Positions 1 through 32,000 of a stretch of 32,000 bases of DNA are shown here, piece after piece. Under the pieces are notes generated by a model. It worked only from the letters and a program-made list of their open reading frames with translations. It searched no databases and was not told the origin of the DNA. Every line of letters begins with the position of its first letter. Position 1 is the first letter of the stretch. The translations under genes were made by a program, and so were the position numbers. The DNA comes from Planctopirus limnophila DSM 3776 (GTDB lineage: Bacteria > Planctomycetota > Planctomycetia > Planctomycetales > Planctomycetaceae): NCBI RefSeq assembly GCF_000092105.1, contig NC_014148.1, positions 5,220,001-5,252,000 of the forward strand. Direction: 5' to 3'.

Positions 1-737
1 GAGGCCTGCATCAGATTGTTTAACAGTTCCACAGTTCCCGGCTCCCAGAAGGCCCGTCCCACCGGGATCGACTGAAAACTCTCGACCATTGATTTCAACA
101 TGACGAGATGCCCGCCCAGAGGTTCGAGCACCAGAAAGATGACTGTCCCCAGCCAGAAGAGGAGTTGCCCACTTTGCGAGGCATTCATTTGCAAGTCTGG
201 GTTAAAGACTTCACCCAGTCCGAACCCTCCCTGCTGATCAATGATCTGCCCTGCCATCTGCAGACCAGCCAGCACCATCTGCACACCCAACCCTAAGAAC
301 AACCCGATCACCAGTTCTCCCAGAAGCACGAGCACGAGTTGCCCCAGGTTTTCTGGAGGTGTGGGAAGTGCTGAGTATTCCGCGGCTGTCATGACTCGAT
401 CATCAGGCGTCGAAAGCTCGGCAGATGCCGGTGTGTTTGATGACTCTGCGAGAAATCGCTCAGCGAGTGCCGGGGGAATTTCGTCGCTGGTTAATCGCTG
501 ATCCTGGTTGCCATCTCGCAGCGAAAACCCTTGAGCCGCCTGATGGCCGATGGACGGTGTCACGAGAAGTGCCAGTACAAAAATCAGCAGTACGCGGATA
601 TTCGTGGGCACGGCAGGGGCACCGAAGATCGGGCCAGTCAATGCGAGGCCTGAGAGCCTGACCAGCACCAGCAGAAAGATCTGGAACTGAAAAGTGGCTT
701 CGGTCAGCAGCCATTCTGTCCAGGGCAAGGCCGGCAT
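1..737 (-). CDS. fliR: Flagellar type III export apparatus protein FliR, N-terminal 245 codons. The ORF continues past the left edge of the window.
   Basis: Hand translation of the reverse strand from the ATG at 737 gives MPALPWTEWLLTEATFQFQIFLLVLVRLSGLALTGPIFGAPAVPTNIRVLLIFVLALLV...QLVLVLLGELVIGLFLGLGVQMVLAGLQMAGQIIDQQGGFGLGEVFNP...LFWLGTVIFLVLEPLGGHLVMLKSMVESFQSIP. It stays open to position 1. It is a hydrophobic FliR-like polytopic protein lying directly downstream of fliQ in the canonical fliPQR order. It is absent from the ORF track because no stop codon lies in the window. Confidence 0.8.
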   Translation of the reverse strand, partial: MPALPWTEWLLTEATFQFQIFLLVLVRLSGLALTGPIFGAPAVPTNIRVLLIFVLALLVTPSIGHQAAQGFSLRDGNQDQRLTSDEIPPALAERFLAESSNTPASAELSTPDDRVMTAAEYSALPTPPENLGQLVLVLLGELVIGLFLGLGVQMVLAGLQMAGQIIDQQGGFGLGEVFNPDLQMNASQSGQLLFWLGTVIFLVLEPLGGHLVMLKSMVESFQSIPVGRAFWEPGTVELLNNLMQA

Positions 738-802
738 GGAGCGAAATCTACTTTCGGCAAGGTGCGTTGGAGGTTGTCAGGAAGATTCCAATGGCCTGGT
801 TT

Positions 803-1078
803 TCATTCATTCGCCAGACGTTCTGGAATGCTGGAGTACAAATCGAGGGCATAACTGTCCATGAGGCTCATCGACCAGGGCAGCGTTAATAAGGCCACCA
901 GCAGCATGATCACCAGCTTGGGAACAAAGCTCAGCGTCTGTTCCTGAAGCTGTGTCACAGCCTGTGCCAGACTGATGATCAAGCCGACCAGCATCGCCGA
1001 CATCAGGCTGGGTAAGCAGACCATCAGCGCGACGACGACCGCATTCCGGCAGAGTTCAAGAGCAGTATCAGAAGTCAT
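803..1078 (-). CDS. fliQ: Flagellar export apparatus protein FliQ
   Basis: 91-aa two-TM protein. The motif LAQAVTQLQEQTLSFVPKLV matches the conserved FliQ/SctS core (Q-x-x-T-Q-x-Q-E-Q-T-L-x-F-x-P-K). It sits between fliP and fliR. Confidence 0.9.
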   Translation of the reverse strand: MTSDTALELCRNAVVVALMVCLPSLMSAMLVGLIISLAQAVTQLQEQTLSFVPKLVIMLLVALLTLPWSMSLMDSYALDLYSSIPERLANE

Positions 1079-1141
1079 GGGAGTCAGGCGTTCATACAGG
1101 TTGAAGTAGGGTGGGAATGAACTGGTGATGCAACGTGTGCG

Positions 1142-2161
1142 CTATCCGGAGGGTCTGACACTTTCTAGCAGCATGCCAACCGTCAGGAACCAGCCGTCAA
1201 TCATCACAAACAGCAGCAGCTTGAACGGGAGAGAAATCAGCACAGGGGGGAGCATCATCATCCCCATGCTGATCAGAATGGAGGAAATGACCATGTCGAT
1301 AATCAGAAACGGCAGATAGATCTGGAACGCAATGAGAAAGCTGACTTTCAACTCACTGAGAACATAGGCGGGTAACAATGCCACCAGTGGCACGTCTTCG
1401 TAGGTGGTGGGTTCTTTCCATGTGCTCAGAGCCGGGCTGTCTTGGGGTGGCCGCATGAAGTCGATAAACATCCAGACCGAATCACTGCTCCCCGTGCGGT
1501 CAATCTGTTCGGCCATAAAGCGGCGGATTGGAACTAAAGTGCGATTGAACGCTGTCCACTCATCAATCGCTGCTTCACCCGCACGAGGTGCGGTGTACGG
1601 CCTGATGCCCGCTTCATAAGCTTCCTGCCAGATAGGTGCCATCACGAGAAATGTGAGAAACAGACAGAGCGAAGTAATCACCTGATTGGGAGGCAACTGT
1701 TGTGTTCCCAGTGCCTGCCGCAACAATCCGAGCACAATCACAAAGCGAATGAAGCAGGTTGTCATCATGAGAATGCTGGGTGCCAGAGTGAGCACGGTCA
1801 GCAGGAACATAATTTTGAGTGTGTTCGACAACCCGCTCCGAGAAGTCAGATTCGAGGCGTCCAGTCCGGTTGGTAGGGCTGGTGCAGCCAAGCCTGGAGG
1901 AAATGCGAGCGTGCTGTTTTCACCACTGTTGAAATCGGCAGGTGCGTTACCTTCGGCACCAGTTCTTACGAGTGCCGGGCTCGACAGTTGCACTGGCGCA
2001 ACAGCTGGACGGAGCTCATTTGTCGCAGTGGGTCGGTTGGAACGGATGACGCCAGGTGCATCTTCCTTCAGTACAGCCTGAGCCATGCCTGGAGAAATCA
2101 GCATTCCCAGCCAGCAAGTGCCGAGAGCCACCAGTGACAATGCCAGTTGGTGCAGTTTCAT
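1142..2161 (-). CDS. fliP: Flagellar export apparatus protein FliP with a long N-terminal extension
   Basis: Signal peptide [29 protein letters not shown], then the conserved FliP core ...[52 protein letters not shown]...[31 protein letters not shown]. The start overlaps the fliO stop by 4 nt (ATGA). Confidence 0.92.
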
Positions 2162-2910
2162 GAGCTGACCTTTCGCTCGAAGAACTGCTGGAACGATTTT
2201 GTGACCTGAACTTCTGGTCGATTGGTCTTGCAGGCACCGACGAGGACATCGACTTCAATTGGTTCTGTGATTTCGGCCAGTGTTCGCGCACCATCCGGAC
2301 CCAAGCCCACCACCAGCACTCGCGTCCCGACACGAATCAACTGCAATGACGTTCGCGGGTCGAGTGGACGCCTTCCCAGCACCTGCACGGCAGATTCGGG
2401 CAAGGGCTGCACGGCTCCCGGGATATGCCGCTTTAGCCATGGAAGTGTGGCTCCAGCCGTCGCGAGGACCACCACGAGAACGCCCACTGTCCACCATAAC
2501 GAACTGGATGATACCTGCCGATGCGACTGACCAGTGCCAGTTTTGGCGTTTCCACGCGAGGGCAACGCCTTCCCGGAGAGTGAGAGCCCTGACTCCGCAT
2601 CTGCCGTGGCAACTTGGCCTGACGTTCCAGGTGCTGGCCGGAATGTGGCTGGTTCAACTCCTTCGCCGGGCTTCGGTGGGGGTGAAGCTCGCTGCGGTTC
2701 GCCCAAAGGGACAGCCGCATCAAAGGCCCAGGAGGGGAGATCATGCCGCTGTTCTTGAGCCAGCAAAAGAGAGGGGGTCATCGACAAAAGAGACAATATC
2801 GCCACGAGAATACATCTGCAGGGCAGCACCAGAAGCAGGTGCTGCCACGTCTGAGAGCGATTGAAGGAAAGTGTTGGACGCATGGCGTCTCCCGGGAAAG
2901 GATCAGCCAT
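2158..2910 (-). CDS. fliO: FliO-like flagellar biogenesis protein, enlarged to 250 aa
   Basis: Located between fliN and fliP. It has a single internal TM helix ([24 protein letters not shown]) followed by [43 protein letters not shown], which matches the usual FliO C-terminal pattern. There is an 8-nt overlap with fliN (ATGGCTGA) and a 4-nt overlap with fliP. FliO is poorly conserved, so the call rests on position plus this pattern. Confidence 0.6.
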
Positions 2911-3484
2911 CCTGTGTCAGAATTTCGGCAATACGTACACAGAAGTTATCATTCAGCACGAGGACTTCGCCGCGGGCCAGCAACTTGCCATTCACAAGAA
3001 TATCGACAGGATCGCCTGCGAGTTTATCCAAAGGAACCACAGCGCCTTCTCGCAGTTGCATCACTTCATCGATAAGAAGTTCTGTCCGGCCCAGTTCAAT
3101 GCGGATATCGAGTTCGACATCCTGCAGCGCATCGAGTGGAAAGACGGGTGCTGCAGCACGTGTGGGAAACGGTGTACCAAATTCTTCGAATTCGAAGCGA
3201 GCCGGTGCTTCGCCCGGAGGTAAACCTCGCATATTGCGGGGAGGCAACTCCTCCGAAAGTGCTGCCGCCAGTTGCTGCTCGGCTTGCCTGAGCGATTGTT
3301 CGGCCGATGTGTTTCTTGAGGCTGGTTGATGAGCCTGGCGTGGACTGGCTCCTGCAGGAGAAGCAGCACCGCCGGGTGGGCCAAAGAGACCGGCTGACGC
3401 ACCTCCCGCACCTTCCCCGCGAGCCGCCTGCATCAGGGCTTCAATTTCTTCGGGGCTGAGGAGATCGCTCATATCGTCAGACAC
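2903..3484 (-). CDS. fliN: Flagellar motor switch protein FliN (SpoA domain) with a G/A/P-rich N-terminal region
   Basis: The C-terminal [68 protein letters not shown] is a typical FliN/SpoA surface-presentation-of-antigens domain. It is the first gene of the fliNOPQR run. Confidence 0.87.
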
Positions 3485-3581
3485 GGTGTTCGGACATCCT
3501 TTTCGCGAACAAAGGCTGAGTTATCATTCATGGACTGTCGAAGCCCAACTGGACAGGTCAACTGGCCTGAAGTAGGACTTC

Positions 3582-3605
3582 CGGCAGGATCTGCCGATCC
3601 TGCTG
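3582..3605. repeat. Inverted repeat GCAGGATC-TGCC-GATCCTGC, with an overlapping palindrome GGCAG-GAT-CTGCC, in the fliN / DUF4269 divergent intergenic region
   Basis: Read directly. 3584-3591 (gcaggatc) is the reverse complement of 3596-3603 (gatcctgc). One G-T and one C-G pair can extend the stem. Confidence 0.6.
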
Positions 3606-3656
3606 CCATGGTGGTGTAATCGGGATTCCTGAATCGGTCAATAAGAGGTTACAGCC

Positions 3657-4250
3657 GTGAACTTGCGATTCTCTCTCGACGAACCAGAATCATTTGGCCC
3701 ATTACCTCGCCAGCTCGAAGCGGCCCGAACGTTAGCAACGCTCGAGCTCGCTCGGCTTTTCAAAGATTTCACACCCGTTCTGGCAGGGACGATTCCCCTC
3801 GCGATCGATCTCCCGGAAAGTGATCTCGATATTCTCTGCTTTGCACCCGATTTAGGATTCTTTGCAAAACAATGCCAGAGTCTGGCTCCCAGACTGACGG
3901 ACTACCGCGAACGTCAGCTGGTACTTCGCGGCATCCCGTCGTTCGTCGCCAGTGGCCGATTTGAAAACTTTGAACTGGAAATCTTCGCTCAGCCAGTCCC
4001 TGTTCCTGAGCAATGGGGCTATCGCCACCTGCTCATCGAAGCGAGGTTACTAAAACTGGCTGGCGAATCATTGCGTTTACGAATCATCGAGCTCAAACAG
4101 GCAGGTCTGAAAACAGAACCTGCGTTTGCCCATGGCCTGCAATTACCCAGCGATACGTTGCCTGGCGATCCGTTTGCAGCACTCCTGGAACTTGAAGCTC
4201 TCGACGATGAACAGCTCTGTGCGTTGATCGAGCATCGACACTTATTTTGA
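3657..4250 (+). CDS. DUF4269 family protein (nucleotidyltransferase-fold, function unknown)
   Basis: GTG start. LAGTIPLAIDLPESDLDILC, FELEIFAQPVPVPEQWGYRHLLIEARLL and IIELKQAGLKTEPAFAHGLQL...GDPFAALLEL match my recollection of the DUF4269 consensus (GTLPIxIDxxxSDLDI ... FELFxQPxPvxxQxxYRHmxxExxLL ... LKxxGxKTEPAFAxLLgL.GDPY). The 3' end overlaps the convergent gene by 9 nt. Confidence 0.75.
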   Translation: MNLRFSLDEPESFGPLPRQLEAARTLATLELARLFKDFTPVLAGTIPLAIDLPESDLDILCFAPDLGFFAKQCQSLAPRLTDYRERQLVLRGIPSFVASGRFENFELEIFAQPVPVPEQWGYRHLLIEARLLKLAGESLRLRIIELKQAGLKTEPAFAHGLQLPSDTLPGDPFAALLELEALDDEQLCALIEHRHLF

Positions 4251-7200
4251 AGCAGGTTTTACTGCCGAAGGATCCTTGAACTCGGGAGTCGCACTGCGCA
4301 GGTTGTTGCGATACGTCTCCAGTGGTTGCAACAACATACGATCCAGCCCCTGCAGGCGTTTTTCGCAATCGGCATGATCGGCAGCCCCAGCCAGAGCCAG
4401 TTGATCCAGCGTTTCTTTCCCTCGCCGGGCGACGAGCAGGCAGGCATCGATATCCCGCAATGTGAGCCGGATTGACTTGAGTGTCTGGGATGTCCGCAGG
4501 TTCCATCGATTGCGCATCGTGTGCATCAGGCTCAGGATCAGGTCATAGCGTGCTGCGTCATCCACAATCGTCTCGGGATGATCGAGTACCATTTCCAGGG
4601 CCACTTGCACATTTCGCACAGAGCTGTCAAAGCCCGGTGCAAAGTAGACCAGATGGAGTCGATGACGCAGTTCTTCGGCCCGGGCCTCTTTCCCGCTGCG
4701 ATGCAATAACTCGGCTACTTCCTGATGAATGAATGGCGACAGGAGGGGATCGTAGGCCTCTTCAAACTTCAACAGTTCGGGGACTTCAGCCGCAGGATTG
4801 GGCGAACGAATCGCCTCTCCCAGATGTTCGAAGTAATCTTTCCGGCGGGCATAATCGGGGAGCATCCCCCCTTTTAGAGCCTGAGCCGTAGCCAGACGCA
4901 CGGTGGCGACTGGTGGCTTACCCAGGCGTTCCTTGATGACTTTGCGATATTCCCACCACCACGCTTCCGGATGATCGTTGATGAGATGCCTCTGAGCGAC
5001 GATCTCTTCGAGTCGACGAACCAGATCGGGATCTTCACCATCAAACCCCATTCCTTCCATCAGCAGGCTCAGCCTTCGATAGACGACAGGCGGAGGCTCT
5101 TCACCCGAATCGGGATCCACAGGGATTGGTAAAGGGGGATAAACCGGTTCCGTGGAACGCGGAGCACTTAACAGAGCCTGTGTCTGTTGCAGCTTGGCTC
5201 CCCAGCGCATCGTTTCGATGGGTGTCTGCCAGGCCAGATGATTGGAACGGATCGTGTTTGCCTGGGCATGCCGGAGATGAATTTTGGAATCCGTGCCATC
5301 GAGTTCACCCAGAGCCGCATCATCGACGAGGGAAAGTCCAGCCAGCATGGACCAGTCCCAGCCCGCCTGAGCCAGAATTCGCCGCATTTGTGGCGATTTG
5401 ATCCGCGAGAGCAGCCCCTCGCGTACCAATCCTTTGGAAGAATTTGTGGCGATCCAGACAGCCTCTCCGGGGATGCCGGTCTGAACGAGAGTCACTTCGC
5501 GGAAGACCGATCGCAGCGTGCGGGAAACATCCACCAGCACCTGCGGTCCATAATCCACACATTCGAAACGCTGGCAGAAGATGCCATCATCTGTGAGTCG
5601 GTCAGCGCATTGCAGATAATGCTCGCGTGTCAGACTGGCGGAACCACGATCGGTCGATGAGAGCAGCGGAGCCGAAATCACGACGTCGAAGCGATCCTGC
5701 AGGCTCGACACACCCCAGACCGGGTCAACACCGTGAATTTCGAATCGCTCGTCAATCTCTGCACCCAGAGTGCGTAATACGTTGGATTGCACAGCCTGAA
5801 GACCACTGGCATCTCCTTCCAGACATGTCACCTGCAAAACCGGCAGGTCAGATAGCGTGACCAGTGGCAAACCAGACCCTGCTCCCAGAAGCAGGACGTG
5901 CCGGGCTTCGTGATGCAGTGCCAGAGGTAAGGTTGTCAGTATCAGTTCGGGAACAGCCTGTGGAACGACACCTGGATCGCGGCTTACAGGTGGCAGCGGC
6001 AGCCCATTAACACGCGTGACTTCTTCCAGAAATTTGGTACGCCAGCGGACCATCGTCCCATTCTCGGCATGCTCGACCTCGACCAGACGACTGTCATCGA
6101 GCGCTGTGAGCATGTCCGAAGAAAAGCCGGCATGCCAGGCCACTGAAGCCGATGTCGAGAAGAGGGCGCGGGAGTTCCATGCTGATGATTCGCGACTGAC
6201 AGACCAGGGGAGCGTGGCCAACAGGCCTGCACCCACCACGATCGAAAACAGCGAAGCCATGCGTGTCGATAAGGCCAGATGACCCGATTGCATCGCGAAA
6301 GATGAAGGCGACACAGCTTGCGTTTGGTGGCTGCTTGAGGTGACCTCGTCTTCAGCACACCTATTCCCAATCAGTGGCGACATCCAGCCACGCAGCATGC
6401 GAGGATTGAATACCAGAGGCATCACAGAGACAGCCGCCAGGGCCCAACTGCAGACCAGGAGCAAGCTGGCTGGAGTCAACACGAAGCGACCGATCCATTG
6501 AGCTGTCAGCCAGCCAGTGGCAGACAACATGAGGCAGAGCAGCGTCATGGAACCCAAACGCCGTGTGGTGGCACAACCCATGAGCCAGCCGACAGGCCAA
6601 ACCATGATCATCACAAACGACATGCGAATCAACCAGACACCGGGCGACCAGCTCACTGTTGCATTTGTCCACAGGAGCAGTTCTGTCAGTGCTGGCAGTA
6701 ATACCAAATTCAGGGCAATCGCGATCACACCTATCCAGATCATGGCACTGGTCGAGATGTCGATTGATTTGAGATCTTGACCAGCCATCCCGAAATCTGC
6801 CTGATCTGCTATTCGCTTTCGGCGAGAGTTCATCAAAGCCGAAAGTGCCCAGCCACAGATTCCCCCCAGGGCCAACCCGGTCATGACGAACGTGCCGGTG
6901 GGGATGCGGTCGTTCACCAGTCTTTCCATTCCCCAGGCGATACTTCCCGCAAGAATAGCAGCCATCAGTAAGAGGCTGTGATTGATCCAGCTTGTCTCCA
7001 GCAGATTATCTGTGGTTCGGCGGCTGGTATGACGTTGTACATGAGCTGATCCAATAACCTCTGCTTCAAGGCTCATCCAATAACGAATGGCAGGCATGCC
7101 AGTTGCCAGCCCTGCCAATCCCAGCAGAATAGACGGAGACGCGCCATAAGCGAGGAGGGCAGCACTGATGCCCATGCCAAGGCTTATGCCACAAGCTATC

Positions 7201-8051
7201 CACGCCGGGGAGAGCAGAGATTGCCGAGGGAAAGATTTCGATTCCTCACCTGTGACATTGAAATTTACGGAACTGAGTTCTGGAAAGACCATGGACCGAA
7301 GCTGTGCCAGTTCTCGCAATGACCAGACACACAGGGCACTGGTGAGACCCAGTGTGGAGATAGCCACCAGGAACGCCACCGGGATAAAGCCCCATCGTTG
7401 AGACAGAACTTCCACAGAAAACAGACCCGGCAGCATCGCGGGTACGCTGTACCAAAGCGGGCCCAGCCAGAACCAGACGCAGGTGGCCAGGAGGATTGCT
7501 CCCAGAGGTGGCGAGCCTGCGAGCAGGGCTTTCCAGAGAGGTTTTTCTGGGGAAGAGGTTTGCTCCAGAGATGAAGCAGCACGTCGAGGTTGAACACGGG
7601 CCAGACTCCCCAGGCCAGCACCCAGGCAAATTGCCACAAGCGCGCAGGATCGCCAGGGTTCGAGTACGCCCCAGGTGGCAATCGCCGCCTGCAGCATTAA
7701 CAGACCACCGGTGCCTAAGCCCCAGAGTGTGAGGAATTCCCCACGATCGATACGACTCCAGAGGGATCTCAAGAAGTGGATTAAGCTGCCAAAAATCTGC
7801 CTCGACAGGTTTGCGAGCCGATACCTGTCAACCCGTGGATTGGATGAAGAAAAGCCACGACTTTGAGGCTGTATGGGTTTGGCGTCCATGCCTGACCTTT
7901 GGTTGATTTCAATCAATGCCACAAGGCAAAAGGCGCAGCCTTTGCCCGGAAATTTACAATTAGGCCAACGTTCCATGTTGACCTGAGCGGCAGAATCTAC
8001 CGGAATTTGTTCAGGTTGGGAAGATAAACCATCTGCAAGGATACTGAACAA
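4242..8051 (-). CDS. Large polytopic membrane protein fused to a spermidine-synthase-like (class I Rossmann methyltransferase-fold) domain and a roughly 390-aa helical C-terminal domain
   Basis: 1269-aa ORF. Residues about 100-620 contain many hydrophobic helices. Residues about 715-830 read HVLLLGAGSGLPLV...VTCLEGDASGL...RFDVVISAPLLSS...LTDDGIFCQRFE (GxGxG nucleotide-binding motif, acidic residue at the end of beta-2, DVVI beta-4). The C-terminus is soluble and alpha-helical. The true start may be the internal Met at 7976 or 7889 (MDAKPIQ). Confidence 0.8.
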   Translation of the reverse strand: MFSILADGLSSQPEQIPVDSAAQVNMERWPNCKFPGKGCAFCLVALIEINQRSGMDAKPIQPQSRGFSSSNPRVDRYRLANLSRQIFGSLIHFLRSLWSRIDRGEFLTLWGLGTGGLLMLQAAIATWGVLEPWRSCALVAICLGAGLGSLARVQPRRAASSLEQTSSPEKPLWKALLAGSPPLGAILLATCVWFWLGPLWYSVPAMLPGLFSVEVLSQRWGFIPVAFLVAISTLGLTSALCVWSLRELAQLRSMVFPELSSVNFNVTGEESKSFPRQSLLSPAWIACGISLGMGISAALLAYGASPSILLGLAGLATGMPAIRYWMSLEAEVIGSAHVQRHTSRRTTDNLLETSWINHSLLLMAAILAGSIAWGMERLVNDRIPTGTFVMTGLALGGICGWALSALMNSRRKRIADQADFGMAGQDLKSIDISTSAMIWIGVIAIALNLVLLPALTELLLWTNATVSWSPGVWLIRMSFVMIMVWPVGWLMGCATTRRLGSMTLLCLMLSATGWLTAQWIGRFVLTPASLLLVCSWALAAVSVMPLVFNPRMLRGWMSPLIGNRCAEDEVTSSSHQTQAVSPSSFAMQSGHLALSTRMASLFSIVVGAGLLATLPWSVSRESSAWNSRALFSTSASVAWHAGFSSDMLTALDDSRLVEVEHAENGTMVRWRTKFLEEVTRVNGLPLPPVSRDPGVVPQAVPELILTTLPLALHHEARHVLLLGAGSGLPLVTLSDLPVLQVTCLEGDASGLQAVQSNVLRTLGAEIDERFEIHGVDPVWGVSSLQDRFDVVISAPLLSSTDRGSASLTREHYLQCADRLTDDGIFCQRFECVDYGPQVLVDVSRTLRSVFREVTLVQTGIPGEAVWIATNSSKGLVREGLLSRIKSPQMRRILAQAGWDWSMLAGLSLVDDAALGELDGTDSKIHLRHAQANTIRSNHLAWQTPIETMRWGAKLQQTQALLSAPRSTEPVYPPLPIPVDPDSGEEPPPVVYRRLSLLMEGMGFDGEDPDLVRRLEEIVAQRHLINDHPEAWWWEYRKVIKERLGKPPVATVRLATAQALKGGMLPDYARRKDYFEHLGEAIRSPNPAAEVPELLKFEEAYDPLLSPFIHQEVAELLHRSGKEARAEELRHRLHLVYFAPGFDSSVRNVQVALEMVLDHPETIVDDAARYDLILSLMHTMRNRWNLRTSQTLKSIRLTLRDIDACLLVARRGKETLDQLALAGAADHADCEKRLQGLDRMLLQPLETYRNNLRSATPEFKDPSAVKPASK

Positions 8052-8091
8052 AAAGTCAGTTCATCCGATCAGAATAGGGCTGCCCACGAAA

Positions 8092-9168
8092 TTAGCGATG
8101 AGTCACCATGTAGTGAGAGATTCCACCAGTTTCTGAAGTGTCATAACCCGGAAGCTGTGCCATCACCTTGCGGTACGAGGTCGATTGCACTACGCGAATC
8201 AGGCATTGTACTCGATCATCATCAAAGTAAGCCTCCGGAATACAAAGGTCATAAGCTTCCTGCTGCACGGGAAGAAAGTCGAGACCTGCTTCTGCACTCG
8301 CCAGTTTGTGACAGATCCCCGCATTCACAAAACCTGATCGAATCGCTTCGGCGACCGCACGATGGTTATGGACTTCGTGGGCGGGTTTTTTCTTGCCATG
8401 GAACAACTGATCGAAACAGCGGCGGGCTCCCGAACCTTGTTCGCGCCCGACCCATGTCAGACGGCTCTTCTGAATACTTACCAGAGTTTTTAGTTTTGCA
8501 GCAGGTTGAACAGCAACCCCCTCGTCCCAGTTCGCAAGTCTTAACAGGGCGAATCCTTTGTCGAGCGATTCCCGGGCGAGTTGGACATTTCCATCCGGTG
8601 TCTCAGGCGACGAAAAATGCAGGCCTGCCAGATGAGCTTTGCCCTGCGCGACCAGATCGAGAGCAGCCCGACTGGATCGTGGAATGACCAGGAGATGCAT
8701 TCCGGTATCGAGAGCAAATTTTTCTGCAAGCAGGCCTGCTGCGGGATCGCACCCTGCGAGAACAAGTGTCCGGGATGGATCGTGGTTCGTCTCCTGAGTG
8801 CCAATAACCGGCCAGGGTGTGGTGACGGGTCGTGCGGAGGCGGGGTATTGAATCAACTCCCCGCCGACTTCTGCCAGAAAATGAGGTGTTTCGTCTGTCG
8901 ATGTCTGCCAGAAGGAAGGCGGTTGCCAGGCCCAGACGGGTCGTTTTGGCGGCATGTTGATTGGGGAACTGTCAAACAGATCTTCAACGCTGGCCCCCAA
9001 AGTTCGTGATAACGCCAGAGCGGCTGCAACAGATGGAACCAGTTTGGCACCTTCAATCGCAGTCACGGCAGTACGAGAAATTCCCGACTGCTCCGCGAGC
9101 TGCTGTTGTGTCAGTCCTGCCAGAAGCCGGAATTTGCGGACTTGATTCGCCGATATCGGGTATGTCAT
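8092..9168 (-). CDS. Transcriptional regulator: XRE-family helix-turn-helix domain fused to a periplasmic-binding-protein-like (PBP_like, oxyanion/molybdate-binding type) domain
   Basis: MTYPISANQVRKFRLLAGLTQQQLAEQSGISRTAVTAIEGAKLVPSVAAALALSRTLG is a classic HTH_3 motif. The remainder (VLAGCDPAAGLLAEKF...HLLVIPRSSRAALDLVAQGKAHLAGLH...) resembles the PBP-type ligand domain commonly fused to HTH. I prefer the start at 9168 because the HTH begins immediately after it. The longest ORF extends to 9234. Confidence 0.75.
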   Translation of the reverse strand: MTYPISANQVRKFRLLAGLTQQQLAEQSGISRTAVTAIEGAKLVPSVAAALALSRTLGASVEDLFDSSPINMPPKRPVWAWQPPSFWQTSTDETPHFLAEVGGELIQYPASARPVTTPWPVIGTQETNHDPSRTLVLAGCDPAAGLLAEKFALDTGMHLLVIPRSSRAALDLVAQGKAHLAGLHFSSPETPDGNVQLARESLDKGFALLRLANWDEGVAVQPAAKLKTLVSIQKSRLTWVGREQGSGARRCFDQLFHGKKKPAHEVHNHRAVAEAIRSGFVNAGICHKLASAEAGLDFLPVQQEAYDLCIPEAYFDDDRVQCLIRVVQSTSYRKVMAQLPGYDTSETGGISHYMVTHR

Positions 9169-9193
9169 GATCGTGCCATAAGATGTCAGTATA

Positions 9194-9730
9194 ATGACTG
9201 AACTGGGAATGATCTTATCAGTGGTACCCGCCATGCTGTCACAAAGTTCAAACTTTATCGCCCTAAATGCTCAAAAGCGTCGTCGCGAGATCACAACGCA
9301 CTGGCTGACCTGGATGTTGTGCTGTCTGGGATTTTTATTGGCACACGGAAAAGTTGGTGCGGCAGATGAACCATCAATTGACAAAACTCCGCCGGTCAAG
9401 ATTCAGCCGCAAGAGGCCCGGAAGTTTATCGGGCAGAACGTGGAAGTGACGTTCCTGGTCAAAGCCGCCAAATACTCGGAGAAACGGAAGACGGTCTATC
9501 TCGATTCCGAAGCAAACTTCCATCTCGAAACGAATCTGGGAATTGCCATTGATGAGCAGGGGATCTTCCTCCTCAAGGATGTCGAGAAAATCGAGTCACC
9601 AGCAGATCACTTCCGTGGCAAAGCGATTCGAGTCACAGGTTTTCTCATTCTCGAAGACGAGCGGCCATATATCCGAGTGACGAGTTCCCGCCAGATCTCA
9701 GTCATTCCTCAGCCTGCTCCAAAACCGTAA
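9194..9730 (+). CDS. Secreted hypothetical protein with an OB-fold-like domain
   Basis: Signal peptide (KRRREITTHWLTWMLCCLGFLLAHGKVGA/AD). The mature part, EARKFIGQNVEVTFLVKAAKYSEKRKTVYLDSEANF...FRGKAIRVTGFLILEDERPYIRVTSSRQISVI, follows the pattern of small secreted OB-fold domains (A.khiG..V.V.g.V......g...fLn......f...i.......y.Gk.i.V.G.i....g.P.I.v....qi.v). The start codon is ambiguous, with several Met residues between 9194 and 9233. Confidence 0.6.
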   Translation: MTELGMILSVVPAMLSQSSNFIALNAQKRRREITTHWLTWMLCCLGFLLAHGKVGAADEPSIDKTPPVKIQPQEARKFIGQNVEVTFLVKAAKYSEKRKTVYLDSEANFHLETNLGIAIDEQGIFLLKDVEKIESPADHFRGKAIRVTGFLILEDERPYIRVTSSRQISVIPQPAPKP

Positions 9731-9788
9731 CTGCAATTGCCATTCAGGTCATTGGTTCCTTAAGCGAAACCATCGCAAGCTGTGGAGT

Positions 9789-10760
9789 ATGGGAATGTCG
9801 CGCAAGGCATTTACACTGATTGAACTGCTCGTGGTCATAGCCATTATTGCCGTGTTAATTGCTTTGTTGCTGCCTGCGGTACAACAAGCTCGCGAAGCGG
9901 CCCGCAGGACGCAGTGCCGCAATCAACTCAAACAATTGGGCCTGGCCGTTCACAATTATGAATCTTCGTTCGGGTGTTTGCCTCCCGGACAGATTCGGAT
10001 CGATTTTGCCACATCGCCACGCGTGCGCGGCTGGTCGTTGTTTGTGCAGTTGTTGCCTCAGTTTGACCAGGCGCCGCTGTACAATTCGTGGGATTTTGCT
10101 GATCCCCTAGCCAATGCGAATGGGGGAGCGAGTTCACGAACAGCCACCATCTTGCCGATGTTACTCTGCCCTTCAGATATCATTCCTCAAAATCCGGTGG
10201 TTTCATCGACGCGGTACTATGCCATCAGCAGTTACGGTGGGAATGGTGGTTCTCAGACACACCCACCCGCGGCCATTCGAGGAGATGGCGTGTTCGCATC
10301 CAGCGGTTCTTCAACGCCGACTTTCCCGCTGGTACGAATCAAAGACATTACTGACGGTACGACAGCAACACTGCTCTTTGGCGAACGTAATCATGTCGAT
10401 CGCAACTACGATACGTATGCGGCTCAAGGTTCCACCTGGGCTCTCGAACCGATGGGACAGTACGGCTGGTGGGCCCCTTCCGGCGGTATGTTTGGATTGA
10501 GTGATGTCACTCTCAGTACACTTGCACCTGTCAATTATTCAATTCCCGTTGCTTTCGGGCAGGCTGGTGCGGCCGATCAGACGACGTTTGTCAACGACTG
10601 GGATCCAAAACGTGTCGGGGCCCTGGGAAGTCAGCACACCGGGGGTTGTCATGCGGCGTTATGCGATGGCTCCGTTCGATTTCTGTCTGAGAACATGGAT
10701 CGACTGGTGCTGGTAAGATTAGGCACACGCAGTGGCGGTGAGACTATCGGTGAGTTTTAG
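9789..10760 (+). CDS. DUF1559 protein: prepilin-type N-terminal cleavage/methylation signal plus C-terminal H-X9-DG motif (paralogue 1)
   Basis: N-terminus [59 protein letters not shown] (type IV pilin-like class III signal). C-terminal HTGGCHAALCDGSVRFLSENMD is exactly H-X9-DG. Confidence 0.92.
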   Translation: MGMSRKAFTLIELLVVIAIIAVLIALLLPAVQQAREAARRTQCRNQLKQLGLAVHNYESSFGCLPPGQIRIDFATSPRVRGWSLFVQLLPQFDQAPLYNSWDFADPLANANGGASSRTATILPMLLCPSDIIPQNPVVSSTRYYAISSYGGNGGSQTHPPAAIRGDGVFASSGSSTPTFPLVRIKDITDGTTATLLFGERNHVDRNYDTYAAQGSTWALEPMGQYGWWAPSGGMFGLSDVTLSTLAPVNYSIPVAFGQAGAADQTTFVNDWDPKRVGALGSQHTGGCHAALCDGSVRFLSENMDRLVLVRLGTRSGGETIGEF

Positions 10761-11128
10761 ACATTCGAAGCCGTGATGAGCATTGCGATGGGCGTTCTCT
10801 TGCAGAAATTGGGACTTTTCTTTGGCTGATTGGCATCGAATGACGAGTTTCGAGTGAAAATTCCCGGCATTGAACTCGGGACTGTTGCCTGTCTTAGGGA
10901 TGGCGGGCACGATAGAAGGTGCTTTTATTGCCCTCGCCCGATTTTTCAGTGAAAGTCAATGCTGTGGTTCACGGTTCGAACTTCGCTCACCGCGGTACAT
11001 TTTATTCTCACTCCCATCGTCAGAATGAAACTTTCCCTCGGCAGTCGTCAGATGCTTTTCATTCCGCATGGTCTTCTCATGCAGCGTCCAGCAATAGATT
11101 CTGGGGCAGTTCGGTTCAGTTGGCCCAC

Positions 11129-12898
11129 ATGGTCAGTGTCTGGAGTTTCGCGATTCTTTGCCTGATCGTATTGAGTGGGTGCCCTGCCAAAACCCCTGTC
11201 AACAAAGAGAGCGAACCATCGGCCCAGGCCGACAAATCGGTTGGTACTGCCCGGCAGACCGCCAAAATTCTGGACGGAGCCCTCCATCAGTTACGGCCTG
11301 AAAATCTGGGCATTGATTCCGATTTGAAGACAGCTATCCCTGTGCTCAATACGTGGATCAAGATCCGCAAGGAATCAGAAGCTTTGCCGACCGTTTCTGA
11401 AAAGACGTTAGCGTTCTTCGGTGAAGCTCAGAAAGAGATACTGGAATCGGTCATCTTTGATAATGCCGACGGCACTCACATTCGCGACTCGATTCTCTTT
11501 GACGAAGTCGCAGGACATGTCACCACAGGTGCCAGCAGCGATACCGAGCGTGTGAACCGCGTATTTTTCTACTGTCTGAGAAACGTCAGCCTGCTGAGCG
11601 AAAGTGAAGAAGAGCTGCCACTGGGCGCTTACGACAGTTTGTTTCTGGGACGTGGAACGGCGTTAGCCCGGGCCAGTGTGTTTTTTGAAATTATGCGGCA
11701 ACTACGCATTGATGCGTTCGTGCTCGCAGAAAAACCAGTCGATGCTCTGGGCGAAGAGTGGTTGATCGGTGTGCTGGTCGATGGAAAAGTACTGGTCTAT
11801 GACCCGATCATTGGCTTGCCGATTCCACCTGGCAAATCGCCTTCACTGCTGGTGAACCAACCTGTGGCGACATTGGCAGAACTGGAAGCTCATCCCGAGT
11901 GGTTGGCTCTCCTCTCGCCACGTAAAGATCAGCCTTATCGTCTCAGCACAGAAAGTGTGGCCAAGCTTAAACCGATGGTTGTGACAGATCCCCGCTGGTC
12001 GGCCCGGAGAATGTTGTTTCTGCAGGAATCACTGACAGGAAATAACTCTTCGCTGGTCGCACAGGCGCTCTTTGGTGGCGAAGGCGAGCCGGGATTGTGG
12101 GATCGAGTATCTGGCAGCCACTCCCGTTGGAAAGAGTTACCACCTGTTGCCTGGCCATATCCTGAAAATCGGCTGCAGAAAATGGGCAAAATGACACCCA
12201 CGATGGCACAACTGCTGCAAGATTCTTTCCGACCCTTTGAAGCACCCGTCGAAATGGTGGTCGATCCGAAAACAAAGCAGATGTCAGTGGGTTCCTCGCT
12301 TTTTCGCCAGTTCCGCACACGAATTTTGCAGTTGGGGGGAGAATACTCCCAGGCGATCTCTGCTTATGTGACAATCCGGCAACTTTCGGCAATACCTGGT
12401 GCCTATCCACCGAATATTGAGCGAGTGCATTTGATTGCAGCCGAAGATGCCTTTTTCTTCAGTGCCATCAGCAAAATTGAAGATGGAGACATCAAGGGTG
12501 GCGTGGCTTTGCTGACGGAATACATCAATCGATACCGCACCAGAGGACGATGGCGATCAGTTGCCAGAGTCGCGTTGGTCGATGGCATGCTCGAACTGGG
12601 CGACCTTAAGGGAGCGAGAAACGCTCTCGATCTGCCGATTTCGCAGGATCCTTATCGCACCTTGGTGACATTGATCAAGAACTCGCTGCCTGCCGCGAAT
12701 GAGGCGGAATCCAAAGCTCCAGCAGGCGAAGGTCAACCGGCGGCGGTTAAGCCTGCCGACAGTCAGCCTGTTGAAACAAAACCAGCCGCAGCAAAAACAG
12801 AACCAGCAGCAGACAAGGCCACCGAACCACCGGCGACGGAACCCAAACCAAACGAACAAAAGTCCGAAGAACCAAAGCCAGAAGAAGCCCGCAGCTGA
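11129..12898 (+). CDS. Large lipoprotein of unknown function with a P/A/E/K-rich C-terminal tail
   Basis: The in-frame Met at 11129 gives MVSVWSFAILCLIVLSGCPAK, a lipobox L-S-G-C. The 70 upstream codons of the longest ORF (from 10919) look non-protein-like. A central segment resembles a degenerate transglutaminase-like core, and the C-terminal half is helical-repeat-like. The last roughly 70 aa are low-complexity (KPAAAKTEPAADKATEPPATEPKPNEQKSEEPKPEE). Confidence 0.7.
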   Translation: MVSVWSFAILCLIVLSGCPAKTPVNKESEPSAQADKSVGTARQTAKILDGALHQLRPENLGIDSDLKTAIPVLNTWIKIRKESEALPTVSEKTLAFFGEAQKEILESVIFDNADGTHIRDSILFDEVAGHVTTGASSDTERVNRVFFYCLRNVSLLSESEEELPLGAYDSLFLGRGTALARASVFFEIMRQLRIDAFVLAEKPVDALGEEWLIGVLVDGKVLVYDPIIGLPIPPGKSPSLLVNQPVATLAELEAHPEWLALLSPRKDQPYRLSTESVAKLKPMVVTDPRWSARRMLFLQESLTGNNSSLVAQALFGGEGEPGLWDRVSGSHSRWKELPPVAWPYPENRLQKMGKMTPTMAQLLQDSFRPFEAPVEMVVDPKTKQMSVGSSLFRQFRTRILQLGGEYSQAISAYVTIRQLSAIPGAYPPNIERVHLIAAEDAFFFSAISKIEDGDIKGGVALLTEYINRYRTRGRWRSVARVALVDGMLELGDLKGARNALDLPISQDPYRTLVTLIKNSLPAANEAESKAPAGEGQPAAVKPADSQPVETKPAAAKTEPAADKATEPPATEPKPNEQKSEEPKPEEARS

Positions 12899-12995
12899 AG
12901 CCTTATCAACACAAATCGGTTAATGATGCAGTTCTTTGTATTTCAAGGCGTTCGTGCTGAGTTCCTGGAGACGTTGACCGGTTCTATCTTCCCGA

Positions 12996-13823
12996 TCAAT
13001 TGTTCGCACCACCTGATTCCCAGCCAGCAACGACTGCATCAGGAGCGAGGACGAAGATCTCGACGCGGCGATTCTTCTGGCGATTCTTGTCGTCGGAATT
13101 AGGTGCCAGCGGTTGGAACAGGCTATACCCTGCAGCACCCATCCGCTGTTCAGCTAAACCCGATTTTTTGAGTGCCAGCACCACCGAGTTTGCGCGATCG
13201 GTCGAGAGATGCCAGTTGGTGGGATGTTTATCAGCCACCGCCTTCCGCGAGATGGGTTTGTCGTCAGTATGCCCGACAACCAGCACCTTCAAATGTTTGG
13301 AATCAGCACTGTTCATAATGCGGGCAAATTCCTGCAACAGGGCGTAGGCTTCGGGTCGAATCTCATCACTTCCTGAGGCAAAGAGCAGATTCTCCTGGAA
13401 CTTGCTGACACCCGTCTGAGGATCAAATTCGAAATCGGGGTATTTGCGGCGAAGCTCTTCCATGCGTTGATTGGCATCTGTCGAGAGTGGGTTTTTCGAA
13501 CTGCTGGTCAGCATGTTCTTGACTTTGTCTTCCAGACTCGAGTTGGCTGCCAGCATGTTATCCACCCGCTGATTGGCGAGTTCGAGTCCATTGCGAAGTG
13601 TCGCGTTTTGCTGTTCGAGCTGTACCTTTTCAGCCATGAGTTGAGACAGATTGCCCTGGAACTGATTGCGTTCCATCGCCAGTCCCTGGTACTGCTGGTA
13701 GAGCTGACGGGAGTGCAGCTGGCTCTGGCGCAGCATCCTCTTTTCACGGCAGTGACAGCCGCTCTGCATCGCGACAACGAGGCAAAGAATGGCGAGAACG
13801 AAGCAACGTAAATACGGGCCCAT
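12996..13823 (-). CDS. OmpA/MotB-family peptidoglycan-binding lipoprotein with an N-terminal coiled coil
   Basis: Lipobox VAMQSGC. Q/L-rich coiled-coil segment. The C-terminal OmpA_C-like domain reads LKVLVVGHTDDKPI...NWHLSTDRANSVVLALKKSGLAEQRMGAAGYSLFQPLAPN...NRQKNRRVEIFVL. Confidence 0.87.
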   Translation of the reverse strand: MGPYLRCFVLAILCLVVAMQSGCHCREKRMLRQSQLHSRQLYQQYQGLAMERNQFQGNLSQLMAEKVQLEQQNATLRNGLELANQRVDNMLAANSSLEDKVKNMLTSSSKNPLSTDANQRMEELRRKYPDFEFDPQTGVSKFQENLLFASGSDEIRPEAYALLQEFARIMNSADSKHLKVLVVGHTDDKPISRKAVADKHPTNWHLSTDRANSVVLALKKSGLAEQRMGAAGYSLFQPLAPNSDDKNRQKNRRVEIFVLAPDAVVAGWESGGANN

Positions 13824-13904
13824 GGAAGGACTCCTGAGACGACAAACTCAAGATCCCGGCAGTCTTCAGTCAGACAGAAGGCTGATTTTCCGGAACAGGT
13901 TTAC

Positions 13905-14110
13905 CAATGGATGGAAGGCGAAAGGTTGGACAGGAATTGAGGAATACAGGCAGGGATCAAAGTGAGAGCAGAAGGCGAGAAAGAAATGAAACTACAGCCA
14001 GAGATGGCGGATAGCTTTCGATGATGAACAGGTTTGATGAACAGGAAAGGTGAAGGCGTAAGCAGAAGAGAATTCGGAAGCAAGAAGACGAGAGATGAGG
14101 AGGGTGAAAG
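13905..14110 (+). other. Purine-rich (A/G) noncoding tract inside a 555-nt gene-free gap. It contains an 11-nt direct repeat.
   Basis: My hand count gives 64 of 80 bases as A or G in 13911-13990 and 58 of 70 in 14041-14110. The direct repeat TGATGAACAGG occurs at 14022-14032 and 14035-14045. The only ORFs here are S/L/F/P-rich pyrimidine-strand artefacts. Confidence 0.7.
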
Positions 14111-14290
14111 GCATTAACTTGAGTCAATTTTCGAGGCCAGCGGCCAAAATGACCGATCTGGTAGAGCAAGATGTAAGAGAATCGGCGGATTTTGCCAAGT
14201 CGAGTTCTCAAGAAACTCGCCAGTGTGAGATAAGCTCTGATTTTCCAGCGATTTATGCCGATCGATGGCAAGATGTCTTTACGTGACCCA

Positions 14291-14332
14291 CAATAAAAAG
14301 TGGGCCTGGCAACGAATTGACAGACCCACTTT
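14291..14332 (-). terminator. Probable intrinsic terminator downstream of the 63-aa gene
   Basis: Minus-strand reading: AAAGTGGGTCTG-tcaattcgttgc-CAGGCCCACTTT followed by TTATTG. This is a 12-bp stem with one mismatch, and its 3' arm runs into a T-rich stretch (CTTTTTATT). It begins about 47 nt after the stop at 14379. Confidence 0.55.
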
Positions 14333-14378
14333 GGGAGTACGAGTGCTGATCACTCAGGATTTTGTCAAATCCTGACGA

Positions 14379-14570
14379 TTAGCGGCTGCCACGGAACCAC
14401 TCGCGGATCCGCTCGTTTTTGCGGCGTTCGAGTTCCATCAGGCGGGCAAAGAATCCTGTACGGGTGGTACGGTTGTTGACAACTTCCATGCGGGCGTCGG
14501 CCGCTTCAATCTGGCCACCCAGAACGAGGCTGGCGGACATGACCAGAGCAGCAAAAGCAGTGCGAAGCAT
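14379..14570 (-). CDS. Small secreted protein (63 aa), unknown function
   Basis: Signal peptide MLRTAFAALVMSASLVLGGQIEA/AD followed by a basic, probably helical peptide (FFARLMELERRKNERIREWFRGSR). A terminator-like hairpin lies downstream. No family recognised. Confidence 0.5.
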   Translation of the reverse strand: MLRTAFAALVMSASLVLGGQIEAADARMEVVNNRTTRTGFFARLMELERRKNERIREWFRGSR

Positions 14571-14831
14571 TGAATTGATTCCTTAGTTCGATCCATCGAT
14601 CTCTTCTCGGCGATTCATGCCGAAAACACAGTGGGAATATCGACGTTTTGTCCATTCGTCTGAGAATCCCGTTGCTGATCAAGCTGCTAAACGACTTGTC
14701 CCCTCACCAAAATGTCGAATTTGCGGGTTGTAATGACACCCGTCATGCGGTGTCTTGCAGCACCTAATTCATTGCCTGAGAATCTCTTAAGGGTATTCAA
14801 GTAAAGCAGCGAGCCTTGGGGCAAACTGGAA

Positions 14832-15719
14832 TCAGGTCTCGTTGGGCGACTTATGTTCTGGAGATGACTGCTGCGAGAATTCGTTGAGCATGAAGAGCAG
14901 CGATTTGTTGTCGAGGAACGGCTTGTAGCCGAAGGTCGAAAAGAAGACCTTCCCGGCGGGATTGATGAGGAAGGTTCCATGTTTCAGATCGGACGGACGT
15001 TCAGCCGTTTCCGGGATAAAGACTCCATACTGCTGGGCAATCTTGTTCTCAGGATCTGACAAGACGGTAAAGTTGAATGCGCCGTATTCCTCAAAGCGGG
15101 CTTTGGTCTCTTCGGGGGGATCGGCACTGATCGCCACGATCCGGGCACCCAGTTCCTGAAAGTACTTCAGGTCTTCCTGAAGTCCAAAGAGTTGTGCGAC
15201 ACAATGACTGCAGTCGTAACCATAGTAAAAGACAAGAACGACCGGGCCTTGAGCGAGCGTTTCCTGCAAGGAGACCAGCTGCCCTTCGTGGTTCTTTAAC
15301 TGGAAATCTGGGGCCGGCTGCTTCAGCAAAGGATGGGGACGCGATTCGGCCACAATGAACTGTCCATCAGCCAGCAGTTCACGCAAAGGTTCGGAGAGCC
15401 TGGGCTTCTTGACCGCCTCCAGGTAAGCCTCAGCATCCTGTTTGATGTTCCCCGTGGGGATCAACCCATACTTGAGACAAATCTCCCGGCACTGCTCCAG
15501 CACCTGGAGAGATGCGCTTTGAGAAGGGGTCGGAGTGAGCAGATGATAGGTAAAGATCACCCCATAGAAGCTCACGATCACCGCTGCAATGACAAGAAAC
15601 ACCCTCCGACGAAAACGGGTTTGCTGCTGTCGTAGAAGTGCCGTATTTGAGGCTGAGTCAGGAGTGTCAATCGTAGACATAAAACGTTTCCCTGGGTGTA
15701 GCCAGTTGATGAATGACAA
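14832..15719 (-). CDS. Membrane-anchored thioredoxin-fold protein (AhpC/TSA-Redoxin/TlpA-like) with a CSHC active site
   Basis: N-terminal TM anchor (VFLVIAAVIVSFYGVIFTYHLL). The redoxin core reads PAPDFQLKNHEGQLVSLQETLAQGPVVLVFYYGYDCSHCVAQLFGLQEDLKYFQELGARIVAISADPPEE...FTVLSDPENKIAQQYGV. Confidence 0.85.
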   Translation of the reverse strand: MSFINWLHPGKRFMSTIDTPDSASNTALLRQQQTRFRRRVFLVIAAVIVSFYGVIFTYHLLTPTPSQSASLQVLEQCREICLKYGLIPTGNIKQDAEAYLEAVKKPRLSEPLRELLADGQFIVAESRPHPLLKQPAPDFQLKNHEGQLVSLQETLAQGPVVLVFYYGYDCSHCVAQLFGLQEDLKYFQELGARIVAISADPPEETKARFEEYGAFNFTVLSDPENKIAQQYGVFIPETAERPSDLKHGTFLINPAGKVFFSTFGYKPFLDNKSLLFMLNEFSQQSSPEHKSPNET

Positions 15720-15807
15720 TGATCATTCTTCAGCATGACAGTTTCAGCAAATGAATGAACAGAGCTCGGAGAAAATTCGTAATCGATCGCTTCCAGCCAG
15801 GTCGTAA

Positions 15808-16230
15808 TTACTTCGTTTGAGTATTGATATCGAGATCAATCACTCGATCTGTGGGCTTCCAGTTCAGCATAATCGTCGAGGTTTCGGGCTTAAGAAATTC
15901 CTTTCGAATTCGCACAGGGGCTCCCGCCGACTCGATGGTGCACTGGTATTCTCCCGGGGGAAGGCTTAAGGGGCCCACCGCTTTCGGCTGAACCAGTGCA
16001 AACCAGCCATCGTCGCGGGTGGTGCCAAACCCGCAAAGTCGGAAACTGCTGCCCTCTTTCTGGTAGAGCGAGATTTGAATTTCACTGACTGTTTGCCCAT
16101 CCAGACGGAGAACACCTTCGGTACCGCCGCTAATCGGCTGGGGGCCACAACCGTGGAAAACTGTGGCCATCATCAGGACAAGACAAACGGCAATCTTCCT
16201 GAGGTTTGAAATCGTGACTGTCGAATACAT
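15808..16230 (-). CDS. Small lipoprotein with a carboxypeptidase-regulatory-like (transthyretin-like beta-sandwich) domain
   Basis: The Met at 16230 gives MYSTVTISNLRKIAVCLVLMMATVFHGCGP (lipobox). GVLRLDGQTVSEIQISLYQ...GFGTTRDDGWFALV...LPPGEYQCTIES fits the G-x-V-x-x-d-G-x-P ... T-d-x-x-G-x-F ... G-x-Y pattern of these domains, which in Planctomycetes commonly sit next to DUF1559 genes. The longest ORF extends to 16326. Confidence 0.6.
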   Translation of the reverse strand: MYSTVTISNLRKIAVCLVLMMATVFHGCGPQPISGGTEGVLRLDGQTVSEIQISLYQKEGSSFRLCGFGTTRDDGWFALVQPKAVGPLSLPPGEYQCTIESAGAPVRIRKEFLKPETSTIMLNWKPTDRVIDLDINTQTK

Positions 16231-16342
16231 GTCAATTCTTCTTGGATGGGGATGAATACTCATGGCATTGCATTGTGCGGCCATTCTCAAAGAGGGCTGG
16301 CGGTTTGTGGGTTTCGTTTTCAGCATGTGTGGATTGAACGAA

Positions 16343-17812
16343 CTAAGAAGCCAGCCCCAGCCAGTTTCGTAGTGGTGGAATTCTTCTCAGAATGACTCGT
16401 TCAATCAGCAGGACAGCCAGCAGCGAGACTCCGAACATGGGGAGCAGAATCCCCAAAAGGATCACGAAAAGCATGAAGGGTAGGGCAAAAAGGACTTCAT
16501 GACGCATCGCGATTTTTGATTCGGCAGGGGCACCTAACGTGCTTGGCGCTCGTCGTCGCCACCACATCAGTGGCCCCGTACAGGACAACAGGATCAGGCC
16601 AAGAGCCGTAAGTAAGCCGAGAAGTTGATTGGGCCAACCAAACAGTCGTCCTTCATGGAGGGCAATTCCAATACTGACAACGCGATCAATCCAGTGACGA
16701 TCAGAGAAAGTTTCGCGAGAGAGAATCGAACCTTGCATGGCGTCGATTTTCAGAGTCTCCCGCCAGGGACGATTCGCAGTCATTGATTTCACGGTCCAGG
16801 GCTGTCGCTCAGAAGCGGGTGGAGTCAAGATCACGGGATGTGGCAACTGGAGCGGCTCCACGACTTGTACAACGAGTGGCAACTGCGCCAACGTTTCGGG
16901 CGAGACCGGGGCGGCATTTCGTCTTCTGTTCGAGCGATCCGACTTTGTGGGAGATTCTCCGGCGTTCGAGCTGGATTCTCGTGAGGCATGCCCGGCATGT
17001 TCGCCATCAGCAGTTGTGGGAACGGTGGGTGATGCCTGTTTGGCCCCGGAAGTAACGGGTCGTGTCTGAGGGTTCTCCGAGCGATTCGACCAATCCTGCT
17101 GTGCGACGGACGTGCCCGTGAGCTTGCGGATCTCACGGAAGTAATCACCCCAGAAGTGAGACCATGGCAAACCGGAAACCAGCAGAATGAGTGCAAAGGC
17201 GGAGATCCAGAATCCCGTGACTCCATGCAGATCGCGGAGAAAACGCTGCCTTCCACTTGTGAAACGAGGGTAGAGAATCCCGCCGAAGCCACGCAGATGA
17301 CGGGGCCACCAGAGATAGAGTCCCGTAAGAATCATGATGATTGTCCAGGATGCAGCGAGCTCAACCAGATGAGAACCGTCCTCTCCAAGCATCAGTTCAC
17401 CATGCAACCGGAATATCTGGCGCATGAGTCGATCCTGTTCGGGAACTGCATGCAAAATGGCCAGCGTCTGTGGATGTACATAGATCCGCCAGTTCTTGCC
17501 GGCATCGCTGACGACAATTCGACTGGCATGATGGGGTAAGACGGGAAGCTCATAAGAAACAAAACGACTCTCTGGCTTTGACGCGAGAGCCGCTTGAACT
17601 TGCTCTGACAGACTTGCTGGCTGACCAGTCAGCACCAGATGGTTGTATGGCTGATCGAGCCAGTCTTCGATCTCGGCTTTGAAGAGATAGACGATTCCCG
17701 AGAGTGACAGAATGATGACAAACGGGACCGTGAAAAGCCCTGCATAGAAGTGCCATCGCCAGACAGTGCGATAGGCAGGCAATGCATATCTGAAGAATTC
17801 GCTGGTAGACAT
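16343..17812 (-). CDS. PepSY-associated TM-helix protein (PiuB/FoxB-like iron-regulated membrane protein family)
   Basis: The N-terminal YRTVWRWHFYAGLFTVPFVIILSLSGIVYLF, the later FLRDLHGVTGFWISAFALILLVSGL and the C-terminal IGIALHEGRLFGWPNQLLGLLTALGLILLSCTGPLMWWRRR are hallmark PepSY_TM repeats (conserved H residues preceding TM helices). Confidence 0.88.
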   Translation of the reverse strand: MSTSEFFRYALPAYRTVWRWHFYAGLFTVPFVIILSLSGIVYLFKAEIEDWLDQPYNHLVLTGQPASLSEQVQAALASKPESRFVSYELPVLPHHASRIVVSDAGKNWRIYVHPQTLAILHAVPEQDRLMRQIFRLHGELMLGEDGSHLVELAASWTIIMILTGLYLWWPRHLRGFGGILYPRFTSGRQRFLRDLHGVTGFWISAFALILLVSGLPWSHFWGDYFREIRKLTGTSVAQQDWSNRSENPQTRPVTSGAKQASPTVPTTADGEHAGHASRESSSNAGESPTKSDRSNRRRNAAPVSPETLAQLPLVVQVVEPLQLPHPVILTPPASERQPWTVKSMTANRPWRETLKIDAMQGSILSRETFSDRHWIDRVVSIGIALHEGRLFGWPNQLLGLLTALGLILLSCTGPLMWWRRRAPSTLGAPAESKIAMRHEVLFALPFMLFVILLGILLPMFGVSLLAVLLIERVILRRIPPLRNWLGLAS

Positions 17813-17943
17813 CTTCTTAATCGACCTCTCTTCGGAAAGCAGATCTCAGCCCGGCCTTCCCACGCAAAAAAACTGTGTACAACGGCATGCACCAGGATGA
17901 GGCATAGGCCTTGCTCATATACTTGAAAAAGTCTATGAGAAAG

Positions 17944-17983
17944 GGTGCTGTTCTCTACATCTGGTTATGTAGAGAACAGCACC
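17944..17983 (-). terminator. Perfect 17-bp stem hairpin immediately downstream of DUF1559 paralogue 2. Probably an operon terminator.
   Basis: ggtgctgttctctacat (17944-17960), loop ctggtt, atgtagagaacagcacc (17967-17983). On the minus strand it is followed by CTTTCTCATAGACTTTTTC, which is only moderately T-rich. It lies 23 nt after the stop at 18006. Confidence 0.6.
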
Positions 17984-18005
17984 ATCAGCAAGCCCTGTTC
18001 AGTGA

Positions 18006-19109
18006 CTAGAACTCACCCAGAACCTCACCACCGTTGGTACTGTGAAGTCCACGATGAATTCGGGTGTCAATGTTGTCACCCAGGAAACGTACTGTGCCAT
18101 CGCCCATGAGTGCATGCGCCCCGCCCACGTGGTAGCTGCGCGGCCCAAAATAGCCGGTAAAGTGAGTCACCACATCAGGAATACGGCTATTCGGTGTGCT
18201 ATAGCCATTTGTGAGCGTACTGATCGCTCCTGAATGTGCCCAGGAGGTCCCACGGCCTCGCAGAGCCAGACTGGCGGCTCCTCGCCAGTTTGTCATGGTA
18301 GGCCATACCGCATTCAGATCCGGGTTTGCGATAAAGCCCTGGGCATTGGCAAACGATGACCAGGCCCCACCCGTGGGAGGCATCCCTTGAGACGTCCCGA
18401 GTGTCGTACCTACACCTGTAGAACCATTCATCGTGAGCTGATAAGGAAAGGGGGGTAGGGTACCCGCCGGGAATGTGACATCACTTCCGGTACTACGAAC
18501 CGACTCACTCATGAAAACGGTGTTCGACGTTCCATCAGTGACATCGCGCATGCGGACATTGCTGTTTTCATAGACGATGCCGTCTGTCTTCCAGCGAAGG
18601 TCGTAGTTGGTGCCTGTGCCGCTACCATAACTGACGAAATAGTTCGTACCGGCATAGATCGCACCGCCGGCACCAGTATTCTGGGTTGGCGCAGGATCAC
18701 TGGGGCAGAGCAACATGGCGAGAGGAGTTGCAAATGCGGCAGCAAAGTTTGGGTTGGGCACCAGGCTACTAAATGGCCCGGTAAATGCTGGTTGAGTAAA
18801 GTCCAGAGTATTCTGGAGGACAGCCTGATCAAAGTAAGGGAGTAAACGGGCTTGTGGCGAGAACCCCTGGGTATTTGGCAGGTAATTCTGGGCATTCACC
18901 ATGGGGAGCATTGTAAAGGTGCTCTCATAGTTATGCAGTGCGAGGCCGAACTGCTTGAGGTTATTACGACATTGCGTTCGTCGCGCCGCTTCTCGCGCCT
19001 GCTGAACGGCTGGCAACAGCAAAGCAATCAGGATGGCGATGATCGCGATCACCACCAGGAGCTCAATGAGTGTAAAGGCTTTTCGAATTTGTGAGGATCG
19101 CATTGACAT
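18006..19109 (-). CDS. DUF1559 protein, prepilin-type signal plus H-X9-DG (paralogue 2)
   Basis: [59 protein letters not shown]-terminal [22 protein letters not shown] is H-X9-DG. Confidence 0.92.
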
Positions 19110-19147
19110 GAAACGTTTCCTGTAAAGATTTGAATCGTAATGTTGAC

Positions 19148-20179
19148 TTAGAATTCGCTGACGACTTCACTACCAGAACGTGTGGCAATGTTCCGCCAGA
19201 TCGTGGCGTCGATGTTTTCACTGGTGAATCGAACTCCCCCATCGCCCATGAGGGTATGGACACCGCCTGTATGCCGACTGCGGGCGGCCTTGAAGCCTTG
19301 CGCCACCCAGAAGTAGCAGTCGTAGCGCCGGCTGTTCGGTGTGAAGTAGTGGTTGTAAGCGGTGTTCTCGTACGCCTGACCCGCCCAGACTCGATTTCGA
19401 CTGGCCACGAAGCGGGCGATACTCGCGGGCCTCGCCTGATCACAATTGGCAATTGTCACACTCGTGGGAGGGCTGACCAATGCCATATGCGTCTGTGCAT
19501 CAGGACTCTCAGTAGAAGCCGGGTCGGCACCACCAATCCCTAATAGACTTTCGGAGCAAAGAACCGTGTTCGATAAGCCATCCGTACAATCGGCAATCCT
19601 TCGCCAGGAGATGGAACTGAATAGACCATCGGCACGGTCGTCGCTCTGACCATCATCACTGATATCGGCCACATTGTTTATCCCAGAACCCATGCAGGCC
19701 ATATAGTTGGAAGGAGCAGAGTCAATCACCCCTGTGGGACTAGAAACATAGTCCGAGCGATCACTCGGACAAAGATAGGTCGGAATCTTTGTCATGATCG
19801 TATTGACGTGCATGGCACGTGGCGGCTGGCCACCTCCGGGCGGATAGAGGGACCAGTTCAGATCCAACTGATTGAGCGTGTTGGCCTGATCGACGTAAGG
19901 GAGGATATACGCCAGGAAACTCCAGCGCATCGTGGTGCTTTGTGCGACGTTGTTGTGTCCGTTCCAGCCGCAGGGAAAGCGGCCGAATGTCGATTCATAG
20001 TTGTGCAGAGCGAGGCCAATCTGCTTGAGATTGTTACGGCACTGCGTTCGCCGGGCTGCTTCCCGAGCCTGTTGAACGGCGGGAAGCAGCAGAGCAATCA
20101 AAATGGCGATGATCGCGATCACCACCAGGAGTTCAATGAGTGTGAAGCCTCGGTGACGAGGAGTATCAGGAACTTTCAT
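19148..20179 (-). CDS. DUF1559 protein, prepilin-type signal plus H-X9-DG (paralogue 3)
   Basis: Start chosen at the Met at 20179 ([66 protein letters not shown]). C-terminal [22 protein letters not shown] is H-X9-DG. The longest ORF extends to 20308. Confidence 0.9.
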
Positions 20180-20311
20180 AAAGAGGTCTTTCTCGGGATC
20201 AATGTTGTATAGATAGTCACTTGACGACCGGCGCACTTTGAGTGAGTAGGTTTCTACCCTGCGGCCGGAGTGACGGTATGAACGATACATGCCAAACTCA
20301 GCCTGCAATCA

Positions 20312-21112
20312 TCAGCGGGCGATGTTCAGCGTGAGTGTGGCGGCGTAGTGAGAGCGTTCGTACTTCTCACCGGTTTCGTCATCAGCGGCATGATGGACGA
20401 CGACCAGGTAGTAGTTGGCTTCCGCCGGTGTGAACGTGGCCTTGCCAGAGGCATCGGTCTTGCGTTCAAAGTTTGGGTCAAAATCGGCGGCGAGCTCTGC
20501 ACCGCGGGGGATAAACGACATGGTCGCATCGGCCAGCGGTTTCCCCTTGAGAAGCACCTGAACTGTGATCGGCTCGCCCGCCTTGGCTGTGGCCGGATTG
20601 CTCTGCGGTACCAGTTCGATGGGCTGGCCCAGCGGCTTCAAAGGATCGACACCTCCAGCCTTTTCACCGACCTGGAAGTAGCATTTCGCGTTGCGATAAG
20701 CGCGCGTGGTGCCGTGGATCGTATCGAGAGACTGAGCAGCGACATAGAGGCCCGGCTGATGGGCGACCTGCCGCACCGACCAGAAGCCTTCTTTTGCGGC
20801 ATTACCAATATCGGCCACGCGCGACTTGAGATCCTGCTGGTTTCCATCGGGTGAGATCAGGTCAAAGCTGACCTTTTCAATGCCGATCTTGCTGGCGAGT
20901 TTGAAATCGCGGTGTTCGTTGCCGTGATTACCGAGCATGAGATCGATATGAACCACTTCGCCGGGAGCTACCTGGGCGACATTGGTCTGAACCCAGGTAT
21001 CGTGAGCGCTAGCGATGGTACTGATAGCCGCCACGCTTAAAGCCAGAATGGCATGTGCCAGAATCGAAGTCGCACTTGCCTTATGATTGATCATCATTAA
21101 CGAAGCCAGCAT
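20312..21112 (-). CDS. DUF4198-like periplasmic protein (family associated with Ni/Co uptake; beta-sandwich)
   Basis: Signal peptide ending IASA/HDTWVQ. A mature N-terminus of the H-D-x-W type is typical of DUF4198. The body is beta-rich, and the C-terminal segment (GEPITVQVLLKGKPLADATMSFIP...DASGKATFTPAEANYYLVVVHH) resembles the transthyretin-like part of the family. A strong SD (GAGGAGGG) sits 5 nt upstream of the ATG. Confidence 0.65.
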   Translation of the reverse strand: MLASLMMINHKASATSILAHAILALSVAAISTIASAHDTWVQTNVAQVAPGEVVHIDLMLGNHGNEHRDFKLASKIGIEKVSFDLISPDGNQQDLKSRVADIGNAAKEGFWSVRQVAHQPGLYVAAQSLDTIHGTTRAYRNAKCYFQVGEKAGGVDPLKPLGQPIELVPQSNPATAKAGEPITVQVLLKGKPLADATMSFIPRGAELAADFDPNFERKTDASGKATFTPAEANYYLVVVHHAADDETGEKYERSHYAATLTLNIAR

Positions 21113-21282
21113 ACAACCCTCCTCGGGTATTGAGATGTCAGTGAAATTGAACGAACTCTCAGGCCATGCAGAGCAAGACCATTCGTGAACTGAGACTCTC
21201 GGGGCAGAAAACGACCAACACGCACAAAGCGAGTGCGGTTCAAGCCATCAGAGCGTCTGCCCGGGGCATCCAGAATGGGGCG

Positions 21283-21310
21283 GTTGATGGGCTATTCATT
21301 GCCCATCAAC
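21283..21310. repeat. Perfect 10-bp inverted repeat GTTGATGGGC-N8-GCCCATCAAC in the long leader upstream of the DUF4198 gene
   Basis: Read directly: 21283-21292 gttgatgggc, 21301-21310 gcccatcaac. No T-run follows on either strand, so an operator or RNA structure is more likely than a terminator. Confidence 0.6.
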
Positions 21311-21531
21311 GCATGGACGATCTCGTCTCGTGTGAAGCTCAATTGAGAGCGCAGCGAGTGCCAGCAGAGCCGAAACTGCGCACCAGGTCGAGATTCAACG
21401 ATGGCGTTACATTGCGGATAAGGCAGGCTTGCTCAGAGCCGCAAGCATGGCACTTATCTTCGCTGGAACGCGAAATCGATTGAGGATCTTCGGCGCAGTA
21501 AGGCACACGGAATGAGATCGTGAGAGAGCGT

Positions 21532-22395
21532 TCAACCGGGAGGAGAGAGCCGGTTGTAGAAGACTTCACAGGGAATTCCCTGCGAAGGAGCGAAGGTTGA
21601 CTGATGTGGTGACCACGGTTGCCACGACATGGCGATCGGTGGCGTGGTCAGGGGCTCTGTGAGCATGGTCCACATGGAGCCGGCACCTTGACACTTCAGA
21701 GTATCTAGCCACGGTACCGATGAAGTTGGTGCCGATTCTGGCTCAGACAGCGACGACTTCTGGGCCTGCAATTGACTTGCTGATGGATTTGCGGGTGAGG
21801 AGGGAGCACAGCAGGCAGGCTTGCTGGCAACAGGAACGGGCTCTGTTTTGGTGCCTTTCTGAGTGACCGAGCAACAGCTTGAAGAGGATGTGTTCTTAGT
21901 TTCTACAAGAATTGTTTTCGCAGTCTTCGGGGGAGTCAATTCGACGGAAGATCTGCGTGAGCAGAGAGTGCCATCGTCTCCGCGAGCCGCCTGCATGCGG
22001 AGTTCGCGTAAGGAAGTCGAAATTTGCGATCCGTGGGCAGATGTTTTTTCGGCAGTGTTTTGCAATTGGGACGATCTGGTTTTTCCCATAGAACAGCATG
22101 AGGAAGCCTGGGAGGGAACTGGTGGAGTTGGCTTCTCCACGAGAGCTTCCGGGAGGTGCATGCCATTGAGCTTCGCCCAGAGTTGTCGTTCCACGGGTGT
22201 ATAGCAACAGCAGTTTTTCCAGCATTGCGTCGCCGAGGCACAGCCACATTTGTGACCTGCGCAAGGGAATGCGCCGCCGGACATGAGACTCAGCGAGTTG
22301 GTCGAGAATCCCCATGCGCCGATGCAATAAGAGACAATGAGCAGGACGCCAGTGAGTTTTCTTCGCCAGTCGCCAGTGGCCAGTTCCCGGATCAT
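21532..22395 (-). CDS. Cysteine-rich, single-pass membrane-anchored protein of unknown function (putative metal- or redox-centre-binding)
   Basis: The Met at 22395 gives MIRELATGDWRRKLTGVLLIVSYCIGAWGF (N-terminal anchor). This is followed by FPCAGHKCGCASATQCWKNCCCYTP and then three CC doublets in S/T/P-rich linkers (SSCCS, SSSCCS, PACCAPS). The conserved-looking C-terminal segment is LKCQGAGSMWTMLTEP...GIPCEVF. The longest ORF extends to 22509. No family recognised. Confidence 0.6.
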   Translation of the reverse strand: MIRELATGDWRRKLTGVLLIVSYCIGAWGFSTNSLSLMSGGAFPCAGHKCGCASATQCWKNCCCYTPVERQLWAKLNGMHLPEALVEKPTPPVPSQASSCCSMGKTRSSQLQNTAEKTSAHGSQISTSLRELRMQAARGDDGTLCSRRSSVELTPPKTAKTILVETKNTSSSSCCSVTQKGTKTEPVPVASKPACCAPSSPANPSASQLQAQKSSLSEPESAPTSSVPWLDTLKCQGAGSMWTMLTEPLTTPPIAMSWQPWSPHQSTFAPSQGIPCEVFYNRLSPPG

Positions 22396-22681
22396 TTTTT
22401 GACCGGCACCCCATACGACTAGACAGAATGAAACGAAACGTTCACTCGCAATCTGGCATCGATGGTGGGTTGAAACCAACGGGCGGGACATAAATATCTG
22501 CTTGGGCACCCTGACGACGGAGTGATCGCATCATTTTTGCTCGACTGAAACTCAATAGTTTATCCGCGTGCATGTGGATTGGAATCTTCCACCAGCTACG
22601 AATCAGCGAATTCCCATGGATGGGACATCATAGCGAAGTCTAAGGCGAGGGTATCGAAATCACTGTAACATAATACTGAGA

Positions 22682-24043
22682 CTAGCTTTGCGTTTCTTCC
22701 TGTGGTTTGGCCTCGGCTTCGTTCGAGGATTCAGGAACGATGCGACTCACAAGCAGCCGGTCGATCCGCGGGCCATCCATATCGACCACTTCGACGCGGA
22801 GTTGGCTCCATTGGATGATATCTCCAATTTTGGGAGGTCGCTTAAGCAGGGCGACGACCAGTCCCGAGATGGTGGCAATGCCTCGAGGAGGAGGTTCAGG
22901 CCATTTGCTGAATTCCAACGCTTCCTGCAGTTCATGCAGGTTCAGAGCAGCATCTGCCAGCAGACTGCCATCAGCACGTCGGACAATCAGTTGCTCGTCA
23001 TCGCGGCGATGCTCGTCATGAATTGAGCCGACGAGGATTTCCATGACATCTTCGAGGGTGACCATCCCTTCGGTACCACCATATTCGTCGAGCACGATCG
23101 CGAGTTGAGTCCGCTCTTTCTGGAAGAGTTCGAGCAGTTTCGAGATGGTCAGCGTTTTGGGAATAAAGAGCGGGGCGCGCATCACCCGGCGGATATCGAG
23201 AGACCTGCCCAGATAGTTTTCGAGAAAGACGTCTTTGATGTAAATGAAGCCGACAATCCGATCGATGCTCCCTTCGCAAACAGGTACCCGGGAGAAGCCC
23301 GACATGGCCATGGCTCCCAGGACTTCTTCGGGGGGTGTATCGACGTCGATCGCATCAATATCGATTCGTGGCCTGAGAATTTCGGCGGCTGTCCGCTCGC
23401 GCATTTTTAAAGCCTGCTGGGCCATCTGCTGTTCGGCCTCGTGCAGAATTCCGGCTTCATGACCGGCATCAATCAGGTGCTGAATGTCTTCGACCGAGAC
23501 ACTGTCGCGGATCTCGGTTTTCTGGCCCAGAATGAGCAACACGGATTTGGTACAGACGCGCAGGAACCAGACAAATGGCTGGGCAATGGTCTGGAGAAGT
23601 ACCATGGGCAAGGCCACCCAGCGGGCCATGAACTCAGCATTCTGCAACGCGACTCGCTTGGGAACGAGTTCGCCCAGAATCAGCGAAAAGAAGGCAATCC
23701 CGACCGAAATGACACCCAGAGAAATCGTTTCACTACGCTGCTGAATCCAGGAAACAGGGATTTGTCCAATGAGATGCGAGACCTCGCTGATGAAGCTGGC
23801 ACCACCAAAGGCGGCGGCAAACGTACCGACGAGTGTGATCCCAACTTGAACAGTGGGTAAAAACCGATCGGCGTCACTGGAGAGCTTGAGAGCCGCTTTG
23901 GCACCACGATCGCCTTCCTGTGAAAGCTGTTCCAGCCGCCCGCGTTTGGCAGTCAGAATCGCGATCTCCGCACCGGCGAAGAATCCGTTGAACAGAATCA
24001 GCAAGAGGATGAGAGCCAGCTCGCCGAAAAGTCCCCATTCCAC
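22682..24043 (-). CDS. CNNM/TlyC/CorC-family protein (DUF21 membrane domain, CBS pair, CorC_HlyC domain), a putative divalent-cation efflux or regulation protein
   Basis: GTG start. LILLLILFNGFFAGAEIAILTAKRGRLEQL is the DUF21 signature. A CBS pair region (MRERTAAEILRPRIDIDAIDVD...GFSRVPVCEGSIDRIVGFIYIKDV...) follows, and the C-terminal transporter-associated domain reads GDIIQWSQLRVEVVDMDGPRIDRLLV. Confidence 0.9.
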   Translation of the reverse strand: MEWGLFGELALILLLILFNGFFAGAEIAILTAKRGRLEQLSQEGDRGAKAALKLSSDADRFLPTVQVGITLVGTFAAAFGGASFISEVSHLIGQIPVSWIQQRSETISLGVISVGIAFFSLILGELVPKRVALQNAEFMARWVALPMVLLQTIAQPFVWFLRVCTKSVLLILGQKTEIRDSVSVEDIQHLIDAGHEAGILHEAEQQMAQQALKMRERTAAEILRPRIDIDAIDVDTPPEEVLGAMAMSGFSRVPVCEGSIDRIVGFIYIKDVFLENYLGRSLDIRRVMRAPLFIPKTLTISKLLELFQKERTQLAIVLDEYGGTEGMVTLEDVMEILVGSIHDEHRRDDEQLIVRRADGSLLADAALNLHELQEALEFSKWPEPPPRGIATISGLVVALLKRPPKIGDIIQWSQLRVEVVDMDGPRIDRLLVSRIVPESSNEAEAKPQEETQS

Positions 24044-24329
24044 CCTGTTCGCTCCCTATTCAGGCCGGTCTGCCATACCAGCACTGAGAGTTCTCTTCCA
24101 TCCCCTGGGCCATCGGCCGTTTCATGCCTGCCAAGCGTCTTCTAAGGAGTAGGAAAATGCAATGGGTGATTGCCAGAAGTCGCGAGACTCCCGGAATTTA
24201 ACTGCCATCAATCCATCGAGGTGTATGGATCTGTCTTCGTGGTAAGAGATGCGACGGGCGTGCAGGAACCCTTTCGAACGGAGAGTCACCACACAACGGC
24301 TGCGTCTTGATGGGCGATGCAACCGCCAC

Positions 24330-25064
24330 TTACTTCATGGCGAATTCATCTTTCACGGTGAATTCATGTAATTTGTCAGAAGTTTGAGGTTTGCTGGTGA
24401 GCTTCTGGCCTTGTGAGGAGCCCACTTGTGGCCTGTAGATCGAGAGTCGAGCCAGCGGTCGTTTACGAACTGCCTGATAGATGAAGACGGGGAAACCCAT
24501 GAAGGTTGGTGCCTGTGGATCTTCGAGCAATTCGAGGCCGAGTCGGCGGTAATATCGGTTCAGGCGTGTACGCGATTGATAGATGGTGTCACCGAGAAAA
24601 CCAGGCAAGCGCTTGCCGGTCGCTGCGTAACTCCAGCCATTGACTAACGATCTCAAGCCGTAGATGCGGGTTTTCCAGTTGGGATGCTTGGCGGCATAGA
24701 GCAAAAAGTAGCCCGCCCCATGAAAGGAAAAGCGAGCCATGCCACCGGGCTTAAGCACACGAGCCATCTCTTTCATGGCGATGGCAGAACGCGTGTAGGG
24801 CAAAACGACTTTCGAAATCACGCCGTCAAAGCTGCTGTCGGGAAAAGGGAGATGTTCGGCAAACCCCTGGACGGCTTCCAGTTCATACGAGCGGACTGTT
24901 TCGACACAGGCGGGATCGGGATCGATGCCGACTGGCTCGTGACCTCTTCTCAGCAGCTCCAGCATCTGTTCTCCCGGCCCACAACCCACATCGAGAACCC
25001 GGCTGGCCGGTGGAAACTCAAAATGACTGAATTCATGCAGATGATAAGGTTCAAGAATGCTCAT
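24330..25064 (-). CDS. Class I SAM-dependent methyltransferase (Methyltransf_11-like)
   Basis: VLDVGCGPGEQMLELLRRGHEPVGIDPDPACV (motif I plus acidic post-I residue) and FDGVISKVVLPYT...MARVLKPGGMARFSF (motifs II and III). Confidence 0.85.
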   Translation of the reverse strand: MSILEPYHLHEFSHFEFPPASRVLDVGCGPGEQMLELLRRGHEPVGIDPDPACVETVRSYELEAVQGFAEHLPFPDSSFDGVISKVVLPYTRSAIAMKEMARVLKPGGMARFSFHGAGYFLLYAAKHPNWKTRIYGLRSLVNGWSYAATGKRLPGFLGDTIYQSRTRLNRYYRRLGLELLEDPQAPTFMGFPVFIYQAVRKRPLARLSIYRPQVGSSQGQKLTSKPQTSDKLHEFTVKDEFAMK

Positions 25065-25190
25065 GGATGACCCAATAGGAGCTCGTTCAGACAGATGTTC
25101 ACGAGATGGAGAGCTGGTGTTTATTCAATGTTTCCAATATGCGGAAATGTAAAAGTATTATGGCACATGAATTGATCTCGGGAGGACGGC

Positions 25191-25215
25191 CAGAGAATTC
25201 AGATGGAATTCTCTG
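25191..25215. repeat. Perfect 10-bp inverted repeat CAGAGAATTC-AGATG-GAATTCTCTG in the methyltransferase / wrbA divergent intergenic region
   Basis: Read directly: 25191-25200 and 25206-25215 are exact reverse complements. Confidence 0.6.
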
Positions 25216-25452
25216 CAGGTGTAGGCAGGGTTGTTCGTTCGGTTTGGTTTTGGATAGGGCCTCGCATCTCACATGGGAAGATGTGACGAGGCCAATCCAA
25301 GGTGGGATTCTGGCTGAAGGGTTGCTTGTGGGTGGTCAGGTTTGGCAGGTTGTAGCGGCTGTAGGAGTTTGCGCAGCAGAAATTCGGAAAGATGTGGCGA
25401 CTTGTGCAGAGTGCATGGGGCCACAATGAAAATGAATGCCAAGGGGAGACAG

Positions 25453-26052
25453 ATGGCGAAACTACTGGTTCTGTATTACTCGACTTACGGACATGTGGAA
25501 TCGATGGCGGGGGCTATTGCTGAAGGGGCTGGGAAAATCCCGGGAGTCGAAGTCACCATCAAGAGAGTGCCGGAACTCATGCCACCCGAAGCGGCTGCCA
25601 GAGCGGGTGCCAAACTCGATCAGGCGGCTCCTTTGGCTGATCCCAAGGAGTTAGGCAACTACGACGGCATCATTTTTGGAACCCCCACCCGGTTCGGGAA
25701 TATGGCCTCGCAGATGCGGAACTTTCTCGATCAGACAGGTGGGCTGTGGGTGAAAGGGGCACTGGTGGGCAAGGTCGCCAGTGTCTTTGCCAGTACAGGG
25801 ACTGGTGGCGGAAATGAATCGACGATTCTGACATTTATCCCCACGCTGCTGCACCATGGAATGATCTACGTGGGGTTGCCGTATTCCTGTCCGGATCTGG
25901 CGGATATCTCGGAATTGAAGGGTGGCTCTCCATATGGTGCAGCGACGATTGCGGGTGCGGATGGATCGCGCCAGCCTTCGGCTCGTGAACTGGCAATGGC
26001 CCGATTTCAAGGCGAGCATGTGGCCAAAATCACCGCCAAGCTGTGTGGTTAA
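25453..26052 (+). CDS. wrbA: NAD(P)H:quinone oxidoreductase WrbA (flavodoxin-like fold)
   Basis: [26 protein letters not shown]...[69 protein letters not shown]...[12 protein letters not shown]... is near-canonical WrbA. The start at 25453 is preceded by AAGGGGAGA. The longest ORF from 25342 adds a non-homologous leader. Confidence 0.93.
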
Positions 26053-26075
26053 CTTCTATTTGAGACTTCCTGCCG

Positions 26076-26111
26076 GCGGGTGTGAGTGTGATCAAACGCG
26101 ACTCGCACCGC
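26076..26111. terminator. Possible bidirectional hairpin between convergent wrbA and nrdR (weak)
   Basis: GCGGGTGTGAGT (26076-26087) pairs with ACTCGCACCGC (26101-26111), with one bulged G and one G-U pair. There is no clear U-tract on either strand. Confidence 0.3.
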
Positions 26112-26139
26112 TGGAGGTGAAGACTTTGCATCAGAGGAT

Positions 26140-26604
26140 TTAGCTGCGCCGATTTTCACCACGAAGTATGGGCTGCAACTCTTCGACAAAGTCGTTGACA
26201 TCTTTGAATTCGCGATAGACGGAAGCAAAGCGGACGAAGGCGACATGATCGAGTGTTCGCAATTGCTCCATGACTCGCTCGCCGATCTCTCGAGAGGGAA
26301 CTTCCCGATCGAAGTTTTCGTAAAGTTCCCGTTCGATGGCTGAGATAATCTCCTCGATGCGCTCCGGGGAGATCGGTCGTTTGTAGCAGGCTTTTTCGAG
26401 GCCTTGTGCGATTTTATCTCGATCAAAAGGGACCCGGCTGCCATCTTTCTTGATGACGCGAATGGGGGATTCCTCGATTTTTTCATAGGTGGTAAAGCGG
26501 CGGGCACACGCCAGACATTCCCGCCGACGGCGAATCACGAAATCCTGACTTGTCCGCGAATCGATGACCTTGGTTTCGCCGTGGCGGCAGTATGGACACA
26601 TCAT
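26140..26604 (-). CDS. nrdR: Transcriptional repressor NrdR (zinc ribbon plus ATP-cone)
   Basis: [43 protein letters not shown] (CxxC...CxxC zinc ribbon), then [30 protein letters not shown]...[47 protein letters not shown] (ATP-cone). Confidence 0.94.
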
Positions 26605-26785
26605 GATGAGTGGTTTGCATCCCTGAAGATCGCGGACAGCCTGGTGACTGCAATCGCGAGATGTTCGAAATTTCTTTCAGGAGCTCATGCCGGAAATTCT
26701 TGCCAGTCTGAGAGACTGTAAAAACTTAGGATTAAACTCCTTCAGCCACGTTGTTTGATGGGTCTACAACCGTACCTCTTTCCCT

Positions 26786-26809
26786 GAACAGTGAGGGTAA
26801 CGTCTCGTC
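26786..26809 (+). promoter_or_regulatory. Candidate ECF-type promoter (GAAC-N16-CGTC) upstream of the ECF sigma gene
   Basis: tGAACa at 26785-26790 and CGTC at 26806-26809, with a 16-nt spacer. A second CGTC lies at 26801. This matches the generic autoregulated ECF promoter shape, but it lies about 180 nt upstream of the GTG start and is a short motif. Confidence 0.25.
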
Positions 26810-26986
26810 TGGCTGTATTCCAGTAGCTTTCCGGTCAAGGGTTTAAGTCGAATGACCCCATTCATAAAAAACCCGGGGGAAAGAAATTCCCCAGAAAATT
26901 CATTCCTAATGGAAACGACAGAAAATAACTGTAAACACTGGCGCATCTCCTTGTGAGGAGTGTGCGTTCAACAGGCTCCGTGATCC

Positions 26987-27604
26987 GTGAGTGATGCAAC
27001 CCGCCGTCAAGTTCCGAAACTCAACGAAGAGCAGTTCGCAAGCTGGCACCACCAGTTTGGGAGTGATCTGAGAGTGTTTCTATGCGGGGTTCTCAAGGAT
27101 CCCGAAGCCGCTGAAGAGGCACTTCAGAGAACCTGGGTGAAGTTGTGGGAGAGTGGTGCTGCTGTCGAACCTGAAAAGATTCGCAGTTGGCTGTTTCAAG
27201 TGGGCTTCCGGGAAGCGCTGCAGTTACGCCGATCTCAGCAATTGCAGACACGCAAGCTCTCGGAGTGGTGTTCCTGGAAGAAGACTCAGGGTGTTTTCAC
27301 CAGTGAGGGGGCTTCGGAAGGATTGTCAAGACGAATATCTTCCAATGTCGAATTTGTGGATCTGCCTGCTGCGGAAGAGTCGTTGGTCCGAGGCGAAGAA
27401 TACGAGGCTTTGCGAAAAGCGATTGATGATCTTTCTCTCGAACAGAAAATCGTGCTTCAAAAACGATTGGAAGGCGAACAGACGTTTCAGCAGATTGCCA
27501 ATGAGTTGCAAGTCCCCTTGGGAACTGTTTTGACACGCATGCGGCTGGCACTGGCGAGGCTCAAGAAAAGCCTCGGTGAATCAAAGTCAAAGGAATCGAG
27601 ATAA
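26987..27604 (+). CDS. ECF-type RNA polymerase sigma factor (sigma-70 regions 2 and 4)
   Basis: GTG start. Region 2 reads PEAAEEALQRTWVKLWE...IRSWLFQVGFREALQLRR. Region 4 reads LSLEQKIVLQKRLEGEQTFQQIANELQVPLGTVLTRMRLALARLKKSL. Confidence 0.86.
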   Translation: MSDATRRQVPKLNEEQFASWHHQFGSDLRVFLCGVLKDPEAAEEALQRTWVKLWESGAAVEPEKIRSWLFQVGFREALQLRRSQQLQTRKLSEWCSWKKTQGVFTSEGASEGLSRRISSNVEFVDLPAAEESLVRGEEYEALRKAIDDLSLEQKIVLQKRLEGEQTFQQIANELQVPLGTVLTRMRLALARLKKSLGESKSKESR

Positions 27605-27667
27605 AAGGCGTTCATCGAACGCCACAGGATTGGGATCAAGTTTTGACTCCGTGCGAGTTCATGAATT

Positions 27668-28420
27668 ATGGCTGCTGAACACGAACATCCATCCATGACA
27701 GAAAATGCCATGACTGATCTCGATTGGCTGGCCACTCGCTACGTGCTGGGTGAATTGTCTGCCGACGAGGCGTTCGCATTTGAAGAGAGACTGCAGGTGG
27801 ATCTGTGGGCTTGCGAGGCGGTCGTGCAAGCGACTCGTCTTCTCACAGATGTCGCTGTCAACCTGCCTGAGCCTGCCGATGTGCGTGAGCAGGTGATCGT
27901 CGCTCCAGTCGCGGTCACAGCCAAGGTTGCGGTCAGTACGAAGGTCGATGTCGCAGCGAAGACAGTGCGATCCACACCTGCCAATCGTTCGGAACAGCGC
28001 CCTGGCTGGTGGGTTATCAGTCTGATGACGGCGGCTCTTGTGCTTCTGGCAGTGGGACTACAGTTTGAATGGAACCCCTGGGGTGACCAGCGCGTGGCCC
28101 TCGAGAATTCATCAGGAACCAGTGATTCCGGTCGTTTAAGAGGCGAAGAAGCCCGTCTGGCTGCGAACCTGCTGGGAGGCTGGCGAACAATTGATGTCGA
28201 CATGACCGAGACCGGGTTGACGATGATTCACCGCGAAACGGGGAATGATCGCGAGACGAACCGCGATCACGAAGAAGCTGCTGAAAGCATTGACGAAAAT
28301 TCGATTCCCGACTGGATGATTGCCGCACTTCTGGCTGATCCATCGGAGGGCGAAACAAATGCGAGGCCAGCGACTGCACCCCATAACGTCGCTCCTGCTC
28401 CTGGTCAGATGATTCAATGA
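27668..28420 (+). CDS. Putative anti-sigma factor (single-pass membrane protein)
   Basis: Lies immediately downstream of the ECF sigma gene. The N-terminal LDWLATRYVLGELSADEAFAFEERLQVDLWACEAVVQATRL resembles the anti-sigma N-terminal helical domain. A central TM helix (WWVISLMTAALVLLAVGLQF) is followed by an acidic extracytoplasmic tail. Confidence 0.55.
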   Translation: MAAEHEHPSMTENAMTDLDWLATRYVLGELSADEAFAFEERLQVDLWACEAVVQATRLLTDVAVNLPEPADVREQVIVAPVAVTAKVAVSTKVDVAAKTVRSTPANRSEQRPGWWVISLMTAALVLLAVGLQFEWNPWGDQRVALENSSGTSDSGRLRGEEARLAANLLGGWRTIDVDMTETGLTMIHRETGNDRETNRDHEEAAESIDENSIPDWMIAALLADPSEGETNARPATAPHNVAPAPGQMIQ

Positions 28421-28483
28421 TTTAGCGGATCTTCAAGCGGTTGGTGCTGTTCAAGGATGGATGAAAGCTGGGGATCCTGAAGG

Positions 28484-29386
28484 TTGGGGATGATGGAAAC
28501 GACAGGTCAGACAATGCAGCCGCCGCTTTCACACGAGCATTCTCGATGGGGCACTCCAGTTCGTGTGCGATCGATGCTGCTGTTGTGGACTGTCCTGTGT
28601 TGGCCGCTGGCAGGCGGAATGATTCGGGCTCAGGAAAGCTCGGTTTCAAAAGCTGAGACGAATACCGATAGCACAAAACTCAGCGATCAATCCTGTGCGA
28701 AATCGAGCGGTAAGACCCAGGCAAACAGCACTCGCGCAAGCTCCTCAGCAAGTTCTCCAAGGGAGCAGAGCCCGACACCTGTGCAGATTCAGCGAGCCAA
28801 AGAGTTTGCAGCCACTCATCATCCAGAACTGGGTGAACTGCTGGGCCGACTGGAAAGCTATGACGAACCTTCGTTTGTCGAGGCCATTCAGGAATTGCTG
28901 CGAACGATGGATCGCCTGGAAAAGCTGAGTGAAAAGAATACCGAGCGTGGTCGAGTTGAGTTGGAGGACTGGAAACTGACATCACGAATCCGGCTGCTGG
29001 CTGCCCGACTGGCCATGGCTGATGCTCTTCCTGTCGAGAACCCGGAAGCGTCTTCCAGTGCGATCAAACAGGAAATTCGTAAACTACTGATCGAACGAGC
29101 CGAACTTCGGAAGTCGTCACTCACTGCTGAACGTCAGCGATTGCAGGATCGCCTCGAGAAGGTGAATCGGCAATTGAGTGAACTTTCCGAACGCGAGCGC
29201 CAGAACATTGAACGCGAACTGGATCGACTCGAAGCCAATGCTTCCCAGGCGAAGACACGCCAAAAGGCCGCACAAAAAGAGAAGTCTTCACAGAATACCA
29301 GGCAGCGTTCTTCATCGAATGCTCCTCAGTCCGATTCAACCGTCAAGCCTGCTGAAAAGCCGGCCAAGAACAACCAGAAACCATAA
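28484..29386 (+). CDS. Secreted coiled-coil protein of unknown function, third gene of the ECF module
   Basis: Signal-like segment RVRSMLLLWTVLCWPLAGGMIRAQE. Long heptad-like E/R/L/K-rich helices follow (LIERAELRKSSLTAERQRLQDRLEKVNRQLSELSERERQNIERELDRLEANASQAK), then a K/Q/S-rich tail. The start codon is uncertain. Confidence 0.55.
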   Translation: MGMMETTGQTMQPPLSHEHSRWGTPVRVRSMLLLWTVLCWPLAGGMIRAQESSVSKAETNTDSTKLSDQSCAKSSGKTQANSTRASSSASSPREQSPTPVQIQRAKEFAATHHPELGELLGRLESYDEPSFVEAIQELLRTMDRLEKLSEKNTERGRVELEDWKLTSRIRLLAARLAMADALPVENPEASSSAIKQEIRKLLIERAELRKSSLTAERQRLQDRLEKVNRQLSELSERERQNIERELDRLEANASQAKTRQKAAQKEKSSQNTRQRSSSNAPQSDSTVKPAEKPAKNNQKP

Positions 29387-29477
29387 CGACCGGCTCTGAA
29401 TGTCTGTCGTCATTCCCATACTTCTCCTGAGAACACCTGCACTGTTTGCCATAGAGTGCTGTAAGGATCGAACCACT

Positions 29478-32000
29478 ATGCAAGAGCTTGCTAATTTTCA
29501 TGATCCGGCTGTCCTGGAACATCGCCGCTGGCCTGCCTTAGGTCATCGCTGCTGTTATTGGGTCTGCCTGGCGATCACCGGTTGGTTGGGACTGTGTCAA
29601 CCGGGCTTATCTCAGCTTCCCCAGGTCTGGGCGGCAGAGGCAAAGCCTGCAGATAACAGCAAGCCTGCTGCACAGATTCTGCCTGCTGAGGAACTGAAGT
29701 CATCAGCAGTCGTCGAATCGGCAGTCATCCCCGGGATCAATGAGCGATATGACCTGAAGGTCAAGAATGTGGATGGGCCCGATTTCCGCAAGCATGTGGT
29801 GCCACTGCTGGGCAAACTCGGCTGTAACGGACGTGCCTGCCATGGATCGTTCCAGGGTCAGGGAGGCTTCCGCCTGTCGCTGTTTGGTTACGACTTCAAG
29901 GCCGACCATGAGAATCTCGTGCTGGGTGATAAGCCTCGCGTGAATCTGATGGATCGCTCGAAGAGCCTGATCCTCATGAAGCCCACCGAACAGGTTCCTC
30001 ATGAAGGGGGCGAGGCTCTCAAGCAGGGGACATGGGAATATCGAGTTCTCGATAAATGGATTTCTCAAGGAGCCAAGCCTGTCACCGATAAGACACCGGA
30101 ATTTGTAAGACTGGATGTGTTGCCGGATGGGAAAAACCCGGCAGCAGGCGAACGTCCTGAGATGGTGGGCTCGAAGGTGGGCCAGTCGTGGAAGCTCAAG
30201 TGCATCGCTGTCTGGTCGGATGGAACCCGCGAAGATGTAACACCTTTGTCCCGCTTCCAGTCGAATAATGATCAGATCGCCAAAGTGACCCAGGAAGGCA
30301 TGGTGACGATCACCGGCCCCGGAGATTCACATGTCGTCGCGTTCTATGACAATGGCGTGGTGCCTGTCCCTGTGATTCTGCCTGTGTCGAACTTCACAGG
30401 TGATCAATATCCTTCCACTCCCACACCGACTCGTATTGATGAACTGGTTGTGCAGAAGCTCAAGAAGGTGGGCGTCGTGCAGTCGGATCTGTGTGGCGAT
30501 GAAGAGTTCCTCCGCCGGGTTTCGCTGGATATCACGGGAACTTTGCCGACACCTGAGGAAGTCGAGACGTTTGTGCGTTCGAAGGATGTCGCCAAGCGTT
30601 CGAAAAAGATTGATGAATTGTTGGAGCGACCAGCTTATGCCGCCTGGCAGGCGACCAAGATTTGCGACTACACCGGGAACAATCCCGAGTATTTGCAGAA
30701 CGCGGTGGTGGGGAACAATTCTGCTCAGGCTGCTCGCGACTGGTATGAGTGGATTCATGACCGAGTTCAAAGAAACGTCCCTTATGATGAATTGGCCGAG
30801 AACATCATTCTGGCGACGAGTCGCCGGGAGGGGGAAAGCTACGAACAGTATTGCGAACGTGTGAGTGGCTACTATGCGAAGGACAGCAAAGGGAGTTTTG
30901 CTGAACAGCCTGCGATGACGCATTACTGGGCGAGGAGAAACTTCCGCACGGTCGAAGAGCGGGCTCTCGGATTTGCCTACACGTTCCTGGGCATTCGAGT
31001 GCAATGTGCCCAGTGTCATAAGCATCCTTTCGATCAATGGACAAAGGACGATTTCGATCGTTTCAAGAACTTTTTTGCCCGCATTCGTTACGGCGATATC
31101 CCGGGTAACAAAGACGAAAAAGCCGCCATGCTGGCCAAGCTGGGTGTGGACAAGGACCTCAAGGGGAACATGCTGGATCGGGCTCTGAAGGACTATCTCG
31201 CTTCGGGCAAAGTGGTGCCGGTTCAGGAAGTCTTTGTGACTCCTCCAGTCAAGCCAAGACCAGTCAATCCCAAGGCCAAGCCCAATGCGAAAAGACCGCA
31301 GGTTGTGGCTGGCCGAACAGCCAAGGTGCTGGGTGGCGATGAGATTGTCATCGAAGAACTTGATGATCCGCGAACAGCACTCATGGATTGGTTGCGTGCC
31401 GAAGAGAACCCGTACTTTGCCAGAGCTTTTGTGAATCGTGTCTGGGCGGGCTACTTCCATGTGGGGATTGTTGAGCCACCCGATGATTTGAGTCTGGCGA
31501 ATCCTCCTTCGAATGAAGCGTTGCTGGATGAACTGACACGGGAGTTCGTGGCTCATGGCTACGATATGAAGTGGCTGCACAGGACGATTGCCAACAGCCG
31601 CACTTATCAGTTGAGCTGGCAGCCCAATGAAACCAACAAGCTTGACGAGCGGAACTTTGCCCGGGCTGTGCCGCGCCGTCTTCCTGCCGAAGTGGCGTAT
31701 GACATTATCCGTCAGGCGACTGCCAGTGATTTTGAAATGGCCAAGTGGAATGACCAGCTCAATTCCCGGGCGATTGAAGATGTGGGGGCCGGTGCGAAGA
31801 ATGGCCGGGCTCAGGTGTATGCATTGAATATCTTCGGGCGATCGATCCGCGAGAGTAACTGCGATTGCGATCGATCGATGGAGCCAAGTCTGCTGCAGAC
31901 GGTTTATCTGCAGAACGATCAGGAGTTGCTGGCTGCCATTGAGCGCAAGGGTGGCTGGGTCGACCAGATTGTCAAAGTGGGCCCTCATCCTGTGGTGAGT
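29478..32000 (+). CDS. Planctomycete cytochrome-like / DUF1549 / DUF1553 (PSCyt-PSD family) protein, N-terminal 841 codons. The ORF continues past the right edge of the window.
   Basis: Hand translation from the ATG at 29478 gives MQELANFHDPAVLEHRRWPALGHRCCYWVCLAITGWLGL...FRKHVVPLLGKLGCNGRACHGSFQGQGGFRLSLFGYD. An Ig-like segment follows (WKLKCIAVWSDGTREDVTPLSRFQSNNDQIAKVTQEGMVTITGPGDSHVVAFYDN). The DUF1549 part reads RIDELVVQKLKKVGVVQSDLCGDEEFLRRVSLDITGTLPTPEEVETFV...RVQCAQCHKHPFDQWTKDDF. The DUF1553 part reads FARAFVNRVWAGYFHVGIVEPPDDLSLANPPSNEALLDELTREFVAHGYDMKWLHRTIANSRTYQLS. I checked that 30951 is in frame with 29478. It is absent from the ORF track because no stop codon lies in the window. 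Confidence 0.9.
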   Translation, partial: MQELANFHDPAVLEHRRWPALGHRCCYWVCLAITGWLGLCQPGLSQLPQVWAAEAKPADNSKPAAQILPAEELKSSAVVESAVIPGINERYDLKVKNVDGPDFRKHVVPLLGKLGCNGRACHGSFQGQGGFRLSLFGYDFKADHENLVLGDKPRVNLMDRSKSLILMKPTEQVPHEGGEALKQGTWEYRVLDKWISQGAKPVTDKTPEFVRLDVLPDGKNPAAGERPEMVGSKVGQSWKLKCIAVWSDGTREDVTPLSRFQSNNDQIAKVTQEGMVTITGPGDSHVVAFYDNGVVPVPVILPVSNFTGDQYPSTPTPTRIDELVVQKLKKVGVVQSDLCGDEEFLRRVSLDITGTLPTPEEVETFVRSKDVAKRSKKIDELLERPAYAAWQATKICDYTGNNPEYLQNAVVGNNSAQAARDWYEWIHDRVQRNVPYDELAENIILATSRREGESYEQYCERVSGYYAKDSKGSFAEQPAMTHYWARRNFRTVEERALGFAYTFLGIRVQCAQCHKHPFDQWTKDDFDRFKNFFARIRYGDIPGNKDEKAAMLAKLGVDKDLKGNMLDRALKDYLASGKVVPVQEVFVTPPVKPRPVNPKAKPNAKRPQVVAGRTAKVLGGDEIVIEELDDPRTALMDWLRAEENPYFARAFVNRVWAGYFHVGIVEPPDDLSLANPPSNEALLDELTREFVAHGYDMKWLHRTIANSRTYQLSWQPNETNKLDERNFARAVPRRLPAEVAYDIIRQATASDFEMAKWNDQLNSRAIEDVGAGAKNGRAQVYALNIFGRSIRESNCDCDRSMEPSLLQTVYLQNDQELLAAIERKGGWVDQIVKVGPHPVVS

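Follow-up and report, generated by a model that had tools for sequence, protein, structure and literature searches.

A conserved planctomycete gene neighbourhood around pilin-like DUF1559 proteins as a candidate envelope module for transition metals

Introduction

Several described systems resemble the locus analysed here in part. In the translational copper sensor CutF/CutO of Rhodobacter capsulatus, CutF combines an N-terminal export segment with a Cys motif and a C-terminal PPP sequence (10.1101/2022.11.11.516240; 10.1101/2025.02.05.636593). The copper-regulated cruR-crtA-crpH operon of Bordetella pertussis comprises a DUF2946 upstream ORF, a TonB-dependent transporter and a PepSY_TM protein (PMC13038864; PMC12914433; PMC9426467), and some CrtA operons also carry Sco-type or thiol-redox accessories (PMC12914433). 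Apart from CrpH (PMC13038864), the PepSY_TM proteins of the literature include FoxB (10.1101/2021.01.28.428567). Characterised relatives within the DUF4198 family are Zcp of Neisseria gonorrhoeae, which binds Zn (PMC12663993), and IsDUF4198 of Ideonella sakaiensis, which binds Ni via His1 and His18 (PMC12537917).

The pilin-like DUF1559 proteins form a huge family of no assigned function, with about 68 paralogues per genome (PMC10632474) and with genes that are generally flanked by those of secreted proteins (PMC8567305). Their conserved link to putative metal-binding, metal-reducing and thiol-redox proteins, as described here for Planctopirus limnophila and its relatives, provides a first testable role for this family. 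We propose, with a probability of roughly 0.55, that a planctomycete-wide envelope module handling a transition metal takes this form in Planctopirus, and that DUF1559 would act in it in a receptor-like manner.

Results

The window, i.e., the whole analysed stretch of 32,000 nucleotides of P. limnophila DSM 3776 (NC_014148.1), carries seven ORFs at 14832-22395, all on the minus strand and at the coordinates given in the preliminary description. Its statement that no opposite-strand gene interrupts them also holds, since the overlapping plus-strand ORFs are short only (e.g., 20348-20854), and its assignments to DUF4198, to DUF1559 (two prepilin-like proteins with H-X9-DG), to PepSY_TM and to the CxxC AhpC/TSA redoxins pass the Pfam and NCBIfam cut-offs. 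The Cys-rich protein (CysRich) and the small lipoprotein gave no family match above cut-off in the same library search. The co-directional run extends past the seven genes on both sides, with a methyltransferase gene (24330-25064) and, immediately next to the block, a CNNM/CorC gene (22682-24043) upstream and an OmpA gene (12996-13823) downstream; the synteny of these flanking genes is confined to Planctopirus (L002-L004). Inside the block, gaps of 419 nt between CysRich and DUF4198 and of 193 nt between DUF1559-B and PepSY_TM, the latter with a 17-bp hairpin inside, speak against a single, simple operon without interruption.

Linkage was counted in 80 species-level genomes from several planctomycete families, anchored on DUF4198. 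A contiguous DUF1559 gene on the same strand was found in 67 of them versus about 5% expected (background of 0.022 per kb, from 22 DUF1559 genes over 1009 kb of flanking DNA), corresponding to a binomial P of ~4e-72 that ignores phylogenetic dependence. The DUF4198-DUF1559 linkage is real and old, as the proposal of a conserved neighbourhood across Planctomycetota had required. The adjacent DUF1559 proteins are also more similar to the copies in the window than distant paralogues of the same loci (median 235 versus 152 bits, P = 4e-4). CysRich heads the co-directional run in 46 of the 80 genomes, PepSY_TM is present in 7 and the redoxin in 14 of the modules, and the complete set of seven genes is exceptional, found contiguously but in different order in the distant loci L035 and L074 (DUF4198 46% identical), while L071 and L075 hold six of the seven families contiguously. 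The conserved cores are CysRich>DUF1559>DUF4198 and CysRich>DUF1559-B>PepSY_TM>lipoprotein. When DUF1559-B served as anchor, the pattern was kept in all five long contigs, with PepSY_TM downstream in three, DUF4198 in one and an upstream CysRich confirmed in three. The seven-gene block is not itself a conserved unit; it is two joined sub-modules, namely CysRich/DUF1559-A/DUF4198/redoxin and DUF1559-B/PepSY_TM/lipoprotein, which other genomes carry apart from each other or in a different order. Among individual loci, L061 holds a Cus-like RND pump (OEP, CusB-like HlyD_D23, ACR_tran) between DUF1559 and DUF4198, L048 has T2SS-F genes next to redoxin>DUF4198, and Schlesneria has a hemP gene some 5 kb away from its DUF1559-B locus.

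The PepSY_TM membrane protein (16343-17812, minus strand; Pfam 4.3e-71, with a weak cytochrome b561 match) is a putative di-haem transmembrane reductase. Its residues H21, H137, H196 and H386 align with the conserved His motifs of FoxB (PDB 7ABW), and His residues including these four are invariant in eight homologues. The architecture and the aligned His in four TM-proximal motifs are common to the FoxB-type ferric-siderophore reductases, whereas the sequence similarity is low (E 8.5e-5), an extra periplasmic loop carries a conserved GEHxGH motif with H272/H275, and a siderophore receptor is not adjacent. In 10 of the 15 best metagenome matches DUF1559 lies immediately upstream of PepSY_TM; none of the matches from L100 onward (41-47% identity) has it there. 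Eight of the 12 longest PepSY_TM loci without adjacent DUF1559 carry a same-strand gene of 750-855 aa in its place; all five such genes tested encode TonB-dependent receptors, and three of four small ORFs upstream of these receptors encode DUF2946. The nearest non-planctomycete homologues (41-48% identity) sit in DUF2946>TonB-dependent receptor>PepSY_TM operons, in line with the clustering of PepSY_TM genes and TonB receptors that the preliminary description had given for Proteobacteria and with its view that DUF1559 sits in the corresponding place. Since this is the architecture of the cruR-crtA-crpH copper-uptake operon, DUF1559 occupies the receptor slot, i.e., it is positionally equivalent to the TonB-dependent receptor of the homologous operons. 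An assignment of these receptors to the CrtA type or cluster was not obtained. The order of a Cys-motif leader, a putative envelope uptake component and PepSY_TM is common to cruR-crtA-crpH and the window, as are the four conserved haem-type His, but the window has a pilin-like protein in the middle where the operon encodes a beta-barrel receptor, its leader does not belong to DUF2946, and DUF4198, the lipoprotein and the CxxC redoxin are added.

Both DUF1559 proteins match PF07596 (DUF1559/SBP_bac_10), N_methyl and TIGR04294 (H-X9-DG), which confirms their earlier reading as pilin-like. DUF1559-A (19148-20179, minus strand, extendable to a TTG at 20308; PF07596 1.4e-56) consists of a prepilin-type leader (RG/FTLIELLVV), a DUF1559 head of ~300 aa and the H-X9-DG C-terminus. 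Its best matches (~1e-70) are located in CysRich>DUF1559>(redoxin)>DUF4198 runs, and it is the counterpart of the DUF1559 after CysRich in most relatives. DUF1559-B (18006-19109, minus strand; 1.9e-58) belongs to an orthologous group with 68-84% identity across genera, whose gene is normally found upstream of PepSY_TM, lipoprotein or DUF4198. In its AF2 model (pLDDT 81.7), a long N-terminal helix is followed by a mixed head; a Foldseek search with this model aligned pilin helices only (best E 0.84), and, the head having no structural match in the PDB, nothing points to metal or chelate binding. The prepilin peptidase cleavage and methylation motif and the long N-terminal helix are common to GspG of type II secretion and to type IV pilins, from which DUF1559 differs by the ~300-aa head, the H-X9-DG C-terminus and the many paralogues; pilus assembly genes were not found in the window. 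A third DUF1559 gene of the window (9789-10760) is followed by a gene for an unrelated 659-aa protein.

DUF4198 (20312-21112, minus strand; PF10670, 1e-37) has a predicted signal peptide ending in IASA before HDTW, which would make His37 the mature N-terminus. The 28 homologues compared all share H37, D38, W40, D57, H63, H67 and H240, and the C-terminal domain matches the Zn-binding Zcp (PDB 9MHI) at 2e-8. It is a putative periplasmic metal-binding protein, in which the N-terminal His and further invariant His form a candidate metal site. The Pfam family, a signal peptide exposing an N-terminal His and further invariant His are common to Zcp, IsDUF4198 and the window's protein; in contrast, a GNHGNxH motif is particular to the planctomycete subfamily, most of its members carry a C-terminal CPCC motif, which the window's copy lacks, and the known relatives adjoin TonB receptors or NikR instead of DUF1559.

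CysRich (21532-22395, minus strand, alternative GTG start at 22509) is a candidate metal-sensing leader protein analogous to CutF/CruR. The 287-aa protein matches a hypothetical protein of P. limnophila with 100% identity, contains 17 Cys and has no match in Pfam, even at E<=10, or in NCBIfam. The preliminary description had called it Cys-rich and anchored; the first part stands, while anchoring is likely only, as the N-terminal hydrophobic stretch (residues 14-30, after RRK) lies below the Kyte-Doolittle threshold of 1.6. A predicted periplasm-facing cluster, C45-x4-CGC-x2-A-x2-CW-x2-CCC, is followed by a Ser/Pro-rich linker with CC pairs and by the C-terminus LSPPG-stop. All 21 aligned relatives share P44, C45, C50, G51, C52, A55, C58, W59, C62-64 and the terminal PP. 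Within the family, PP lies in the final 15 residues of 48 of 50 members, and the downstream gene is on the same strand in 49 of 49 cases, with its N-terminal motif within 125-525 nt.

In the window, CysRich is followed by a structured leader of 419 nt (21113-21531, minus strand) with an MFE of -175.4 kcal/mol (z = -4.72; none of 100 shuffles folds equally well) and no matching Rfam family. In the predicted MFE fold, the Shine-Dalgarno region of DUF4198 (CCCGAGGAGGG) forms base pairs with the end of CysRich, i.e., its Pro codons and stop (CUCUCCUCCCGGUUGA). Relatives carry a new covarying RNA hairpin 3' of the CysRich gene, with 18 bp, 16 of them with compensatory changes, and 91% paired versus 28-54% in slid controls; its 29 matches in 26 loci all lie between CysRich and DUF1559. 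The anti-SD-like loop of this hairpin co-varies and pairs with a 5' UTR segment ~0.8-1 kb away, a feature unlike CutF; hairpin and 5' partner are absent from the P. limnophila window. [quoted passage not shown] However, the Cys motif (C-x4-CGC...CW..CCC) differs from that of CutF, hhalign detected no homology to DUF2946 (probability 1%), the family length of 200-320 aa exceeds the upper cut-off of 150 aa defining CutF-like proteins, and the intergenic distances are mostly 200-500 nt versus <100 nt typical of CutF; the last three points speak against a CutF-like role.

The small lipoprotein (15808-16230, extendable to 16326, minus strand) is all-beta and probably has a transthyretin/CarboxypepD_reg-like fold, and its gene almost always follows PepSY_TM or DUF1559-B. 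Its lipobox (FHG/C) upholds the lipoprotein part of the earlier description, the G-C being invariant across 14 homologues; the carboxypeptidase-regulatory part is weakly supported, with sub-threshold Pfam matches to CarboxypepD_reg and TTR (best E 0.06-0.16), an hhalign probability of 70% (E 3.9e-5, 50 columns) to the CarboxypepD_reg N-domains of TonB receptors, and a single-sequence AF2 model too poor for use (pLDDT 45). The redoxin (14832-15680/15719, minus strand; AhpC-TSA 5.4e-28, Redoxin 1.8e-16) is, as previously described, predicted to be membrane-anchored (TM segment at residues 24-42) with a CSHC motif, i.e., a thioredoxin-fold CxxC oxidoreductase of the AhpC/TSA-Redoxin type, TlpA/ResA-like. 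Anchor, fold with CxxC and a borderline SCO1-SenC score (9e-5, 22.9 bits versus a cut-off of 22.8) are common to the periplasmic thiol-disulfide oxidoreductases TlpA, ResA and ScoI, but its best Pfam match is AhpC/TSA; NCBIfam matches to ResA and SelL-related proteins are under cut-off, with no equivalog cut-off reached, and the surroundings lack genes for cytochrome oxidase or cytochrome c maturation.

Discussion

For the proposed module, we infer the functional steps, the direction of regulation, the metal and the role of DUF1559. CysRich would be inserted co-translationally, with its Cys cluster reaching the periplasm, and could act as a cis-acting sensor like CutF or CruR: metal occupancy may change ribosome passage over the C-terminal polyproline or PPG-stop sequence, which would remodel the downstream leader RNA and set translation of the next gene, DUF4198 in the window and DUF1559 in most relatives. 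DUF4198, exported and cleaved to its N-terminal His, could bind a divalent metal, either in the periplasm or on the cell surface. Both DUF1559 proteins would be processed as prepilins and, as inner-membrane-anchored heads or a short pseudopilus, replace the TonB-dependent receptor's job by delivering the metal, as such or chelated, to the machinery of the inner membrane, where PepSY_TM could move electrons via two haems and reduce Cu(II) or Fe(III). Accessory parts may be played by the TTR-like lipoprotein and by the TlpA-like redoxin, which would hold periplasmic thiols, e.g., those of CysRich, reduced. Counting against this proposal are the rarity of PepSY_TM and of the redoxin in the DUF4198-anchored modules, the absence of the covarying hairpin from the window and a DUF1559 head that has no structural match.

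Alternatively, DUF1559 paralogues could be generic adaptors, i.e., substrate-specific pseudopilins of a type II secretion-like machine that export or display their neighbour's product, here DUF4198 and the lipoprotein, so that the metal link would be the cargo's and no receptor would be replaced. The canonical prepilin leader and GspG-like N-terminus, the hairpin after DUF1559-B, the third DUF1559 gene with its unrelated neighbour and the T2SS-F genes of L048 fit such a role, and the flanking pattern in Tuwongella, where DUF1559 genes are often flanked by type I/II signal-peptide genes and the proteins fractionate with membranes (PMC8567305), counts against a receptor, as the pairing may be generic. 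We nevertheless regard it as unlikely: PepSY_TM is a polytopic inner-membrane protein and no secretion cargo, and still its coupling with DUF1559-B is tight and specific, DUF1559 lies exactly in the receptor's position, and the identity of DUF1559-B across genera suggests constraint beyond a simple cargo adaptor. The possibility that the seven genes are mere co-directional neighbours without shared function is highly improbable; gaps and strong hairpin divide the block and co-directional genes continue on either side, but the neighbourhood analysis contradicts this reading: despite rearrangement, the same gene families are linked far over background in different families and orders of Planctomycetota.

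Instead of acquisition, the module could serve detoxification, being induced by metal excess like cutFOG and buffering, reducing or exporting the metal with DUF4198 as periplasmic sink. CutF-like Cys-rich leaders mostly precede Cu-resistance genes, e.g., Cus/Czc RND components (10.1101/2022.11.11.516240), Zcp buffers metal and does not import it (PMC12663993), and both the pump genes of L061 and the CNNM/CorC-type exporter gene upstream of the block would fit. This role appears quite improbable, as the characterised PepSY_TM reductases FoxB and CrpH serve uptake or cofactor supply, the homologous proteobacterial operons hold importers, an RND pump occurs in one of 80 loci and the CNNM synteny is a Planctopirus feature. 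A comparably low likelihood is given to reductive iron uptake, in which ferric chelates would be imported and PepSY_TM would be a FoxB-type ferric-siderophore reductase. The proteins FoxB, FhuB, FpvG and HiuB all belong to the ferrireductases (PMC13038864 and references therein), iron limitation elicits a response of DUF4198 genes in Caulobacter, Alteromonas and Avibacterium (PMC12663993), and the hemP gene of Schlesneria could be added; however, a thiol-rich leader and a CxxC/Sco-like redoxin suit Cu(I) chemistry better, the DUF2946>receptor>PepSY_TM architecture is copper-regulated, and the window holds no siderophore-binding protein, ABC importer or Fur-like gene. For the proposed metal-handling module, copper is tentatively the most likely metal, even though DUF4198 relatives favour Ni or Zn; Ni, Co or Zn is a doubtful candidate, and iron an unlikely one.

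The perfect 17-bp hairpin (17944-17983, minus strand), 23 nt past the DUF1559-B stop codon, is a candidate attenuator or 3'-stabiliser. Hairpins are common downstream of major pilin genes. Just 3' of DUF1559-B orthologues, a hairpin of <= -20 kcal/mol was found in 11 of 17 cases, versus 29-31% for other DUF1559 and DUF4198 genes, and the hairpin sequences differ between loci.

Conservation of the module across Planctomycetota

All seven genes of the block lie on the minus strand and encode, in transcription order, the Cys-rich protein CysRich (21532-22395), DUF4198 (20312-21112), DUF1559-A (19148-20179), DUF1559-B (18006-19109), PepSY_TM (16343-17812), a small lipoprotein (15808-16230) and a CSHC redoxin with membrane anchor (14832-15680). 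The run of co-directional genes exceeds the block both ways, with a methyltransferase and a CNNM/CorC gene upstream and an OmpA gene downstream; these flanks are syntenic within Planctopirus only, as judged from a comparison of 80 loci. The CNNM/CorC-family transporter gene directly upstream (22682-24043) is co-directional with the block and encodes CNNM, two CBS and CorC_HlyC domains, its top NCBIfam model being the polyamine exporter PaeA at a score below cut-off. A scan for sigma-70 promoters returned fewer matches than in shuffled sequences.

The preliminary description had read this block as a candidate envelope metal-acquisition/redox module, and the gene-neighbourhood conservation on which that reading depends was recovered. 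Using a 28-homologue alignment of DUF4198 as scan query and one genome per species, we obtained 80 loci, in which genes were identified by using the proteins of the window as phmmer or HMM queries. DUF1559 stands in an uninterrupted co-directional run with DUF4198 in 67/80 loci, whereas the 22 DUF1559 genes found in ~1 Mb of flanking DNA of the same loci (0.022 per kb) would lead one to expect adjacency in ~5% (binomial P ~4e-72, a value overstated owing to the relatedness of the genomes). CysRich was present in 46/80 of these loci, the redoxin in 14/80, the lipoprotein in 13/80 and PepSY_TM in 7/80. The loci cover Planctomycetaceae, Pirellulaceae, Gemmataceae, Isosphaeraceae and one Phycisphaerae MAG, and gene order varies among them: CysRich>DUF1559>DUF4198 is commonest (18 loci), followed by DUF1559>DUF4198 (14 loci), the order of the window, CysRich>DUF4198>DUF1559 (5 loci), and CysRich>DUF1559-B>lipoprotein>DUF4198 (4 loci). 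In two related loci, L035 and L074, all seven families are contiguous in the order CysRich>DUF1559-A-like>redoxin>DUF4198>DUF1559-B>PepSY_TM>lipoprotein; the DUF4198 of these loci shares 46% identity with that of the window. Within the window's own genus, the DUF4198 region shares 98% protein identity with P. hydrillae JC280, and CysRich is 100% identical to a P. limnophila protein.

DUF1559 genes adjoining DUF4198 are closer to the window copies than other DUF1559 genes of the same loci, so that the association involves particular orthologues and not any paralogue. It is firmly supported that metal-handling proteins and specific DUF1559 orthologues are coupled in a conserved, planctomycete-wide module under a leader resembling CutF/CruR.

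Several of the loci carry further genes. In L061 (2935-9730), an OEP, a CusB-like HlyD_D23 and an ACR_tran RND pump gene, i.e., a Cus-like heavy-metal efflux system, lie inside the module between DUF1559 and DUF4198 and downstream of CysRich. In L048 (5812-7712), redoxin>DUF4198 is closely preceded by two T2SS-F (GspF/PilC-like) platform genes, a hint that in some genomes the module is tied to machinery for pilus or T2SS assembly. Two Fuerstiella/Planctomycetaceae MAGs (L008:6918-9895 and L029:6937-9927) have, between lipoprotein and DUF4198, genes for a PQQ_2/BamB-like beta-propeller and an additional protein of ~430-480 aa without Pfam match. Finally, in a Schlesneria locus (L083, CP124747.2), a DUF4198-Kelch fusion, a PQQ-type beta-propeller and hemP, located ~5-8 kb upstream of DUF1559-B, lie in the vicinity of the CysRich>DUF1559-B pair.

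DUF1559 in the position of a TonB-dependent receptor

DUF1559-A and -B each score above cut-off for N_methyl, PF07596 and TIGR04294, the C-terminal H-X9-DG model (Pfam, NCBIfam), whereas to the GspG equivalog TIGR01710 (cut-off 88.85 bits) they align along the N-terminal helix alone, scoring 44 and 33.5 bits. DUF1559-B is unusually conserved, with 68-84% identity over >100 clusters from many genera. Its AlphaFold model (pLDDT 81.7) consists of a long pilin helix and a head of ~300 residues; Foldseek comparison with the PDB matched the pilin helix and returned no match for the head domain. The same search gave no periplasmic solute-binding fold, and the identity as solute-binding protein implied by the Pfam name SBP_bac_10 finds no support.

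In five long contigs anchored on DUF1559-B orthologues, the next gene was PepSY_TM in 3/5 and DUF4198 in 1/5; the lipoprotein followed PepSY_TM in 2/3 of the contigs having it, and an upstream CysRich gene was confirmed by HMM in 3/3 contigs tested. A perfect 17-bp hairpin (17944-17983, minus strand) lies 23 nt past the DUF1559-B stop in the window, and strong hairpins of unrelated sequence follow 11/17 DUF1559-B orthologues compared to ~30% of other DUF1559 and DUF4198 genes, which suggests differential expression of the pilin-like gene.

The position of DUF1559 was further analyzed by anchoring on PepSY_TM in metagenome contigs. Among the 15 best matches (47-53% identity), DUF1559 lies directly upstream of PepSY_TM in 10, several of them also with CysRich, while it is adjacent in 0/65 of the more distant PepSY_TM-anchored loci, whose numbers start at L100 (41-47% identity). 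Of the 12 longest loci that lack an adjacent DUF1559, eight have a same-strand gene for a protein of 750-855 aa directly upstream of PepSY_TM; the five tested all code for TonB-dependent receptors, a CarboxypepD_reg N-domain being present in two, and the small ORFs preceding these receptors encode DUF2946 in 3/4 cases. This DUF2946>receptor>PepSY_TM architecture, shared by the nearest non-planctomycete homologues of the window PepSY_TM, is that of the copper-regulated cruR-crtA-crpH operon of Bordetella pertussis, in which CrpH was proposed to reduce copper in the periplasm for haem-copper oxidases (PMC13038864, PMC12914433, PMC9426467). The analogy to proteobacterial TonB-dependent receptor operons, drawn in the preliminary description, consequently holds: distant PepSY_TM homologues stand beside receptors, whereas in planctomycetes the pilin-like DUF1559 occupies this position. 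A CrtA-type identity was not demonstrable for the receptors next to distant PepSY_TM genes, whose best sequence matches in the PDB are YncD, PqqU and PhuR, and a literature search on TonB-dependent receptors and crateriform structures in Planctomycetes returned nothing.

Metal-handling and redox proteins of the module

The family assignments of DUF4198 and PepSY_TM in the preliminary description were both borne out by HMM searches. DUF4198 matches PF10670 with 130.8 bits (cut-off 34; Pfam, 1e-37) over 208/209 profile positions. Its signal peptide ends ...IASA|H37-D-T-W, which predicts a mature N-terminus starting with His, and in the alignment of 28 homologues H37 is invariant, as are H63, H67 and H240, while residue 55 (H55 in the window), the 19th of the mature protein, varies between H and Y. 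The protein hence appears to share the arrangement of its family, with a putative N-terminal His metal ligand and a second conserved His ~18 residues on. Two members were characterized in 2025, namely IsDUF4198, which binds Ni via His1 and His18 (PMC12537917), and Zcp, a Zn-binding DUF4198 described as periplasmic metal buffer (PMC12663993), with which the window protein aligns over the C-terminal domain. A CPCC motif closes the C-terminus of most planctomycete DUF4198 proteins; the window protein is devoid of it and ends ...LNIAR.

PepSY_TM matches PF03929 with 240.6 bits (cut-off 28.8; Pfam, 4e-71). H21, H137, H196 and H386 are invariant in eight homologues and align with the TM-proximal LHRY, FHHN, DLHR and IHGG motifs of FoxB, a four-His pattern consistent with two putative b-type haems. 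A variable periplasmic insertion at residues ~240-300 carries a conserved GEHxGH motif, with H275 invariant in the eight homologues; the alignment with FoxB does not readily reveal this possible additional metal site.

The redoxin has AhpC-TSA and Redoxin domains (thioredoxin fold) with the motif CSHC, and its residues 24-42 form a TM segment. With a CxxC thioredoxin fold and a membrane anchor it resembles TlpA/ResA-type proteins; the Pfam score for SCO1/SenC is borderline, and under the NCBIfam subfamily cut-offs it falls short of ResA (44.6 bits vs 170) and DsbE (21.2 vs 123). The lipoprotein, featuring an invariant G-C lipobox, matched nothing above cut-off in Pfam or NCBIfam. Sub-threshold similarities to PF13620 CarboxypepD_reg (best E 0.079, below gathering score, 2/14 members) and to TTR_TEN1-4 (E 0.06-0.16 in 5/14 members), together with an hhalign match to two CarboxypepD_reg N-domains of TonB receptors (70.5% probability, E 3.9e-5, over 50 columns), point to a weak likeness to the transthyretin/CarboxypepD_reg fold. 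The single-sequence AF2 model (pLDDT 45) is too poor for fold comparison. No relation of the lipoprotein to DUF4198 emerged from hhalign.

The CysRich leader and its RNA elements

CysRich has no match in Pfam (even at E<=10) or NCBIfam, and a homologue search yielded seven proteins only, so the family was gathered from the loci by HMM (n=50). Its members share a hydrophobic N-terminal segment, the invariant cluster PC-x4-CGC-x2-A-x2-CW-x2-CCC, a low-complexity linker and a Pro-rich C-terminus, mostly PP(V/T)PPP(R/K) or PPG-stop; PP occurs within the last 15 residues in 48/50 and PPP within the last 20 in 42/50. The window protein has near its N-terminus RRK followed by a 17-residue hydrophobic stretch below the KD threshold of 1.6, and ends ...LSPPG-stop. 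The gene next after CysRich is DUF1559 in 42 cases and DUF4198 in seven.

Such traits serve to define CutF-like metal sensors, where copper binding to the exported nascent chain leads to stalling at a C-terminal polyproline and melting of a downstream stem-loop (10.1101/2022.11.11.516240, 10.1101/2025.02.05.636593). Shared traits are a Cys motif of metal type soon after the N-terminal segment, the polyproline C-terminus and a structured intergenic RNA. However, CutF-like sensors are by definition <150 aa, a limit exceeded by the window CysRich (287 aa) and its family, nearly all ORFs of which have ~175-380 aa, and no homology to DUF2946 was detected, with 1% hhalign probability against four DUF2946 neighbours in addition to the lack of a Pfam match. 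Because of this length and the lack of detectable DUF2946 homology, we treat CysRich as a putative analogue and not as a member of the CutF-like sensors.

In relatives, the gap from the CysRich stop to the DUF1559 start contains a two-helix hairpin, R1 (e.g., L027:8549-8648, L077:8071-8169, L083:7569-7666 and L044:1090-1186, all outside the window). It comprises 18 bp, 16 of them with compensatory changes, and 91% of its cells are paired vs 28-54% in slid controls, with 0/500 shuffles as high. A covariance model found 29 plus-strand copies in 26 loci, all in the CysRich-DUF1559 gap and none elsewhere in 1.29 Mb, with plus-strand scores far above antisense scores. Searches of Rfam gave no riboswitch or other family in the window (at gathering threshold, and at E<=1 on 14000-24500) or in seven related loci; R1 is a previously undescribed structured RNA.

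The R1 loop is anti-Shine-Dalgarno-like (GGCUCGCUCUCCACAA; in other lineages CCCUCCAA) and complementary to an element in the 5' UTR of CysRich (GUGGAGAGCGAGCC or lineage variants), which is located just past a TAnnnT box and 213-246 nt upstream of the Cys motif (e.g., L027:7789-7802; also L044, L032, L061 and L067). Both sides co-vary between lineages in 20/21 testable loci, which suggests an RNA pairing over ~0.8-1 kb that would bracket the CysRich ORF. An alternative reading is that the two stretches are twin inverted operator sites. A recurrent GTGGAGAGCGA element upstream of CysRich was also considered as GTG start codon and rejected, as in-frame stops come after it in L029 and L035.

The window carries no copy of GTGGAGAGCGA, of the 5'-UTR element or of R1: pattern matches are at chance level, the best covariance-model match (E 0.18) falls inside the OmpA gene, and inverted repeats between the CysRich 5' UTR and its 3' region are short and unconvincing. 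For the 419-nt leader between CysRich and DUF4198, a strong structure is predicted (z = -4.7), in which the Shine-Dalgarno sequence of DUF4198 would be paired with the stop and the Pro codons of CysRich.

Proposed function and alternatives

P. limnophila has 68 DUF1559 copies, of which two are essential (PMC10632474); in further planctomycete species there are about 40-100 (PMC8567305). DUF1559 is the largest paralogous family of planctomycete genomes, and the searchable literature gave neither a function for it nor a tie to metals. In our proposal, DUF4198 would capture the metal, DUF1559, in the place of the receptor, would deliver it, and PepSY_TM would reduce the delivered metal, with the thiol-redox protein and the lipoprotein assisting as accessories. 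More generally, DUF1559 could be the planctomycete substitute for TonB-dependent receptors, each paralogue forming a substrate-specific capture and uptake device with its neighbours. The A and B copies would then be metal-specific (Cu or Fe/Ni), and long, Cys-rich leaders with polyproline tails, themselves a new class, would control their expression, in most lineages together with a long-range RNA switch formed by the Shine-Dalgarno-like 5'-UTR element and the anti-Shine-Dalgarno-like loop ~1 kb downstream. To this more general, tentative reading we assign a probability of roughly one in four.

Copper is the likeliest of the candidate metals, because of the operon homology, the thiol-rich putative sensor and the Sco/TlpA-like redoxin; iron, or Ni, Co or Zn, would be possible alternatives. 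Two further explanations of the same gene set are live rivals, namely that the module serves detoxification and that DUF1559 is a generic secretion adaptor. If uptake via DUF1559 were true, nutrients could pass the diderm envelope without a TonB-dependent receptor, which would help to account for the expansion of the family. It would also extend nascent-chain metal sensing of the CutF/CruR kind to a new protein class and phylum, and add a new cis-regulatory RNA with kilobase-range interaction. The conserved, orthologue-specific coupling to DUF4198, PepSY_TM and a metal-sensor-like leader, at the place that the receptor takes in a known operon for copper uptake, makes the role of DUF1559 open to concrete experiments in a genetically tractable host.

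Other features of the window

Three further regions (1142-2910, 4242-8051 and 26987-28420) have no evident tie to the module. Their genes are fliP and fliO of flagellar export, one for a 1269-aa protein containing a spermidine-synthase domain, and one for an ECF-type sigma factor, after which comes a 250-aa ORF without Pfam match. Another DUF1559 gene, the third in the window (9789-10760, plus strand), precedes a gene for a 659-aa protein without Pfam match (10919-12898) and is divergent from a HTH_3 + PBP_like regulator gene (8092-9234, minus strand). The stretch 8092-12898 thereby represents another DUF1559-plus-partner pair, which brings the DUF1559 genes to three in 32 kb.

Follow-up and report, generated by a model that had tools for sequence, protein, structure and literature searches.

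The window analysed here is a 32,000-nucleotide stretch of Planctopirus limnophila DSM 3776 DNA, and all features described below lie on its reverse strand. A cysteine-rich, signal-anchored protein of 287 residues is encoded at 21532..22395 (ATG at 22395, TGA at 21532-21534), as judged from the open reading frame (ORF) listing, homologues and pN/pS. An intergenic leader of 419 nt (21113..21531) separates it from the gene for a DUF4198 periplasmic metal-binding protein (20312..21112; Pfam PF10670, E = 1e-37). Two genes for pilin-like DUF1559 proteins follow. The first belongs to clade B (19148..20179; Pfam SBP_bac_10 and N_methyl), with its start set at Met44 of the listed ORF (the gene in a relative encodes 343 residues). 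The second belongs to clade A (18006..19109; Pfam match), the clade that precedes PepSY_TM. A PepSY_TM membrane protein is encoded at 16343..17812 (Pfam PF03929, E = 4e-71). A membrane-anchored redoxin is also found within this gene block. The initial annotation, made from the letters alone, had placed the cysteine-rich gene at the head of a block with DUF4198 and PepSY_TM, an arrangement that holds, with synteny kept in close relatives.

The ORF as listed spans 21532..22509 from a GTG start. The ATG at 22395 is the start typical of the family and gives the 287-residue product; it had been chosen in the initial annotation as well, and the N-termini of family members fit it. The longer GTG and ATG starts (22509, 22491) were ruled out by this fit of the homologues and by the 96 nt upstream, which evolve as constrained non-coding DNA. 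Low pS (0.045) together with the absence of codon pattern and periodicity in these nucleotides (22396-22491) indicates that they form a conserved non-coding leader and do not extend the N-terminus. The conserved 5' leader or promoter region covers 22396..22495, is 96-99% identical to two relatives and folds unremarkably (z = +0.25).

Downstream of this start, the gene is real and under purifying selection. Against two relatives that are 88% identical, pN/pS is 0.07 in the transmembrane (TM) part and 0.03-0.06 in the cysteine domain (pS ~0.3). A spurious or decaying ORF with an accidental density of cysteines could account for the low-complexity, disordered and fast-evolving linker, for a frameshifted copy in one assembly (P0004) and for a TGA that interrupts one paralogue in genome G070. 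That reading is refuted already by the conservation data: 1,453 homologue clusters at E <= 1e-3, several invariant alignment columns, pN/pS of 0.03-0.07 and retained synteny.

A basic RRK precedes the one TM helix or signal anchor of the protein (22309..22374), which AlphaFold2 models as a helix at residues 8-29 with pLDDT 77-87. In a typical family member the helix is at 12-31 (pLDDT 88-92), and the N-terminal consensus across the family is RR-x-hydrophobic-G-x-P-x-P. The membrane anchoring claimed earlier is thus upheld by a basic N-terminus and one hydrophobic helix, an anchor that may be uncleaved. This order of features implies an orientation with the N-terminus predicted inside and the C-terminus outside.

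A small helical cysteine domain follows (aa 41-90; 22126..22275), recognized by invariant columns and pLDDT 82-96 and with no fold match. Its core, F-P-C-x2-H-x-C-G-C-x2-A-x-Q-C-W-x2-C-C-C-x-T-x6-W-A, is encoded at 22204-22263. Residues 44-65 read PCAGHKCGCASATQCWKNCCCY, with Cys 45, 50, 52, 58, 62, 63 and 64 and His48 encoded at 22204-22263. The spacing C-x4-C-x-C-x5-C-x3-CCC is the same in 159 of 165 members, and 114 of the 165 have His at position -2 of CGC. Across 50-65 aligned sequences, C45, C50, G51, C52, C58, C62-64, W73 and C235 are invariant, so the alignment check that the initial annotation had proposed came out in favour of the cluster. A thiophilic metal site or a thiol-redox site is the most plausible putative chemistry for it.

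The domain is joined to the C-terminal part by a disordered linker rich in Ser, Thr and Pro (aa 91-226; 21718..22125; pLDDT <50, pN/pS 0.4-0.5). It carries three CC doublets, ASSCCS (100-101), SSSCCS (174-175) and PACCAPS (195-196). Family linkers range from 31 to 175 residues, are often rich in His and Cys, and hold at least one CC in 149 of 165 members. One doublet is common to the whole family; the other two, and Cys275, are lineage-specific. The cluster of seven Cys and one His, the three doublets and the Trp/Pro-rich tail that had been read from the sequence are all present in the 287-residue product, and the two further cysteines noted in the tail are Cys235 and Cys275.

By sequence, the protein is one member of a large, unnamed Planctomycetota family whose proteins are membrane-anchored and carry a cysteine cluster; every named homologue cluster comes from this phylum. 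The family signature has five parts: the TM helix, C-x4-C-G-C-x5-C-x3-CCC, the disordered linker, an invariant Cys (C-x-G) and a polyproline end. Most members have 180-260 residues (~200 is typical), and short forms of 143-171 residues occur in anammox genomes. The view that no named family fits was confirmed in every search. Pfam and NCBIfam assigned no family to the protein, scanning 65 members against Pfam at E <= 5 returned only noise, and a profile search of PDB sequences gave nothing meaningful. Foldseek searches of the PDB with AlphaFold2 models of the window protein and of a typical member gave 0 and 1 irrelevant matches. A working annotation would serve more than 1,400 sequence clusters now labelled 'hypothetical protein'.

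The C-terminal part is defined by its length. The codon for the invariant Cys235, in the motif K-C-Q-G, lies at 21691..21693, 51 residues ahead of the last proline; C235 and G237 are both invariant. In 107 of the 173 members compared, the last Pro stands 51 residues after this Cys; the offset is 50-52 in 134, and the very distant anammox short forms keep 51-53. The linker ahead of this fixed length, by contrast, can be anything from 31 to 175 residues long. The length-fixed segment between Cys and stop (21535..21690) ends in ...LSPPG-stop, and its Pro-Pro position, ruler and low pS mark it as a candidate arrest segment. Pro285-Pro286-Gly287 is encoded at 21535-21543, directly before the stop codon. 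In 155 of 191 members the last Pro-Pro is positioned 1-5 residues before the end of the protein, and in 177 it falls within 15; the form is PPxPPPR-x0-4 or PPG-stop. As a background, 2.8% of long ORFs in the window's genome have such a PP and 0.34% a PPP. The terminal proline codons differ among loci with the residues unchanged. The rest of the tail is poorly conserved at the sequence level and has no secondary structure predicted by AlphaFold2, and pS is 0.09-0.16 in the last 180 nt of the gene. The 'Trp/Pro-rich C-terminal module' of the initial annotation is therefore present, but that description overlooked the fixed 51-residue spacer from the invariant Cys to a polyproline motif near the stop. 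A Cys, a fixed spacer and polyproline before the stop typify CruR and CutF, the arrest leaders that sense copper, to which we compare the family by analogy.

Constraint at the nucleotide level continues past the stop codon. The 419-nt intergenic leader is 95% identical to that of relative L062, above the 89% of the coding sequence, and is strongly structured (MFE -175.4 kcal/mol, z = -5.0). C is abundant and G scarce in its first ~70 nt, and C/G is ~2 over 21600-21463, around the stop. Rfam gave no match for this region of the window or for eight related loci. No intrinsic terminator was found in the intergenic leader, and a promoter and terminator scan was uninformative. In RNAalifold and in the MFE structure of a bounded fragment, the Pro-Pro-Gly-stop codons (UCCUCCCGG UUGAACG) pair with the Shine-Dalgarno region of the DUF4198 gene. 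This pairing was dropped: longer flanks leave 0.8 expected pairs, and it is absent from 10 other loci.

We propose, at a probability of about 0.5, that the gene encodes a candidate nascent-chain regulator that senses a metal or thiol state and controls the downstream DUF4198, DUF1559 and PepSY_TM genes. By the same analogy, a sensor-regulator is more likely than a plain metalloprotein. The N-terminal anchor would bring the nascent chain to the translocon, and the seven-Cys/His domain would fold on the periplasmic side. On reaching the terminal polyproline codons, here Pro-Pro-Gly-stop, the ribosome would pause. The invariant Cys, located 51 residues upstream, would by then be newly out of the ribosome and translocon. 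A thiophilic metal (Cu, Ni, Zn, Co) or thiol oxidation would decide whether this Cys and its flanking segment can dock onto the N-terminal cluster. Docking would lengthen or relieve the pause. While paused, the ribosome would mask the C-rich 3' end of the coding sequence together with the beginning of the structured 419-nt leader. Masking would set either downstream read-through, of the Rho type known from CruR, or the initiation of translation, the CutF mode.

Several observations favour this nascent-chain regulator. The N-terminal anchor, the invariant Cys site and the near-stop proline motif are all family-wide. The 51-residue ruler stands beside a linker of variable length. The tail is poorly conserved and unstructured, and its prolines are kept despite varying codons. 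The gene is followed by a gene on the same strand, and the junction of gene and intergenic leader is constrained at the nucleotide level.

The fold of the N-terminal domain can be read differently. A stable, membrane-anchored periplasmic cysteine-cluster protein, acting as a metal chaperone or store or as a thiol-disulfide relay, might be a partner of DUF1559 and PepSY_TM in metal uptake, with the polyproline end a structural or protein-binding motif and no arrest signal. The confidently folded and strongly constrained domain (pLDDT to 96, pN/pS 0.03), which counts against a leader, would suit such a protein too. Ten conserved cysteines are above the need of known leaders. In the AlphaFold2 model of a typical member, the surroundings of the invariant Cys form a short strand and two helices that touch the region after the TM helix; the invariant-Cys segment is thus docked near the N-terminal domain in the model, and the fixed 51 residues could be a folded or docking segment. 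The tight linkage to one particular DUF1559 clade and the redoxin in the gene block fit a stable protein as well. That explanation leaves unexplained a proline motif 1-5 residues from the stop in ~80% of members, a tail length that is exact across the phylum despite low conservation and no predicted structure, and the conservation of nucleotides at the 3' end of the gene and in the intergenic leader. The family gene is also present in one copy per genome, against ~80 DUF1559 genes. We regard the stable protein as possible, though it is the less probable account.

The downstream genes bear on what would be regulated. Next downstream is nearly always a pilin-like DUF1559 gene, often with PepSY_TM after it, and the order Cys gene, DUF1559, PepSY_TM is found in the window and at L010, L044, L045 and L046. 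Wherever the context was examined, the following gene shares the strand of the Cys gene at a distance of 60-530 nt, and the upstream neighbour is often divergent. DUF4198 had been put forward for a co-occurrence check and does not emerge as a conserved partner, being limited to the window and its closest relatives. In a tree, the clade B protein groups with DUF1559 proteins of other genomes that are encoded beside the Cys gene (L047, L049), and the clade A protein is nearest to those of L046, L045, L042, L010 and L044. The Cys-gene-adjacent DUF1559 proteins of various genomes cluster with the two in the window and not with the other 62 paralogues of the genome, which indicates that the module is inherited as a unit and adds to the case for the nascent-chain regulator.

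DUF1559 is the largest enigmatic protein family of Planctomycetes, hugely expanded, pilin-like and without an assigned function. The window has the only PepSY_TM match of the genome, and a genome-wide search found no Plug domain and hence no TonB-dependent transporter. The DUF4198 protein has a predicted mature N-terminal His (ASA/HDTW), and in the DUF4198 family Ni or Zn is bound by an N-terminal His or by His sites (PMC12537917, PMC12663993). The set DUF4198-DUF1559-DUF1559-PepSY_TM is probably a metal-acquisition route in an organism without TonB-dependent transporters. One defined DUF1559 clade is thereby linked to PepSY_TM and DUF4198 metal genes, and the long-open question of DUF1559 function becomes directly testable through that linkage. 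If true, this would be the first functional assignment for a DUF1559 clade, in a metal-uptake route that replaces TonB-dependent transporters.

The pilin-like neighbours also suggest a monitoring substrate of the SecM/MifM/ApdA type, with no metal sensing, that tunes downstream pilin-like or type II secretion-like genes to the status of the envelope. Release from arrest at the proline end would come from the pulling force of export, from oxidative folding of the eight Cys or from pilin-assembly activity. An N-terminal anchor with a C-terminal arrest-like motif is the plan of Sec/YidC monitors (PMC12992588), and eight invariant cysteines could give four disulfides. The directly downstream gene is nearly always of the prepilin type; at L009 a whole pseudopilin/T2SS-E operon lies downstream, and a GspG-like gene is near one anammox locus. 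Many contexts are instead metal-linked, with DUF4198, PepSY_TM, outer-membrane barrels whose loops are rich in Met and His, and N-terminal-His proteins; the gene next in line in anammox genomes encodes either such a barrel or a secreted protein of the N-terminal-His kind. The His/Cys-rich linkers likewise indicate metal over export capacity, and we consider a pure monitor unlikely.

A more specific form of the nascent-chain regulator can be offered tentatively: a new class of sensor in which a folded periplasmic eight-Cys site, completed co-translationally by a Cys 51 residues before a polyproline arrest, would couple periplasmic metal or thiol-redox status to expression of pilin-like DUF1559 and PepSY_TM.

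CruR (Bp2923) of Bordetella pertussis, a DUF2946/PF11162 protein, leads the operon cruR-bfrG(TBDT)-bp2921(PepSY_TM), and DUF2946 proteins combine CXXC, 45 residues and RAPP at a spacing constant within 1-2 residues (PMC9426467). The locus here similarly has a small exported or anchored protein at the operon head and a PepSY_TM gene at its end. Its downstream content parallels cruR-TBDT-PepSY_TM, a further point in favour of the proposed regulator. Both have an invariant Cys site, Pro-Pro near the stop and a near-invariant spacer (45 residues from CXXC to RAPP in CruR, 51 from Cys to last Pro here); spacing fixed to 1-2 residues here too is an analogous property and not evidence of homology. 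A long intergenic region, incompatible with translational coupling, and a C-rich, rut-site-like region around the stop are further likenesses. The differences are substantial. The motif is PPxPPPR or PPG, whereas CruR has RAPP ~3 residues before its stop, an analogous position. CXXC is lacking; the ruler Cys is single (K-C-x-G), in addition to a separate folded seven-Cys domain and a CC doublet. The length is ~200-290 residues against 145 in CruR, and pilin-like DUF1559 takes the position of the TonB-dependent transporter. The DUF2946/PF11162 profile matched neither the protein nor 65 members at E <= 5, and its search of the genome misses the locus. Homology was rejected: in hhalign, the family profile reaches a probability of 5.7% with 10 DUF2946 sequences from Planctomycetota. 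The lack of homology and the differing motif count against the nascent-chain regulator. True DUF2946 genes occur elsewhere in Planctomycetota, alongside the family in genome G223.

In CutF of Rhodobacter capsulatus, stalling occurs at a C-terminal, proline-rich PPP motif and is sensitive to EF-P; the rule-based 'CutF-like' class includes cases with a pilin-type signal on the downstream protein (PMC9973294; bioRxiv 10.1101/2025.02.05.636593). Where CutF has a signal sequence, the family has a basic N-terminus and one hydrophobic helix that may be an uncleaved anchor. Shared with the family are a periplasm-exposed Cys motif (predicted here), a C-terminal proline end, a same-strand downstream gene and structured intergenic RNA. 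The class rules on the proline end and the intergenic space are answered here by ...LSPPG and by the 419 nt to DUF4198 (60-530 nt in relatives). The class rule of <150 residues, a size shared by the described leaders, contrasts with the 287 residues here and the ~200 of the family; only the anammox short forms have 143-171. Most CutF-like cases have intergenic distances of <100 nt, and a Shine-Dalgarno-hiding stem is not robustly predicted here, the pairing being neither robust nor recurrent; length, distance and pairing all weigh against the proposed regulator. The downstream genes, too, differ in not being a multicopper oxidase or efflux genes.

Arrest peptides of the RAPP/RAGP type that monitor export, SecM, ApdA, ApdP and ApcA (PMC12992588, PMC10987492), share a membrane-targeting N-terminus, a C-terminal arrest core by the stop and a preceding segment that tolerates change. 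They differ in that the core here is polyproline, the Cys-cluster domain is without counterpart and the downstream genes are not Sec/YidC. To our knowledge, reports of metal-sensing arrest leaders (CruR, CutF) date only from 2022-2025 and concern Proteobacteria almost exclusively. Neither of these two leader proteins accumulates. The family would carry their principle to Planctomycetota by an independent sequence solution. A different Cys architecture and arrest motif with nearly the same ruler suggests that selection acts on the geometry, in which the sensor sits ~50 residues away from the peptidyl-transferase centre.

The gene encoding the cysteine cluster (the Cys gene) is listed as a frame of 21532–22509 on the reverse strand. 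Within it, an ATG at 22395 gives a 287-aa product with the coordinates of the initial annotation (21532–22395), and every feature claimed there is present in the translation. A basic N-terminus (RRK) leads into a single hydrophobic helix, followed by PCAGHKCGCASATQCWKNCCCY (residues 44–65; nt 22204–22263), which holds seven cysteines and His48. Three CC doublets (100–101, 174–175 and 195–196) lie within an S/T/P-rich stretch. The Trp/Pro-rich tail carries Cys235 and Cys275 and ends ...LSPPG-stop.

Database gene models reach into the 96 nt 5' of ATG 22395, which are 96–99% identical to relatives. A longer gene including this stretch was rejected, as it has a pS of 0.045 and lacks a codon pattern. 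Its sequence fits a constrained non-coding leader better, which puts the start at ATG 22395; the N-termini of the family agree with this start. The interval 22396–22495 (reverse strand) is 96–99% identical in relatives, against about 90% for their coding sequence, has no unusual fold (z = +0.25), and probably serves as a promoter or as a 5' leader bound by protein. Codon-wise comparison of the gene with two relatives (88% protein identity) gave a pN/pS of 0.07 for the transmembrane (TM) segment and 0.03–0.06 for the Cys domain (pS about 0.3 for both), 0.4–0.5 for the linker, and 0.32 for the tail, where pS is unusually low (0.09–0.16).

Both close and distant relatives were recovered by a word-indexed search. 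Exhaustive phmmer returned 1,453 homologue clusters at E <= 1e-3 and 109 at E <= 1e-10, counting one representative each at 50% identity. These matches are mostly 180–260 aa and align in two stretches, N-terminal and C-terminal. Profile search matches are all labelled 'hypothetical protein' and all from Planctomycetota (Pirellulales, Planctomycetaceae, Rubinisphaera). The protein could not be placed in a named family at first reading, and this still holds, with no named family or known fold in Pfam, NCBIfam, PDB sequences or Foldseek. A match was present in 27 of 301 genomes sampled from the phylum, with one to three copies per genome; 8 of the 15 genomes from the window's own taxonomic family have the gene, and in P. 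limnophila it is single-copy. Short forms (143–171 aa) occur in two other taxonomic families, whose members are anammox bacteria, since hydrazine synthase was found in all five genomes tested. A second copy in genome G070 (L049:7029–7711; G070:C1:4037682–4038307) is broken by TGA, and P0004, from a public assembly of a close relative, is frameshifted; such copies are sporadic pseudogenes or errors of assembly.

Aligning the homologues, as the initial annotation had proposed, showed the cysteines of the N-terminal cluster and C235 to be invariant. The full set of invariant columns is P44, C45, C50, G51, C52, C58, C62–C64, W73, A74, C235 and G237 (alignments of 50–65 members). Among 165 members with a complete signature, the spacing C-x4-C-x-C-x5-C-x3-CCC is identical in 159; at position -2 relative to CGC, 114 have His and 27 have Arg. 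The linker after the cluster is 31–175 aa long (median 90), and 149 of these members have one or more CC doublets in it. AlphaFold2, run with the family alignment on the window protein and a typical 217-aa member, predicts a TM helix, then a small three-helix Cys domain (pLDDT 82–96), a disordered linker (pLDDT below 50), and a short strand with two helices around the invariant C-x-G (pLDDT 66–80). In the 217-aa member the C-x-G strand adjoins a strand after the TM helix. The last 40 or so residues have no predicted secondary structure.

The C-terminus is conserved in its prolines. The last Pro-Pro lies 1–5 residues from the end in 155 of 191 members, as PP-x-PPPR plus 0–4 residues or as PP-x-PPG directly followed by stop, the subclass of the window protein. 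Among long ORFs of the P. limnophila genome, only 2.8% have PP in the last seven residues and 0.34% have PPP near the end. Terminal proline codons differ between loci while the residues are kept, which places selection at the peptide level. Counting from the invariant Cys (Cys235), the last proline is 51 residues away in 107 of 173 members and 50–52 away in 134; outliers are mostly artefacts in which a later cysteine was picked. This ruler is 51–53 in the anammox short forms despite an unrelated spacer sequence. Stop-proximal polyproline together with the ruler is the decisive feature for reading the family. The main rival, a stable partner of pilin-like proteins with metal or redox activity, would explain why the Cys domain is well folded and under strong constraint, but it leaves both of these features unexplained and is possible rather than probable.

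In the long-form loci examined, the immediate downstream neighbour, on the same strand, encodes a prepilin-type protein, usually DUF1559. With about 80 DUF1559 genes in the P. limnophila genome, such a neighbour would arise by chance in about 2% of cases. A tree was built from 64 of these paralogues and Cys-gene neighbours from other genomes; in it, most Cys-adjacent DUF1559 genes have as nearest relatives the window cluster's own pair. The rest group together, and only that of L007 is nearest to another P. limnophila paralogue. One window clade is the clade preceding PepSY_TM, and Cys gene, DUF1559 and PepSY_TM follow one another in this order at four further loci (L010, L044, L045 and L046). 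The sole PepSY_TM gene of the P. limnophila genome (G000; 5.46 Mb, 100% complete) is in the Cys-gene cluster, and a TonB Plug domain is absent from this whole genome. At L009:6862–10260, from a Planctomycetaceae MAG, the Cys-family gene stands at the head of four pseudopilin genes, none with a DUF1559 domain, which lead into PilM/N/O-like genes and a T2SS-E ATPase of a type II secretion-like operon; the association therefore extends to prepilin-type proteins generally. The first window DUF1559 gene (19148–20308, reverse strand) is listed at 386 aa and annotated at 343 aa in a relative; it probably starts at Met44 (nt 20179), just 5' of the prepilin motif.

Two relatives (88% protein identity) keep the order CNNM, Cys gene, DUF4198, two DUF1559, PepSY_TM, unknown gene, redoxin. 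The block with DUF4198 and PepSY_TM noted initially thus stands for the window and close relatives, but beyond them DUF4198 does not directly follow the Cys gene. Proteins of the DUF4198 family are periplasmic, bind Ni or Zn and often have an N-terminal histidine (PMC12537917, PMC12663993), and the window protein has ASA/HDTW at its predicted cleavage site. Genes directly after the short forms (L052:7843–8685(+), L053:5722–6570(-), L053:4549–5697(-), L056:5302–6348(-), L057:10107–11153(+)) encode either Phenol_MetA_deg-type outer-membrane barrels with Met- and His-rich loops (MDMDMKMRMRHQMD... in the Met-rich loops) or a secreted protein of ~280 aa without a Pfam family, with a predicted N-terminal His and a His-rich Gly/His tail at its end. 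Both kinds look like copper-handling proteins. The thiolate-rich site favours Cu(I), and the DUF4198 neighbour points to Ni or Zn. A metal-free monitor of export or oxidative folding is unlikely.

Over the 419-nt intergenic region, identity to a relative is 95%, against 89% for the coding sequence, and the region folds at -175 kcal/mol (z = -5.0 versus shuffles). The last 70 nt of the Cys gene and the intergenic start are C-rich and G-poor (C/G about 2), which is suggestive of, and fits, a Rho loading site maskable by a stalled ribosome. No Rfam family or intrinsic terminator was found at the window junction. A fragment fold paired the Pro-Pro-Gly-stop codons with the DUF4198 Shine-Dalgarno; this was discounted, as longer flanks abolish the pairing and other loci lack it. 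Several genera carry a conserved ~95-nt element between the Cys-family and DUF1559 genes (L041:6825–6945(-), L043:7890–8010(+), L047:7875–7995(+), L007:8820–8940(+), L010:6870–6990(+); weaker copies at L010:5895–6015(-) and L043:6915–7035(-)). Its long stem, GCGGC..CGCGCTCAC / GTGAGCG..GCCGC, is capped by an invariant GYTCRCTCTYCACAR, and both sides are altered in 12 of 32 predicted pairs. With no Rfam match and no copy found in the P. limnophila genome, it is a candidate new cis-regulatory RNA.

Because the anchor, cysteine site, ruler and near-terminal polyproline all fit, as do the head-of-operon position, metal-linked downstream genes and constrained junction, the best-supported reading, at a probability of roughly 0.5, is that the family may act as a nascent-chain sensor of the kind of CruR and CutF, known copper-sensing ribosome-stalling leaders. 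From the observed anatomy, conservation and context we infer stalling, a ligand and a regulatory output. Such a sensor could also be a stable partner of pilin-like proteins, as the two are not exclusive.

DUF2946 leaders are defined by a length-fixed, sequence-free spacer from sensor cysteine to near-terminal proline motif. In CruR of Bordetella pertussis, the gap from CXXC to RAPP is 45 residues, ±1–2, in more than 2,000 sequences, and RAPP is three residues before stop; CruR controls two genes, one for a TonB-dependent transporter (TBDT) and one for PepSY_TM, by way of copper-dependent arrest relief and Rho termination (PMC9426467). Later in vitro work demonstrated the arrest at RAPP (PMC12992588). 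CutF of Rhodobacter capsulatus combines a signal peptide, CxxxC and a C-terminal PPP motif, and couples cutO translation to periplasmic copper (PMC9973294; bioRxiv 10.1101/2025.02.05.636593). Homology to DUF2946 was rejected: the Pfam model gave no match, and when the family profile was aligned to one built from ten genuine DUF2946 proteins of Planctomycetota, the probability was 5.7%. The 'CutF-like' class requires fewer than 150 aa, and the window protein (287 aa) falls outside it. The three elements and the ruler are nonetheless common to both without homology, and the order Cys gene, DUF1559, PepSY_TM parallels cruR-TBDT-PepSY_TM. The Cys family thus appears to be an unannotated, phylum-specific use of the CruR/CutF design, built from different sequence parts and with new client genes.
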